Positions 1 through 64,000 of a stretch of 64,000 nucleotides of DNA are shown in pieces. The translations under genes and the position numbers were made by a program. Numbering within the stretch: position 1 is the stretch's first letter; every line of letters begins with the position of its first letter. The DNA is from Phoronis australis (lineage: Eukaryota > Animalia > Phoronida). Under the pieces are notes generated by a model that was not told the DNA's origin, made no database searches, and saw only the letters and a program-made list of their open reading frames with translations. The stretch covers positions 1-64,000 of the forward strand of contig NMRA01000646.1 in NCBI GenBank assembly GCA_002633005.1, written 5' to 3'.

Positions 1-99
1 GGGGCTATTCGGAGAATTCTCCTCGCGGTGTCGCTGCTGTACTAGTGGTGATTGAATTGCGCATGCGTGGCTTTCTACATGTAAACAACTGGTAAAAGA

Positions 100-330
100 T
101 GGAATTTTTATCAAAATACGTCGTCGCGCTAAGCCTTATTACTGGTGCAAGTCTTCGACAGGTGGCCACAAATTCCCAAAAGATCTAAGGTTACTATATT
201 CGTGGACAATTGCGGTCAACAGGGTCAACTAACTGACAAAAAGTGTGTGGATGCTGAAGCCCCGTGAGTGCTCTCTATGACTATGTCTATGACTATGCGG
301 TTCCATTCGGAGACTACACAACATTACTTG
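100..330 (+). pseudogene. THAP zinc-finger remnant (transposase N-terminus)
   Basis: Manual translation gives GHKFPKDLRLLYSWTIAVNRVN*LTKSVW, resembling THAP FPKD...W..AV.R...W.P. It is followed by a gtaag donor near 331. Confidence 0.6.
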
Positions 331-1384
331 GTAAGTTTTTAGCAATCAGTTTCTATCAACATCGTTCGGTGATGTTATCCCCACCAGTTACCCCACTGAA
401 TAACAGTTTTATTGAGTGGAACTAAGTGTTTCTTTTTGGAAACTCACCCGATGCCAGGTAGGCTAGCAGCCTCCTAGGTGGGAGTGCTCCCAAAATAAGA
501 GGTGTATGGTACGTGATGCACAGAAGTCAAGAGTGACTTTTTCACAGCAGTTTCTCTTCAAAACTATGCTGTTTCCAATAAAATTCTCTAGATGAGTGAG
601 TTTCCTTATTTTATCGTGGACCCCACCCCCAGGACCACCAGCTCAGTTATCGAATTAACATGAATAAGCCTTAATTCAGTAAATGTCGTAACATTGCATT
701 GGAAAAAAATTGACACCTAGAATGAATTTTACTTGTTGAGATCAGAAGCACATTTTAAGTGTCATGAAAAATACACATTGTTAAATCACTTTTAGCCTGT
801 TTCACATATTTTAATTCAGATATTAAATAAGACTTGGGTACAAAGGTTATTAGTTTCTACACATAAACATGAAGATGAAATGTCAAGTATGTTCTGCCTT
901 ACAAAAGTAGTTTTGTCTTGTCTTTTCTTTTACAATTTGCTAATATTTCTATTCTGTTACAGGCAAGAAAAAACAACTGAAACCAACCGCCTGACCATCT
1001 ATTTCACCGTTGGACAAAGTGAAAAGCAATCCTTCAGCAATAACCTGAGAGAATTGGAACCTAATTCAGTAATTCAGCACCTGATATGCCTGATTATGGA
1101 CTCCCTCGCAATGTTGTTTCTTTCTGTGCTTTTTCAGTTTGCCATTTGTTTTTAAATACACTGATAATTGTTTATTCTCGAATCTTGTGCATAGCAGATT
1201 CTTATCCAGCTAGCTACAATTGAAAACATACAATAAGACAATCGATGCAGTCACTGAATGTCATTTCCCCATAATCTGTACCAAATTGAAAAGTTTTTAC
1301 CAATAGTATAAAGCCTTTCTTCTGAAAGGAAAATTTAATGTCACTCAGCTTTTGGCTTTCATTTCACTGGGTTCTAGTTTCAAT

Positions 1385-3410
1385 GGCCTATAGAAGCGCT
1401 TGTAAAAAAGGTCCAGTTTCAACACGTGGCTTTCTTTCATGTAACCTCATTCAGCCTCAATAACATCCACAATTAGACCCTTGAAGGTAAACACAGCAGC
1501 ATATCACTTGAATCGTTTTGAGCCCAAAATCAGACTCTGAACTAGACCAGAGTGTGACTAGGTCTTCTTTAGCTTCAGTCCCTCATGTTTCTTCCAGGAA
1601 AGGAAATAAGCTATTGTCCACACATGACTCATTGCCTATGAAAGGGCATCCTCACCAACAAGGCTTATTTGTGTAGCAGTCAGATATAGTTCGTCTGGAT
1701 ACACAGACACTCCACTGGCACATTGTCTTATGGTAACTTAGTACTGCGATTCACATTTCTCCAGGGCCACTGACTTGCACATTGTGCCATGCAGCACTGC
1801 TGGTGTGTGGAAGTGCTGTGGGAAGAGAACGGAGTAACAAAGCTTGTCTATGATACAGCTTGAAGTGGTCTTAAAATGTCACTGAACCTGGAACAAATAT
1901 TGAAATATGAATAATTAAGTACTCCAGATTGGATCAAAAATGTTATCCCTGTTTTTCAAAAATATATGGTGATTGGTCTACAGTTTCACATAAAAGTAAA
2001 TAATTACTATTTTCAGAAACCAAGGGTGTATATAATGAGTATTGCATAAAACTGTGTCTTTATTTTTTATCCCTAGCCATAACAATTCTTTAAACGCATC
2101 ACTTGTCTGTAAAATATACAAGTTTTTTGAGACAACTTCAAACCTTTGTTACCCATTTTCAAGCCTTTTTAATTTTGATACTTTCAGCAATTTTAAACTC
2201 AGATTACAGGTTCATGGGTCTGTCAAGCATACTTCTAGCCTAAGGTTGAGGGAACCGTTTTTCTTCTAATAGAAGATATGAAGACTTGGGTCATTTAAAA
2301 ATGATGGATAATCTTTCTGTTGTTTAAGAGTAATTACAAATCGTAAGGCACCATCAAAAATGCAATTTTCACAAAAATGGCAGTCATTTGAATTTATAAC
2401 GACTTGCAACATTTCAAGGCATGAGTTAAGACTATTCAGTCACTGTGAATTCGGAAAATGTAATATATTTTCGTGGTTTTACAATTGATACAAGTAGCAA
2501 AACAGTTTCATGAAATCAACTTGAAGGGACTTCGTGAAGGTTAAGAATTACCTCACCATGCTCTTTTCCCCAAACATGTATTACCTGTTATTTCCACACA
2601 TTCAGTTGTACCAAATATTACAACCCCCCATGCCAATCCCCCCTCAGGACCTGAATAAGTAATTTAACAAAATGACTTTAAAAATAGCTGTTCCTTTTCA
2701 AAGGCTTTGTTCGTTGTCTCCAATATTGAAAGTAGGCTTTGACAACAGATCTGCACTGGATGGGAAGATCTTGTTGGTTAGCTGCAGTCAAATGCTAAAA
2801 ACCAATTTTTGTCCATTCAGGGACGGTGCAGAAGCGATGCATATCTCCTCTGCACGGTACAAGCCTTCAAACCTAAAAACCAAAGGTTACGTGAAAACTG
2901 ACGTGATAGATTTCCATTTCAACGTGTAATAGATTTCCAGAAGACATATGATAGGGAGTAAACAAATAGTCTAATGCAATGGATATTTATCACTCACGTA
3001 CCCTTTGCCATTGGGATTGGATTGTAATCTTAACTCATTAACCTGTATCGAGTTGACAGCATAAACATTCAGCATTGATTGATGTAACTGTCACTGATAA
3101 ACTTTTAGAAATCATTCCAAACAATAATAATGCTTTGATGTACGAAAAGATCCCGATTGCTACGTCAAGTATCGTATCACATATCACAACATACAAAGAT
3201 TAACCAGACTCTGGCTGGCGACTGACTGCCGCGAAGTCGACATCGGCGAGTGCCTCAGTTAACAGGCATCGGTAGAATAATCATGGAATAATCGTTAAAA
3301 TAATCACAAACCTTACCTTTGTATGAGGTCGTGCTTACTTCCTCTCATAGAAGCACCCTTTTTACGCAATCTCAGATTCAGTTGGCACGGCTGCAAGCCA
3401 TTTCACCATG
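1385..3410 (-). pseudogene. SAP + YqaJ (lambda-exonuclease-like) protein remnant of the ISL2EU element
   Basis: Minus strand ~3390-3317 gives LRLRKKGASMRGSKHDLIQR (SAP-like) followed by a gtaag donor. About 1887-1390 gives HTPAVLHG...ELYLTAT..LVGED, CPF, GLKLKKT...KLDLFYKRFYRP, with stops and frameshifts. Confidence 0.65.
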
Positions 3411-4825
3411 TATTTAAAGGGCTCGCGAAATCGAGGCTGTTAATCTATCACCACTAGTACACGCACGCCCTCTAGTTATTGTAGATTTTCCGAATAGCCC
3501 CATTCAAGCACAACAGTTTTGTATCAATTGGAGTATGAACACGAAATTTATGAATTATTTTGAAGTAAACAAATTCAGAGAATTGGGGTGCGTCTTGAAT
3601 GAAATGAAGGGAAAATATGATAGGAATGTCAGAAGATGACTGCGGGTTTGTTTAAAAGATAGCCATACTTTGAGATAGTTTGTAGATGAAGAGAGAATGG
3701 TTAAATACAGTAATTAATTTATTATCTGATAACCACTAAGTGAGGTCTGTGGTGAATTAAGAAACTTCTAATATTGAAGAAGGCTACGCGGCTAGCACCC
3801 TCTGTAAGGTTTACTTCAATCAATTAATCAAAATAATCAAACATCTGCTATCCAAACTCAGTGTAGGACTCAACACTTGTTGGATGACAGTCATGTTGGT
3901 GAATCTTAAAACTAACACACACTGTACTGCAACAGTGTACTTGCTGGTCACAGTCTTTTGTGCCGACGCAACACTTGCAGGCAATATCTTCAACCCACGA
4001 TTCCTCTTGATGGTCACAGTCTCTGGTGAAGCAAAACTAGCCTACGTGTAGGCAGTGTCCTACTACCTACGATGCAAGTGGCAGGCACTTAGTTAACTTC
4101 CTCTTCGTTAACCCTTGCCCTTGCCAAGATCCTCTTTAGAATCTTCCATAAGATGGCTCTGTTACATAATTTCTTGTGTACATTGCAGCAAGTCTTCTTG
4201 CTTCAACTACTTAATCCCAAGTGAGTATTTTCAAGACGTCTGCCCAAACTATAATAATGTGCTTACTGTACCTAACTATTGGATAATAAAAAAACACATG
4301 ATCTGATCATTGGCTGTTATGATTTGCTCTTAGAAACTTCTAGAAACTTTAAAGTGCATTGACAACTGAACCAATGTAGTAAACATCATCTAAAAATAGA
4401 TCTTGAAGTCAAAAATACATGTAAACAAGTTTGACCCCATGGTTTAAAAGTACGTATGTCAAATTTTAGGCAACTTAAATGGAACTATGTGTACCAATTA
4501 CTTAAATCAATATTTATTCTGAGAAGGAACAGTCATCTAAGACGTAAATGCGTTTCCACAGGGCCTTAAACTTTGAAGAGATCGCAGTGCAATTTATTCC
4601 AAAGTATGAATTGCACGGGAAATTGGTTGCACAATCTTGTCTTTTTGTGTGCACACGATGATGTCGCACGGAAACAGACTAATGTTGCGCCGATTGAGCG
4701 TGTTATGGATAATGTACCCAACGCTATCCTGTTTATTATCAACTCTTACTCAAATTGCGCACAAAAGCGTGCTAAAAAGTAGTTCATTTCCTACAAATTT
4801 GGTCGCTGAGATGCGCAGTCAATGN

Positions 4826-6076
4826 CAGATAAAGTGGTCATTTATACCGAAACGAGCCCCGTGGTTTGGAGGGTTCTACGAAAGACTCATTGGTGTTACA
4901 ACATCAGTCATCAAGAAGGTACTTGGCCGCGCATGTGTATCCTACGATGAACTCTCAACCATCCTAACAGAAGCAGAGATGATTATCAACAACATGCCAC
5001 TCACATACATGTCAAATGATGCGGACGATCTACAACCTATAACCCCATCTCATCTACTGCATGGACGAATCATCTCTCCACTGCCGCACAACTATGTCAC
5101 AGACGAGGAAATCCTCGACCCTGATTACACAGTGACCCCCAGATCAACTTAGCAGACGCTTCAAACTCCTAGACAACGTATTTCGCAATTTCTGGACACG
5201 CTGGAAACATGAGTATCTGCCGGTACTGCGAGAAAGACACGCACAGACGAAAGGGAACAACCAGCAATGCAACAGAATTCAAGTCGGTGATGTTGTCATC
5301 ATTCACATGGATGATGAAAAACGTGTTTCGTGGCCCTTAGCTAAGGTCATACAGTTACACTTCGGTGCTGATGGCCTTGTGCGTTCAGCAACAGTGAGAA
5401 CCGGCAACAGAGTTACGAATCGTCTACTAGCCAAGCTTTATCCACTGGAGGTAAATGACGCCACTGACGATGGAGACCGACCACTCGCCCTGGAGATGGA
5501 GACCCAAACCACTGCAACTTCCCGACCAGTACGGAATGCAGCAAGGCAAGCCATACAGAAGATACGAAATTGTTTTAAGGACTAATTACCTCTATTTAGT
5601 GAGACATGCATATTTATATTCCAATTAGTTATAGTTACCGTTTTCTGTTGATTGTTTGTTTTAGTATCTAGACATGTATTTTTCTTTAGTACTTTGCCAT
5701 TTTTTCGGCCGCCCGGGGAGTGTCACGGATTTCCGTAATTTGTTTTGACACTTCGCCCATCAGCTGATTCATACTGACCAGAACCAGATGTGTCTCAGCT
5801 CAAATGTCCAGCCATACGTCACAGATAGTTTGTTTACTACAGAGTTCCTTCAACTCCGGAATTGGTTACGTAACAATCTGCCTTATTTGGTCTAGCTTCC
5901 TTGTGACGTCGAATCATTTATAAGAATTGTTTTGTATTATAGTTTAGTCATTTCCTTAGTATTAGCCCACGTGTCATAGTTATTTTGTCAATGATTGTGT
6001 ATATAAATGACTTAGAGTGCAGAATAAAATCAGTTGCCATTTATTCAGCACAACGACACGACTTGTTATTTGGACA
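4826..6076 (+). mobile_element. BEL/Pao LTR retrotransposon 3' fragment (integrase, DUF5641, PPT, 3' LTR 5721-6076)
   Basis: IKWSFIPKRAPWFGGFYERLIG...PITPSHLLHG, then after a frameshift FWTRWKHEYLPVLRERH and WPLAKVIQLHFGADGLVRSATVRT...KLYPLE. A purine tract ccggggag precedes TGT at 5721; AATAAA and a terminal CA follow near 6076. The left edge is the single-N join at 4825. Confidence 0.88.
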
Positions 6077-6435
6077 GGTTCACTGCTGAACTGTCTAGTT
6101 ATCACCACTTTGTATCTACCGACACTGCAAGGCAACTCACACGGCGAACCCCTATACTACATAGCCAGAATTTCCCCACACTATCCTATCCTTCTCCAAA
6201 CTGATACTAGGCTCTAGAAAGTATGACGCTTTTATAATATTTTGCTGGAATCTACTAAAATTTTCAAGCATTCTGTTGTATCCGAATTACATCAGCAATG
6301 GCCTGACCTCTTGGGTTATGACAACCACGTACATGTACTACCTGCCAGTAAACGAATAGAACAGCACAATAAAACTTATAGAACTACAATCAGTATCAGA
6401 CTACTACTGACAACGTTATCATAGAAAGTTATTAA

Positions 6436-9400
6436 AGTGTCCCCTACAATGGATATTTGCAATTTTTGAGGTTCTAAATCGTGTATGATGATTTTATAGC
6501 ACGAAATCTAACTAGATATGCGCTTATAGTAGGGAAACATTGAGGAATTTTGAGTTTTAAAGAAAAAAAATGATGATTTTTTGGCTTCCCGCCTCGTGAT
6601 GTCATCAGTGGACAGAATATATGCAATGGCAGGTAGTTGTGATTTTGTAAGTTACGAAGACCTAGAGAGCAGACTTGACGGGTATTAAGAATACAAGTAT
6701 GGAGACAGGGTGAAGACGATACTCAGGCCATAAGTAAAACAGGTAATGGGTAGGACCTCGCCATAGCGACAGACTGCGTGTTTGAGGACATACGAACTCA
6801 ACCCTCCCGCTTAACGGTGTATTCGGCGAGTGAATCTGAGTCGAAATCCAGTCAGTCTGCGGACTGTTCTGATTACAGAATGGTAATTAAAACCTGTTAT
6901 TGAATCACGATTTAATTTTCTAACCACATTAGTGTCAAATAATATGTATCTCGAACTATAAATCAAACCGAAGCTTTTACACACTGACTGGCAAAGCCCA
7001 CTTCTGTCATTTCTTCGAATGCCGAGTGCGTTTGTCAGGAACGATGATATATAATTATAGTGATGCTAACTAGATTTTATTTATAGTAAATGATATTAGT
7101 TTCTGTCTTGTCTGTTCCAAAATTATGAAAAGTTTGTACCGTTATGATTCGTTGATTATTTAGGTCCAGTGTCCGCCTCTGCCTTGCGGGCTGCGATCGT
7201 GACCTCTTTTCCAATGAACTATTGTACACTCTAATCCAATGAAATGACTCAAATCGTTCCAAAATACGATTTATTAAGTGAACATACTGTACGAACACAC
7301 GAAAAATGAACCTTAAGGTATAATTTAACTACAACACTCAATTTAATTGAAACACCCGGTAACCAATAAAACGGAGGAACTATGATGCCAACACAAAACA
7401 GAGCAAAACTATCTAACCACACGTTGATAATTATACAGACCAAGAGTCGCAGAAACCCTAGAAACAGTTCTTCTATTTGGCACATCAGTTTACGATACCT
7501 GCTCTGAAGTTATATAACTGATTATATTTGGCGCCAAAATTCGAACATTATTGTTCTGCACAATGGCAGTCAAATGAGGCAGTCTTTGCGACTTCTTTGC
7601 TCTGCAAAACACACTTTTCATGAGGCGGAGTCTCCATAAGCTTTAATTTGTATTAATTGTTCTTTTGTCTTACTACTACTACAAAATTGGTCTCAACTTG
7701 TTCCTTAGTCGGATAAAAAGCGATTTTTGAGTTCGCAAAAGCTAACACCTCGTTATTCCTCGAAACCATGTTAGACGCTTAAAATTACATTGAAAAGCGG
7801 ACAGTCGCCGCACAAATAAAATAGTTCATGTTCATTATTTGTGCGGCGATTGTCCGTTTTTTAATTTTACTATGGCCAAAAAGTGATATAACATATGCCG
7901 TGACACATCAACTAGAGCTCGGTCTACTGCAAGTTCTTTCGAAGTACTGAAGTGGCCTCTAAGTCCACTACAGAACAATTTAAAACCAATTTCATAACCG
8001 TCATGTAAATTGTCAAAATCAAAAGTTATTTTTATAATAGAAGGCGAACTTGCAGCCGTTTTTAATATGTAAACCACAATTACACGTAGTTCCCAGTTAA
8101 ACCTGGTATTCATATTTCAGAATATTTTTGTGATTAACACAGTGATTGCATGAACCAATCTTGCAATAAAATGGCACACGCGTGATGCACTTAGTGACGT
8201 TGTATTACGTCATATACGTCATAATATACTTTATTAAATAAGCTAATTAGTACATTACATTCTAAAAGGTTAGCTTACATGTATATTACATTATTCTAAA
8301 CTAAATTCTATTACACGACATTGCATGCACTTCACATTAATTATATAGAAACGTCACAATGTATCCAATGTAGCTCAAGAGGGAGACTCGAACAATGGCG
8401 CATCTGTAACTTTCTGGAACTCTAAAATTACAATAAGCGTGGGCCTACTTCTTGCATCGAGTGACATATAAAATGGAACCTGAATTTATATCAAATAAGT
8501 CATGGCGGATGTTTGCTTAGAGTTGCACATGTACTTTTGAAATGATAATAACTAAAAAACAGTTGCCAGGTGACCCACTCACTGACTAACCGCTATCTTG
8601 AGTAAAGCCTTGTGTTCGACTGGCAGACGCGAACGCTGTTCATTTTAGGAAACAGAATTGGAAACATTATTTGAGTTATTCGGAGCACCTCGGGTATATT
8701 CATAGCCTAAAAATATCTCTTCAGAGGTTAATGTTATTTGCTCATGTGCGAACTTCAGTCACACGGCTAATTGAGCCTCGTTTGAATGTTACATGATTCG
8801 CCCGCCGTGTAACTGAACTCCACGCATATGCAGAATCGTTATAATTGGAGAAGAGAAGACGTGTTTGAAGACGTTCTTTGTAACATTGACTTAATACCAG
8901 AAAAAACCGCAGTTAGAATAAGTTACTCAGCGTAATTAGACTGCGGGCCCCTTGCTACAAAAGTATGATGATCTGCGATTAATATTCCTCGCTGGTTCCC
9001 TGCATGTACATAACACGCTGGTATCATTCAGTTGCACGCGCTTTACCACTAGTTGCTGTAACCTCGGCAGTCATTGGTTAGGTTTACAACAAAGAAAGAA
9101 AATGGCGGACTTTGAACGATTTTTAGCCTTGTCATGCAAGTGGTGTAACAACTATTTCGTTCCTGCAGTAATGTTTAATAGCCTCGCGCTTAAAGCACAT
9201 GCATGTGCAATAAACACACTTCTGGCCGATTTGACTGGTGTGTTATTCATACTGTGTGAATACAGCACATCGACGTAAACAAAAGTCAAAGACAGTAGAA
9301 AGATGCACTCTGAAAAGGCGCAACCACATTTTTCTGGGATTCACATTTCTTGAACATGAACTAAGCACCGAGTTGTCTACAACAGATGACATTTACACTT

Positions 9401-9740
9401 CCTCCATCAGTCGTGCAAGTTTGTTTGCCTAGAGCGCTAACTGTTGAGAATTCGACCAGTCAACCAGAAACGCCGGTGTAAAAAAATTCCCGATGAAAAT
9501 TTAATGATACTTGCGTGTTCTCTACCACCTAGCCACACGCGGGGAACCATTGAGCCAAAATCCTTCTTGTCAGTCAGCTGTTTGTTGGAAGACTGTGAGC
9601 GCATGCGCTCATTTATCCTAAGTGGGAGGAAGATTAGAAACTCTGACAGCGGTGGCTAAAATTTTTTTACTTCGCAAGTATCTCAAAAATCGTGAATTTT
9701 GTGATATTTCGTGGAAATTTCATTCGTAGAGGAAAGTAAA
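6436..9740. mobile_element. Heavily degraded Kolobok-like DNA transposon (KolX remnant on +, possible THAP remnant on -)
   Basis: TTAA|AG left end at 6432-6437 with only a loose inverted match near 9680-9740. The + strand gives ..ITE-W split by a phase-2 gt intron at 6882/6883 and ECVCQE at 7024-7041 (KolX-like). The - strand gives GIFLHR and ..TVFDF at ~9550-9280 (THAP-like). The right boundary is uncertain. Confidence 0.45.
7791..7864. repeat. Hairpin inverted repeat (~27-bp arms)
   Basis: aaaagcggacagtcgccgcacaaataa ... ttatttgtgcggcgattgtccgttttt. Confidence 0.8.
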
Positions 9741-11004
9741 TAATTCTGCAGTAGACGATGCCAGATGGTACTTTGGCCAGGAATTGTTTAAAAGATATTT
9801 TTCAAGAGTTAAAGGCTACACGTTAAACGCGAACGCGTGAGGTCGGCATTCTTTCCTACGTCACAATGTTAATGTACATTTCGCGTTCAGTCTTGTCACA
9901 CGGACGGTATCAGCGTGAAGAGACCTGATCCAGCGTAAGTACACAAAGTTAGTTTTAATTGTCGATTTATCAAAAAAGATGGTGAAAGTTATGCAAAGTG
10001 TAGTCACCAGGGATGCGATGAAGCTTAATGCATGTGTGTAACTCGGGTAAATGTTTGAAATATAACATTGTTTTCTGAAACCATCGTTGCGCTGCCAATT
10101 GTTTATGAAAAACCCTAGTACTCTGGTGGTTATCGGTGACCCATTAACAAAATACAATAATTTTATACCTAAGATATTGATTGTTCTCTCCGGGGACAGA
10201 AATATGATGTCACCGCGGTCAAAGCTTTGATCCCCTCTTCCTGGTCGCCACCTAATTCCCGCACCGGCACTCTTCCCCCTGTTCGCATTTAACGTGTGAC
10301 CGAAGCTCTTTCACCATGCGCTCACCCAGCCTTCACCATGGGGGGGGGCAAATTTCTGACGTTGTGGACCTTTTGCTAACAAAAGAGCGGACGGACTAAA
10401 GAAAAAAAAAAAACGGGAGCATCACTGCGAATAGCGCGTTTGCACTTATTTAGGGACTTTGTTCCATTTTGTCGGACTTTAGGGGCGGACCTTTTTGCCG
10501 CCGGGAGCCACCCTGGGTGCGCGCATGGGAACACAGCGCATACGCGAATGTGAATCTGTGACCTCTGTTGATACACATGTTCGGGCTCGCTCGTGCAGCC
10601 GAAACTGTCTATTATCAGCTAAGAAAAGGGATTTTCTGAAATCAGCCAGATTCGAACCTCAAAACCCTTGCGGTCGTAACTTAACGCTCTGCTGGGGGAG
10701 TTAAACACCCCTGACTCGAAAAATGATTCATCATGGCAAGTATATATAACTGCTTTTAGCAAATGTTTGTCAGACAACGGAGAAAATTGGAAGTTTGAAT
10801 AAAATTACAAACACACAACGGTTTTCGTTGTTTTATAGCTTTGATCAAAGCCAACTGCAGGAAGTCTATTCCAACAATAGTCTAAAAATGCGTTTTTGAG
10901 CTGTAAAACCTCTGTAATGCCTCTTTTTAAGCTCCTTTGTCTCAAAAATGCTTTCCAAAACTGGAACCCTTCATGTGTCTTTTCTTCAAATTTTTGGACT
11001 ATGG

Positions 11005-12178
11005 TTACTTGTGTACAGTTTCTTCTTGATTGGTCGAGACCGTTCGATCGCGGACTCCCGCTGTCTGTTTGGGATCTGGCTCTTTCGATAACTTCACACG
11101 AGAAGAGGTTACGTTCAGACAGGGGCAAAATGTGTTGCAAAATGTTGATCTTAAGTTGGACCCAGTGCAGCAATAGGTGACAAAATTAATCGGAGAATTC
11201 AGCAACGATAACATGCCAAATAGGTAAATGTAGAAGTACACTCTTAAATCAAGCGGATTGCCCAGCGTAACGACCTGGACATGGACAGCTGTGAATGCGC
11301 CAAGGGGAATTTCGATGCAAAGGGTGGAGGTCATTATTGCAACTAGCATGACTGTGGTGCGGTTGCTGGAAGACCTCAGCGACCTCTGCCGGCTGTTGCT
11401 CACCGGCAGAACTCCTTTGTTGACGCCCCGAAGTCGTTTTTCGAAGCGCATTTCACGGATTAGAAAAACATTTAAAAGAAACAGCGTTACAATTGATATA
11501 AAATTCTGGAAAAGACTATTTACTACAAAGTAAGTAAAGATGTAGCTGGATGGATCGCTTATCCACGGTTCGATTTTTTCAATGCATCCAGTCACTAAAA
11601 CTGATGAGTTTTGTCTTGAGCGAAGGATCAGAGGCTCAACACTGGAGTCAAAGAAACGAGAACAATTAACAAAGAGACCCAATAGAAGTGCAATAAAACT
11701 CAACCCCATTGCGAACTTCTTGGTTACCAGATAACTTTGAAAAGGTTTGCGAACGACAAAACATCTTAGGGTGGCCATAAAAATTGTGGTCCATAGCGAG
11801 GCTATGTGCAAAGCTGACGGAAGGCGTGTTAGCGTAAGCTTGAAAGTTAAACACCATTCGTGCGGCACCCAGTCAACATTACTCTAGAGTGTACAATGAA
11901 ACAAACATTGATTGACTAACTATGCAAGAGGCCCAGTCAAACAATGACATCGAGCTTAACATCAAATTGTTTGGGGTAACCTTCTTCGACAGAACAAAGA
12001 AGAATATCATATTTGTCAAAATGGTGACAGCGCCTAGAGACGGGAATAGGTACCCCTAGAGGAACAGGTCAATCCCAGCGATATAATTTGGTGGGGCCAA
12101 CGAGTTTGACGTAGTGTTCGCCAACTTCCTGCTGTGGAATATGCGCAGCGGACTGCCAGTTCCACTTTCGTCCGCCAT
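11005..12178 (-). pseudogene. Intronless rhodopsin-class GPCR, sex-peptide/MIP-receptor-like, disabled by one stop and one frameshift
   Basis: aacATGG start at 12178: MADESG...DLFL*GYLFPSLGAVTILTNMIFFFVLS (TM1), TPNNLMLSSMSLFDW...LYTL (TM2). In-frame TAG at 12056-12058 and a frameshift near 11880 lead into DWVPHEWC...LPSALHIASLWTTIFMATLRC (TM3), RTTVMLVAI..EIP (TM6) and NSPINFVTYC (TM7). Stop at 11005. Confidence 0.85.
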
Positions 12179-13638
12179 GTTAGAGACGTCTCTACAAACA
12201 ATGGAAACGAGTTGAAATCTACGACATACATGTAATCGTTCTCGTTCAAGAATGCGTAAATATAAAGTATACACATTAAACTTCGTAGTAAAATTCGGTG
12301 CTCAAAATGTGTGTACCGAGGACCTTCCAAGGCAACCCTCTTCAAGAAAGAACCCCCTTGTAGATTACATGGCTTTGACACAGACGGTGCTTCTAACGGG
12401 TCACATACACAGGGAATGGGGACAAGATGGCATTATTGTCTCAATGTTCGTTCATTAAGGTAATTCTCAACCTTTGTGAATGAAGCCATTTCTCCTCTCA
12501 TGACGTTTTATCTCTCTACTTTCAACTCTTGGAATTCTGTATTTTTCTGAGTCCTCAAAGAGTTGCTAATGTGAATCTATGTCTTAAAATGTCACTGTAG
12601 TTTACTATGACACGGAAGGCATGTATTCAAAGATGTCCCATTGAAACTTAACTGTTGAGAATATCGTGTATGAAATGTACGTTCTTTCAATCTACTCAAT
12701 GAAACAGTCTCAGACTTGATTTACGCTCAAATAGCGAAGCTATCGTTTTAATAGACGTCCCAAGTTTTCATAGCTCAGTTGATATAATCCCCAATCTGAG
12801 ACATGGATCCCATGGTTATTTCGTTCGGATAACTGGGAGTGAGCTCACGAAATCTTAACTTATGCTACGGTCACATATCGGGCGATGCATGACCGATCCC
12901 GTCGTTCGAGTTCTATTGGGAGTCCCTGCCTTTTATCGCTAGTATATATCTGCCTTTTTGTTAAATAACTTATCTAGTACTTAGAATAATATGTCGTGAA
13001 AGACTACGACCAGTGGCCAAATGTAATGTTGTTTACCAATTCACAGGTCATATGGACGAATGTCTTCGTCCTCATTCTCGTGAACAGCGTTGGATACACG
13101 GTGTGTTCTCTCTCACGACGGTTGTCCATGCACTTGCCGGGGGATCCATTCAAGATCACTTTGTACACCAACATGGCCGAAAAATAACTAGGCGGGAAAT
13201 AGTAGACAATACCATCTTTCGCTATGGTGAAAGACAAGTGACGTATTTCGGCTAAAGATTTTGGAATCGCTATTGATAAGTCATGAAAAACCTGCGTTGA
13301 ATGAACGGCTCACATGTGTGTATCGCACGATGGCTCTGTTTCTATAGAGTTACGGGCTTTTTACCGTGTGTTGCTTTCACACTCTCTGCTTGTATGCCGT
13401 CTCGTGTATGTCACTGTTTATTTCGCTCTGTATATGTTTATTCCACTCATTGCCTGAAGATGTGACAAGAAGTAACGAAACATAACTGCTGCTTTATTTG
13501 TTTGTTTGTTATGTCTCTCGGTCTTTTACTTCATACCTGCACACCAAAAGAAAGGAGACTGTTCCGAAATTACCAACGTGCCAGTATTAACCTTGCTAAC
13601 AAAAGGTCTAGTCGTGTCTTTAACGAAGTCTACATATA

Positions 13639-13687
<49 letters not shown>

Positions 13688-13705
13688 GCGTGTGCGTGTG
13701 TGTGT
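13639..13705. repeat. (GT)n microsatellite with GTGC variants
   Basis: Visible TG dinucleotide run. Confidence 0.95.
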
Positions 13706-15832
13706 TTCATTGGAAAGTAAGCTGCTCTTGGCTTTAATTAGTTTGTACAACAAACTTTCGTAGTGTCTACACAAGTGTCTTTCATCGGATGGTATTTGAT
13801 ATAGTAGATCGCCCAGTGTAAGTGGCATCACGAACACATATATATGAGTAAATATATAATAAAATTCTGTACAAAACATTTCACAATAAAACAGTAGCGG
13901 TACTTCGACTATACATCTGTCATCAAACTGTAAAAAAATCATCTACGAATTTGTAGATTTTCGTAAATACAGTACGTTAATATGTAAATCAGAAGCCAAC
14001 GAATTTCCTGATCAAAACGGATGGCTATGAGCAATTTCTGCATGCATGCTTGCAGATTTTTGACGGGTAACCGTGGCAACATCGGAGATGGGGCATTCGT
14101 GTTAAGGTGTATTTTGCTCATTTCCGAGGTACCTACAACGGTTCAAGACTTAAACTTGAACTCCAAAAAACGCTGTAATCTTTGTTTATGGTTTTGAGTA
14201 CTTACGTACCCCGTTCGATCCCAATCCGTAGCCACGACAGACTTTTCGACACGTGCAAATTCCTTACATGTATAAACAACTCCTAGTAACGATCTTCAAA
14301 AGAAATAAAATTCTTGTGGTACTATTAGGAAAAGATAACATTATTTTATAGCTAACCATCGGAAATAGTCCTTTTGTGTAATTCATAAATAGTGGTCTCC
14401 GCTTTCTTCAAACTTCCACCCTTTTGAAAGCAGGTAATCCTATTGTATTTATCCATTTTTGTTGTTTGGATCGAATGTCTTGATACTGCTGTGCTGTGCA
14501 CGAATGTTTTGTGTTTATTGATGAAGTTGGAATCTCAGTTTCCCCCCTCCTAAATACTTCTCAATGTCGGATTTACATGTATAGACAGGCAAAGAGATCA
14601 TTCCTCAGAACCGCCCCACCAAGAGATGGTCCCTTCTGAAATGGCACACCTTAAGATAAAAGGCTAAATATCATTAAGCTCGGAAAAGAGTGATAGTTCA
14701 TTTCATCGTCGTGTGGCTCTGCAAGACGTGACCTTCCTCGGCATGAAAACCGGTTGTGCGATTTCACAAAAATGGAAAAATAGAAGTAATTGATTCCAAC
14801 ATTGGACCCTCTCTCCGTGAGCCGCCCCCTAAGAATTTTCCAATAAAATCACGAAAAGGGTGACAACTTGAATGTCATCAAGGACTTCCTTAAAGGGCTG
14901 GGCCTCTAAAAATGAAAACATCTATATTAGTTTTCAAAAATGAGGAATGCGTAGCATTTGATGCTTTCTGTCAGGTCATCAATTTTATCTCAAGCCATAC
15001 ACAATTTAGAGAAAAAAAAACAAAAAATAGAACGATACCTATCTCCCTTGCAAATTTGAAATTCAATGAATACATAAACTTCGCAAATCCTCGGTTTACA
15101 AATTTTCTAGATTTTTCGAAACATATTTATGAACGATTAAGTGCACGTTTTCAAGTGCGTTTACTAGTAGACTACCTATGCTGCGAAAACGGGAACGAAC
15201 ATTTGTAACAACAATATTCTGCTCAGATCCCTCTAATGTTCTCTTGAATGTTCTGCCATCTCCGTGTTTCGCAGTCTTTCTTTTCTCGTCTGTCCTTGGC
15301 CCCACTCTTACATGTATTTCAGTTGCCATTCTGAAGCCTGCAAATTTTTTTCGGGGGGGGGGCACGTGTCCCCCGCCCCCGCCCCGCTTCCTACGGTTGT
15401 GCTTCTAAACTGAGTAAGGAACAATACGAGATCAACTTTAACGGTAAATTATCCGAGTTCACTTAATTCGGGCACAGGCAAACGGTGCCTTGTCGGTTTA
15501 AAACTTGTCCAATTCCGCAGCACTCAATCAGAATATGCCCATTTACAATTACCGTCTGTAGGCCCCCAAAATTACTCATAAAAAGAAACGTAAGTCATTG
15601 ATAAGTTTTATCTATTCAGATCACATTTGAAGTATACTAAATTAAAAATGTTTTCACTCACGGATGCTGCTGATAACTGTGAAGTTATTGGGGACAAATA
15701 AAACAACAAGAATAATGTATATTTTGAGTTGTATTGGGAATTTCATGGTCACAGATCTACAAATAAATATTTCACAGAAGGAACCAGATGGGTTCCTTAA
15801 TTACAAGAGATAACACACACATTTCCGATACN

Positions 15833-16620
15833 ACGATGTAGTTAGCCATCTATATTACCTAGTTTAACGTTCATTGTACCTAACCGTATCATACTTGTGT
15901 TTGTTCACCTTTTTCTGGCGGCGGAGTGTCAAGAATGACTTCTTGATGATTTTATCTATTCTGAGAATTGTGCCTTATTTGGGCCCACCTACACGTTTAA
16001 TACTATTGGTTAGTTTAACTCCTCCTACTCGTACCACGTGATTACTACACGTGGCTGCATCGACTGTATTATTATATTGTAGTTTCCGTGCAAATAAAAT
16101 CAGTTGTTCTTTTAACCTTACACGAACCAGTTATCACTTTTGCTCTCCCAATTCATTCCACACAATCATGATAATATCTATGTTGACAACATAATTGGTG
16201 GCACTATGTTCCCCAGACTCAACAAGACTACACTGCTGAAGCTCAGATCTATTATGCAACAACCACTTCACTGTTCCAGACAGCTGGTTTCAGTCGGAGA
16301 TCATGGGCTACAAATGACCCTATTCTACAGGCCAAGTTTGAAAATGACCAGACAGATGACTGTGCAGAGTCAGTCAATGTCCTGGGACTCTGCTGGCACC
16401 CAAACACAGATGACGTAACTTTTACCCAGCCTACACTGATGGTTACAGAGGTGACTAGAAGACAGATTTTGAAAGCATCATCATCATCTTTTTTTGACCG
16501 GTACGTAATGCTGCCAGGAAAGAATTGGACAACATTAAAGCAATCCACTACATGGACAGAGCTAAAATCCCTAGCTAGAATATTCAGCTTTCTTTGTGGC
16601 GCGGGAGTGTTCTCATCTTG
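15833..16620 (+). mobile_element. BEL/Pao LTR (about 15927-16136) followed by a BEL pol fragment
   Basis: PPT-like ggcggag|TGT. It shares gccttatttgg and aataaaatcagttg with the LTR at 5721-6076. Downstream are DNIYVDNIIGG (RT YVD motif), AGFSRRSWATND and VNVLGLCWHPNTDD, and VTRRQILK (Pao A17 region), with frameshifts. Confidence 0.75.
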
Positions 16621-16759
16621 CTAATGCCAGTAGCTTATACTAGTGCAATTGAGTGTTCCACACTTAGTTACTGAAATACAACCATCTCACTGCCGGACCA
16701 AGACAGTCCACACAAAAAAACACTGCTACTAAGTGGAGTTACTCTACTATAGGCATCAT

Positions 16760-18078
16760 GTAAATGTCATGGACTTAAACTTGTCAAAATATTTTTCTAC
16801 TTTTGAATTGCTATAGCTGTGCTTTTCAGAGTTTGACTGTCAGTACCAGTGTTTTAAATAAGATGCCTGAGAAGGGGAAACAACTTGACATCTCTCATTT
16901 CGCCAATCATTGTCTGGCCTCAGACTCAATGAAGGAAGACCTCTTGACATTGAAGTTCTTAAAGGAGACTGTTTCAGAAATAGAGTTGACTACAACTGGT
17001 CAAGGGAACAATAATACATGGTTTGAATTAAGGAGAGGGCGCATGACTGCATCAAAGTTTGGTCAGTCAACTGACTCACTCCTTGAATCAAAAAAGGTGA
17101 AATAAGTCGTTGGCAAGGACACAGTGCACACCACATTCACCAACACGAGTCTAAACTTGGGCAATCTTAACTTGGGCAATTAACACAAAAACACAGCCAA
17201 GAATTTGTATAAAAGAGCAATGCGTTTTAATCACAGCAGTTTCAAGTTTGAGAAGCCTGCTCTTACATTACCATAACCATCACTACATTCATTGGTTGTT
17301 CTGTGGATGGTGTTCCATCATGAAAATGTCATGGACTTAAACTTGTCAAAATATTTTTCTACCTTTGAATTACTATTGCTGTGCTTTTCAGAGTTTGTAA
17401 GTGAAGTAAAGCATAGTGCCTTGCACTTAGTGCAAAACACAAGTGAAGATGGAGATCTGGAAATCAGTTTAGAAATTGCTGCTCTTCAGATGCTGACTCC
17501 TGATGCTCCACATGTGTCTAAGGAAGATGCCCTGGCACAGACGAGAACACAATACCCAGACAAACATGACTAGACAGGCTGGTCTGTCAATGGACAGCAC
17601 TGACATTTCTTTGATTCCATTAGTAAAGAAATACATCATGTTTGACTGTTAGTACTAGTGTTTGAAGAAGATGCCAGAGAAGGGGAAACAGCCTAAGTTC
17701 GCCATTCATTGAATGGCCTCAGGCTCAATGAAGGAAGACTTCTTGGCATTGAAGTTGTCAAAAGAAAAGAGTCTGTTTCAGAAATAGAATTAACTACAAC
17801 CGGTGAAGGGAACAATAATACATGGTTTGAGTTAAGAAGAGGGTGCATGACTGCATCAAAGTTTGGTCAGTCAACTGACTCACGCCTCGAGTCAGAGAAG
17901 GGCAAATTAGTCATTGGCGAGGACACGGTGCACACCGCATTCTCCAACATGTGTCTAAACTTGGGCACTTAACACGAAAACATAGCAAAGGATTTGTATA
18001 AAAGAGCAATGCATTTTAAACACAGCAGTTTCAAGTTTGAGCAGCCAGGTCTCATAATATCCATAACCATCACTACAT
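16760..18078 (+). pseudogene. Two tandem degenerate copies of a YqaJ exonuclease fragment (transposon-derived)
   Basis: EIELTTTG(Q/E)GNNNTWFELRRG(R/C)MTASKFGQ occurs in ORFs 16803-17105 and 17709-17972. This is the YqaJ T..Q....W...R..R.TAS.F motif. Flanking DNA is duplicated too. Confidence 0.75.
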
Positions 18079-18179
18079 TGAAGGCAGAAGACAAATTTGA
18101 ACTATCTATTTAAGTGTAAATTGCAAGGTCCAAGTATCTTCAAGATATTGTTATTTGGATGTATTTTATTCAAATTATA

Positions 18180-18535
18180 CTTGGAGAAGGAAGCAAGGAC
18201 GCCCTCGCCTTCGCTACAAAGACACCGTCAAAGCCAACCTGAAGTGGTGCAACATCAAACCCAAGGAGCTGAAAGCTGTTGCAGGCGAGCCACGATTCGA
18301 AAAGCAACTACCAGTTTTGAGGATGACCGCTGTAAGAGACTCGAAGCTGCTCGAGAGAAACGCCACTCAGCAGCATCCACCACTGTTACCACGACAGAGT
18401 TCCAATGCCCCACCTGTGCTCGACTCTGCGCGTCAAGACTGGGACTGCAGAGCCATCTTCATGTACATAGACGATGAGACACACAACCTATGTCATCTTC
18501 GGACCCGAAGGACTACCAACAATTCCAATTATCAT
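18180..18535 (+). mobile_element. RTE (BovB-like) LINE 3' end inserted inside the Kolobok left end
   Basis: RRKQGRPRLRYKDTVKANLK, then after a frameshift FQCPTCARLCASRLGLQSHLHVH (C2H2 finger), a stop and a short 3' UTR. This is a typical RTE C-terminus. Confidence 0.85.
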
Positions 18536-19242
18536 GTAATCGTGTCTGTAGTTACTTTAAAAAGCAAAAATAAAAAATAATGATTATTTATTCACTTCAG
18601 CAGTTGCCGCAAAAAATGGAATTATTATGCTCATTTTAAAGCATATTTATTTTGTTTCATCAGAAGCTGACATGGAGGAATACGAGCAGTAGCAAAAAGA
18701 CAGTCAAACCCCCGCTGTGGCACCTTTTGCTCTGCCAAGCACTCCTCTACAGCCATCAAGTTTGCATAAAAGTTTTTTCAGCTCTGTAGATGACTCTGGG
18801 TCATCTAACATTCCCAGCTCCTCAGAGAAAATGAAGAGGTATATAATGGTAGTTATTTGATAACCCTGGGTACTTCTTATTGTCCTATAGCACATGAGGA
18901 AACTGATACCTTTGGTATGCTGTTTTGTATTCTAGTCATGTTTTCTTCTGTTTAGGCGTTTCTTATCAATACATTGACTTACACCAGACAGCAGTGTTGG
19001 CTGTCACTAGCTGTGTAAGATTACTAATGTTCAAATCTGAAGTCGCAATATACACACCTGGTGGGTAAACTGTTTCTTTTTTTAGTACAGTTGTGCTCGT
19101 GTGCACTAGACTACAGTGGGTTACAATTTTTGAGCTGTGGATTGCATGTAATTATAATAGACGGGCCAGTTGCTGCAGTATTGTCATTTGTGTATTTGTG
19201 CTGCTGTAGCTGTATGTTTCTTGCACGTTTCTCCTTTTTTAG

Positions 19243-21805
19243 ATCATCGAGAATAAAGCAGGAAAAGTATTTGGCGAAAGATGATGACAGAATCCTGTTG
19301 GTCTTCGAATCCATGTTGTTGCAGTTATTATCATTTTTCATGACATGTAAACGGAAGGCAACAACCCAGCTGATCAAGTTTGTCGGCACCATGGTGGTGA
19401 TCCATCAGGTGTGCTCTCAGGCAAACTGCCCAGGTTACACTTGGTCCTCACAGCCGAGTATAGACCAGCTGCCTCTTGGGAACATTTTACTGGCGCTATC
19501 AATTCTTTGTGCTGGCAGTTCAGCATCAAAAACCCTGAGGGTTTTAAAATTCGTGGGGGTAAAGGCCTATCACTACTCAACGTTTTACCACCACCAAAAG
19601 ATGTACCTCACCGGGGCCATCATGAGAGTTTGGGAAACACAGTATGCCAAACTCCCGAGAACCCTGGGTGATGACATGCTTCAGGGGGGTGATGTTCATT
19701 GCGACAACCCAGGATACACAGCAAAATACGGCAGCTATACTTATATGGACTTAAAACCAAACAAGACTGTTGCCATGGAGCTGGTGCAGGCATTAAAAAT
19801 GACTTGTAAAAAAAACTTTACGTAAATTGTGCATGACCCGGGTTGGATTACTAATGTGTCTATTATCTTTGCACATGAATATATTTCCAAGGCAGGTGTT
19901 GTTTAGCTTAGTCAAAAGGGATCTGTGAACTTCCGAAATGAGACAAGCTACACACTTTAATTTTCATTAACTGTACTAAGACCAGGTGGAGTCAAGTGAG
20001 TAGAATTTTGGTGTACTCAAATCTCACAAATTGATTTATGGTATACTTAAGATGCAGAGTTTTTATACAAATGTATTCTTGCTTTGATATTGCATTGAGT
20101 GGTGTTCAAATGGTAATGTTTAGTCATTTCCTGTTGTTTGTGATCTTTCTTGATCAGTAACTAGAGACAATTTGTGGCATTGTAAGCTAACAGGTATCTG
20201 CTAGACCATTACGATAATTTTTACGCATAATTTAGGTGTGTTTTGTACAGTCTTTTAGGTAGTCTTATCAGGTGTCAATTTGTACTCATTTTTGGTTTTT
20301 GCTTCATTAATTTCAGAAAAATGGAAGTTGCAGGCTCCTACCACATGGAATTATGTTTCAAAAGGTGCCGACTGAAGCTGTTGGACCATGTGGCTCCTCA
20401 GAGTCTGACAATTGTGACAGATCATCACCCTTCCATTAATAAATGGATTGCAGATTACTGGGCTGTTGTCAACCACTTGTTTGATATTTGGCATATAGCT
20501 AAAGGTACAGTGGTATGCAAAAAGTTGCTGAAAATGCTTATCATTGAAGTTTGGCAAAGTTTTAGTGAATTCTCGTCACTTTGCGTCTAATTTTCTTTCA
20601 AGGTTTTTGTTCTAACTAAAGTATGCAGGCATGGTTCATCAACTGTTGTAGATAACAACTGGAATCGTTTTTATATGCGTGTTGCAGTAAATTAAAGTAA
20701 GGTGGCTTTGAGCATATGCTCTTGTTAGGAACGGAACTTGCCGATGTAAGAATTGCCTTCAATTTTGAAAAAGTGGGACTACACTAATGCTTTCACGGCA
20801 ACGCTACTCGCCTTGGGTAGTAGCATGTGATATTGAGAAGATTCTTGTTGCATTTCATTAATTTGTGATGGCACGTATGTTTCTAAGCTCTTGCATTGTT
20901 GTATTAATTTGTTGTACCTTCCTAGGTCTGCGTAAAAAACTGGCCCCGCTGAGCAAGAAGTATCCATCGGTGAAGAAGTGGGAAGACGCAATCATCAATC
21001 ATGTGTATAGGTGTGGCACAGAAAGTAAGGGTGATAATGTCCTTTGTCTAGAAATGTGGAAGAGCTTGGGAAACCACATCGTGAATATACACACGCATAA
21101 AGATAATAGTGTGTATACTGAGTGCGGGCATGGCCCCCTTCAACCTAGGGAATGGATGACTCCAGGTATGTAAGCGTTACTTTTGCCATGTTTTATACGG
21201 TGATATCTGAATGCTTTTGAGAATGAATGGCTTTGGTTTGCTGACGTTTGGAAATAGCAGAGTAGTGATCTTATTGACACTGCCAGCTTTGCCCACTTTA
21301 TACAAGATGTGCTTGGAAAACGAGGCGATTCCTGTTAGGTGTTGTTGCAATTCAGGTAATCAAAAGGGAGTTCGATATTCACTATTTGTCAATCTTGGGT
21401 GTTGCAAGAAGTTGACAGCCAGTTCTGTGTTTCTCCTGCTATTGCATAGCTACTGTTTCACTCTCACTCGTTCTTCTTTGTTGTACAAAGTCTCTAACTT
21501 TTTCGAAGGTTTGATGAAACCTCCATACTCGTAGTTACAGGCCTGTAATTGTGGCATGCGTTTTTTTCGTGTTATTGTTCACAAACTAGTGAGTTTATTA
21601 CTGTGATGATACAAGTAGTATTATTTATACAGGGACTGCTCAATATGAAGATTTAATGAAGGTGTTGGATAACAAGCTTTTGCGGGAAAGACATCTCCAG
21701 GCTTTCTCCCGTTGGCCAGACCGCATCCTTAGAAAGATTCCACTCCCTTGTGAACAAATTTGCTCCAAAAGTGAAGCATTTCGATTACTCGGGGATGAAT
21801 AGCAG
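19243..21805 (+). pseudogene. Spliced Kolobok/Mutator-like DDE transposase (exons about 19243-19788, 20317-20503, 20926-21165, 21632-21805)
   Basis: Motifs GGDVHCDNPGYTAKYGSYTYMD (first D), IVTDHHPSI (second D), HLFDIWHIAK, WKSLGNHIVNIH and QTASLERFHSLVNKFAPK (E). GT-AG introns are present, and there is a frameshift in the last exon. Confidence 0.8.
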
Positions 21806-22853
21806 GTTTCTGCCACAGTCATATGTCATAGGGATGGATAGTAGGACATCACTGCACCAAGGTAGTCTGGGAGATTCCAGTCTTAGTTGTAGCCTCAGCC
21901 TTCCCTAGTGGAAAGCTTCATTGAGCATCAGGGCCGTGGCAGATCATGCCTAGGGGATATATAGTAATGGACATACTTCGTTTGATAATTAGCTGACACT
22001 AAGACACCTGATTCGTTGATGGAGGGGACTGTTTTGTAAATAGTCATGAACATTACAGTAAAAATTTTTAAAAACTTTTCCATATGCTATATGGGCAATC
22101 ACCAATCCAATGGGATGCCCTCTATACTCTATAGAAACTTTACCAAGCTATTCCTACCCNNNNNNNNNNNNNNNNNNNNNNNNNNNNNNNNNNNNNNNNN
22201 NNNNNNNNNNNNNNNNNNNNNNNNNNNNNNNNNNNNNNNNNNNNNNNNNNNNNNNNNNNNNNNNNNNNNNNNNNNNNNNNNNNNNNNNNNNNNNNNNNNN
22301 NNNNNNNNNNNNNNNNNNNNNNNNNNNNNNNNNNNNNNNNNNNNNNNNNNNNNNNNNNNNNNNNNNNNNNNNNNNNNNNNNNNNNNNNNNNNNNNNNNNN
22401 NNNNNNNNNNNNNNNNNNNNNNNNNNNNNNNNNNNNNNNNNNNNNNNNNNNNNNNNGCTCCAAAAGTGAAGCATTTCGATTACTCGGGGATGAATAGCAG
22501 GTTTTTGCCACAGTCATATGTCATAGGGATGGATAGTAGGACTCACTGCACCAAGGTAGTCTGGGAGATTCCAGTCTTAGTTGTAGCCTCAGCCTTCCCT
22601 AGTGGAAAGCTTCATTGAGCATCAGGGCCGTGGCAGATCATGCCTAGGGGATATATAGTAATGGACATACTTCGTTTGATATTTAGCTGACACTAAGACA
22701 CCTGATTCATTGATGGAGGGGACTGTTTTGTAAATAGTCATGAACATTACAGTAAAAATTTTTAAAAACTTTTCCATAAGCTATATGGGCAATCACCGAT
22801 CCAATGGGATGCCCTCTATACTCTATAGAAACTTTACCAAGCTATTCCTACCC
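21762..22853 (+). repeat. ~400-bp near-identical direct duplication flanking a 297-N gap (likely assembly overlap)
   Basis: 21762-22159 recurs at 22457-22853 with a few substitutions. The gap is 22160-22456. Confidence 0.9.
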
Positions 22854-22989
22854 AAGGTGGCTCACACCCAGGCCATATACCAAATTTCATAATTAACAGC
22901 AACATTGGGCACATAGACATGAAGAGGTTGTTTTGATCTCAAGCATTGACTTACAAACTAAAACTGTTTTGGAACACATGTGACATTGA

Positions 22990-23305
22990 TATGGGCCCGA
23001 GTTGACTTGGCCCTAGAGTACGTAAATGAAGTGACCTGGAATTCGCCCCTCCCCCCCAGTCCACAGGTGAGAAAGTATAAATTATAAAATTGCAATTCTG
23101 TCTTCCTCTTGTATACACTACACAGTCGAGTATTCTGAAGTGGTTCTCATTCATTCCCTTGCATACATTTATTCACTCACTAGTAAGACGAGGAGTAAGA
23201 GACAACTTTGTGCAATGCTCAATTGTCTGCCAGTGAAAGCCAGGATTTGAACCTGAGTTTCGCAAACAAGAGTCCGGATCTCAAACCACTGAGCCACACT
23301 GTCTA
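22990..23305 (-). mobile_element. tRNA-derived SINE inserted in the Kolobok element
   Basis: Minus strand A-box TGGCTCAGTGG and B-box GGTTCAAATCC with tRNA-like spacing. The 3' boundary is approximate. Confidence 0.6.
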
Positions 23306-23409
23306 CAAATAATCAGGGACCAAACACTTTGAGTGATTTGCTAAAGCACAAAAAGTCCGAGTTTTTTATCACTGAAACTGGCATTTATCCACGGCTGAAA
23401 CACGATTCA

Positions 23410-23803
23410 TCAGAGGGGACAAGGGCACCTGGGACTGACCAGTAAAGCTATTGAACTTCGAATTAAAAAGACCAAGTAACAATTCGCGATTGTATGATAC
23501 ATATTTAAAATATTCCTACCAGTCACTAACATTCTGTCGCAACTCCTGCGCACCTCCTGCCCGTGGATGTTCACTGGATGAACCGCCTGGGACTGGATCT
23601 TCGTCGACGAACAGAGGCGGAGCAAGGGGATCGAGGGAGAACGGCTCCACTATAGAAAAGCTGTGAACACAAATTGTTCCTATGGGGTCTGTCACATCCT
23701 CCTCCACCTCCGAAACGTTGGAATCGTCTGAAAACTCCACCTGTACCTCCCTGTATCTTTCAAAATATTCTTCATCTACGCTGCTGTACTCACTGGGATC
23801 CAT
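23410..23803 (-). pseudogene. KolX accessory protein remnant (P2X7 ballast-like family)
   Basis: Acidic N-terminus, EPFSLDPLAP, RQNVSD-W with a phase-2 intron at 23519-23429 (gtagg...cccag). Splicing gives W-C-P-C, matching the KolX WCxC zinc motif, then a stop. Confidence 0.65.
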
Positions 23804-24737
23804 ATTGTTTTCTTTGTGTTCCCCAACACCACGTCACAGATGTGTAACGAAGGAAAATGACGCCGTTTCTATTTTCCATCACAACAATGGCGTTACAACA
23901 CCACGGCAATAAATTTGGAAATAACTTTGTATAGCGACGTACAATTCAGTTAATGTTAAGAATATAGCAATTATAATTATAAACTAGAATTTAGAGCATA
24001 TTGATGTTGCTCAGATTGGTTTGGACCTTGCAATTTCCTCTTTAAAGCAGGCAACATGAGCAACTGGTGCCTGAACACTGCAGTACTCCAACTCAGAGGA
24101 GTTTACATTAAAGAGCAGCAACAAACATTGCTTTCAAGGGTGTTAGACCCCCTCCACTGTAGAAACCAATGTTTATTACTTAGCAATATGTTAGCTAACA
24201 GACCGCCTATACTGGCGGATTTTCAAACAAACTGAAGAGCCTCACAAAATCCAGATCGTACATACTTGATTTTGTAACGCGGCAGGAATCAACACCTATC
24301 AGATGAACGTGGGCAGACGAAAAAGCAAGATGATAACTTATCGACATTTAAAGACGGTAAGCTAAATTCAGAGCTCAAAATTCTCAGATGCAGGAATATT
24401 CGATATATAATTATTAATAGTACACTGAACCTAAAAAGTCTTATATTTTCCCGTCATTTTTACACTAAAGAGAAATGCAGATCCCAAATTATAGAAATGC
24501 TCTTGCCTACTAAGAAGCAATCAAATTTTACATGTCCCTTTCTATCTGTAAAAAGGCACCGGACACCAGTATAAAGTAACTACCATTAATCAATGTTACA
24601 ATTATCCTTCCAATTGCACCTGAGGAAACAAAGTCTAATTGACCTGTTCTATTTTAAGATCAAAATGTGTCATTTCAAAAACAAACAGGGTCTATGAGGA
24701 CCACTTGTCCAGCACCCAACAAACAAATAGTCAAACA

Positions 24738-27700
24738 TTAAGAAATACTAATTACATACAGCATATCCGCTGTGATGACAAACAGGTGAGTGTTTGAAGC
24801 ACACATGCCTAAAATCGGATCCACATTGTCCAAAGTGAATACCTGCTGCTTGGCTATAGCACCAATTTGTTTTCCTGTCTTCCTGTTACGAAGTGGTGAT
24901 GAGATCTCCTGCGGCTGACGGTAGACATACACATGATGCGTGCAGTCACACAATGCAGCGAAGGAATAGTCTGGAGGGCATGTTGCAAATTTTTTGTTCT
25001 GTTTTGAAGCCTGCACGTAACCAAGTGCATTGAAGGTAGCCACATGTTCCCAGGGGCAGTCAACCGAGGATGGTGACTCACGACGGGGCTGCCAAATGAT
25101 GCCATCAAAGTCATGCCTCAAACAGATGGCTGGAAGTTCATCTGGATTGGAGATGGCATTGAATAACCACTGGTGACAGCTAATATTTGCCTACAAAGCA
25201 ATTGCCAATTAAAAGCATTTGTCATAGGGTGAACAAATTGCTCCCCGCTGCCTAAGGGTGCCACCTAAGGAGGAAGACCATACCACCCCCACAGCTAAGC
25301 CACTACTGTTGCCCAGGATGTGTGAATTTTCAAGGCTGTAATAATTTTAAATGGTAAATTTAGAATGAATTCCAAATTTGTTTAATTCAGCCTTAAAAAA
25401 ATTCTGTCAAAAAAATAATTAAACTATTACAGAGGTCAACATTCAATCAGAGTGCACTTTTGTTTTTCTGTTCATATCTCCATGAACAAGTTAAAGAAAC
25501 AGTATTAAGGTCAATGAAATGATAATGTTGGTGTGACCTTGAAAATGACATCAAGGGCACCAAATTTGACATACACCCAATTACACCTTTGTGCAAAATA
25601 TACACAAAATCCAAATGCTTATTTCTTGTGAGATATTGTGCATACATTTTGCAAGTAAAACTCGCCTTCATCACCACAACCTCGAATTCAAAGTCAAGGT
25701 ATGAATGACTTGAAAAAAATTGAAAATCTATCGCTACCTGGTGTGTAACTTTGTGTGTTTCGCCATCAATTCGCACCATAACTGCAGTGTCCTCTGGAAA
25801 TGTGTCACACTCTTCAAGTTCTTGAGCATTGTATGTCTGCTTCATTTCATCAGCATCCGTTTCCTAGAATGGTACGACACTCATGAACATTCACTGGGTA
25901 AGGTTGCTACTTGTGATACACGGTGATGAGCTCTGCGGTCTTACGAGCCCACCATGTGAACTGCATACAATGTAGATACAACAGCTGATCATTACATAAA
26001 AACTTTCCCACTAAAGCGAGCAAAGGAGAGTAAACCTAACATAAACTCTAGGGAATGAAAACCTAGTGTTTGCCAAATTTTATGAAAATATGTTAATGAA
26101 CTCCAAAGATGCAGAGAAAAATAAAACTACCACTGGGGAACACAGCAGTAGTGGAATCCGAATAAAGTTTGTAATTGTCTCCCACCTTAATAGAACTAAA
26201 CTTTCCAAAGTGAACAAAGATAATGTTAAGGGTTTAGGCGATGCAGCCGTGGATGTCACAGCAGTTGGAGCTGTCCGAAAATATATGTCAGCCATGCTCC
26301 TTCCAGTTGGAACATATATACCGATTCTCATAATTCTTAAAGTGGTTTGGCTGATAGAGAGCCAGATGCCAAAACATTCAAGAACAGCAAAACTGACCAC
26401 AAAATACATCGAATCCATGCAAAAATGGGAAAATGGCTTCATCTTCTTAGATACAAATTTGTCTAATATACATCAAAAATCCATTTAAGAACTCATAAGA
26501 TACAACAGTGTTGTCTCTTTTATAAGATTATTACTTGCCATAATAGCAGTGATAACAATAAAACTATAGACCACAAGGGCACAATAACCTATTGAAGTTG
26601 TGAAAATAGTGCATACATTGATATACTATGTACATGTACTCAGCATTTAGAGCTTATCTTTAACAATCTCAAACAACAAGAGACACCTGCACAACAACAA
26701 TTCCTACCTGAGATTTAACTATGCTTGCAAAGTCTTCTATAGCAGCTTGTTGAGAAGGGTCCAATTGAGCACGACCTTGGGTGTCTCCTTCGATGAACGA
26801 TGGCCAGCTTTCTGCCGTCTGTTTAGTTATTGTGAGGTCAAGTCTGGAATTTGCAGCAGTAACTTTTTAGCTATAAACCCTCCTTCAAAAGCCTTTTATT
26901 CTAGATATATCGAGTTATTCACAAGCAGCACACAAGATATGAACACATATGTAAGCACAGCAAATGAAATATTGAATAGCCTTTACACTCGCATTTTACC
27001 CTGTAAAATGAACAACGAAAGGGCAACTCAAATTTCAGCTATAGAGCCCGCTCTATGCCGGTCGCTACAACAGTTGCAAGAGGTCCCAATCCTTCCATCG
27101 AAATCTTGAAAATCCATTTTTTAATTCTGAGCGAATGTCGGGATATTTATATTTGCACTTAAATGATAACATTTTGCTTGTAATTTCCAGTAACATGAAT
27201 TTCTATGGATGAAACGTGCAAAATCTGTGTCTTTATTATATTAGCTACAAATTTAAAACATTTCTGGGATTTCTTTTGAAGTATTTCTGGCTGAGAACTC
27301 CGCTGTCAAAGAAGATGTCAACATCCCTTAAAAAAAAGGGAAGTCTTGCTTTTTGGTAGCTCATCTCTCCACCTAAAAACCTTTCAAAACAGGAAATTCC
27401 AGTGCTAGTAAACAGTATGGAGAATTTGACATTTTTTATTAAAAAATTCATACATCTGGGCATTGCTTTCGTGCATACAAGATTGTGTGCTCAACAAGGA
27501 TTTTAAAAATATAATAGTTTTATCAATCTACTATTGATACTTAAATTCCCTTTTAAGAATTTTCAATTGATCCTTATTAATGAAGGTACCTTGTCTCCTT
27601 TGTAATCCACAGCAGTAGGGGCAATCATGCATAAAGATCTGACTGGAGGTGATCCTGTCTTAATAATGGCAGGTAATAGGTGCAAACACTAGTGAAGTGC

Positions 27701-30700
27701 ACAGACGAGTGAACATAGCTTAAGAACAAACCCTTTCCAGAATACAAATTAAGGTAACATTTAACCTTGCTTACCAGGTTATACTTAGTATACGTGCAAA
27801 TATTTTAACTTCTGTTAGCTCTAACCACTACAAAGTATATATATTCTGACAAAATTTATTATTCTTATTTACTTGACTTTATTTTTTCACGAGTTACGTT
27901 TTTCTATTAATTTTTTTAACTTTGAACAGAGATTTTAAAAATATTGTTCCTCCAATCATATTTGAGTTCTGTCAACATGTTGATAACGGCATTTTCAACG
28001 GAACTGTGTCTCAGATTTTTGAAATAGGTCTTAGTTTTTTAATTATCGGCTTTCTAGAGCAAAAACAGCCATACTCTTGCTTTCTGAAGGCTTCGCATAT
28101 CTCATAAAAAAATAAAGACAATAAGAATATTTTTTTTCTTACATTTATTCACCTTTCAGAAAATATATACTCTTTAGGGGTTAGACCTAACAGAATTTAA
28201 AGTATTTGCACATAAATACAGCCTGGAACAAGTTTCACAGTTACCTTAAACCGTGTTCAGTACCTTTCTAAACAAGACCGGGTGTACGTACATGTTGTCA
28301 CCAATAGTCCAGGTGCTAGCCTCAGTGTCCACTTTGCCGCACAGCTGACCAGACATGGACAACTGGCGGTTCTTCACCTCCAGCTGTATCGACTCGGGTG
28401 TCAGTTTGAAGACAATATCTGACTTGACTGTGTCTGGCGGAAGGGGTACCTGAACATTCACTTCGTCGTCCGTCTGACTCCATGAGTACACCGGTGGCTC
28501 CGAAGGTGCTGAAAAAAAAACCCTCCGAGTCCAGTACCTCCTAAAATATTTTGATGAAATTTGATGTCTTAGTTTTGTAAATTGGTGACTGAGGGAACAG
28601 AAGACAACATTTTCAAAGCATAATTACGACACTATTTTGGTTGCAAAGTAGGTTTACTGATATCCTTCTATAGAAGAAAGTTTTTCCTTTTTATGATACC
28701 ATTTACGCTCTTCTAAGATAAACAATTGTTCTGTAGTTACTTTGTGAAATAGACCAAAAATCATGGTTAAGCAACTTGCCCCTTCCTGGTTATCTCTTCC
28801 TGCTAATGTGTACTACATCGCACATTTCCCTGTGTTAGTCATGCAATCTGTGTCACTACTTTATAATATAACACTGCCTGTTTCCACAAGGGAGTCGTGA
28901 GAGTTATGTCGTTAATATGCAGTTCACTACACATTTCCTTAAAGGAGTCATGAGATCTGTGTCACTAATACGGACTACTTCACACATTTCCTTGGGGCAA
29001 TCACGAGATTTATGTCACTACTTATTATTACATTACCTGCTTCCACTAGGGAGTCAGTAGGATCTGCTATTTCATCCAAAACTGCTTCAGAGTCGTACGA
29101 GAACTTGAACGGCTTTTCACTAGCCACTAGAAGTGCCTGTCCACTCTTCTCCACACTGATGTAGTCTGGTGTGGTCCGGCCATCCAGACGTCGCGAACGG
29201 TCAAGCGTCCAGCCTGAAGGGTCCTCTGAAAATCAAAATGTCAAGGTTACTATAGAAACAAAAACATTACAAGAGCAATGCTAAGTGTCAGGGCTTGGAA
29301 TGACTAATGACAAAAACGCGGAAACTTTTACGGCCCAAACCAGGCGCGCTACCCAGCCTTGAAATGGTCAATGTAAGCCTTTCCCAGACAAAAATCGGGG
29401 ACTAAAAAAACGTTACCACCATCACTAGCATGCGTCAGCGTCCTTTTAGCTCATCCTTCCACTCCCAACCCACACATTTTTGGCTGCAGAGCCGTAGTAT
29501 TTGTTGCCGCCGTTTACAATAACACGAGACGCCATTGAAAATCCCACCACGCTTACCCAGATGCCCCGGCAATGTTGACAATTTACGTTCCTCCGAAACA
29601 TAAAGAGCAACTTCCGCTTTTCGAGGTGAACGTCGTCTGCAACGCCGCGGTAAGAAAGGAATTTGCCGCGGAGATTTTATATACGAGGAAATAGAATAAA
29701 ATGCGCAGACAGAACATTTGAAAAAAGCGGAAATCCGCGTTTCCGCGGAAAATTCCAAGCCCTGAAGTGTTGACATATGGCCATCATGTGCATGACTAAA
29801 GGCGAAGAAATCAGGGGTGCCAATTTTTCAAGTATTTCCATGGTAGTCAGATCCATACAAATATTAGTTGTTCTCTCCTCATTAGAAACACACAGGTCAA
29901 ATTTTATGAGCCAGGGAAGAACTGGGTAGATATTTTAAACTTGAAAATTAGAGGCAATGACTATTTGTCACTAGGTGGTGCCACAATAGTCAGAAATGGC
30001 CACATATCAACACCAGCCATGAGATCTTCAATAGACATTACAAATCTTTATAGATATTGAGGCAGACAACAAAAACCCTAAGTGCCACAAAGGAGCATCG
30101 CATTAACAAGATCCGTCCAAAAGTCAACACCGGCCATGCTCATCTCCTTAAAGAAAACCAGTGCCTCATTTCAAGGTACTTGGTAGATACTGAGATAAAC
30201 ACACAAAAACAAAACAGTCACTAGGGGGCACCGCAGTGATCAGAATTGTCCAAAAATGAACAGCAGTACTCCCATCAATAGGATCACATTTCACAATGAT
30301 CCAACTAACAGCTGTTTGTTGAAAACTACAATGGTCAACCAGGGTCCCACGGTAGTCTAATCAGTACATCATGTGGTGTGCAAAATTTTACGTTCCATCA
30401 ACAGTTTTCAAGATAATCAACAAAAAATCAAAGGCAACAATGGACAACAGATTTCAGAATATATATGCCACCACAGAAATCATAGTGCATAAAAATGTCC
30501 ACTGGCACTTTAAAATTGACAATATAGGAGAGCAGCAAACTTGATAAAAATGCATGTTAACACGACATACTTGATGAGAACGAAAGCCACTCGATGACTG
30601 TCCGGACCGGCGATGACTTGTCTTCACATTCCATGATCTCATCAACATGCAACAGCAGGCAGTCTAACCTTTGACCCCCGTCCAACATCGTACAATTGAG

Positions 30701-33700
30701 CAGGGTGAAAAATTGGTTTTCGCCCAGAACACTGTCGCTATAGGTCACCTGTACAATGTGAAACACACACCTGAGTGATGACCAGCTTAGGTCAACAACA
30801 TTTTCCAAGTCGAAATCTTAAATGTCTTGAAAACAAAGTCGCCTAAGTCAACTGCCATTCCCCACCTACACCTATGTACAAAATAGGAACAAAATCTAGA
30901 GCTTCCTTCTTGCGATATCACGCCAACATTGTGCGACACACTGTGCGGGAGAAAAACGGAGCAAACCATGAACAGCAAGAATACTTGACATTTGAAAATT
31001 ATACTTTAGCAATACAGGTTTAGAGTCCAAAATACAATAAAAGCTCAATCTACTGTGCCTTGAAAAACACTTTATATACAAAAATATACCTCAAGCATGT
31101 GGATTTACTCCCCAAAAACTGGTACCATTGGTGATAATTTCTTCATTTGCTAGGCAACATAGCATCTACATTGCATTCATACACTAACTATCTAGCAACA
31201 GTTACCTTCCAGGCTGGTTTCCCTGATCTGTTGCCAGTGTCCAGGATGTAGAGTTTACCAGCACCATTGACGAGGACCAGGCAACTGGCCGAGACAAACT
31301 GGAAGCTGGCAGCCAGGCGACCAGATGCCTGTCTCAACTCGTTAGCTTCAGGTATGGTGAAGACTGTACTAGCAACATAGGCCGCGTTGTTCTGGAAAAG
31401 ACCGGATTTCCAACAGTAGGTGTCATTCTCTCACAAAATGCTAATCCTGTCATAGTAAAAACCAATCAAAGTGATGCATGTTACAGCAATCCTCTGTTCT
31501 TGTAACAGGCTACTGGTTTGTTTTGAGATTCGGCATACGTTTTAGACACTAGACATCGCATTTGAAATCCACACTCAGCCCTTCAGTTTTTCTATCGGCC
31601 GAGACCAGACCAGAGTTCTGTTTGTCAGCCAGTTAGGATAATATTTGGTATGTTTTCGAAAGCCTTTGTGCATAAGTTTCACACGAAGTAGCTTTTAGTG
31701 TAGTGTTGATTAAAGATTTGAATAGTGACTGTTTTATGAGCAAACGATACTTCCATTTAAAACTGTCAGTCTGTTCGCATAGTGGGCACTATATGGTGTT
31801 TGCTACATTAGTTCGACCCTCGCTCGATGGATGTCACGTGTCACTCTCTTGCAAGGTGGCAGACAATAAATGGACTTAAGTCTGACTTCAGTATTTATTT
31901 GATTTTATCGCACAGAGCCACACCGATGCTGTAGTCCCCACACCCAAGTGAGACAGTGTTAAATGTCAGTTGGAATACACACTTTCATCACAAAAACAAA
32001 GAAATTACCTTGACACAGGCCTTCACAAGCTCCCACTTAGTGTTGATGAAGTAGACTGAATCAGGATTCCAGGAATCAAGTACAAGATGATTGGTCAAAC
32101 CAAAGGCTTTCACGTGCTGGTATGAGTATTGGGCGTTGGTTAGCTTCACCTGGTCTATACCTGTAGAAACAGTCCAGCTTACAGTGCTGTCTCACCACAC
32201 TTCACAAGAATGATAGTACTGCGGTAATAAGTAACAACCAACATGGACTTAATGACGAGACAATGTGGCCTGGTTGATAAGTGCCCGCTTTCTTTACTCG
32301 AGGTCGTGGGTTCGAGTCTCACCAGGTCACACTGCTAAACCTCTGACCCAGGTTTCTAGCTCCTCAGCTCGGTTTTAAAGATATATTAATAAAGCATAAA
32401 AATATTTCCAGGTGATCAGTGCAATGAGACCACATGCGAGGCCTGCGCACGTCTGGTACAACGTGTATCAGAAGGCCTGCAATTATTTTTTTTAATGCTC
32501 CGCCCTCTACACGCAGCAACATGAACTTAATTGGAACATCTCGGGCCACACTTTTAGAAAAACTTGGGAAGATCGTCAATAAAATTGGCAATATTTTAAT
32601 TCTTAACGAATTTATCCTCATCTTAAAGTGAAAATGCAGTCTCAGTTTTTCGCTTCTTTGGCGTTTCATATGATCTCAACACTATAATGAACTTCCAACT
32701 CAAATGGCAAATGAAACCATTTTAGCTAATGCGAGAACAAGGGATAGTACAATGTCACTGGGTCAACCTGCCCACTCAAAGCTATCTGCTAAATTAAAGC
32801 CAAGGTAGAGCACAGTATGCCGTGGAAATGCAAAATAGTGTTGTTTTATTTACCTGTCCCCTTCAATAATAGGTCATTTTCCTGTGACCCATTTATGCAT
32901 ACTGTTTGTTGTACTTTCAACACAGGCCATAAATGAATGCAACTGTATTATGAAACATAATAGACTACTAGTGTAGAGGCCTCATGGGTAATCTGGATGC
33001 CTTATGGGTAATCTGGATGCCTTATGGGTAATCTGGATGCCTTATGGGTAATCTGGATGCCTTATAGGTAATCTGGATGTAACCACATGCATTGCTGCTT
33101 GATGCTGACACAACTTGTTGTCAAGAATAGATGTTCTAACAGTATGTCACGTTTTTCCCCGTGTGTGGGTGGGCGCAGGTTGTTACAGACCGGTGCTAAT
33201 AGCTTTCGGTGCGACGATAGACTGAAGACTGGTTCGAGTTAATCCTTTATTAAACCCGACCGTATGTTCACAAGCCTACTCAAACAAAACGTCGGACGTA
33301 ATGTCTGTTTATGCTCCAGCCAGTGCTGCGAAGCCTTGACTTGTGATGAACTTCTGAGACACGCTCAGCAACTGTTACACTCGTTGACTCAATAACCTGC
33401 TGTCTCTATAGCTGGCTCTCTATTGACTATCGCTGTAACTGCTGATTCTCTTCACTGCAGCTCAACTGTAGTTCTCCTGATAAACTTTCGTGAACTGGCT
33501 TGATCTCACTTGATCTCCCGACTTGATCTTACTGACTTGATCTTCTTGGACTCAACTCACTAACACAAACCCGTGCTTGTGTATTTATAGCCTAATGCAT
33601 TGTTCTAGAACTTTTCATCAATTCAAGCACATACCAGAACTTTCTGGAACCTACCCAATCATTCTACAAACATGTACTAGTCTCTAGAATATTCCAGACT

Positions 33701-34156
33701 GTATTAATTACTGTTGCGCTAGAGTCTTCTAGAAAGTTCCACACTATACTGCAGTAAACAAATTACATCATCACTGTTTTGACCTCAGTCTTCTACAAAG
33801 TTCCACACTATTTTGTAGTAAACAAATTACATCATCACTGTACTTAACTTAGGGGTCATGCCAATCAAACAGAATAACAAAACAAAACAATACAACTAAA
33901 AATACTGTCAGACCATATTCTGACACAGTAAATGAGGGCACATTGTGCTGTGTAGTCTAACATAATTATGTTCATACGAATACCAGGTTGCACTGCCTGT
34001 GCAACTTGATGGAATTGATGTCTGCACCATACCTGACTGAAAGGGCACTTTGTAGACAGGAAGAGAATCCAGCGACAGTTTGTAGGTACCAAAGTCTGGA
34101 TCGAGTAGTTCACGCTTTAGTTTCAGTTCCACGTGACGATCAGATGAGGTTGTCAT
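24738..34156 (-). CDS. NUDCD1: NudC domain-containing protein 1
   Basis: Nine phase-consistent GT-AG exons: 34156-34033, 32160-32009, 31391-31206, 30748-30571, 29225-29037, 28508-28292 (CS domain, YSWSQTDDEV), 26843-26708, 25863-25738 (YNAQELEECD), 25190-24738 (CLRHDFDG, HVATFNALGYVQASK). The N-terminus has ELLDPDFGTYKLSLD. Confidence 0.95.
27774..28227. mobile_element. MITE with ~75-bp imperfect TIRs (NUDCD1 intron)
   Basis: ccagg..gtgcaaatattttaacttctgttagctctaacc versus ggttagacctaacagaatttaaagtatttgcac..cctgg. Confidence 0.7.
28812..29060. repeat. Degenerate ~50-55-bp tandem repeat overlapping the NUDCD1 exon 5 donor
   Basis: Recurring cacatttcc..gagtcatgagat.t.tgtcacta units; a decayed copy of the exon end lies at ~28873-28896. 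Confidence 0.7.
29289..29764. mobile_element. hAT-like non-autonomous element
   Basis: TIR CAGGGCTTGGAAT ... ATTCCAAGCCCTG, flanked on both sides by aagtgt. Confidence 0.75.
32262..32360 (+). mobile_element. tRNA-derived SINE head
   Basis: A-box-like TGGCCTGGTTG and B-box GGTTCGAGTC; no complete cloverleaf. Confidence 0.55.
32979..33079. repeat. 20-bp minisatellite, 5 copies (gccttatgggtaatctggat)
   Basis: Directly visible tandem units. Confidence 0.95.
33145..33863 (-). mobile_element. Probable solo LTR in a NUDCD1 intron
   Basis: TG...CA ends with an imperfect short inverted terminus, a minus-strand TATAAATA (~33585) and AATAAA (~33247), and an internal ~60-bp duplication. No TSD was found. 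Confidence 0.45.
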
Positions 34157-34565
34157 GTTTGCTTCCTAGGAGAAAGTAGATCCTTTACTGTGTTCAGTTA
34201 CTCAGTTATGCGCAACAAATTCGGTCAGACCCAATCTTTAGATCACCAGGTAACGTGAACTTTAAACAAGGACCAGCATGAACTAAATTTCAATGTTTAA
34301 GTTTCCAACCACTTTAGCATATCCTTGAATATATACTTCAGATGCAAAGTTAACCCTCATCAAAAGCTAGTTTAGGCTTTCCATACACATCAATTTCTAA
34401 TTAACCTGATACAGACAGATTTGTCAAATTAAGCAAAATCTGGCAGAATATGTGTCAGACCATATGCATATTTAGAAACAGCGGCTCCCTGGACCTACTA
34501 GAACCTCCACTCAAACAGCCAGCCTCAAATGATGGTGAAAAAAGAAAATTAAAAACCTACTCGTG

Positions 34566-35360
34566 CTGTTCGAAGAAAAAGTTTGATAACACGAGTATTG
34601 TTCAAGTTGGTAGGAATTGAAGACATCTATGCGAAAAATGTACTTATAACAACGTGACTTTGATGTTTTATCACTGTGAAGCACAATTCGCCAAAAAGCT
34701 TCCAGCCTGTGGAGCTCCTATAGCATACGAGCTTCACCGCTTCTACTGGCCAGCTAGAGATGGTGGTCACTGTCTAGTCAGACAGTAGACAGTGACCACC
34801 CTCTCTGGCCCAGTAGAGATGGCGGAGCTCCATACGCCTGAAGCTTTTCGGCGAATTATGCCTCACACTGACTAAAACATCACGTTGTAATAAATACGTT
34901 TTGCACATAGAAGGACAACTTAGCAGGCCGTCAATGTATTTTAATCCTTCTAACTCAAAGAAATACTCCCATTATCAAACTTTTTCTTCGAGCAGTCCCT
35001 CTTTCACTTCCTGAATTCGGTAACTGGCCATTTTTACACTGCACTCGCCAGGGGATATGACATCATACCACCTGCCGTGCACAATGATAAAATGGTGAGT
35101 TACTGATTTTTGGAACTGAATGCGGGACTGCTAAAAGAAAAAGTTTAATAACGGGAGCATTTCTACGTGTTGGTATGGATTAAATACATTCAACGGCCTC
35201 CTAAGCCAGGTGTCCTCTTTGCACAAAAGATATTTATAACAACGGGATTTTGATGTTTTAGTCAGTGAGAGGCATAATTCGCTGAAGAGCTTCAGGCCTA
35301 TGAAGCTCCTATAGGAGCTCCGCCATCTCTACTGACTGGCCCAGCAAGAGACGGTGATCA
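34566..35360. repeat. Three-arm inverted repeat cluster (forward-reverse-forward, ~220-bp arms; MITE-derived)
   Basis: 34566-34778 folds onto 34786-34995 (centre gtggtcactgtcta..tagacagtgaccac). A third, forward copy lies at 35123-35360. Confidence 0.85.
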
Positions 35361-35445
35361 CACTCACAGTCACAGACTGACTCAAGTCAGACAGCGCACT
35401 GCGTCGTTGTGAAATCACCCTTCCAAGTCTTCGGTCACCACTCAC

Positions 35446-35672
35446 TTGCGTGCATTTACTAATCTAAGCATAAAATATTTAGGAAACAATTTCACAAATA
35501 AAAATATCACATTACCGAGAAAAAAACTTCGGTACGTGACAAAACAAAATCCTCGTGGAACTGCTACAGAATCACCGGAAGTGAATTCTATATAATTTAT
35601 ATGCTTTTACTTACTAGAGAGTTCCCTGGTCGTGTTGAACAGTCAGGCTGGGTTGACTGTGTCAGTGACCTG
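35446..35672. promoter_or_regulatory. Candidate bidirectional promoter and non-coding first exons for NUDCD1 and PDPR
   Basis: Divergent GTGAGT donors at 35445 (minus) and 35673 (plus), with matching acceptors just before each ATG (34166/7 and 35776/7). An ETS-type ACCGGAAGTG at 35574-35583 lies between them. Confidence 0.6.
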
Positions 35673-35805
35673 GTGAGTTGTGACTTGTTCTGATTTACTA
35701 CGTTGCACCTATTGTTGGCCAATGTGAAGATGTTCGTACTCGGTTCAATCTCATGTAACTCGCTTGTTTGATTTCAGATCAAGAAATGCAAAACATGGTC
35801 ATAAA

Positions 35806-38800
35806 ATGGCGCTGTGGATTCCAAGATCATTGAATCAAGAATGCCTGAAGCTGAAGACAGTCGTTCGATTAATTCGATCACCTGACCTGACCCGTACGAC
35901 AAGGTACTGCATAGCTGAAAATAGCTCTGTAATTCAAAGGAGAAACGTTTCAAAGTGTTCAAACAGTTTAGGTAGGCGTACTGTCAGTGTCATGTTGTCA
36001 AACTCTGCTGACATGAACTGGAGAGACCTAACCCTAAGCCATCAGACTAGGTTCTTAAGGTCTGCTTACGCGTCCAACCTCGTAGAACAATTGAACACCT
36101 ATGCCTGAGTGTCATTCTTTTGTTGAAATCTGAACATTTGCCTTTGTTTTATAATTTTTAGTGTTTGATAGTGGTCAGGTTTGCCAAATACGGGTTTCAT
36201 AAAATTGACTTCATTTTTATGAGCTTTTAATCGTTTTAACTCTCCGTTTGGCAGTCGTAAAAAATCAAATCGACTTTAGGAACACCGAGGCATGGTCTCT
36301 AAAAAGCCATGGAAAATGTTCAGATTACAACGCTGCAACTCGGGTACAGGAATTCACTTGGTCTACGAAGTTGGACAGTGTAAGCAGAGCAACTAAACTT
36401 ACTTGGTGTACGCACTGTACGGCAACCTCTATAATGCTCTTAATTTCACCGCTGAACCTATCATAAAGAGATGATGTTGGAATGAAATTGCAAATTCGTT
36501 TGCATCGTCCTATAAGCTTAGCAGCACATACATGTGTCACTGTTCTTTCACAAGACACAACATGTCATTATCAATTACAGTCAAGTGCAGTGTTTTCCCT
36601 CTGCACTATTACGGAGTTACTACTCTGATGCCATTGAAGAAGAGGTCAAGGAACTACCCAAAAGTGCCCGCGTAGTGATATGTGGCGGAGGGATCACTGG
36701 CTGTTCTGTGGCCTACCATCTGGCCGAGGCTGGCTGGACAGACACAGTGGTGTTAGAACAGGGAAGGTGAGGATGTCAGATTAATGTTTGATTATAGTAG
36801 AAATGTGGTGTGGTGTTTCAATAGTAGTCGGATGTACGTGCCCGCATTTTGAGAACCAGTTTACTCCGCTGAAACAAACTGGTTCACAAAACGTGGGCAA
36901 GTTATCTCTGACTATTGCTGATGTTTCGGGGAAGTTTGAAAACTTCGACTAGCTTTATCTTGCTGAGGTGATGACAACAGTATAGGTATTCATGTCAAAT
37001 AAGCATTGATGGGGAGGTCATCCTATGATCAGTATTTGTTTGATAGCCAAATTACTAACGCATTCAAACTTCAGCTTTGACAACATACTAGTACTTAAAT
37101 ATCAGTGTGTGCTAGCGTCATTCTGTCTGTCATTATTGACTGGTAGAGATTCTAAGATTAAGTTGAATTGAGTAAAAAAGTCAATAATAAGCCTGACTGT
37201 TTGCATTAGTTTTGGTATTTATTTGATGGAAACTATTCTGTTGCTATCTGATGACTTTTGACTCATAAAGGCAACGTAATGTTGAAAATCTGACTAGATG
37301 CATTGTGCACGATCTTGAATTTGTTGCATTCAAGTAGACGGAATGAATCCATGTGACCTGGGTTTAATCCACTGAGCATGGTTTTATATTGTCTACTTGA
37401 ATTCAGTAAACTCAAGATTGCATGCAATTGATCTTGCCAGATCTTCACCACTACTGTTTGAATGAAAGCCTGTAAACACAGTATATTAGTGCTAAAAGCC
37501 ATGTGCATTGGGCTCTTGTGACATTTGTGTGTGTGTTTTTTTTTGTTGTAATAATATCGTCTATGTTGTACATTGTGTGGTTTTGATTATATCTCTTCTA
37601 GAATTGCTAGTGGCTCCACCTGGCATTCAGCTGGCATTGTTAGCCAGCTCAAGACCAACTTAACTGAAAACACTCTGATCAGCCACAGTGTGGCGTTGTA
37701 CAACAAACTGCAGCGGGAAGGCAATGCCATAGGTAAACATTTTGTCTTCTGAGGTAGTCTTTTAATTAGAAAAACTGAAACTAATCAAAATGGTTCAGTT
37801 TTCACATTTCGATTTAGAAAAAAGGCATGCGTTTGTTATGATGACATTTCCATAATTTTTAGTGCCATTAGAGTTACCACAGACCTAACTGTGCTACAAA
37901 AATATACAACTTTGGAACGATTTGGATAAAAAACTAATGCAATAAAATGCAACACAAAGTTAATGTCCTTGGAAACTGCACTCTTCCTTGAACAAACTAA
38001 ATAGGTTATAGTATTAGAAAATAATGTTTTACCATTATTCTTGTGCTAAATTGAGATGACGAGCAGAATTACCCATTCGATGTATAATTTTGAGGTCTTT
38101 ATAAATTCTACACGCATCATTCCCTAGCTATATTTTGACACTAGTCTACATACAGCTAACTGAGCCTCTGTCAAAAAGTAACATTTCACTTTAGACTACT
38201 TTCCATTATTGGTCTCAACTTGTTCATTACGTGACTTAGGAGTGAAAGAACTGCCATTTTGTTAGACCGTGCATTAGGCGATTCTTGGTACAACAACTGG
38301 ATCTAACTGGATCTATCCGGTTGAGCATGTCAGTACATGCCGAGCCCTGAATTCGTTTCTATCCTGAGTAGAGTATTAAGTCGAGACCACTTTCATAGTG
38401 GTAATTAGTGTTTTAGTAAAAATAAATTCACAGAAAATGGCTTTGAATTACCAGGTTTAATTTACATTTTATTAAATTATTTTATTGTCTCTTTAAAGTC
38501 ATGACTATATCCCCAGTTTTTCAAGTGAATAAAGCTTGTTTTTAATGTCCAAATGTAAAGAATGTTTACCATGACTTTAGGCTGAATTGCCTTGTATATG
38601 TCACAGGATTGCATCTCTGGAACCAATTGAGACTTATGAACTTAGTTAGCCAAATGCATTTTTAATCCGCACATTTCATTGTCAAGCTTTCATTGTTTGT
38701 GTGACATGTATGGTATTTACTATTAAAATTGATGTACAAGAGTTGTGCATTATTAGAAAACTTTCACTAAACTTTCACCACCATTTTCTGAATTCATTGT

Positions 38801-41800
38801 TCCCTTGTTATAATACTGGTCATATTTCAGTGAGTGCATTTTGTCTTGCAGGTTGGAAGCAGTGTGGCAGTCTGAATTTAGCCCGAACCAAGGACAGACT
38901 GACCATGTTTAAACGATTGAACGCTGTTGGCAGGTACTGAGTGTGAAATTTCTGTTGATAACAAATAACATCTGTTGTAATAGTAGTCAGCTTACACATT
39001 GTTTAAATATCCATAGAAAAAAAATAACGCGCCAAACTTGGAAAAATCTCTTGTTTCAACAAAAAAGCACAATCATGTTGCTACAAACAGTAAGGCATTA
39101 TTTTCCTGCTCACTGTAGGTTTTTGTGATCATCGAGGATTTGAAAAATATATGATTTTATGGGATGACAAGTTTTATTTTTAAAAGATATTTTAAAAAGT
39201 GTGACCCTTGCTAGTGAAGATGTCCAATTACTTTAATATTAGAAAGGCTAAGCTACAAATTTGATTATGAAACTATTAAACTGTCATGGTGAAATACAGT
39301 GTCCCTGTCTGTCAATGCTTGATTTCATGTTGTGGCCCATTTGCTCTCTCTTTATTGGCAGTTGTGCACACGAATACTGTCACAGAAACCTTGAAAGACA
39401 TGTCTACCTTCACATCAAAACACAATTTCTAGCGAGACCACTTTTTAACATATTCTCACGTGAACACCCCATAAGAGCACGGCCTTCGTGTACTTAGAAC
39501 ATACCTTGAAATCTTACAGAGTCAGTAATATTGAGTGTCAGTTGATCACAGCAAGGGATACTCTGGAGAGGGCGCCATTGATCGAGTCTGCTGATATCCA
39601 GGTGAGTTAGAATGATGTGCTAGATCTTATTTGTGGACCCTCTTGTTTGAGTTGATATTTGAGTACTCAATCAAAACATACTCCAGGAATCATTGGTAAC
39701 AATATATCAACTCAAAACAGATATTTGTTTTCGTTTGTGCTTTTGGTCAAGCTCATGTATACGATTGTCTCTAGTGAAGTTTTCGTATATATAAAGTATA
39801 TATAATTTTATGTCATCGTGTTCGGTTCTCAGTGAATCCAACGTTGTGAAATATCCATGGATGAAAGAAATACTAGTTCATCTACACATCATCTTGACCT
39901 CTTGCTACAACATAATCAAGTGGAAAATGCTTTTCTTGATTTCTATAATTTTGTTTCTGAGTTCTGCATTGGTTGTTTGCTATTCAAAAACTTTCAATTT
40001 CTTTAATTTCAAAACGAAACAAAACTCGGCATCTACTAAACAAGGTTACGCCATGCTCGCATATTAAAAATATCTCTGTTAGCCAATAGGTAGAACAAAT
40101 ACTTACTTTCGAGCTGTTTATGGGAACTTTGCGTGGCTTTAAATCATAGTTGAAGTATAAAGTTGTTTTTGCAACTGAGACATATCTTGTCCATGTTCCA
40201 GGGCAGTCTGTGGATCCCAGGAGATGGCGTTGTCAACGCTAGTGGGCTCACACAAACTCTACAAAGACATGCACAGAATGCAGGTTGGCTTTTTAAACAC
40301 ATGTTTTGGATAAGATTTCTCTGTCAAGTGTTTTGTTTTCTTGCAATGTGCTGTGGATTAAAAGTTGGTGTTAGTAAATTATTAAAGTGAGTGGATACTT
40401 CAGGCACACCTGTCGTTATTTTTCACAGAATTGTCTCATTTCATTTAGATTTCAGCTTATATTGTAGTTATACTTACCGATTAAAATTGCTGTATTTTTG
40501 GTGCAACTTTAACCTATGATTTATTAGGTCATCCTTCATCGATATTATGGGTCCCTTTATTTCTCGACAGGTATTCAGTTTTTTGAGAAGTGTGAAGTTG
40601 AAGACGTGCTGACTGTTAATAGCAAGGTATCGGGTGTGAAGACCAACAGGGGTCACATCAAGTGTGAATACTTGGTTAATTGTGCTGGGCAGGTAAATAA
40701 TCTCGTTTCACTTGGTCACTCATAATAGCGTTATATTCTTTGTTTGGCCGTCAGTTTAAATTCTCCATACTTCATGGCCTCTGCATTATATAGACCATCT
40801 CTGACATTGAGCTTATTCTCAGGTTAGCTGAAGTACTAGCCCAGCCAAATTTCTGTTACCGATAGTGTGCCTGTGACCATTTAGACCTTTCCTTTTCCCT
40901 CACATACTTCACACTGGGCATAGCTAAAGTCTAGTTCTGTTAGACACAAAATAGCTTCTTTAACTATATTGAAATTATTGGCTATACAGTCAACTATGAG
41001 TTATTGGAGCTCAATAATATTAGCTTTCTGTAAATGTCAAGCCGCGTACAATGTCATCTTTACAACAATTTTTTTCTGGTCTATTTTACAGTTCTTAGGG
41101 CACGTTTACATTAATTTCTCTCAACTGCTCTATGGAATGAGTGGACTTATTGATTGACTGTCCCAAACAGGAAATCGATGGTTTTACAGTGACCTAATTA
41201 TCACAGTGTGGGACTTTAATACTGCTTTTATGTATGGTTGGTTACAGTGGGCTCGTCAGCTAGGTAAGCATAGCAAGCCATCGGTGCGGGTACCTCTACA
41301 TGCCTGTGAACACCAGTACGTGATCACCAAACCCATGGCTGGAGTGGACAGCACGANAGTTGGCAGTTGTGCATAATTAGAATACTTTCACTGAAAGCTT
41401 AAAAGTCGTGTCTACCTTCACATCAAAACACAATTTCTAGCTAGACCACTTTTTAACATAATTATTCTCATGTGAACACCCCATAACATCACATTCTTCG
41501 TGTACTCTCAACATACCTTGAAACCTTACAGAGTCAGTAATATTGATTGTCAGTTGGTCACAGCAAAGGATACTCTGGAGAGGGCGCCACTGATTGAGTC
41601 TGCTGATATCCAGGTGAGTTAGAATGATGTGCTATATCTTATTTGTGGACCCTCTTTTTGAATTGATAACTGAGTACTCAATTAAAACATACTCTAGGAA
41701 TCATTGGTAAGAATGTATCAACTCAAAGCATATTATTTGTTTTCGTTTGTGCTTTAAGTCAAGCTCATGTATACAATAGTCTCTAGTGAAGTTTTCGTAT

Positions 41801-44800
41801 GTACAAAAAATATGAAAATGTCATCGTGTTTGGTTCTCAGTGAATCCAATGTTGTGAAATATCCATGGATGAAAGAAATACAGTTCTTCTACTCGTCATC
41901 TTGACATGTCGGCACAACATAATCAAGTGGAAAATGCTTTTCTTGATTTCTATATGTTTCTGAGTTCTGCATTGGTTGTTTGCTATTCAAAAACTTTCAA
42001 TTTCTTTTCAAAACGAAACAAAACTCATCATCAACTAAACAAGGTTACGCCATGCACGCATATTAAAAATATCTCTGTTAGCCAATAAGTAGAACAGATA
42101 CTTACTTTCAAGCTGTTTATGGGAACTTTGCGTGGCTTTAAATCATAGTTGAAGGATAAAGTTGTTTTTGCAACTGAGACATATCTTGTTCATGTTCCAG
42201 GGCAGTCTGTGGATCCCAGGAGATGGCGTTGTCAATGCTAGTGGGCTCACACGAACTCTACAAAGACATGCACAGAATGCAGGTTGGCTTTTTATACGCA
42301 TGTTTTAGAAAGATTTTTTTCTGTCAAGTGTTTTGTTTTCTTGCAATGTTCTGTGGATTAAAAGTTGGTGTTAGTAAATTATTAAAGTGAGTGGTTACTT
42401 CAGGCACACCTGTCGTTATTTTTCACAGAATTGTCTCATTTCATTTAGATTTCAGCTTATATTGTAGTTATACTTACCGATTAAAATTGCTGTATTTTTG
42501 GTGCAACTTTAACCTATGATTTATTAGGTCATCCTTCATCGATATTATGGGTCCCTTTATTTCTCGACAGGTATTCAGTTTTTTGAGAAGTGTGAAGTTG
42601 AAGACGTGCTGACTGTTAATAGCAAGGTATCGGGTGTGAAGACCAACAGGGGTCACATCAAGTGTGAATACTTGGTTAATTGTGCTGGGCAGGTAAATAA
42701 TCTCGTTTCACTTGGTCACTCATAATAGCGTTATATTCTTTGTTTGGCCGTCAGTTTAAATTCTCCATACTTCATGGCCTCTGCATTATATAGACCATCT
42801 CTGACATTGAGCTTATTCTCAGGTTAGCTGAAGTACTAGCCCAGCCAAATTTCTGTTACCGATAGTGTGCCTGTGACCATTTAGACCTTTCCTTTTCCCT
42901 CACATACTTCACACTGGGCATAGCTAAAGTCTAGTTCTGTTAGACACAAAATAGCTTCTTTAACTATATTGAAATTATTGGCTATACAGTCAACAATGAG
43001 TTATTGGAGCTCAATAATATTAGCTTTCTGTAAATGTTAAGCCGCGTACAATGTCATCTTTACAACAATTTTTTTCTGGTCTATTTTACAGATCTTAGGG
43101 CACGTTTACATTAATTTCTCTCAACTGCTCTATGGAATGAGTAGACTTATTGATTGACTGTCCCAAACAGGAAATCGATGGTTTTACAGTGACCTAATTA
43201 TCACAGTGTGGGACTTTAATACTGCTTTTATGTATGGTTGATTACAGTGGGCTCGTCAGCTAGGTAAGCGTAGCAAGCCATCGGTGCGGGTACCTCTACA
43301 TGCCTGTGAACACCAGTACGTGATCACCAAACCCATGGCTGGAGTGGACAGCACGATGCCAGGTGGGTTGTCTGTGCTCTTGGTGGGCTTATTATCCAAC
43401 ACTGTGATACAGTGTTCACAGCATGTGGGCTAACATCATGCATTGGATCAGTTAGGCAACAAACAGTATTTTCAAAAACATTTTATAGTTCCTTGTACGC
43501 CACTTTATAATATCTGCATAGTGTCATTGCATCCAGCGGTGTTATTACATAATCACAAAATTGCACACAGACGGCTCCATCAAACCAAAACTGGCAAATA
43601 ATCAGTTGTTCTTTTGTAGTCAACTTCTTACAACATAGTGGTAGTGCTGAGTATTTCCAAAAATAGGTCCACTCAAAAGTACCCCCATGGAGGTATTTTT
43701 GGAAAATCTTCCTAAAGTAATTGTTTGCATGTTTTAAACATTTTATGGATTGCTTTGAAATACATATATGATATGTTTTGATGTAATTTTTTTTTTTGAT
43801 TTTGGCAAGACATTGTATTTCGGAATCGAGATTTCACAGACAGTTATCAAGGGATGGGGTGGCTTTGTTAGTAACTAAACCATATTTCTTATTTTGAAAA
43901 CAGCCTTTAGTAAATAATTACTGGTATTTTTTTTCTTTAAAACTGTATTTTGAGAGTTTCTGAAAGTATGCCCGGGTATATATTCGATTTTATGTGACGT
44001 TTTTGAAAGGTCATTCTCCAAATATCCGTCAATGGGCTTATTTCCGTAAGTTTCCGGCGTAATTTTGTGTCAGTTTTGACTATTACTTTGTAGTTCACAA
44101 AGAAAATAGCAAGCCATGCTGTGCAGTTATTAGCCTTCAAAACCTTTGTACTGCGTACATGCGATGCTACTTAACATAGTGTACACTTGTTACAATCCTG
44201 CACCTTCTATCCTCGCTTATTGTCCACAGTTATCCGAGACTATGATGGACGCGTCCATATCCGAGAGTACGGTGGAGGACTGCTGGTGGGGGGCTTCGAG
44301 CAGGTAGCCAAACCTGTCTTCCACGATTACGTACCATCCAACCTTGAGTTCACAACACTCCCTGAAGATTGGGATCAGTTCCGTACGTGATCTTACCACA
44401 CACAGTAGTGACAGCAAATCTCAGTGTCTACTAGGTGGCGCTAGTGACAAAAATACATTTTACTATGAGTATTAAATGGAGAGACATTGATATTCTAAAA
44501 TTTTTTTTTTATTGTATGAGTAATGAAAGAAGTGTGTAGGACTGTTGTTTCACTCGTGCCTCTTATTAATTTACCAGCTCTTCATTGCAGAACTTAATAG
44601 GTTGTCCCAAAAAAATTACTCCCACTTTAGTTCATTGCTGGGCATTCAAATTCAGCTCCTGTGAATCAGACTCTGCCCTCGGGCCTACTGTAAGGTTAAG
44701 CTCTGTTGTGAAAGAAGGCGCGTGAGCCAAGAATGGTTACCAAATTACTTAGTTTTGAAGAACAAAGTTTAAACATTTATTGTGCAGTGCTACTGGAAAC

Positions 44801-47800
44801 TCAGAAATGCCAAGTAAGTGCCGAGACAATTTAAAAGATATTTTCACAATGCATTTATTTTGGTTTATAAACTATAAGACTAAATTCCTTTTTTGATCGT
44901 CTCTATGAATTTAGTCCAGTAACCGTGCTCCTGTGTCAATAAACAATGCAGTTATTGTTTTTTAGTTTTAGTACATTTTTGGGACATCCCTTATGTTTTG
45001 TGGGTAGGTTTTAAAGCCGCGAGAAATCATTTTTAAAGTGTATTAGACGTTATAAACATTTATGTAACATTGCTGTAGTCGTCATTGTCTAGAATAAACT
45101 GTAAGTAGCTTAAAGATAAGTTGGTTAGTTAAAACTCAGTATAATATTGTTTTAGAAGTTTCTATTCATGGTTCATTTTTAGATTTGTTCACTTCTTTAT
45201 TGTTATTAATAGATCTAATTAAAAAACTCCTATGGTCTCTGTCACCCTTTTGTTACAGAGGTGCTGCTTGAGCAAGCTCTGCTGAGGATACCCTCTCTGA
45301 GACAAGCACAGGTTCACGCTTTTATCAATGCCTCAGAGAGTTTTACACCTGATGGAAAAATGATATTTGGCAGGTGTCCAGAGGTACGTTCTTGCCGATA
45401 TTTGGGTATTTCAATAGACAATATTCAAGTGACAGTGTAATATCTTGTCTACCTAAAATGACGTTTTGCAAACTTTTGATTTGTTGCATTACAGTACACC
45501 CCCATTTTGGTTCATATGAGTTCATATCAGGCTGATGATAAATTATCGTCATTCATGGCATCGTTCATCGAAAACCGCTGCTAATTGTTTATCATTTCTA
45601 TGTGATAAGAAATCATTACCACAATCAAAGATAGACCTTTGATGAAAAATAATATCACCAGACTATAAACTGTTATCAACCATTTTTATCATAGTAAGTG
45701 TAGTCGCGTAATTTGACCAATAGTGAATCAAATAAACACAGAAAAATCAGGAATCCCAACTGGGAGTCGAACCACAGGTCTCTAGATTGCCATGGTTCAA
45801 TTTCTAGTTAGGGTTCCTGATTTTTATCGTGTATTTCATTCACTATTGGCCAACCTCAGCAGATATCTAATTTACAAACACTGGTAAATTGCTGATCATG
45901 TATAATTGTCGAAATCTCGTGTGAAAAAAGAGTAATGACACTCATGGAATGGATGGCAAAACAGTTGGCTTCAAACAGTAACTACACAGATATTGGATCA
46001 ATATGATCTGAAACACGGGAAATTGAGTGGAAACATACAAAGAAGTACACAGTATGAGTAAAACCCTGTGTTCAGTGTCACATCTGAGGACTGTTTTGGC
46101 CCACATTAGCCATATCCATTCATCCCTGTATTATCATGATGTTACGACACACACAGACCGTCTGATAACTTGGTCTGACGGGGCCCAAAACTGGTAATTT
46201 TTAATACCATTAATTTTTGTGTGCTGCTGTATTGCTTTAATGCAATGCCTGCACTTTTTTAATTAATTGTGTTTTAAAGTTGCAGTAAACCTAACATTTG
46301 ATTTGGTCTATTTACAGAAATAAAACTAAACTAAGCTCGTTCATTATCTCGTATCAGTTTAGTTCTGTAGCAGCCCTTCATTCATTTGACACAAACTTGA
46401 TTGAAGACAGCTCTGTACTTTCTGAGCAACTGCACATCAAACTGTCCAACAGAGAGCACTGTTGTGTTTTTAATCAAGTTTATCTCATTAATAGGAGATT
46501 TCTGGGCTTGGAAATACAGTTGGTTATTGCTTGAGACAACGCTCAATAATCTTGTTTGTAACAACAGTACAGGCTGTGTACCGAGCATGGCCATAAATTC
46601 CATGTTTTACTGAGTAATGAACGAAATCTTGAGTCCAAAGCTTAGTTTCTTTAAGGGAAGGCAGATCTATAGCATCTTCAAATAAGAACAAAATAACAAA
46701 TTTTTAAAAAAGGTTTCACCTGGAAATTTTTAGCATGTCACAGGAGTTGTTTATAAGATCTTAGTGTTTGTGTCAAAATTATGATGTGAGGCTCTGCTTG
46801 AAATCATGAATACCAGGTGGAGAACTACTTTGTCGCCGCCGGAATGCACTGTAATGGAATCTCGACCGCAGGAGGTGTTGGTCAGAGAATGGCCGAACTG
46901 TTGGTCAACGGAAAACCCGGTGTGGAACTGTGGTGTTTAGATGTTAGACGGTTTGTGGAAACAAACAACAACAAGAAATATCTGAAAGAACGCGTGACAG
47001 ATTCGTCAGGTAAACACAGCTGTGTCGTCCCTAAACCAATGAAAGCATTTGGACTGAAACTGTAAACGAGAGAAAACGTTTCTCTGAGCGAATTCACGGT
47101 CATTTTCACAGTCCATTTCTTAAAAGAAGTCGCATGTTATTTGGACAACATTTAACCTAATCTTGCACATACCTCAACTAAACCACTTACTAACCTGGTC
47201 TATCCACCTATTGATCTGCCAATATATATCATACAGGACTGTGTGCAGTTTCCTCATATATACTGCTCATCACTTCAGTCTTAACTGCGGTCAGTTTTCC
47301 TAAATAATTTGCACGTTTGCTTAATATGTTAGTAATATTGCCACTAGTGTTCCAAATGCTTTCCTTGGTCTCAAACCTGTTTACTTTGCCGTAGTTCATT
47401 TTAATTAATGTCTACCGCATAAATTTAGGTCAAGAACTATTTTACTGCGGCTGGAATGTGCGGCAGTGGTGTGACGGTTGCTGGGGGCGTCGGTCAACAG
47501 ATCGCCGAACTGATCATACATGTACTGCCCAGTGTGTGCATTTGGCCAATTGATATACGTCGATTTGTTGATTTACATAACAACAGCAAGTACTTGAAAG
47601 AGCGTGTACGAGAAACTCTAGGTATTGAGCCAACTCGCTTTTGGGCTTTCTGTTGCTTTGAACCATGCGTTTCCCCCGGCTTATTTTGACTGCATGGCTG
47701 TTTTGCTGTTTTCAAAGATGGGTGACTGTGCTTGTATTTTGGTATGCATACAAAGTGGTCATTTTTCATTTCAAGGCATCTGCTGTTCTGTTAGTTGGTA

Positions 47801-50800
47801 TCACTGGTTGTTTTTTGCCTTCTATGTAATATGTAACAAGTGTTCTAAGATGTACATCTACAATAAATTTCAAATAGCTTCCTTGCATCATTTCCTGGTA
47901 ACTTTTGGGAAACTTTTACAATGTCAGATCAATTTACTACGCAGAGTCAGTAACCTCTGTTGCATCTAATAGGGATCTCCGTGAACTTCGCATTGAGCAT
48001 TGTACACTGTAGGAACACCTTTTGTCTTCATGATAAGACCTGTCTGTGATGTCCCGGAGGAATTTTGCCCCAAGTGAGTTGCCTCCCATAAGCTAGATGG
48101 CAGCACTAGTCATCAGAACCATAAGATCAGTAGCCGTGCTTCATAAAAGTCTCCCATCAGCCACAATGGTTTTTTGGGTGTCTGGGGAACCAATAATCAG
48201 TTCTTTCTCCCAGAACCAGTCAGGTGCACTGTTGTGCTTTGGAGAAAACCATCTTTCAGTAGAATACAGATAAGGGGCTACTGTTCCAGTGTGACACTTG
48301 ATGTTCACTAGGTGTCGCTAATGGACAAATGCTCTTCCTTTTTCCATCTAGTACATGGAGAACAGAACAATATTTATCTGCATGGGGGTTCAGGTAGGGT
48401 AAGATTACCTGAATTCATGCCTTCATGCAAATAGGACAGTTGTCTAGACAAACACTGACATCTTGTTAGTTTCAAGCTGCTCACTACCGTGATTATATCA
48501 GTCAGTTGATATTATCTGCTGCGCCAGCTTACAAGTGCATCACATGGCTTCGGGTGTCATAACTTGTAACTTTGGCTGTCGGTCCTGTGTGCATGGAACT
48601 CTCATAGTAATACTGGTAATGGTCCAAATCATTTTGTATTTAAAATAATGTATAATAACGTAGAAAATAAATCTAAAACTAAATAAGGTGATCCAGATCC
48701 TCCCAAGGATACTATTGTTTCACGAAATGTATAGGTAAATTGTCATATAGTGTTTGATTTTACTTTATTTCTGTTTCTGTTGACAAAGGACGTTATTATT
48801 CCGAAAATTTCAGTTGATCCATTCTTGTTGTTTTATTTGCCTATTTATAAATAATGTATAATAATGAAAATTTTGGACATTGTTAGCTAAAACAAAAATG
48901 TTGTACTTGACTCGAGTGTTGCATACAGAAATGCTCGCAGTTTGAATTTTTGGTAAACTGAAACGATTAAATCAGAGTACACAGGAACAAGAAATTATTA
49001 TGTAATGTACAAATTATGCCATTTTGATTGTTCATTTTTGACAGTACCTGGTAATGACACGTAGTAAAATGTTGCGTAGTTATATTCAAAGTAAATAGTA
49101 AAGCTATTTTTACCTTGTTTACCTTGTCTCATAATAATCCTTACTTTGAGAGGATTCTATTTCCGTTATTGTGGCCTACTAGACTGGATGAAATGCCACT
49201 TTAATTGTATGCTATGCAATGGTGTAATAGAGAAAATAATGGTGCTATAATAAAAAAGATGCAAAGCAAATGACAAATTAACTTACATGACATTGCCCAT
49301 AAAATACCCTTGTAGGCAAACTTTTTCAAAAAAAAACAAAAAAACAGTGCAGGTGGTCTGATGTCATTTGCGGTGCATCAGCCGTGCGCAGGCCTCAAAA
49401 GCTGGATAAACGTTTCTTGGGTATCACAAATTAACAACGCGTTAACATACATGTTGACTTCAGCAACATAGTGGCACCAAATGTCAAATGTTATGTCGTA
49501 ACAGCCGTTCATCCTTAACTATTAGTTAAATTTGTGTTTATAATATAGAGCATTTAATCAATGGTTCTTATTTTGTTTTATTCTTTTAATCAGACCGTAA
49601 GACCTTGATACCTTGGAATAATTGTTACAGCTAAAAAACTCCATCAAATTTGGTGACAGTCCATGTAAAAGTTAGTTTTAAATGACGTACAGGTAAAGCA
49701 TGGGTCTATTTCACTGTTGTAAGTTGGGTCGACACATTCTGAGACATAAGAACACATTTTGGTTAGGTATGAACATAGGCCCCAGTGGAAGTTGACTTTT
49801 TTCTTCATCAATAACAACTATGGTACATCGTGAGAGGTTACGGTATCAACATCATGTCTCAGATTTTGTTGACTAAGTTGATATTCTAGTATGTGTATTC
49901 TGGTTTGTGTATTTGTAGCTTATGTCAATGCTAGTACACAAGCCTTTGGCAGGCTGTATCACATCGCATGGCAACTGTAATGGCTGGTACATGCTGCTTG
50001 AAACAAAAGTATTAGATAAGTTCTTAGTTTGTGAAGTTGTGTATTAACTTTGAGTGGTCTTCAAATGCACTGTATAGTCTTGTCTATGAAACCCAGTTTT
50101 TAAGAAGATTGTGTTTAATTTTGTCCCATCGCAATAACTGTTATTGATAACTTGAAACAATATGTCTTGGGGATCGTCAGTTTTTGGTAAAACTTTCAGG
50201 ACTTCCAGCAATGATTAACTATCCAGATATGGAACTGAACTCTTCTCGTAAACTGAGGACTTCACCACTCTACACCAGGCTTGAGAGTCATAGTGCTGTC
50301 TTTGGTCAGAGTATGGGCTTTGAGAGGGCTCTCTATTTCAAGGAGGCTCATAATGGTAACATAAGTTTGATGTAATATGGTGTGAAATTACATTCGAGAT
50401 ATTTGTGATGTTCCAGCTTTTAGAAATGTGTTCACAGCTGAATTATTGTGTCTGGATAGCCCGCTCAATGTAAAACAATGGTTTGTCAGTGTGATGGGCA
50501 GAAAAATATGAAAAGACAAACTAAAAATATTTATGCACTATTTCGTTCTCCTTTATCAGTCGTATTGGGTGTTACCACTTCACGGTCTGCTTTGGTTGAT
50601 GTTTTGTTTTGTTATGTTATTCTACGGTGAATTAGGAAAGTGCTAGTAAATTATAAATAGCCAAGGACAATAAACAAACCTTATTATGTTCTAGGTCGAA
50701 AAGTTGAGGAGTAAATTTAAAATAATTTGTAACGTATGAGTCTTGATATGTCATGCCCATCATACCAGACATTTATTGCTGCTAATCTTTCTCTCTCCCT

Positions 50801-51757
50801 CTCTCTGTCTTGGCTGTAGATGACTACTTCCATGTTGAAGAGGCACCGATGAACAGCTTCAGTAAACCCCATTGGTTTGACTATGTGGGTCAGGAGTACT
50901 GGGCATGCAGAGACGGTGTTTGTATGATTGATATGTCCTCATTTTCAAAAATAGATCTGAAGGTGAGACTTCTTAAAGAAAGGCGTTCATAGATCATTTG
51001 CAATAGGTGAAGCATTCTGCAAACCTGCCTTTGTTCATCACATGGGCGGTGCACCCATGGATCATGAAATATTGATTTAGATTTCTGTCCGGTGGTCTCA
51101 ATTCGCTCTTAGCTCAGATGAAGAATGATTCTTCAGGTATGGTAGAATTGATTTTGAGTGACGGCTTAACTGACCATTTAATAGAACTCAGAGACACCTT
51201 CGTTTCCAAGCCACCATTTTACCCGACAAACAGCACGTTGCCTGGTAAAACTTATTGTTTGTTAGTCGACATTACGCAAGGGGGCGGAGCTTGCGATAGG
51301 TCAATTGTCAGGTCTGTAGTACTTGAGACCATTGTCAGCACAGCAATCCACACGCTGTGATGAGCCATCTTATCGACCCTGATCTCGAGCAATAACGATC
51401 TGTCATCGCATGAATTGACCCTTGTTCAAGTTAGGAGCAAGTTAAGATCAGGGGCTCATTCCAGAAAACTGACTTAGCTGAGACAAATCTTAAACTTATG
51501 TCAAATTTAAGATAGCTTTTAAGTCAAAGTTTGAAGATTGAGACAAAGTTGGTTTCTTGGAACAGGCCCTGATTTATGGTATCAAGGGTTCTCAATAAAA
51601 AGTTTTTATTTTAACGAAGTCTGCTTAATGAACGTTTAAGTTATGTTATGTTATAAATAATTACATCTTAATATTTCTTTTGTCATTTGTACAGAAGTAA
51701 TTGCCTCCTTATATATTTACCTTGTGAACCTATGTATGGCCTTTATTACAGAAGTAA

Positions 51758-51788
<31 letters not shown>

Positions 51789-54700
51789 TATTGATTTATA
51801 TTTACCTTTTAAAGAGTTGTGACTCATTAAAATCTATCTAACCTAGAAAATGGAATGTGTATTTTAGGCTCCTCAATTTTTTTATTATTTACTGAACATC
51901 CATGTTGGTTAATAAAGTTGGTTTCTACCTGTAGTCGGCCGACAACGAAGTAGTAAACTTCCTACAATACCTGTGTTCAAATGACGTTGATCAACCAATC
52001 GGCACTGTGATACACACAGGGATGCAGAACAGTCATGGAGGATATGAAAATGATTGTAGTGTCATCCGCCTGGAGCAGTACCAGTAAGTGGTATTCAAGT
52101 TTCCTTTGGTGCTTTTTCATACTTATTCTGGGCTTGTATATTCACTGATCAACGAGGGGTAATAAAACACTTGTCAGGTCGTAAACCTAAATTAGTTAAG
52201 CTGTGTTTGCTTACAAAGGCCAACTGGGACAGTGTATACCAAGAGCAGACTTCACAAAGAACTGCTTTCAATTGGTGAAAGTACAAAAGAAAACTTAATA
52301 CTGGACTTACATTGCACTGAACTTTTATGTTAATTTCATAAAGACTATTGTGTGAAAACAAAAAATTCTGCTAATAGGTGACCTTTGCACTAATGATGTA
52401 CCCGCAGCATGCAGTGTCATTCCTTAACACCACATCATGATACTCAGTGGATACGATTGAGTGATTTACGGTGGATCATTTCTGACACAAAACTCGTTCT
52501 TAAAAACATTTGGCAATTTTCAATATACTTCATGTTCACATCGTGGCTATATGTTGTGTTTCTAACTAAGTTGACTAAGAAATCACTGAGATAAGGATTT
52601 AGGGTGCAAGTTCCACTTTCAGCATTCCGGTGTCCTTTGTCAGGTTTTGCGACTCACAGACCAATTATCTAACACAGTTCAAAGAATTGTTGAACCAAAG
52701 AGAATTACCTTCGTCGACAGATAACAAAGAACGGAAACCTAATACATCTGCTTTGGCTAATTATCAATTTTCTTCGGGGATAAATGATCCTAACCTAACT
52801 TTTTTATGAGGAATACAATTTCAGAAGCCAAACATTGCAAAAATCACCAGGTGTAGCCCACAATGTATATTAGTTTATTTTAGTTTTATTGCTGTGATGC
52901 TTATGCACCATTAGCTATTCTCTGTTCCGTTTGTTTCCATAGTTACCTGATGATCTCACCCACGGCCCAGCAAACACGTTGCCTGCACTGGTTAGCTCGT
53001 CACCAGCCAGTCAACAGCTCTGTTCTCATCAGTAACGTCACCTCAATGTATACAGTAATCAACCTGATTGGCCCACGTGCTCGTGAACTATTGGCAGAGC
53101 TCAGCGACGTGTCCACAAAGGCATTTGACTTTCCACAGATGACGTGTCAGGTAAACTTTTACTAATTATTGTGTTATGGTAAATCTTAGGTTGAAGTTGT
53201 ATTGTCATGGTTTTAACCTATTGAAACGTGTCTGCAAATGTGCTCAAACTCCCGTAGATTACCAAAAAGTCTCATTCGGATGTCTGGATGATTAGACTAC
53301 TCAGTTCTTTTACCACATCCTAGGGTGTATCTTAAAAATGGGCAGAAGTTTTCGAAGCCTGAGGTGTTGACTCTGCCTTCTCCTTCAGTGTAGGTGGCGC
53401 TGTAGGTTATATGTCAGTCATCTAGAATGTGACATGTTATTGAGTATAGTTATATAATGGGTTGTGAATGGTAGATCTTTGATTCCTAATTATTAATTTC
53501 TTTTATTAATGGTGACGTGGTCTTGCTGCTCTTTTTTCTCTGTATTGATCATATGGATTTGGAGTTATTTCCCTTGCTCAGCCTATGTAATATCTGAAAC
53601 AGTGAAAGACAGTTTTTAATTGTTTTTATTAATTTATTCTTTTTAGAGGTACTTTTGAATTTCATAATTACCTTTGTAGCATGGTCCCCATTATATGTAC
53701 TACAATGGTCTGCTCAGCTGCTTGAGTTTTAGTCATGTTCCAAATGTCAAGTCTTTAATGTGTTTATAAATACTTTTTTGAGATGCAGAAGACAGAAAGT
53801 ATGTTGTTGGGCTCCACCTTCAGTGTATGTTTGCTGTTGGGTGCCACCTTCAGTGTATGTTTGCTGTTGGGCGCCACCTTCAGTGTATGTTTGCTGTGGT
53901 GCGCTACCTTCAGTATGTTTCACGATTGCTGTTTCCCCTTCATTTTTCGTTTTACATGATTTTCTTACAGACCATCAATGTTGGAAATGCCAGTGGTATA
54001 TTAGCCATGAGATTGTCTCACACAGGCGAAGATGGCTTCAGTCTCTTTGTACCATCTGAGGTGAGTTTGTGATAAATTTGTCTTCCTGCCCTGTTACCTG
54101 GATTTTTTCAAACAATTGTTTAGTATTTTGCATATTGGCTGATACACCTATGCTTCACAATAGGTGCAGTCAGGTATCCCCTGTGCATATTGGGCATTTT
54201 TGATATTGCCCGTTAGTTCTTGCTCAGGTATTTGTATAGATGCAAATGGGCTTGAATACATGCATTTGAAGACATTGCTTCTTAAATTTTGCTCAAAGGT
54301 TTCACATACTGGGGAATTCACCTAGAACCTAGGTACAGTTTCACATATAGACACATGCCTCTAAGTAGCAGCGTATGGAATAAATTAGAATACTGCTGGT
54401 AGTCATTTTTGGGCTTTGAGGAGGACAACTAGTATGCATAGTGGTTTAGAATTTTGCAGGCAGTTGTAAATCATGGGTGTTGCTCTCACACAATAGACCT
54501 TTTGAAATTGACATGCATGGTCAGTGAAAGTAGTTCTTTGTGAATCCTGTTCATAGTCATACAGCTGTCCCAGTTGGACTGTGTAAGTAAAAATAGCTGA
54601 GCAAAGGGTTTGTGATAATAGTTGATGAGACACTTGTTTTATTATCCCCTATGCATTCTGAATAGATGAGCCCGTAATGGTTGTGCATCTCAGCGTTATT

Positions 54701-56010
54701 TCCATTTTGCACCCTACTGGGTATTTTGGCATGTAAACCAGTCTTTAGTGACAGACATTTTGTCTTTAACAGTACGCCCTGCACGTGTATGACGCCTTGA
54801 TGTTTGCTGGTCAGGATTATGGAATACAGAATGCTGGGTACTACGCACTGCGAAGTTTACGACTAGAAAAGTTCTTTGCCTTCTGGGGTCAGGATCTGAC
54901 CGCATTCACCAACCCCTTCGAATGTCAGAGAGAGTTCAGAGTTAAACTAAACGTGAGGACTTTTAATTTCATTATTTTTACTAGTTTTGTAAAACATTAT
55001 TCAGATTTTGCTCACAAGTTAAGAATGCTGAAGTACCTCCATCTAGTTGTATTTCAAGAGCGGTATCACAATTCAATTGGTTTTGATGAATGGTCTTTAA
55101 TTTAACCCACTGTATGGCAGATGAGTGGAATCGATGAATGCAGACGATTTTTACTTCATCATTTTCATGACTTAATAGTATTGCTCTTCCGGTAATGAGT
55201 AAAGCGACAAAAGCTGTAGCTTAATTGCAAGGCAGAACGCCAGTGGAACGACCCAGCATCAAGTACAGTGGTCAGATAGGTGTATGGTCGGGGCTTGGAA
55301 TTTCCTCTTTTAAGAGGATTTCTTCTTTTTTGGTTTTGATTTCCTCTTATTTGATTTCCAGTTTCCTCTTTTTGTCCCTTTTTTATCATTTAATTGTAAA
55401 AACCTAAGTTTGTTTTTGTTAAATTTTACAGCACAAAAAAGATATTTGTATCACACAAGCCTATTTATATGTGGAACAATATATCGCCTGGGAAATTTTC
55501 CTCTTTTTTGTCATTGGACATTCCAAGCTCTGATGGTGACATTGTTTACTACATATTTTTTCATCAAGTGGTGCTGTGTAGTACTCTTGACTATTGGTGG
55601 TTTGATTGTAGTCTGATATCGACTTTATTGGCAAAGAGGCCCTGCGCAAGATACAGAGACAAGGTGGTGTGGAGAAGAAATTCGTCCAGGTTTTTGTTGA
55701 CCCTAAAAAGATTCAGGGCGAGTCATGGCCATGGGGTGGAGAGCCCATTTATCGTAACGGCAAATACAGTGGCATGACAACATCTGGCTCGTACGGTTAT
55801 GGACTGCACTCCCATGTGTGTCTGGGATATGTTTTTGATCTGGACGAGACAAGTGGGAAAACAAATCTTATTAATAATGATTTTGTTATGGAGAATGCTG
55901 AGTATCAGATCGACGTTGCTGGAACCCGATACCCCTGTCAAGTAGGACTGTATGCACCCAAGACAGGTTCATCTGTGCATGACATTTTTGTGCCAGCTAG
56001 AATGGTTTAA
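35806..56010 (+). CDS. PDPR: Pyruvate dehydrogenase phosphatase regulatory subunit, mitochondrial (GcvT/FAD-dependent oxidoreductase family)
   Basis: Exons: 35806-35903 (putative transit peptide; start and first junction uncertain), 36581-36766 (VVICGGGITG, Rossmann), 37602-37732, 38852-38933, 41532-41613, 42201-42282, 42571-42692, 43248-43362 (duplicate set 39520-41356), 44230-44382, 45259-45383, [46817-47009 or 47429-47621], 50200-50355, 50820-50962, 51935-52083, 52943-53150, 53971-54060, 54773-54952, 55612-56010. PDPR-type motifs are KPHWFDYVGQEYWACR, LQYLCSNDVD..GGYENDCS and WPWGGEPIYRNG. Confidence 0.92.
36821..36920. repeat. ~100-bp palindromic MITE (related copy at 61938-62044)
   Basis: gtgcccgcattttgagaaccagttt..aaactggttcacaaaacgtgggca; the same structure occurs in a DENND11 intron. 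Confidence 0.7.
39355..43356 (+). repeat. ~2-kb tandem duplication of four PDPR exons, joined at a single N (41357)
   Basis: 39355-41356 corresponds to 41360-43356. Copy 1 breaks off inside its fourth exon at the N. Confidence 0.92.
44598..44993. mobile_element. Tc1/mariner-type MITE
   Basis: Termini aggttgtcccaaaaaaattact ... agtacatttttgggacatccct with TA-like flanks. Confidence 0.6.
45713..45853. repeat. Foldback hairpin built from two inverted tRNA-like B-box halves
   Basis: ccaatagtgaat..aaaaatcaggaa.cc.aact versus agtt.gg.ttcctgattttt..attcactattgg. GGTTCGACTCC lies on - and GGTTCAATTTC on +. Confidence 0.7.
46817..47009 (+). CDS. PDPR: PDPR alternative exon A (mutually exclusive)
   Basis: cag|GTG...TCA G|gtaaac, 193 nt, phase 0 to 1. 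Encodes VENYFVAAGMHCNGISTAGGVGQRMAELLVNGKPGVELWCLDVRRFVETNNNKKYLKERVTDSS. Confidence 0.88.
47008..47386 (+). promoter_or_regulatory. Candidate intronic RNA stem controlling exon A/B choice
   Basis: 47035-47053 accaatgaaagcatttgga is complementary (18/19) to 47351-47369 tccaaatgctttccttggt. The outer helix pairs 47008-47016 aggtaaaca (the donor) with 47378-47386 tgtttactt. Confidence 0.65.
47429..47621 (+). CDS. PDPR: PDPR alternative exon B (mutually exclusive)
   Basis: tag|GTC...CTA G|gtattg, 193 nt, phase 0 to 1. Encodes VKNYFTAAGMCGSGVTVAGGVGQQIAELIIHVLPSVCIWPIDIRRFVDLHNNSKYLKERVRETL. Confidence 0.88.
51449..51571. mobile_element. Short MITE (GGGGC...GCCC termini)
   Basis: caggggctcattccagaaaac ... 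gtttcttggaacaggccctg; a related end occurs near 60958. Confidence 0.45.
51762..51797. repeat. (ATTG)n microsatellite
   Basis: Visible attgattgattg run. Confidence 0.9.
53798..53920. repeat. 30-bp minisatellite, ~4 copies, just upstream of a PDPR acceptor
   Basis: agtgtatgtttgctgttgggcgccaccttc units. Confidence 0.92.
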
Positions 56011-59000
56011 GTTTGTGTTGTTTTTGTTCAATTATTACTTATTTGTAATGTTTTGATAAGCTTTCCTTGAGGAATGCCACGATCATGTCAATGTGAATCT
56101 AATTAAATATGTGAATAGTAGAAGTGTCTCGGACATTTTTTTCAAGAAACATCGCTTGCGACCTATTGTTTCCGAGATACTCACTCGGTTTATACATTAC
56201 AAGCCAAAAGTATTTAGACAAATCCACTTGGAGTTCCTCCGTCGTGACGACTGGGCAGAAGCGGAATTCATCGTCTCATTAATCTTCTCTCTTGACTGAG
56301 AATGAAGGTGAATTAGTAGGAAAGTTTGTAAAGTGGAACAGCCATTCTGCAATTAGAATTTCGCAGCCCTTATAGTATTGTTAGTCATTTGTGCTGTTAA
56401 CAGAACTGTCCGTCATGACAGGGAAAGGGATTTTGTCTGATTACTTCTGTATTGTACTCTAGGAACACAACACATGTGTCTAGGCAAGTGTACTACGATA
56501 TTTATTTACATATTTTAAAACTTTAATATCCCCATGTGACTGGAACATCTGAACTAAATTCTCTTGTAACATTCCTTCCATTTCATGAAATTCTGGACAA
56601 ACTGAATGATTTTGGATGAAGTCAATTTCAGGTTATTGGCAGCATGTATAGCCCAAGGATGGTTGATGTCTAAAAGTATGAAATTTTGTGACAAGAAATT
56701 ACCTTTCTTGTCTCAAAAGGAATTGCAATGAGGTCATTTGAAGGCTTCCCAATGAGCATAAGTTTACAAAGATATGCAAATGTGTTCATGTTTGTCACAT
56801 TTTCTTAAACGCGACTTTTTAGAAGGAATGAGAAACCAAGTAAGACAAAAAGTTGAGAGTTTCACACATTTTGTTTTGACCTATTTCGGGGTTGAATTGC
56901 TTCCTTAAAAGTAAATTCTTTCATTGATTGTCTATTCCATTCTTATGTTAAACAATTGTATGTTATTTAGAAATCAGTCCTAGAAACAAAAGAAAACGTA
57001 GCATTTAATCGCTGATTTTATTCAGTGGTATATTTCACATTGCAACAATTACATCTTGATAAATATCAATATGTCTGTACAAAAATAAAGGCAGCATGCA
57101 ATTTCATGCAAACAATATTGCACTGGAAGAGCTTGATACATACAACAAAATATCAATGTTTGGAACATCATCATAATACACCATAGAACGACCTGCATAA
57201 GTCAGATCTTTTCTCAACACAAATTGCAGTACAATAGTTCTACTTTAAGCACGTGAAACTTCAGACCAGTCGTATTTGGCTTTGCTCTCATAATATGTCC
57301 GGGTCTGGTTGGATCCAGCTGATAGTGAACCATTTCACTGTATGTTATTTACACACAGGATCAATACGCCATTTGAATTACATGTTAGTAAATGAATGAA
57401 GCACTGAATATTAAAGTTCAGGGCTGATACATTTAGCACCGAATATTTGCGGATGGGGTTACTTTTGGCATATTCGCTCACCATTGTTTTAAAAATTTCG
57501 AAGATTAAAATCTGGTTCGTCTGCAATTCATCACCAGGTGGTGGCATCTCGACTGAAAATCGCTCGCGATTCAACCTCACATACACAAGCTCACAAAATC
57601 ATTTAATATTTACAATGTTGTATCAATTGAGAAACAGAAACTTGCAACAAAACAAAAAGGGACCGGTGTTTCTGACTGGCAGTCACACCTTTTCTCACAA
57701 AACTACTGTCATGATAGGGGACTCTCTATTGGTGCTCTTTACAGTAATGAGAGCATAAAAGTGACTTCCAATTGATCCCGACTCAGAACTGGTGGAGAGA
57801 AGTTCACTTATCCTAGTGGTTCATTTATTCAAAAGCGGAGGAATAAACTCCACTGTCAGTCCCTCCCATTGTTTGACTAGTTAAAGTTCACTAATTTATT
57901 TTTAGCTTTGACACTGGCTGGGGTGGAAATTCTCCCCCTTTATCAACCACAGCCACTGGCTCTGTGAAGGATATATCTTCGCAGTGGGAAATGTACGGAA
58001 CATGATGTCCTTGTTCATCCTTTGATATTTCAAAAAGTTAGCTTTTTTGTAAGACAGTACATTCCACAGCTGAGGTAATTAACGGGTATAATAGCAGGAA
58101 ACGAAGGTATTAAAACGCTGTTTACACCAGTATACCGTCTGCATAACACGATCTGGAGGTGGTGCTGAACACCTGTCCACCAAAGACATGGTGGGTTAGT
58201 GAATTTCGATATGGCGCGGCTATTTCAAAAGTCTGCTATTGAGGATGACTTTAATTTCTTTTTGATCAAATCTCGTCCATTTCACATCAGTCGCCACGAC
58301 ACTCATTTTTAGTGTATAAAATTGAGGACACTTTACTGTACACCATGACATGTTAAAATAGTGCAGTTACGAGCACAGCCCGAGCTGAGACAGTCACACA
58401 TGATAAATACCCATTTAACGTGTAACGGACAACTGTGTTGTCCAATTTTGACTGAAGAGCACGTACTTGGGTTTATAGCTTTGACAATATCCATAATGAC
58501 ATTTTTACAAAATGGCCCGTTTTCAGATTGAAGTACAGTACAAGACAAAAGTAATCGGACAAAATAAATGTAAACATGTAATCCAGTTAACAAATAAAAT
58601 GACTGGTACTAAATGTTAGGGCTGTAAAAATATAATTACAAAATGACTCGGCCACCTTACTAACTTTCCTGTTAATTCCCTGTTCATTTTCAGTTATGAG
58701 GAAAGATTACTCTGATGATAAATTTGGCTTCGTGACAGGGAATCAAGGGTCATTTTGCCTGATTACTTATGTCTTGTATTGATGCCTTGACCACTACACT
58801 TACACGACTTTTAGTGTGGTCTTTTTCACAAAATAATCCCTGCTCTTCAAATAATATTTTCTTATCGTCTAAGACTCATTTCCAAATAAAAGGTAATTCT
58901 TAGCATAAATTATCTCCATCAACTTCCAGTAAGCAATAATTGTTGACGATAATACTGCGAACACAAAACAATTCATATCTCAGAATCAACTATTTGCGTG

Positions 59001-59049
59001 CTATTCAAAACAAAAATTCGAAGCATTCCTCCATATCTGTTTTACAAGC

Positions 59050-59340
59050 CCTTATTACTTGTCTCGTTCAATTATATACACATATCATTACTACAATACA
59101 GTTTATCAGCTCGTTGCTATTCCCCATTCGGACTTATCTCCCTAACTGTAACCTCATTCTGATTTATCTCCCCCACTCTACACGACCTCACCGTCACAAT
59201 TTTAAGTATCACAGGCACTCAGAAGCTACCTTCTTCCTGTCCACCTTTATTCTCTGGAATTGTTTTCCTACCTAGATGGTGGTTAACCACAATTTGGAGT
59301 CTTTTCAAGAGCTGACAACACACTTCTAGTTCTAAATAAA
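59050..59340 (+). mobile_element. CR1/L2-type LINE 3' fragment
   Basis: TFFLSTFILWNCFPT*MVVNHNLESFQ resembles the CR1/L2 ORF2 C-terminal SFFPRTI..WN.LP..VV...L..FK motif; AATAAA follows. Confidence 0.6.
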
Positions 59341-60485
59341 TTATGTCAATTAAATACTATTCTTCACGTCTTTTATTTTGTTCACAGCACTTTTACCAGT
59401 TTGTTGCTAACCTATGGGCCAACTTAGCCTCAATTAAATAAGGTATTGATCCCAGGTCTTGGAGAAGAAGGTAGCAAAGACAAGTTAATCATAACACAAA
59501 TGGCCATGACCCAAACTATAAACTGGACACAATTTTATGATCGATTGGAGAAGGCTGTTACCCACTCACATTGTTGGGATGTTGTCCTGGTAATGAAAAC
59601 AAGCATCTTGCTTCATTAAAAGGATACCAAACCCGGTTTTGCCCCATTAACAGATACGAAAAATGAATTTCCCATCCAGTTCTCTGAAACAAATTAATGT
59701 TCCGTAACCCTTGGCAACCCTCAAAAGTTTGTAGGAAAACTTTTGAAAACTCCTTTCCAAAAAAACACCCACCACGAACCATAATGTCCAATCTGTGACA
59801 TAGAGAGAATAAGTTTTTAGTTGATTCCTGTCTTTTACTTGGAAGGACGACGCCAATGATTTATTAGCAGGTGACGGAACGAGGACTGGTTGAAATCGTC
59901 AAAACCAGTTTTAGAATCCTTTTCAGAAATTATCATCTTAACACCATCAGCTAAATTTGTACGGCCGTGAATTCACGTCATCCACCAAACAAGTTTGCCC
60001 AGGAATTTCGATGGACTCAAGAGAGCATGTGGCTACTAGGGACAGTCTATCATGGTCAAACAGCATTAAGTATTATTTAGCCACTTACAAAAATTACAGA
60101 ACCTTTTGTCAGCAAATTTTGCCATCAGAGATTTTGTCTTTTTAAAGCAGCATTTTGCTCCTGTTAAGCTGTCAATAAGTTGAATTCTTAACCAAAGGAC
60201 TTTGGCATTTAAAACATTACCACATCCATACCATCTTGAATTGGTGACGCATGAGTCAGCAACTCAAGTCAATGTTTTGATGTTCTTGCTCGTAACAAAA
60301 ATAGAATCCTATCACGGTGAAAATGATTACCAGACCAATGTTGTGAGCATAAAATGACTAATTGTTTTTTCGTTTTAATGAAATGCAGCTTGAAGGACAG
60401 TTCTACTAGTGACAACCCAAGCAAAAGAATCGTAGCCTAATGGCAACTTTACAGAAGAGTAGTCATCAGTTTGATGTCCCAACAT

Positions 60486-63400
60486 TCACCGAGGACAGCA
60501 GGAATTGTCCACCATAAGCATAACATCAATGGCGTAGGTCTCGACGAGCTCCATCAGGAACGCCCGGTCCCCGACAGAATCCAAACCCATGGAGTCCATG
60601 TGTTCAGAAGTCAACTGCTTGTCTTGTGACATGGACACATCTAGCAGTGTTTGGAACAATCTGTTGTTGAGCTCCGTAAAGTAGCTACAAGTAATATTGT
60701 ACATTTTACGACGAAACTGAGTTTGGTCTGGCAGAATTTATGGCGTAACAAAATTAACACTGTTACAAGACCAATTTAAATTGTGGCTTAACTTTAAACA
60801 ACGTTAAATAAATGTTATTACTGGTCAGGAATAACTTTTTTCAACTAAGCAATAACGCATCTTTAACATGAAAAGTTTTATCCTTTGAGGACCAGAGCAG
60901 ACATGGAATGTCCTTGCAACAAGCAAGCAGGCAGCTAGACAAAAATGAGCGTAAGACCAGGGGTCCAATTCAGAAACTGACTTAAGACTTATGAAACAAA
61001 TTTGGTCTTTCGCTCACACTTCAGATTTAATCAAGTAATTACAAGTGCATCACAAGTCTTTATTTTTACAGCCCATGTCTCCATTATTCGAAGGAAAATA
61101 TGAGACATCACTACAGAGCATAAGTCATGGGCGATGCAGCACTGAAAAAAATGGGGGGCCGATAGCTCCCAGCCCCCCTGTGGTGCACCGCTCATAGACT
61201 ATGGGTGGCGCAGCACTAAAAAAAGTGGGGCTATAGCCCCCCAGCCCCTTATGGTGCGCTGTCCCTGTAAGTGTGCAAAGTTTTATGCAAATCAACCAAG
61301 TTGTCACAACACTCTTAAGAGAAATTGATGTTCAAATCTCCTACAAGGGTCGAAAATATCTAACTACAATTTGTCACCTAATTAAAATCAATTGGAAGTT
61401 GTCCTAAACAACTCGCATATTTGGGGCATAATTAATGCATGATGTGTTATGCATAGCAATGAAAAATACAGATATGATTTAAATAATACAATATGATTGC
61501 AAATATTGAATTTTTGAATAAAAAAATGACTAATGTTTCAAAAACTCCTCAACAAAACAAAATACCACATTGTGATAAACAAAAGGCACTATAACAGTTG
61601 CTAACCCTAACTCACTGGAAGGTGAACATTCAGCCACAACATTTCCAGTATATGCCAACCGTAGAAAAAAAAAATAAAATGCTGATGAGTATTTTCTGAG
61701 CTCATTAATATCCTCAACATGTGGCCAAAATTCAGTGTTAGTCCGGTGTCTGTAAGCTGTGCCTGTTCATGTTATTTACCTTATGAACATTTCTTCATCA
61801 TCTTCATCAGCACCACCATCCCCAGACTCCAATTTTCTGTACAGATTCAATGACCTATAACAGCATCATACACGAGTCGTTGGATTAATATTCACCACAT
61901 GGGCACACATACACATAATTCATACTATACATTAAGGTAGCAGTCAGAAACAACGTGCCCACATTTAGAGAACCAGTATTCTCTACTAAATAACGCCATC
62001 AAACTGGTTCTCAAAATGCAGGCACATTATATCTGACTATTGCCTGCATTAACATGAACAGTTTGCTTCGTATCCGCCTCACAAAATATATTCTATCAGT
62101 GAATAATGCCAACCAGAAACAAGACAAAATATATCACAGGTACTTTGGCATAAAAAGAATGATGTCATATTTACCTTTACAGGTCAATGCCAAAAGTCTG
62201 TTATCAATTTTCTACCAAAAGAAAATATGTACCGCATTTGTTCGGGTTAAAGAATAAGTTGGCTTAAAGATTCAAAAAGGACGCAACTCAGTTAACTTTG
62301 AGAAACAGATTCAGTGGCACCTTGCCATATTTGGGAGAAGTAGACACAAGACCATTTTTTTGGTTCATGTGAATTTTAACATATTACAAAAAATGGTGAA
62401 GGCAAATTTGCATGAGAAAATTGACCAATTGAGTAAATGCCTATACTCAGCTTCTCAAAAATTTCCTTTTAAACGCCCATTCTTGGCTTAACACCAACCT
62501 CAGGATTTTTCAATTTCCCCATTTCAGCAACCTGTGAGTTAACTCAGAGAAGAGTGGTGAGTAAGAGTTCAAGTAACACAGCGAGCACTACACACTGAAT
62601 TGTGATCTTGTGACTTTAGAACTACTTTTATAGAAATAATGTTGTTAATTATCGGTGGTCTGGAAATCCCCGCCAGTACCCCGACGAAGGACCCAGGACA
62701 GGCCCAACAGCAAGTTCCTTAAATTGATTATGTAATGACGCCACTTATGAATATTCGTTCAACTACTTTTCTTATAGTGTAATGAATGTTCATAACTTAG
62801 CCACGTGACTGGGAGATCCCCACCATTCCACGACAAAACGGGCCTGAAAGCTAGACTATCAAATATAACCAGGCTGCCGATAGGTAACAATCATTAATTA
62901 TTTCAATATTTTTTACATTTTCTTATCACATATTAAGGGTGATTTGCTCTTATTGTGATAACTCCTTAAGGTGTGAGGAATCAAAAAAAGTAATTTGTAT
63001 ATTATCATGGAAGTCTTGAAAACTTTAAAGACAATGTTTATTATTTACCTTTGGTTGTTAAGCTTGGTGAATTTATCCTTGTCAGCACTGGAGACGCTGA
63101 TAATTTCCTTCAACACAGGAGAGTTTGCTGTCACATTCTGGTTGTCTACATACACATCATAAAGACCTGTCTTATGCTGGAATATACTCTCTGTTGTACC
63201 TAAAATATTAATTCAATCTCCGTGACAAGAAAGCACTCAGAGATTGCAGAGATTTACCAAGGCGTCATAGTCCATGTGTAATGTATTACCAGCACAATGC
63301 ACATTATATCCATAAGCAGACGTGCTGAACATGTAGACTGTCTTGATCGATTATAGTAAAGACAGAGGGCGTGTGCACTAATGGTATTATAATTCATAAC

Positions 63401-63671
63401 AATACTGAATGTTACTTTGTATTTCAATGGTCTTTTAATGGACATAATGCCGGGGACCAATCTCAAAACCTAATAGACTGACTATGGCCCAAATGGCTTT
63501 TGAAATCCCAAATAAAGGAATTATAAACACAACTAAGAAACTCACAGGCTACGTATGATAGTTCATTCTCCAAACTGTCGATGTCGGCAACGTTCACATA
63601 GAAGTAAGGCTTCAGGTCGGTGGTGTTGATGCCCGGCATGTGGTGCATAGCCAAACAGCAGGCACAGTAAA
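60486..63671 (-). CDS. DENND11: DENN domain-containing protein 11 (KIAA1147/LCHN), last four exons; gene continues beyond the window
   Basis: Exons 63671-63546 ([22 protein letters not shown]), 63199-63049 ([18 protein letters not shown]), 61854-61780 and 60684-60486 ([40 protein letters not shown]). Phases are consistent. Confidence 0.93.
61126..61267. repeat. Two tandem ~72-bp GC-rich MITE-like units
   Basis: atggg..gcagcact.aaaaaa.tgggg..atagc.cccagcccc.t.tggtgc repeated twice. Confidence 0.7.
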
Positions 63672-64000
63672 CTATAACATGCGAGAGATAATTAGGGTTG
63701 AAGCACACGTCACAGTGAGCAACAAGACATGGTAGGTACCGTGAAGCTTCTAATACAAGCCTAGGCATTTATTAATTTCAAAAAAGCATAACAAGCTGAG
63801 AGGAAGCTGAGTCACCCACAGGTAAACTTTGACAGAAAAACATTACGGTAAAAATTCTCCAGAATTTGGGACACGGAAACTCCTACAAAAACTGAGTTTT
63901 CTTTATTCTGGAATTTGAGACAAGGGTGATTTTGGCATGCGGCTAACATGATTTCAATGTGCACAGTGGGTAATTTTGCTGTCTTTCTGCCAATTCTAGA

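Follow-up and report, generated by a model that had tools for sequence, protein, structure and literature searches.

Does the PDPR gene of Phoronis australis encode a single protein, or does it exchange part of its flavin domain between two alternative exons? The question was raised by an original prediction, made from the letters of a 64,000-nucleotide stretch (contig NMRA01000646.1, positions 1 to 64,000; hereafter the window), that this gene carries two paralogous exons of which exactly one enters each message. Our analysis indicates, with a probability of about 0.7, that exon 11 has been duplicated in tandem, that both copies (11A and 11B) are spliced to exon 12, and that two proteins of equal length are likely made which differ around the predicted flavin pocket. 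The exon pair is real and expressed, and it is probably mutually exclusive; since both exons are spliced and the reading frame tolerates only one of them, the gene likely makes two proteins. The features on which this reading is built are the following, exon numbers being counts of coding exons in the window gene.

36585..56010, plus strand: PDPR coding region, frame-checked (orthologue tiling and in-silico splicing)
near 35800-35905, plus strand: possible short first coding exon (read by eye)
45259..45383, plus strand: constitutive exon 10, upstream of the pair (joint 44382>45259 in RNA sets X1, X3 and X4; frame check)
46817..47009, plus strand: alternative coding exon 11A, 193 nt, phase 0 to 1 (AG/GT; RNA joint 47009>50200)
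47429..47621, plus strand: alternative coding exon 11B, 193 nt, phase 0 to 1 (AG/GT; RNA joints 47621>50200 and 45383>47429)
50200..50355, plus strand: constitutive exon 12, downstream, 156 nt, single here and doubled in several relatives (RNA joints, exon profile)

A PDPR orthologue is encoded on the plus strand from about 36.6 to 56.0 kb of the window, and its predicted identity is borne out by several lines of evidence. The named best hits of a conserved exon are vertebrate and invertebrate PDPR, full-length PDPR orthologues tile the region exon by exon, and the Pfam domains of the protein follow the order DAO, FAO_M, GCV_T. A quick tree of 39 rows places the protein among lophotrochozoans other than molluscs, together with Lingula, two nemerteans and annelids (support 96); this tree is without SARDH or DMGDH rows, and the assignment to PDPR rests on the named best hits. 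The protein is fast-evolving in its own lineage (end branch 0.74 in this tree), and as its best identity to any orthologue is 55%, the comparison set holds no close relative. By best hits, tree and identical domain order, the window gene is the orthologue of mammalian PDPr, described in PMC6606986 and PMC12146199 as the regulatory subunit of PDP1.

11A and 11B lie side by side, are homologous, agree in length and phase and have intact splice sites, which is the make-up of mutually exclusive tandem exons. Their predicted coordinates, length, AG/GT sites, phase and open frames were all reproduced, together with the identity of 35 of 64 residues without indel. At the nucleotide level 117 of 193 positions are identical (39, 51 and 26 of 64 at codon positions 1, 2 and 3), and tblastn of one exon against the other gave E 2e-22. 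By contrast, blastn of the window against itself (E 1e-5) found no mutual match for the two exons or their flanks, and such divergence argues that the pair is not an assembly copy. In-silico splicing from 36585 yielded 863 aa with 11A alone and likewise with 11B alone, while with both included the frame closes at aa 463, 994 nt short of the last junction, and with both skipped at aa 362, more than 900 nt short of it, as expected from the predicted need for exactly one exon. One exon would be picked per transcript, and messages with both or neither would presumably be removed by nonsense-mediated decay.

Use of the two exons was followed in three raw-read runs (X1-X3, about 18-19% of each) and one contig set (X4) carrying the same species label, mapped onto positions 44150-51050 of the window, where joints were listed only if supported by at least three reads in one run or by a contig. 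The joint from 11A to exon 12 (47009>50200) had eight reads with seven distinct starts in X1, three reads with three starts in X2 and none in X3; the joint from 11B to exon 12 (47621>50200) had four reads (four starts) in X1, none in X2 and eight (six starts) in X3. Summed over the three runs, 11 reads splice 11A and 12 reads splice 11B to exon 12. Exon 10 was joined to 11B (45383>47429) by two reads in X3 and one X4 contig. Thus, among the junctions proposed as a check, those from both exons to exon 12 and from exon 10 to 11B were seen, while the exon 10-to-11A joint, like the 11A-to-11B joint, was not among the 15 of 24 joints listed; because these two are judged from that set, we infer strict exclusivity in part. 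No joint skipping both exons was among the same 15 of 24. The ratio of 11A to 11B differs between the three runs (small counts; the exact p is 0.0009 for reads and 0.009 for distinct starts), and so the two-isoform use foreseen for this gene agrees with both the presence of both exons in spliced RNA and their switching from run to run; the ratio would vary by sample, as far as three runs of low depth can tell. Depth rescaled from bins was 12 upstream, 7-9 in 11A, 4 in 11B and 15 downstream in X1, and 3.4, 3.1-3.7, 0 and 6.3, respectively, in X2. These depths fit 11A plus 11B roughly matching the flanks in X1 and 11A alone in X2, the X3 bins being confounded by intronic reads. Intronic coverage upstream of 11A was low, about 0.1-1.9x, in all three runs.

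What the pair encodes agrees with its predicted placement at the C-terminal end of the DAO flavin domain. By Pfam, exon 11 reaches from the last part of the DAO domain halfway into FAO_M, and in the Owenia orthologue as modelled by AlphaFold (pLDDT 86), a model used in place of the window isoforms, it comprises a strand (388-392), a short loop, a helix (397-415), a linker and two more helices. The Owenia model superposes on human DMGDH with a TM of 0.83, and DMGDH and dimethylglycine oxidase (PDB 5L46, 1PJ5) appear from such modelling to have the same two-domain fold as PDPR at about 29% identity. The Gly-rich loop that precedes the last helix of the flavin domain is where the exon 11 profile lines up with DMGDH, L-proline dehydrogenase and sarcosine oxidase. 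The match of this profile to monomeric sarcosine oxidase 334-377 is weak (E 0.08) and spans an equal number of positions; there, exon positions 12, 13 and 16 align with residues 344, 345 and 348, which we take to be substrate- and flavin-contacting. Single-exon searches of the PDB gave no match, nor did a word search with 11B among longer proteins. At exon position 12 all 33 orthologues have Ser or Thr, 11A has Cys and 11B has Gly; loop position 11 is variable (His in 4 and Cys in 3 of the 33). The two exons differ at 29 residues over their whole length, some of them outside the loop.

The loop contrast proposed at first, MHCNGIST in 11A versus MCGSGVTV in 11B, stood only in part. The loop does differ, but differences also occur elsewhere, and the contrast is weakened by the reads of the 11B loop, in which the motif Cys of the assembly is Ser in 3/3 reads of X1, 8/8 of X3 and the X4 contig; four residues further on, Val is replaced by Leu in X1 and X3. 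Overall, reads and assembly disagree at 13 listed exonic sites, and 7 of these disagreements alter an amino acid; the two loop differences in 11B fit loose constraint there. The isoforms would differ in a strand, loop and helices that are predicted to close the flavin pocket, and by analogy with ACOX1a/b the likely effect would be an altered pocket ligand or flavin behaviour with the fold unchanged. The ideas of PDP1 regulation and of tuning by tissue or oxygen state draw only on mammalian PDPr, by analogy, and may or may not extend to this gene.

The window protein keeps the equivalents of the FAD-linking DMGDH His91 and of His225; His91 links FAD according to PMC5082570. The His91 equivalent is also kept by most invertebrate rows but is missing in three vertebrate PDPR rows. 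Where dimethylglycine oxidase has its catalytic Tyr259, the window protein has His and the other animal rows have Tyr. By the criteria of DMGDH- and DMGO-type enzymes, the linking His and the dyad His are thus present and the dyad Tyr is replaced by His, and catalytic activity would still seem possible since the linking His and His225 are kept. The Tyr259-equivalent site lies in exon 9 (44230-44382), where the reads differ from the assembly at both neighbouring residues at the amino-acid level.

The duplication was predicted to be old and to have left both copies under purifying selection, and the substitution pattern points the same way. Between 11A and 11B, pS was 0.71 and pN 0.29 (Fisher p 1e-6), a pairwise ratio that by itself is no proof of present-day constraint on both copies. 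Among 33 animal orthologues, seven columns are invariant, of which 11B keeps 7/7 and 11A 6/7, and each exon departs from the orthologues at seven columns that are at least 75% conserved. Neither copy looks dead, judging from these residues. In an exon tree of 37 rows and 64 columns the two exons are sisters (support 94/82, a grouping that is not starred) on long branches (0.54 and 0.41 versus a median of 0.24), and they have six rare residues in common; against 20 lophotrochozoan-side orthologues, 11A averages 31/64 identical residues and 11B 34/64. The duplication is probably lineage-specific, and it seems old, with an age suggested by silent sites near saturation.

The search for a conserved pair in related genomes gave none in those sampled, the nearest orthologue being 55% identical. 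A second exon 11 copy was absent from 46 of 46 fragmented PDPR loci (of 80 metagenome loci), in 18 of which exon 11 forms a separate exon with both neighbours on the contig, many of the animals being near-identical. Nor was an exon 11 swap found in the 20 protein groups compared, which include only about eight species with several isoform records, or in the vertebrate proteins screened, each with one match. When 50%-cluster representatives were searched with 11A, the best of 687 matches was 60% identical, and no close relative was among the 150 listed. Within the window itself, a profile scan found no duplicated exon besides 11A/11B and a 2-kb repeat described below.

Other PDPR exons are swapped or duplicated in lophotrochozoans. 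According to database gene models, Lingula isoforms X1/X2 differ at 114-147, within exon 3 (104-147), Lineus isoforms X1/X2 at 259-291, within exon 8 (258-297), and Lineus isoform X3 and Tubulanus isoforms X1/X2 in exon 12. Genomic DNA of metagenome locus L008 holds two 131-nt AG/GT copies of exon 3 (171-301 and 1214-1344). A key His is removed in two of these swaps, the flavin-linking His being Leu in one L008 exon 3 copy and the dyad His being missing in Lineus X2. Exon 12 occurs in two tandem copies on annelid-like host contigs (L001 2923-3549, L008 5420-6256 and L016 6447-8516), with splice sites resolved except for the first-copy donors and the L016 second-copy acceptor. Corresponding exon 12 copies group across species, L001 with L008 (96 and 97) and Tubulanus X2 with Lineus X1 (90), a tree compatible with one duplication or with separate annelid-like and nemertean ones. 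As exon 12 has a length that is a multiple of three, the frame does not force exclusivity there. All exons swapped or duplicated in other lophotrochozoan PDPRs (3, 8 and 12) lie in or next to the flavin domain, and the folate-binding half of the relatives compared showed no swap of this kind. Argopecten X1/X2 was rejected as a single-exon swap because its 25 differences are scattered over residues 18-206; the isoforms of Haliotis rubra and the micro-variants of Littorina were likewise not counted, and double exon 12 matches in L041-L043 were read as split-exon overlaps.

The phoronid pair would be one instance of a wider pattern in which exons of the flavin half of lophotrochozoan PDPR are duplicated repeatedly. 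Four duplicated exons in one half of one metabolic gene, spread over several phyla, suggest repeated selection for multiple PDPR forms, and this recurrence would be a clear example of convergent evolution through exon swaps. PDPR copies under neighbouring accessions and with scattered differences were also observed in Pecten (P0331/P0455), Mytilus coruscus (P0462/P0463), Ptychodera (P0403/P0471), Branchiostoma (P0473/P0475) and Haliotis (P0439/P0445/P0446), which suggests tandem whole-gene duplicates, though they may be haplotype artefacts. Very tentatively, and with odds clearly against it, we raise a broader proposal: that lophotrochozoan PDPR is flavoenzyme-like rather than just a passive phosphatase regulator, with a pocket repeatedly diversified by swaps of exons 3, 8, 11 and 12 in separate lineages, and that in molluscs, hemichordates and amphioxus whole-gene copies next to each other seem to be used. 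If this were true, the isoform pairs would be natural probes of the role of FAD in PDPR.

Three other explanations of the pair have to be weighed against two exclusive isoforms. That 11A/11B is an assembly or haplotype artefact is highly improbable: the same gene does contain a 95%-identical tandem duplicate of 2 kb joined at an N, but 11A and 11B are only 61% identical with unrelated flanks, and in X1, a single RNA run, both are joined to one and the same exon 12. Somewhat less remote, though still quite unlikely, is the idea that 11A serves mainly as an alternative first or intron-retaining exon joined to exon 12, giving a truncated product. It would account for the lack of an exon 10-to-11A joint among those listed and for the intronic depth at 46229-46690, and some vertebrate isoform records (P0152, P0157) start inside exon 11. 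Comparable intronic depth is, however, seen in other introns of the region, the in-phase AG acceptor of 11A is kept, nine of its first ten codons match the orthologue consensus, and X1 has 11 exon 10 reads without an exon 10-to-11B joint, which are probably spliced elsewhere.

Harder to set aside, yet unlikely as well, is that the exons are exclusive but functionally interchangeable, a near-neutral duplicate whose differences stem from relaxed constraint. The long branches of both copies, the polymorphism of the 11B loop, the variability of loop columns in orthologues and the fast evolution of the whole protein in this lineage (end branch 0.74) would all follow from it. Interchangeable copies would, on the other hand, hardly be expected to persist until silent sites are near saturation or to be used in a sample-dependent way, and analogous duplicates have repeatedly been kept in other phyla, some of them common to distant species. 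The reading as two proteins differing around the predicted flavin pocket remains the preferred one.

The closest parallel is human ACOX1a/b, in which a duplicated exon 3 changes substrate preference, as described in PMC9741552 and PMC11178532. Like the PDPR pair, it concerns a FAD protein in which tandem exons are swapped to give equal-size isoforms, with a similar share of identical residues between the exchanged exons (28/55 in ACOX1, 35/64 in PDPR). It differs in that ACOX1 has another fold and compartment, its pair is kept from fish to human whereas the exon 11 pair has been seen in one lineage, its swap keeps all five predicted FAD residues whereas the pocket loop itself differs in PDPR, and its isoforms have biochemically shown differences in tissue and substrate preference, the PDPR pair being known from sequence and RNA. 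PKM, PFKP and KHK also swap homologous exons adjoining a ligand site in a metabolic protein, but those are vertebrate swaps with known effects (PMC9741552). The main text of that paper, on duplicated exon substitutions, has no mention of PDPR, DMGDH or SARDH. For PDPR, no description of mutually exclusive or duplicated exons was found among the papers listed, outside subscription papers and supplements, where a colorectal cancer paper that came up was unrelated; this accords with the original prediction, which knew of no such case. The mechanism is thus known and ordinary, being ACOX1-like, and its occurrence in PDPR is apparently undescribed, the isoforms of relatives being already in public annotation. 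As the role of the PDPR flavin is poorly understood according to PMC12146199, equal-length natural isoforms differing only around the predicted flavin pocket would offer a direct comparison for that role.

How the choice between 11A and 11B is made may involve the intron between them, which is 419 nt long and contains an inverted repeat.

47035..47053, plus strand: 5' arm of an inverted repeat of 19 nt between 11A and 11B (repeat scan, folding)
47351..47369, plus strand: 3' arm of this repeat, complementary to the first at 18/19 positions and lying 59 nt ahead of the 11B acceptor (repeat scan, folding)

The stem has -24.7 kcal/mol (folding z -3.4), and its length of 19 nt was reached by 0/100 shuffles and 1/152 native tiles, 17 nt being reached by four tiles. 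A role in splicing is possible, as is an origin as a transposon relic. The best alternative partners of the two arms, which were the ones scanned, reached -9 to -15 kcal/mol; with no strong competing partner for these arms, control by a docking-site and selector RNA system is unsupported. A hairpin upstream of 11A was not significant (z -1.5, 8/100 shuffles as good). Frame shift and nonsense-mediated decay would be enough in principle for exclusivity, according to PMC6071210.

Several repeats lie elsewhere in the window. A 2-kb tandem duplicate (39355-41356 and 41360-43356), 95% identical including introns and joined at a single N (41357), repeats exons 5-8, with no donor for exon 8 of the first copy; it is probably two haplotypes assembled in tandem and could yield false gene models. 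A 398-nt repeat of 98.5% identity (21762-22159 and 22457-22853) flanks an N gap and is likely an assembly overlap. Intronic repeats at 45713-45853, 48650-48850 and 49232-49462, the first two hairpin-like, carry read piles on both strands and are probably small transposons, and long imperfect inverted repeats at 34626-35361 and 37276-37454 are MITE-like.

Follow-up and report, generated by a model that had tools for sequence, protein, structure and literature searches.

A long-range stem predicted between two swappable exons of a Phoronis australis PDPR gene may hinder their joining

How does a transcript that carries two copies of an exon side by side come to use only one of them at a time? 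The question is raised by a plus-strand gene at 36519–56010 of the window, by which we mean the whole 64,000-nucleotide stretch of Phoronis australis DNA analysed here. Its product belongs to the family of pyruvate dehydrogenase phosphatase regulatory subunit-like proteins (PDPR), with DAO, FAO_M and GcvT domains in Pfam; the last exon matches named pyruvate dehydrogenase phosphatase regulatory subunit proteins, and the model is about 54% identical to its best stored homologs, a cephalopod PDPR cluster. The gene model has 17 exons per isoform, all with AG/GT borders, and gives a single open frame of 885 amino acids with either version of exon 10. These versions, exon 10A (46817–47009) and exon 10B (47429–47621), hereafter A and B, are each 193 nt long and lie on the plus strand, as do the shared exon 9 upstream (45259–45383) and the shared exon 11 downstream (50200–50355). 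A 419-nt intron (47010–47428) separates A from B. Measured against the known consensus of U12 donors, exons 9, A and B all have ordinary GT donors without that consensus. An incompatibility between U2 and U12 spliceosomes is not supported, no U12-type donor being seen at these three exons.

The preliminary description had taken A and B for real alternative exons, and junction reads running from 9 through A to 11 and from 9 through B to 11 establish that they are. The RNA data, chosen by species label, comprise the raw runs X1, X2 and X3, of which 18–19% each was read, together with a fourth run, X4, represented by a contig; the threshold for listing a joint was three reads. Joints from A to exon 11 are carried by 8, 3 and 0 reads in X1, X2 and X3 (11 junction reads from the A donor in all), and joints from B to exon 11 by 4, 0 and 8 reads (12 from the B donor). 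On the upstream side, where joints 8–9 also place exon 9, the connection to A is seen as loose ends in four reads of X1 and four of X2, and that to B in two reads of X3 and one X4 contig; A is further identified by Pfam and B by its identity to A. The use of A versus B differs among the samples, with an exact p of 0.0009 when reads are counted and 0.009 when distinct starts are. No A–B joint is listed inside 46300–48300, so A–B joining stays below three reads per run in the 18–19% covered, and skipping of both exons is absent among the joints listed. Both products would shift the frame: double inclusion meets a stop at 47551, and double skipping a stop at codon 5 of exon 11, so that either could be hidden by decay. 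The pair thus shows the features by which mutually exclusive exons are recognized in PMC5740500: A and B share length, phase and protein region, each has junction reads that bridge the other, and reads joining the two are missing or the joining shifts the frame.

What is the history of this pair? A and B are identical at 117 of 193 nucleotides and 34 of 64 amino acids, synonymous sites are saturated (pS 0.75, with pN 0.29), and the flanks have no similarity (32/120 and 22/120); saturation and dissimilar flanks mark the two exons, on sequence grounds, as an old duplication. An exon 10 of 193 nt with the same borders is found in 14 of 14 relatives checked. The duplication looks lineage-specific: of the 45 related loci given by a metagenome scan, not one has exon 10 twice in full, and 16, genomic loci by our own count, have a single copy between both neighbouring exons. 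Neither exon A as query, which returned no longer homologs, nor a profile of A plus B, which returned only two short ones, led to a close relative whose exon resembles A or B. Scallop records of equal length differ protein-wide or far upstream, with no exon swap.

The exchange affects a defined part of the protein. A and B each cover the end of the FAD-binding DAO domain of Pfam and the start of FAO_M, a region that aligns to dimethylglycine dehydrogenase and sarcosine oxidase chains, and the isoforms differ in the last strand–loop–helix of the FAD-binding domain and in the start of FAO_M, which makes a difference in flavin environment or domain interface likely. The two copies depart from residues that are nearly invariant among relatives at different places. 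Exon positions 11–12 are NS in relatives, HC in A and CG in B; H50 and E62, each present in 20 of 20 relatives, are replaced in A, and G32, present in 19 of 20, is replaced in B. Exon positions 10–14 presumably line the flavin site in this enzyme family.

What, then, might keep A and B apart? The intron between them contains two arms on the plus strand, one at 47035–47053, starting 25 nt after the A donor, and one at 47351–47369, ending 59 nt before exon B. The preliminary description had reported these arms as complementary at 18 of 19 positions, and we confirm this count, with one U–C mismatch; the fold of 46950–47450 that it had suggested comparing with shuffled sequence gives z = −2.93, none of 100 shuffles being as stable. 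The helix has an energy of −24.7 kcal/mol and is predicted to form with a mean pair probability of 0.97 in all eight windows, and with 0.95–0.97 in each of 18 window and temperature settings (15–37 °C, including prefixes that end at 47380). In 2000 dinucleotide shuffles of the intron the best inverted match is 16, and none reaches 17. Among 147 non-overlapping tiles of 419 nt, whose values do not include the observed stem because the tiling splits it, 17 was reached twice, 16 once and 18 never. Placements of the same geometry across the window reach at least 18 in two of 1027 cases, the A–B stem and, near 34861, a long repeat that folds back on itself, and 16–17 in three more. When the first and last 120 nt of 17 introns are paired, the A–B intron alone has an end-to-end helix (18 matches versus 7–10), whose duplex energy is reached by none of 60 shuffles; in this comparison one control intron was cut 20 nt short (at 43227, not 43247), and the first started one base too late. 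Such a stem goes far beyond what chance gives, it is specific to the A–B intron, and its formation is predicted. Rfam gave two matches far below the gathering score, neither of them inside the A–B intron.

Could the stem nonetheless be a coincidence or a neutral relic, such as a small inverted duplication or a decayed repeat, with exclusivity arising from decay and protein factors? Repeats of this kind exist in the genome, as four other placements among the 1027 reach at least 16 matches (16–21 bases, mostly repeat-derived). One segment occurs in the window in two copies that are about 5% apart, the same order as one mismatch in 19 between the arms, so that the stem could be young in origin. 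Conservation lends the stem no support: none of the 45 related loci, lacking two full exon 10 copies, offers an orthologous intron in which to compare covariation, and three related loci in which the next exon is duplicated have no comparable stem in the spacer (best matches 8, 11 and 16). The match of 16 in one of these spacers looks like a transposon end. In X3, intronic reads cover the arms at a depth of 3–4 with no variant listed, but the flanking intron likewise has none, so this says nothing about conservation or editing.

Against a relic stands the position of the stem, in exactly the one intron out of 17 that separates duplicated exons, with its arms near the intron ends. Unlike most background repeats, it has no target-site duplication, extra copies or extended arms: at the symmetric arm ends no target-site duplication is present, a 5-nt repeat occurring only at an asymmetric offset, and no further copy of the A–B intron or of its arms lies within the window. 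Read depth over the intron is low and on one strand, unlike that of nearby repeats, and the two-strand pile-up seen at the repeats near 45750 and 48700 is missing over the arms. An origin from a MITE or other non-autonomous DNA transposon was rejected, given the lack of target-site duplication at the symmetric arm ends. In the start of the downstream intron of the 14 single-exon relatives checked, best matches are only 7–10. Since the exon copies are saturated and their flanks dissimilar, yet the arms differ at one position in 19, the stem fits maintenance by selection. We consider chance or a relic unlikely but leave it a real share, because conservation is not shown and the three loci with a duplicated next exon lack a similar stem.

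How would such a stem act? One answer, that of the preliminary description, is that it masks a splice site: a 9-mer at 47378–47386 on the plus strand would pair with the exon A donor (47007–47015), stacked outside the core stem, and silence it. The 9-nt complement is indeed there, pairing 47008–47016 with one G–U, 42–50 nt before the acceptor of B and overlapping the candidate branch adenosine A47383. The helix as drawn is possible but not favoured, its probability being 0.000–0.18 and usually near zero, and its energy of −7.3 kcal/mol compares with −8.3 for pairing with U1. A shifted 5-bp register, 47007–47011 with 47375–47379, reaches probabilities of 0.71–0.96 in three of eight windows, which together with the pairing of the donor GU in all folds speaks for masking, but it stays at or below 0.12 in five of the eight. 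The donor is predicted to pair locally with changing partners; its bases are contested by a small palindromic hairpin at intron positions +5 to +16 (47014–47025, plus strand), whose probability is 0.08–0.96 depending on the window and about 0.7 before the second arm exists, by the 3′ end of exon A, and by other local pairings. When the stem is disallowed, the donor becomes cheaper to open by only 0.2, 0.6 and 1.6 kcal/mol across three windows. Its opening cost is mid-range, 6th among 17 donors, and the claim that long-range structure sequesters the A donor does not hold in silico. Moreover, 11 reads use the donor, whose partner comes about 370 nt later in transcription. Donor masking is, in our judgement, very improbable.

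Another answer would be a competition of the Dscam type, in which the arms vie for a docking or selector partner in a flanking intron. The first arm lies just downstream of A and the second just upstream of B, the positions that selectors take relative to exons in the bidirectional model (PMC4691838, PMC6071210). However, outside the stem the arms find in 45384–50199 no partner better than −15.7 and −18.5 kcal/mol, far weaker than the −26.1 kcal/mol of the first arm with the second, and 77 and 75 of 100 shuffled arms, respectively, do as well or better. No competing docking site was found in this region, so the stem is not of the Dscam type, and the earlier analogy with Dscam1, 14-3-3zeta and Mhc loses its footing, since for neither arm does the best competitor surpass what shuffled arms find. 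We would give such a mechanism hardly any credence.

The reading that we find most likely, at somewhat less than an even chance, is that folding imposes a block on the joining of A to B, backed by decay after a frameshift. We infer that the branch point of B is one of three predicted adenosines on the plus strand, 47383, 47404 and 47408 (47383–47408), which lie 14, 35 and 39 nt past the second arm. Along the linear sequence they are 373–398 nt from the A donor, and with the stem folded the predicted spacing is 39, 60 or 64 nt, or about 10 nt less should the +5 to +16 hairpin form and shorten the spacer between donor and stem. In these terms the earlier proposal that folding brings the A donor near the branch region of B finds support. 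The steric limit between donor and branch point is given as about 50 nt in PMC5740500 and PMC7969005 and as 60 nt in PMC13762713. A single, non-competing stem would draw the A donor to about 39–64 nt from the predicted branch point of B, around the steric limit for spliceosome assembly, and A-to-B joining would be blocked. As the second arm is complete 59 nt before the acceptor of B, the stem can form before that acceptor is transcribed, and an A–B spliceosome would always meet a folded intron. Leak products, whether A plus B or the skip, would be removed by nonsense-mediated decay after their frameshift, as a backup, and the choice between A and B would depend on trans factors and a pair of weak acceptors, not on the stem.

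Several observations are consistent with a folding-imposed block. A and B are each spliced singly between 9 and 11 with no A–B joint listed, and both aberrant products end at early stops (47551 and codon 5 of exon 11); the stem is rare, confined to the A–B intron and robust in folds from 15 to 37 °C; its arms differ at only one of 19 positions between saturated exon copies with dissimilar flanks; it does not resemble a transposon, with its lack of target-site duplication, single copy in the window and low one-strand depth; the 14 single-exon relatives have downstream-intron matches of only 7–10; and the folded spacings fall around the quoted limits. On the other side, two of the three candidate branch points give 60–64 nt, at or above those limits. 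Frameshift and decay alone could explain the missing A–B reads, and the read test is weak, with 11 A-donor and 12 B-donor reads, a threshold of three and 18–19% of the runs read. Conservation or covariation is not shown (duplication in none of 45 related loci), inverted matches of 16–21 bases occur in four other placements of 1027, and the three loci with a duplicated next exon have no comparable spacer stem. In yeast, moreover, stems that bridge donor and branch point usually promote splicing of that intron, according to PMC7404189. The narrower proposal that folding alone makes the 419-nt intron act as one that is too short, an approximately eight-fold shrinkage that would render the exons mutually exclusive, we put forward only tentatively. 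Equally tentative is the view of this block as the work of a single stem, acting with neither competitor nor distant branch point and yielding two PDPR isoforms whose FAD domains end differently.

The loop of the stem invites a further suggestion. At 47188–47194 on the plus strand, about 180 nt from the A donor, lies a perfect branch-point-like heptamer, and the stem might serve to loop out this heptamer together with the AG at 47235, a cryptic acceptor, which would otherwise capture the A donor. The heptamer, which we take to be a STAR/QKI-type motif as well, occurs only three times on the plus strand of the window and is unpaired in the folds; the first AG follows 42 nt downstream, and the four bases after it are those with which exon 11 begins. 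Yet attention fell on the motif only in hindsight (a simple density estimate gives about 0.02), the pyrimidine tract is poor, and the 47235 acceptor appears in no read, so that we attach very little weight to such decoy hiding. As a distant branch point of B the heptamer was rejected, seven AGs lying between it and the acceptor of B.

A regulatory role for the stem deserves more weight, although we still regard it as unlikely. As in FGFR2, the stem could act as a bridge that brings protein-binding elements near the A donor or the B acceptor and so tunes the ratio of A to B, exclusivity arising from frameshift decay and weak splice sites. The statistics of the stem count for a bridge as much as for the folding-imposed block. 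There is precedent in PMC2471395, where the IAS2–ISAR stem activates IIIb and represses IIIc, and in bioRxiv 10.1101/2025.08.16.670673, where structures in SCN9A and ATE1 shift the ratio with exclusivity kept. The significantly different use of A and B among samples would suit a tuned ratio, as would the motifs GCATG at 47132, ACTAAC at 47189 and TGCATG at 47691. These motifs are, however, not clearly enriched over other introns, and a near-constitutive helix of −24.7 kcal/mol that has no rival partner would make a poor switch on its own.

The exon pair is real and a stem such as that in its intron is very unlikely by chance; any function of the stem is a proposal. Most known examples of mutually exclusive splicing guided by RNA structure come from insects and vertebrates. 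PDPR offers a compact case of two exons, one 419-nt intron and one 19-bp helix. If folding alone does impose the limit, surveys that score linear donor-to-branch distance and nothing else, with 9% of human clusters in PMC5740500, would miss such cases. Through swappable exons, the pyruvate dehydrogenase complex would have a regulator in two forms that differ where the FAD domain ends and are used differently among samples. Search listings from the literature contained no report of swappable PDPR exons and, by title or abstract start, no match for structure combined with steric hindrance in such a layout.

Where does this stem belong among known systems? In FGFR2, the elements IAS2 and ISAR both lie in the intron between exons IIIb and IIIc. 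They form, like the predicted PDPR stem, a single long-range intronic stem tied to duplicated exclusive exons whose double inclusion shifts the frame (PMC2471395, bioRxiv 10.1101/2025.08.16.670673). Conservation of the FGFR2 stem extends from sea urchin to human, and mutations have proven it, whereas that of PDPR is a prediction from sequence; the former approximates activator and repressor elements, whereas in the latter it is the folded distance between donor and branch point that would near the steric limit. OGDH, like PDPR, is a gene of a mitochondrial dehydrogenase complex, and for its exons 4a and 4b, as for 57 human clusters, PMC7969005 and PMC5740500 describe exclusion at donor-to-branch distances below about 50 nt. 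There the distance is short in the linear sequence, with distant branch points and an AG-free zone, whereas the PDPR intron failed a linear test of this type (below about 50 nt, AG-free zone), its candidates lying 373–398 nt away with several AGs in the intron, so that only folding would shorten it. Dscam1 exons 4, 6 and 9, 14-3-3zeta, Mhc, MRP1, srp and RIC-3 share with PDPR tandem exons and nearby intronic complementarity. For the two-exon cluster at Dscam exon 17, the title of a 2013 study by Yue reportedly suggests steric hindrance together with structure, which may be a precedent. Docking/selector and bidirectional pairings reach flanking introns (PMC4691838, PMC6071210) and loop out an exon, whereas the PDPR stem loops out no used exon and, unlike the pairings of Dscam1, 14-3-3zeta and Mhc, stays within one intron and has no competing partner. 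A search of 45384–50199 for two crossing stems of the srp type failed for the two PDPR arms, though other, weaker elements may exist. Closer in geometry are the yeast stems between 5′ splice site and branch point (PMC7404189), which are likewise nested in the intron with donor and branch point outside; these promote splicing of their introns, whereas the A–B intron of PDPR is not seen spliced and its removal shifts the frame. By analogy, the PDPR stem resembles the IAS2–ISAR stem of FGFR2 in its layout and OGDH 4a/4b in its proposed effect.

Exon duplication around the FAO_M region of PDPR is suggested to be recurrent, because the equivalent of exon 11 (50200..50355, the downstream exon joined by either exon A or exon B) is tandemly duplicated in related PDPR loci from the metagenome scan, at positions 2964-3542 in L001, 4437-5249 in L008 and 5461-7504 in L016. 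Both copy types are common to L001 and L008. In all three loci an obvious GT donor is absent from the expected position in the first copy, and no stem resembling the one predicted in the A-B intron of the window (47035-47053 with 47351-47369) was detected in the spacers between the copies. The equivalent of exon 10 differs in other related loci: an extra intron near codon 23 splits it in L025 and L026, and several partial tandem fragments derived from its 3' half are found in L024.

PDPR exons 4-7 are themselves present in two copies in the window (39330-41356 and 41358-43400), which share 94.9% identity and of which the first has its exon 7 interrupted by a single N at 41357. The two copies are likely haplotypes that the assembly merged, and may alternatively represent a genuine tandem duplication. 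Variation was also seen in exon B, where reads from two RNA runs of the species (X1 and X3, 18-19% of each run read) differ from the window at three sites, 47459, 47471 and 47608, giving C11S, V15L and one silent change; these may be alleles. For exon A, no read variants were listed.

The loop of the A-B stem carries a perfect branch-point heptamer with a downstream AG (47188-47240), in which the AG lies 42 nt after the heptamer and is followed by four bases matching the start of exon 11. These elements could possibly be a decoy acceptor or a decayed remnant, and no RNA reads used this AG as an acceptor. The same loop contains a GCATG at 47132, accompanied by another GCATG upstream of exon A (46733) and a TGCATG about 70 nt past exon B (47691); these Rbfox-type motifs showed no clear enrichment relative to other introns.

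Short repeats in the flanking introns, at 45713-45853 (with nested inverted arms), 48654-48849 and around 49380, are represented by many reads on both strands and look like multi-copy mobile elements. Long imperfect foldback repeats occupy 34566-35279 and 36061-36388, immediately upstream of the PDPR start. Three further open frames presumably correspond, as judged from their translations, to a putative retrotransposon integrase remnant (4610-5585, plus strand), a putative seven-helix receptor fragment (11005-11883, minus strand) and putative exons of a NudC-domain protein (24738-25863, minus strand).
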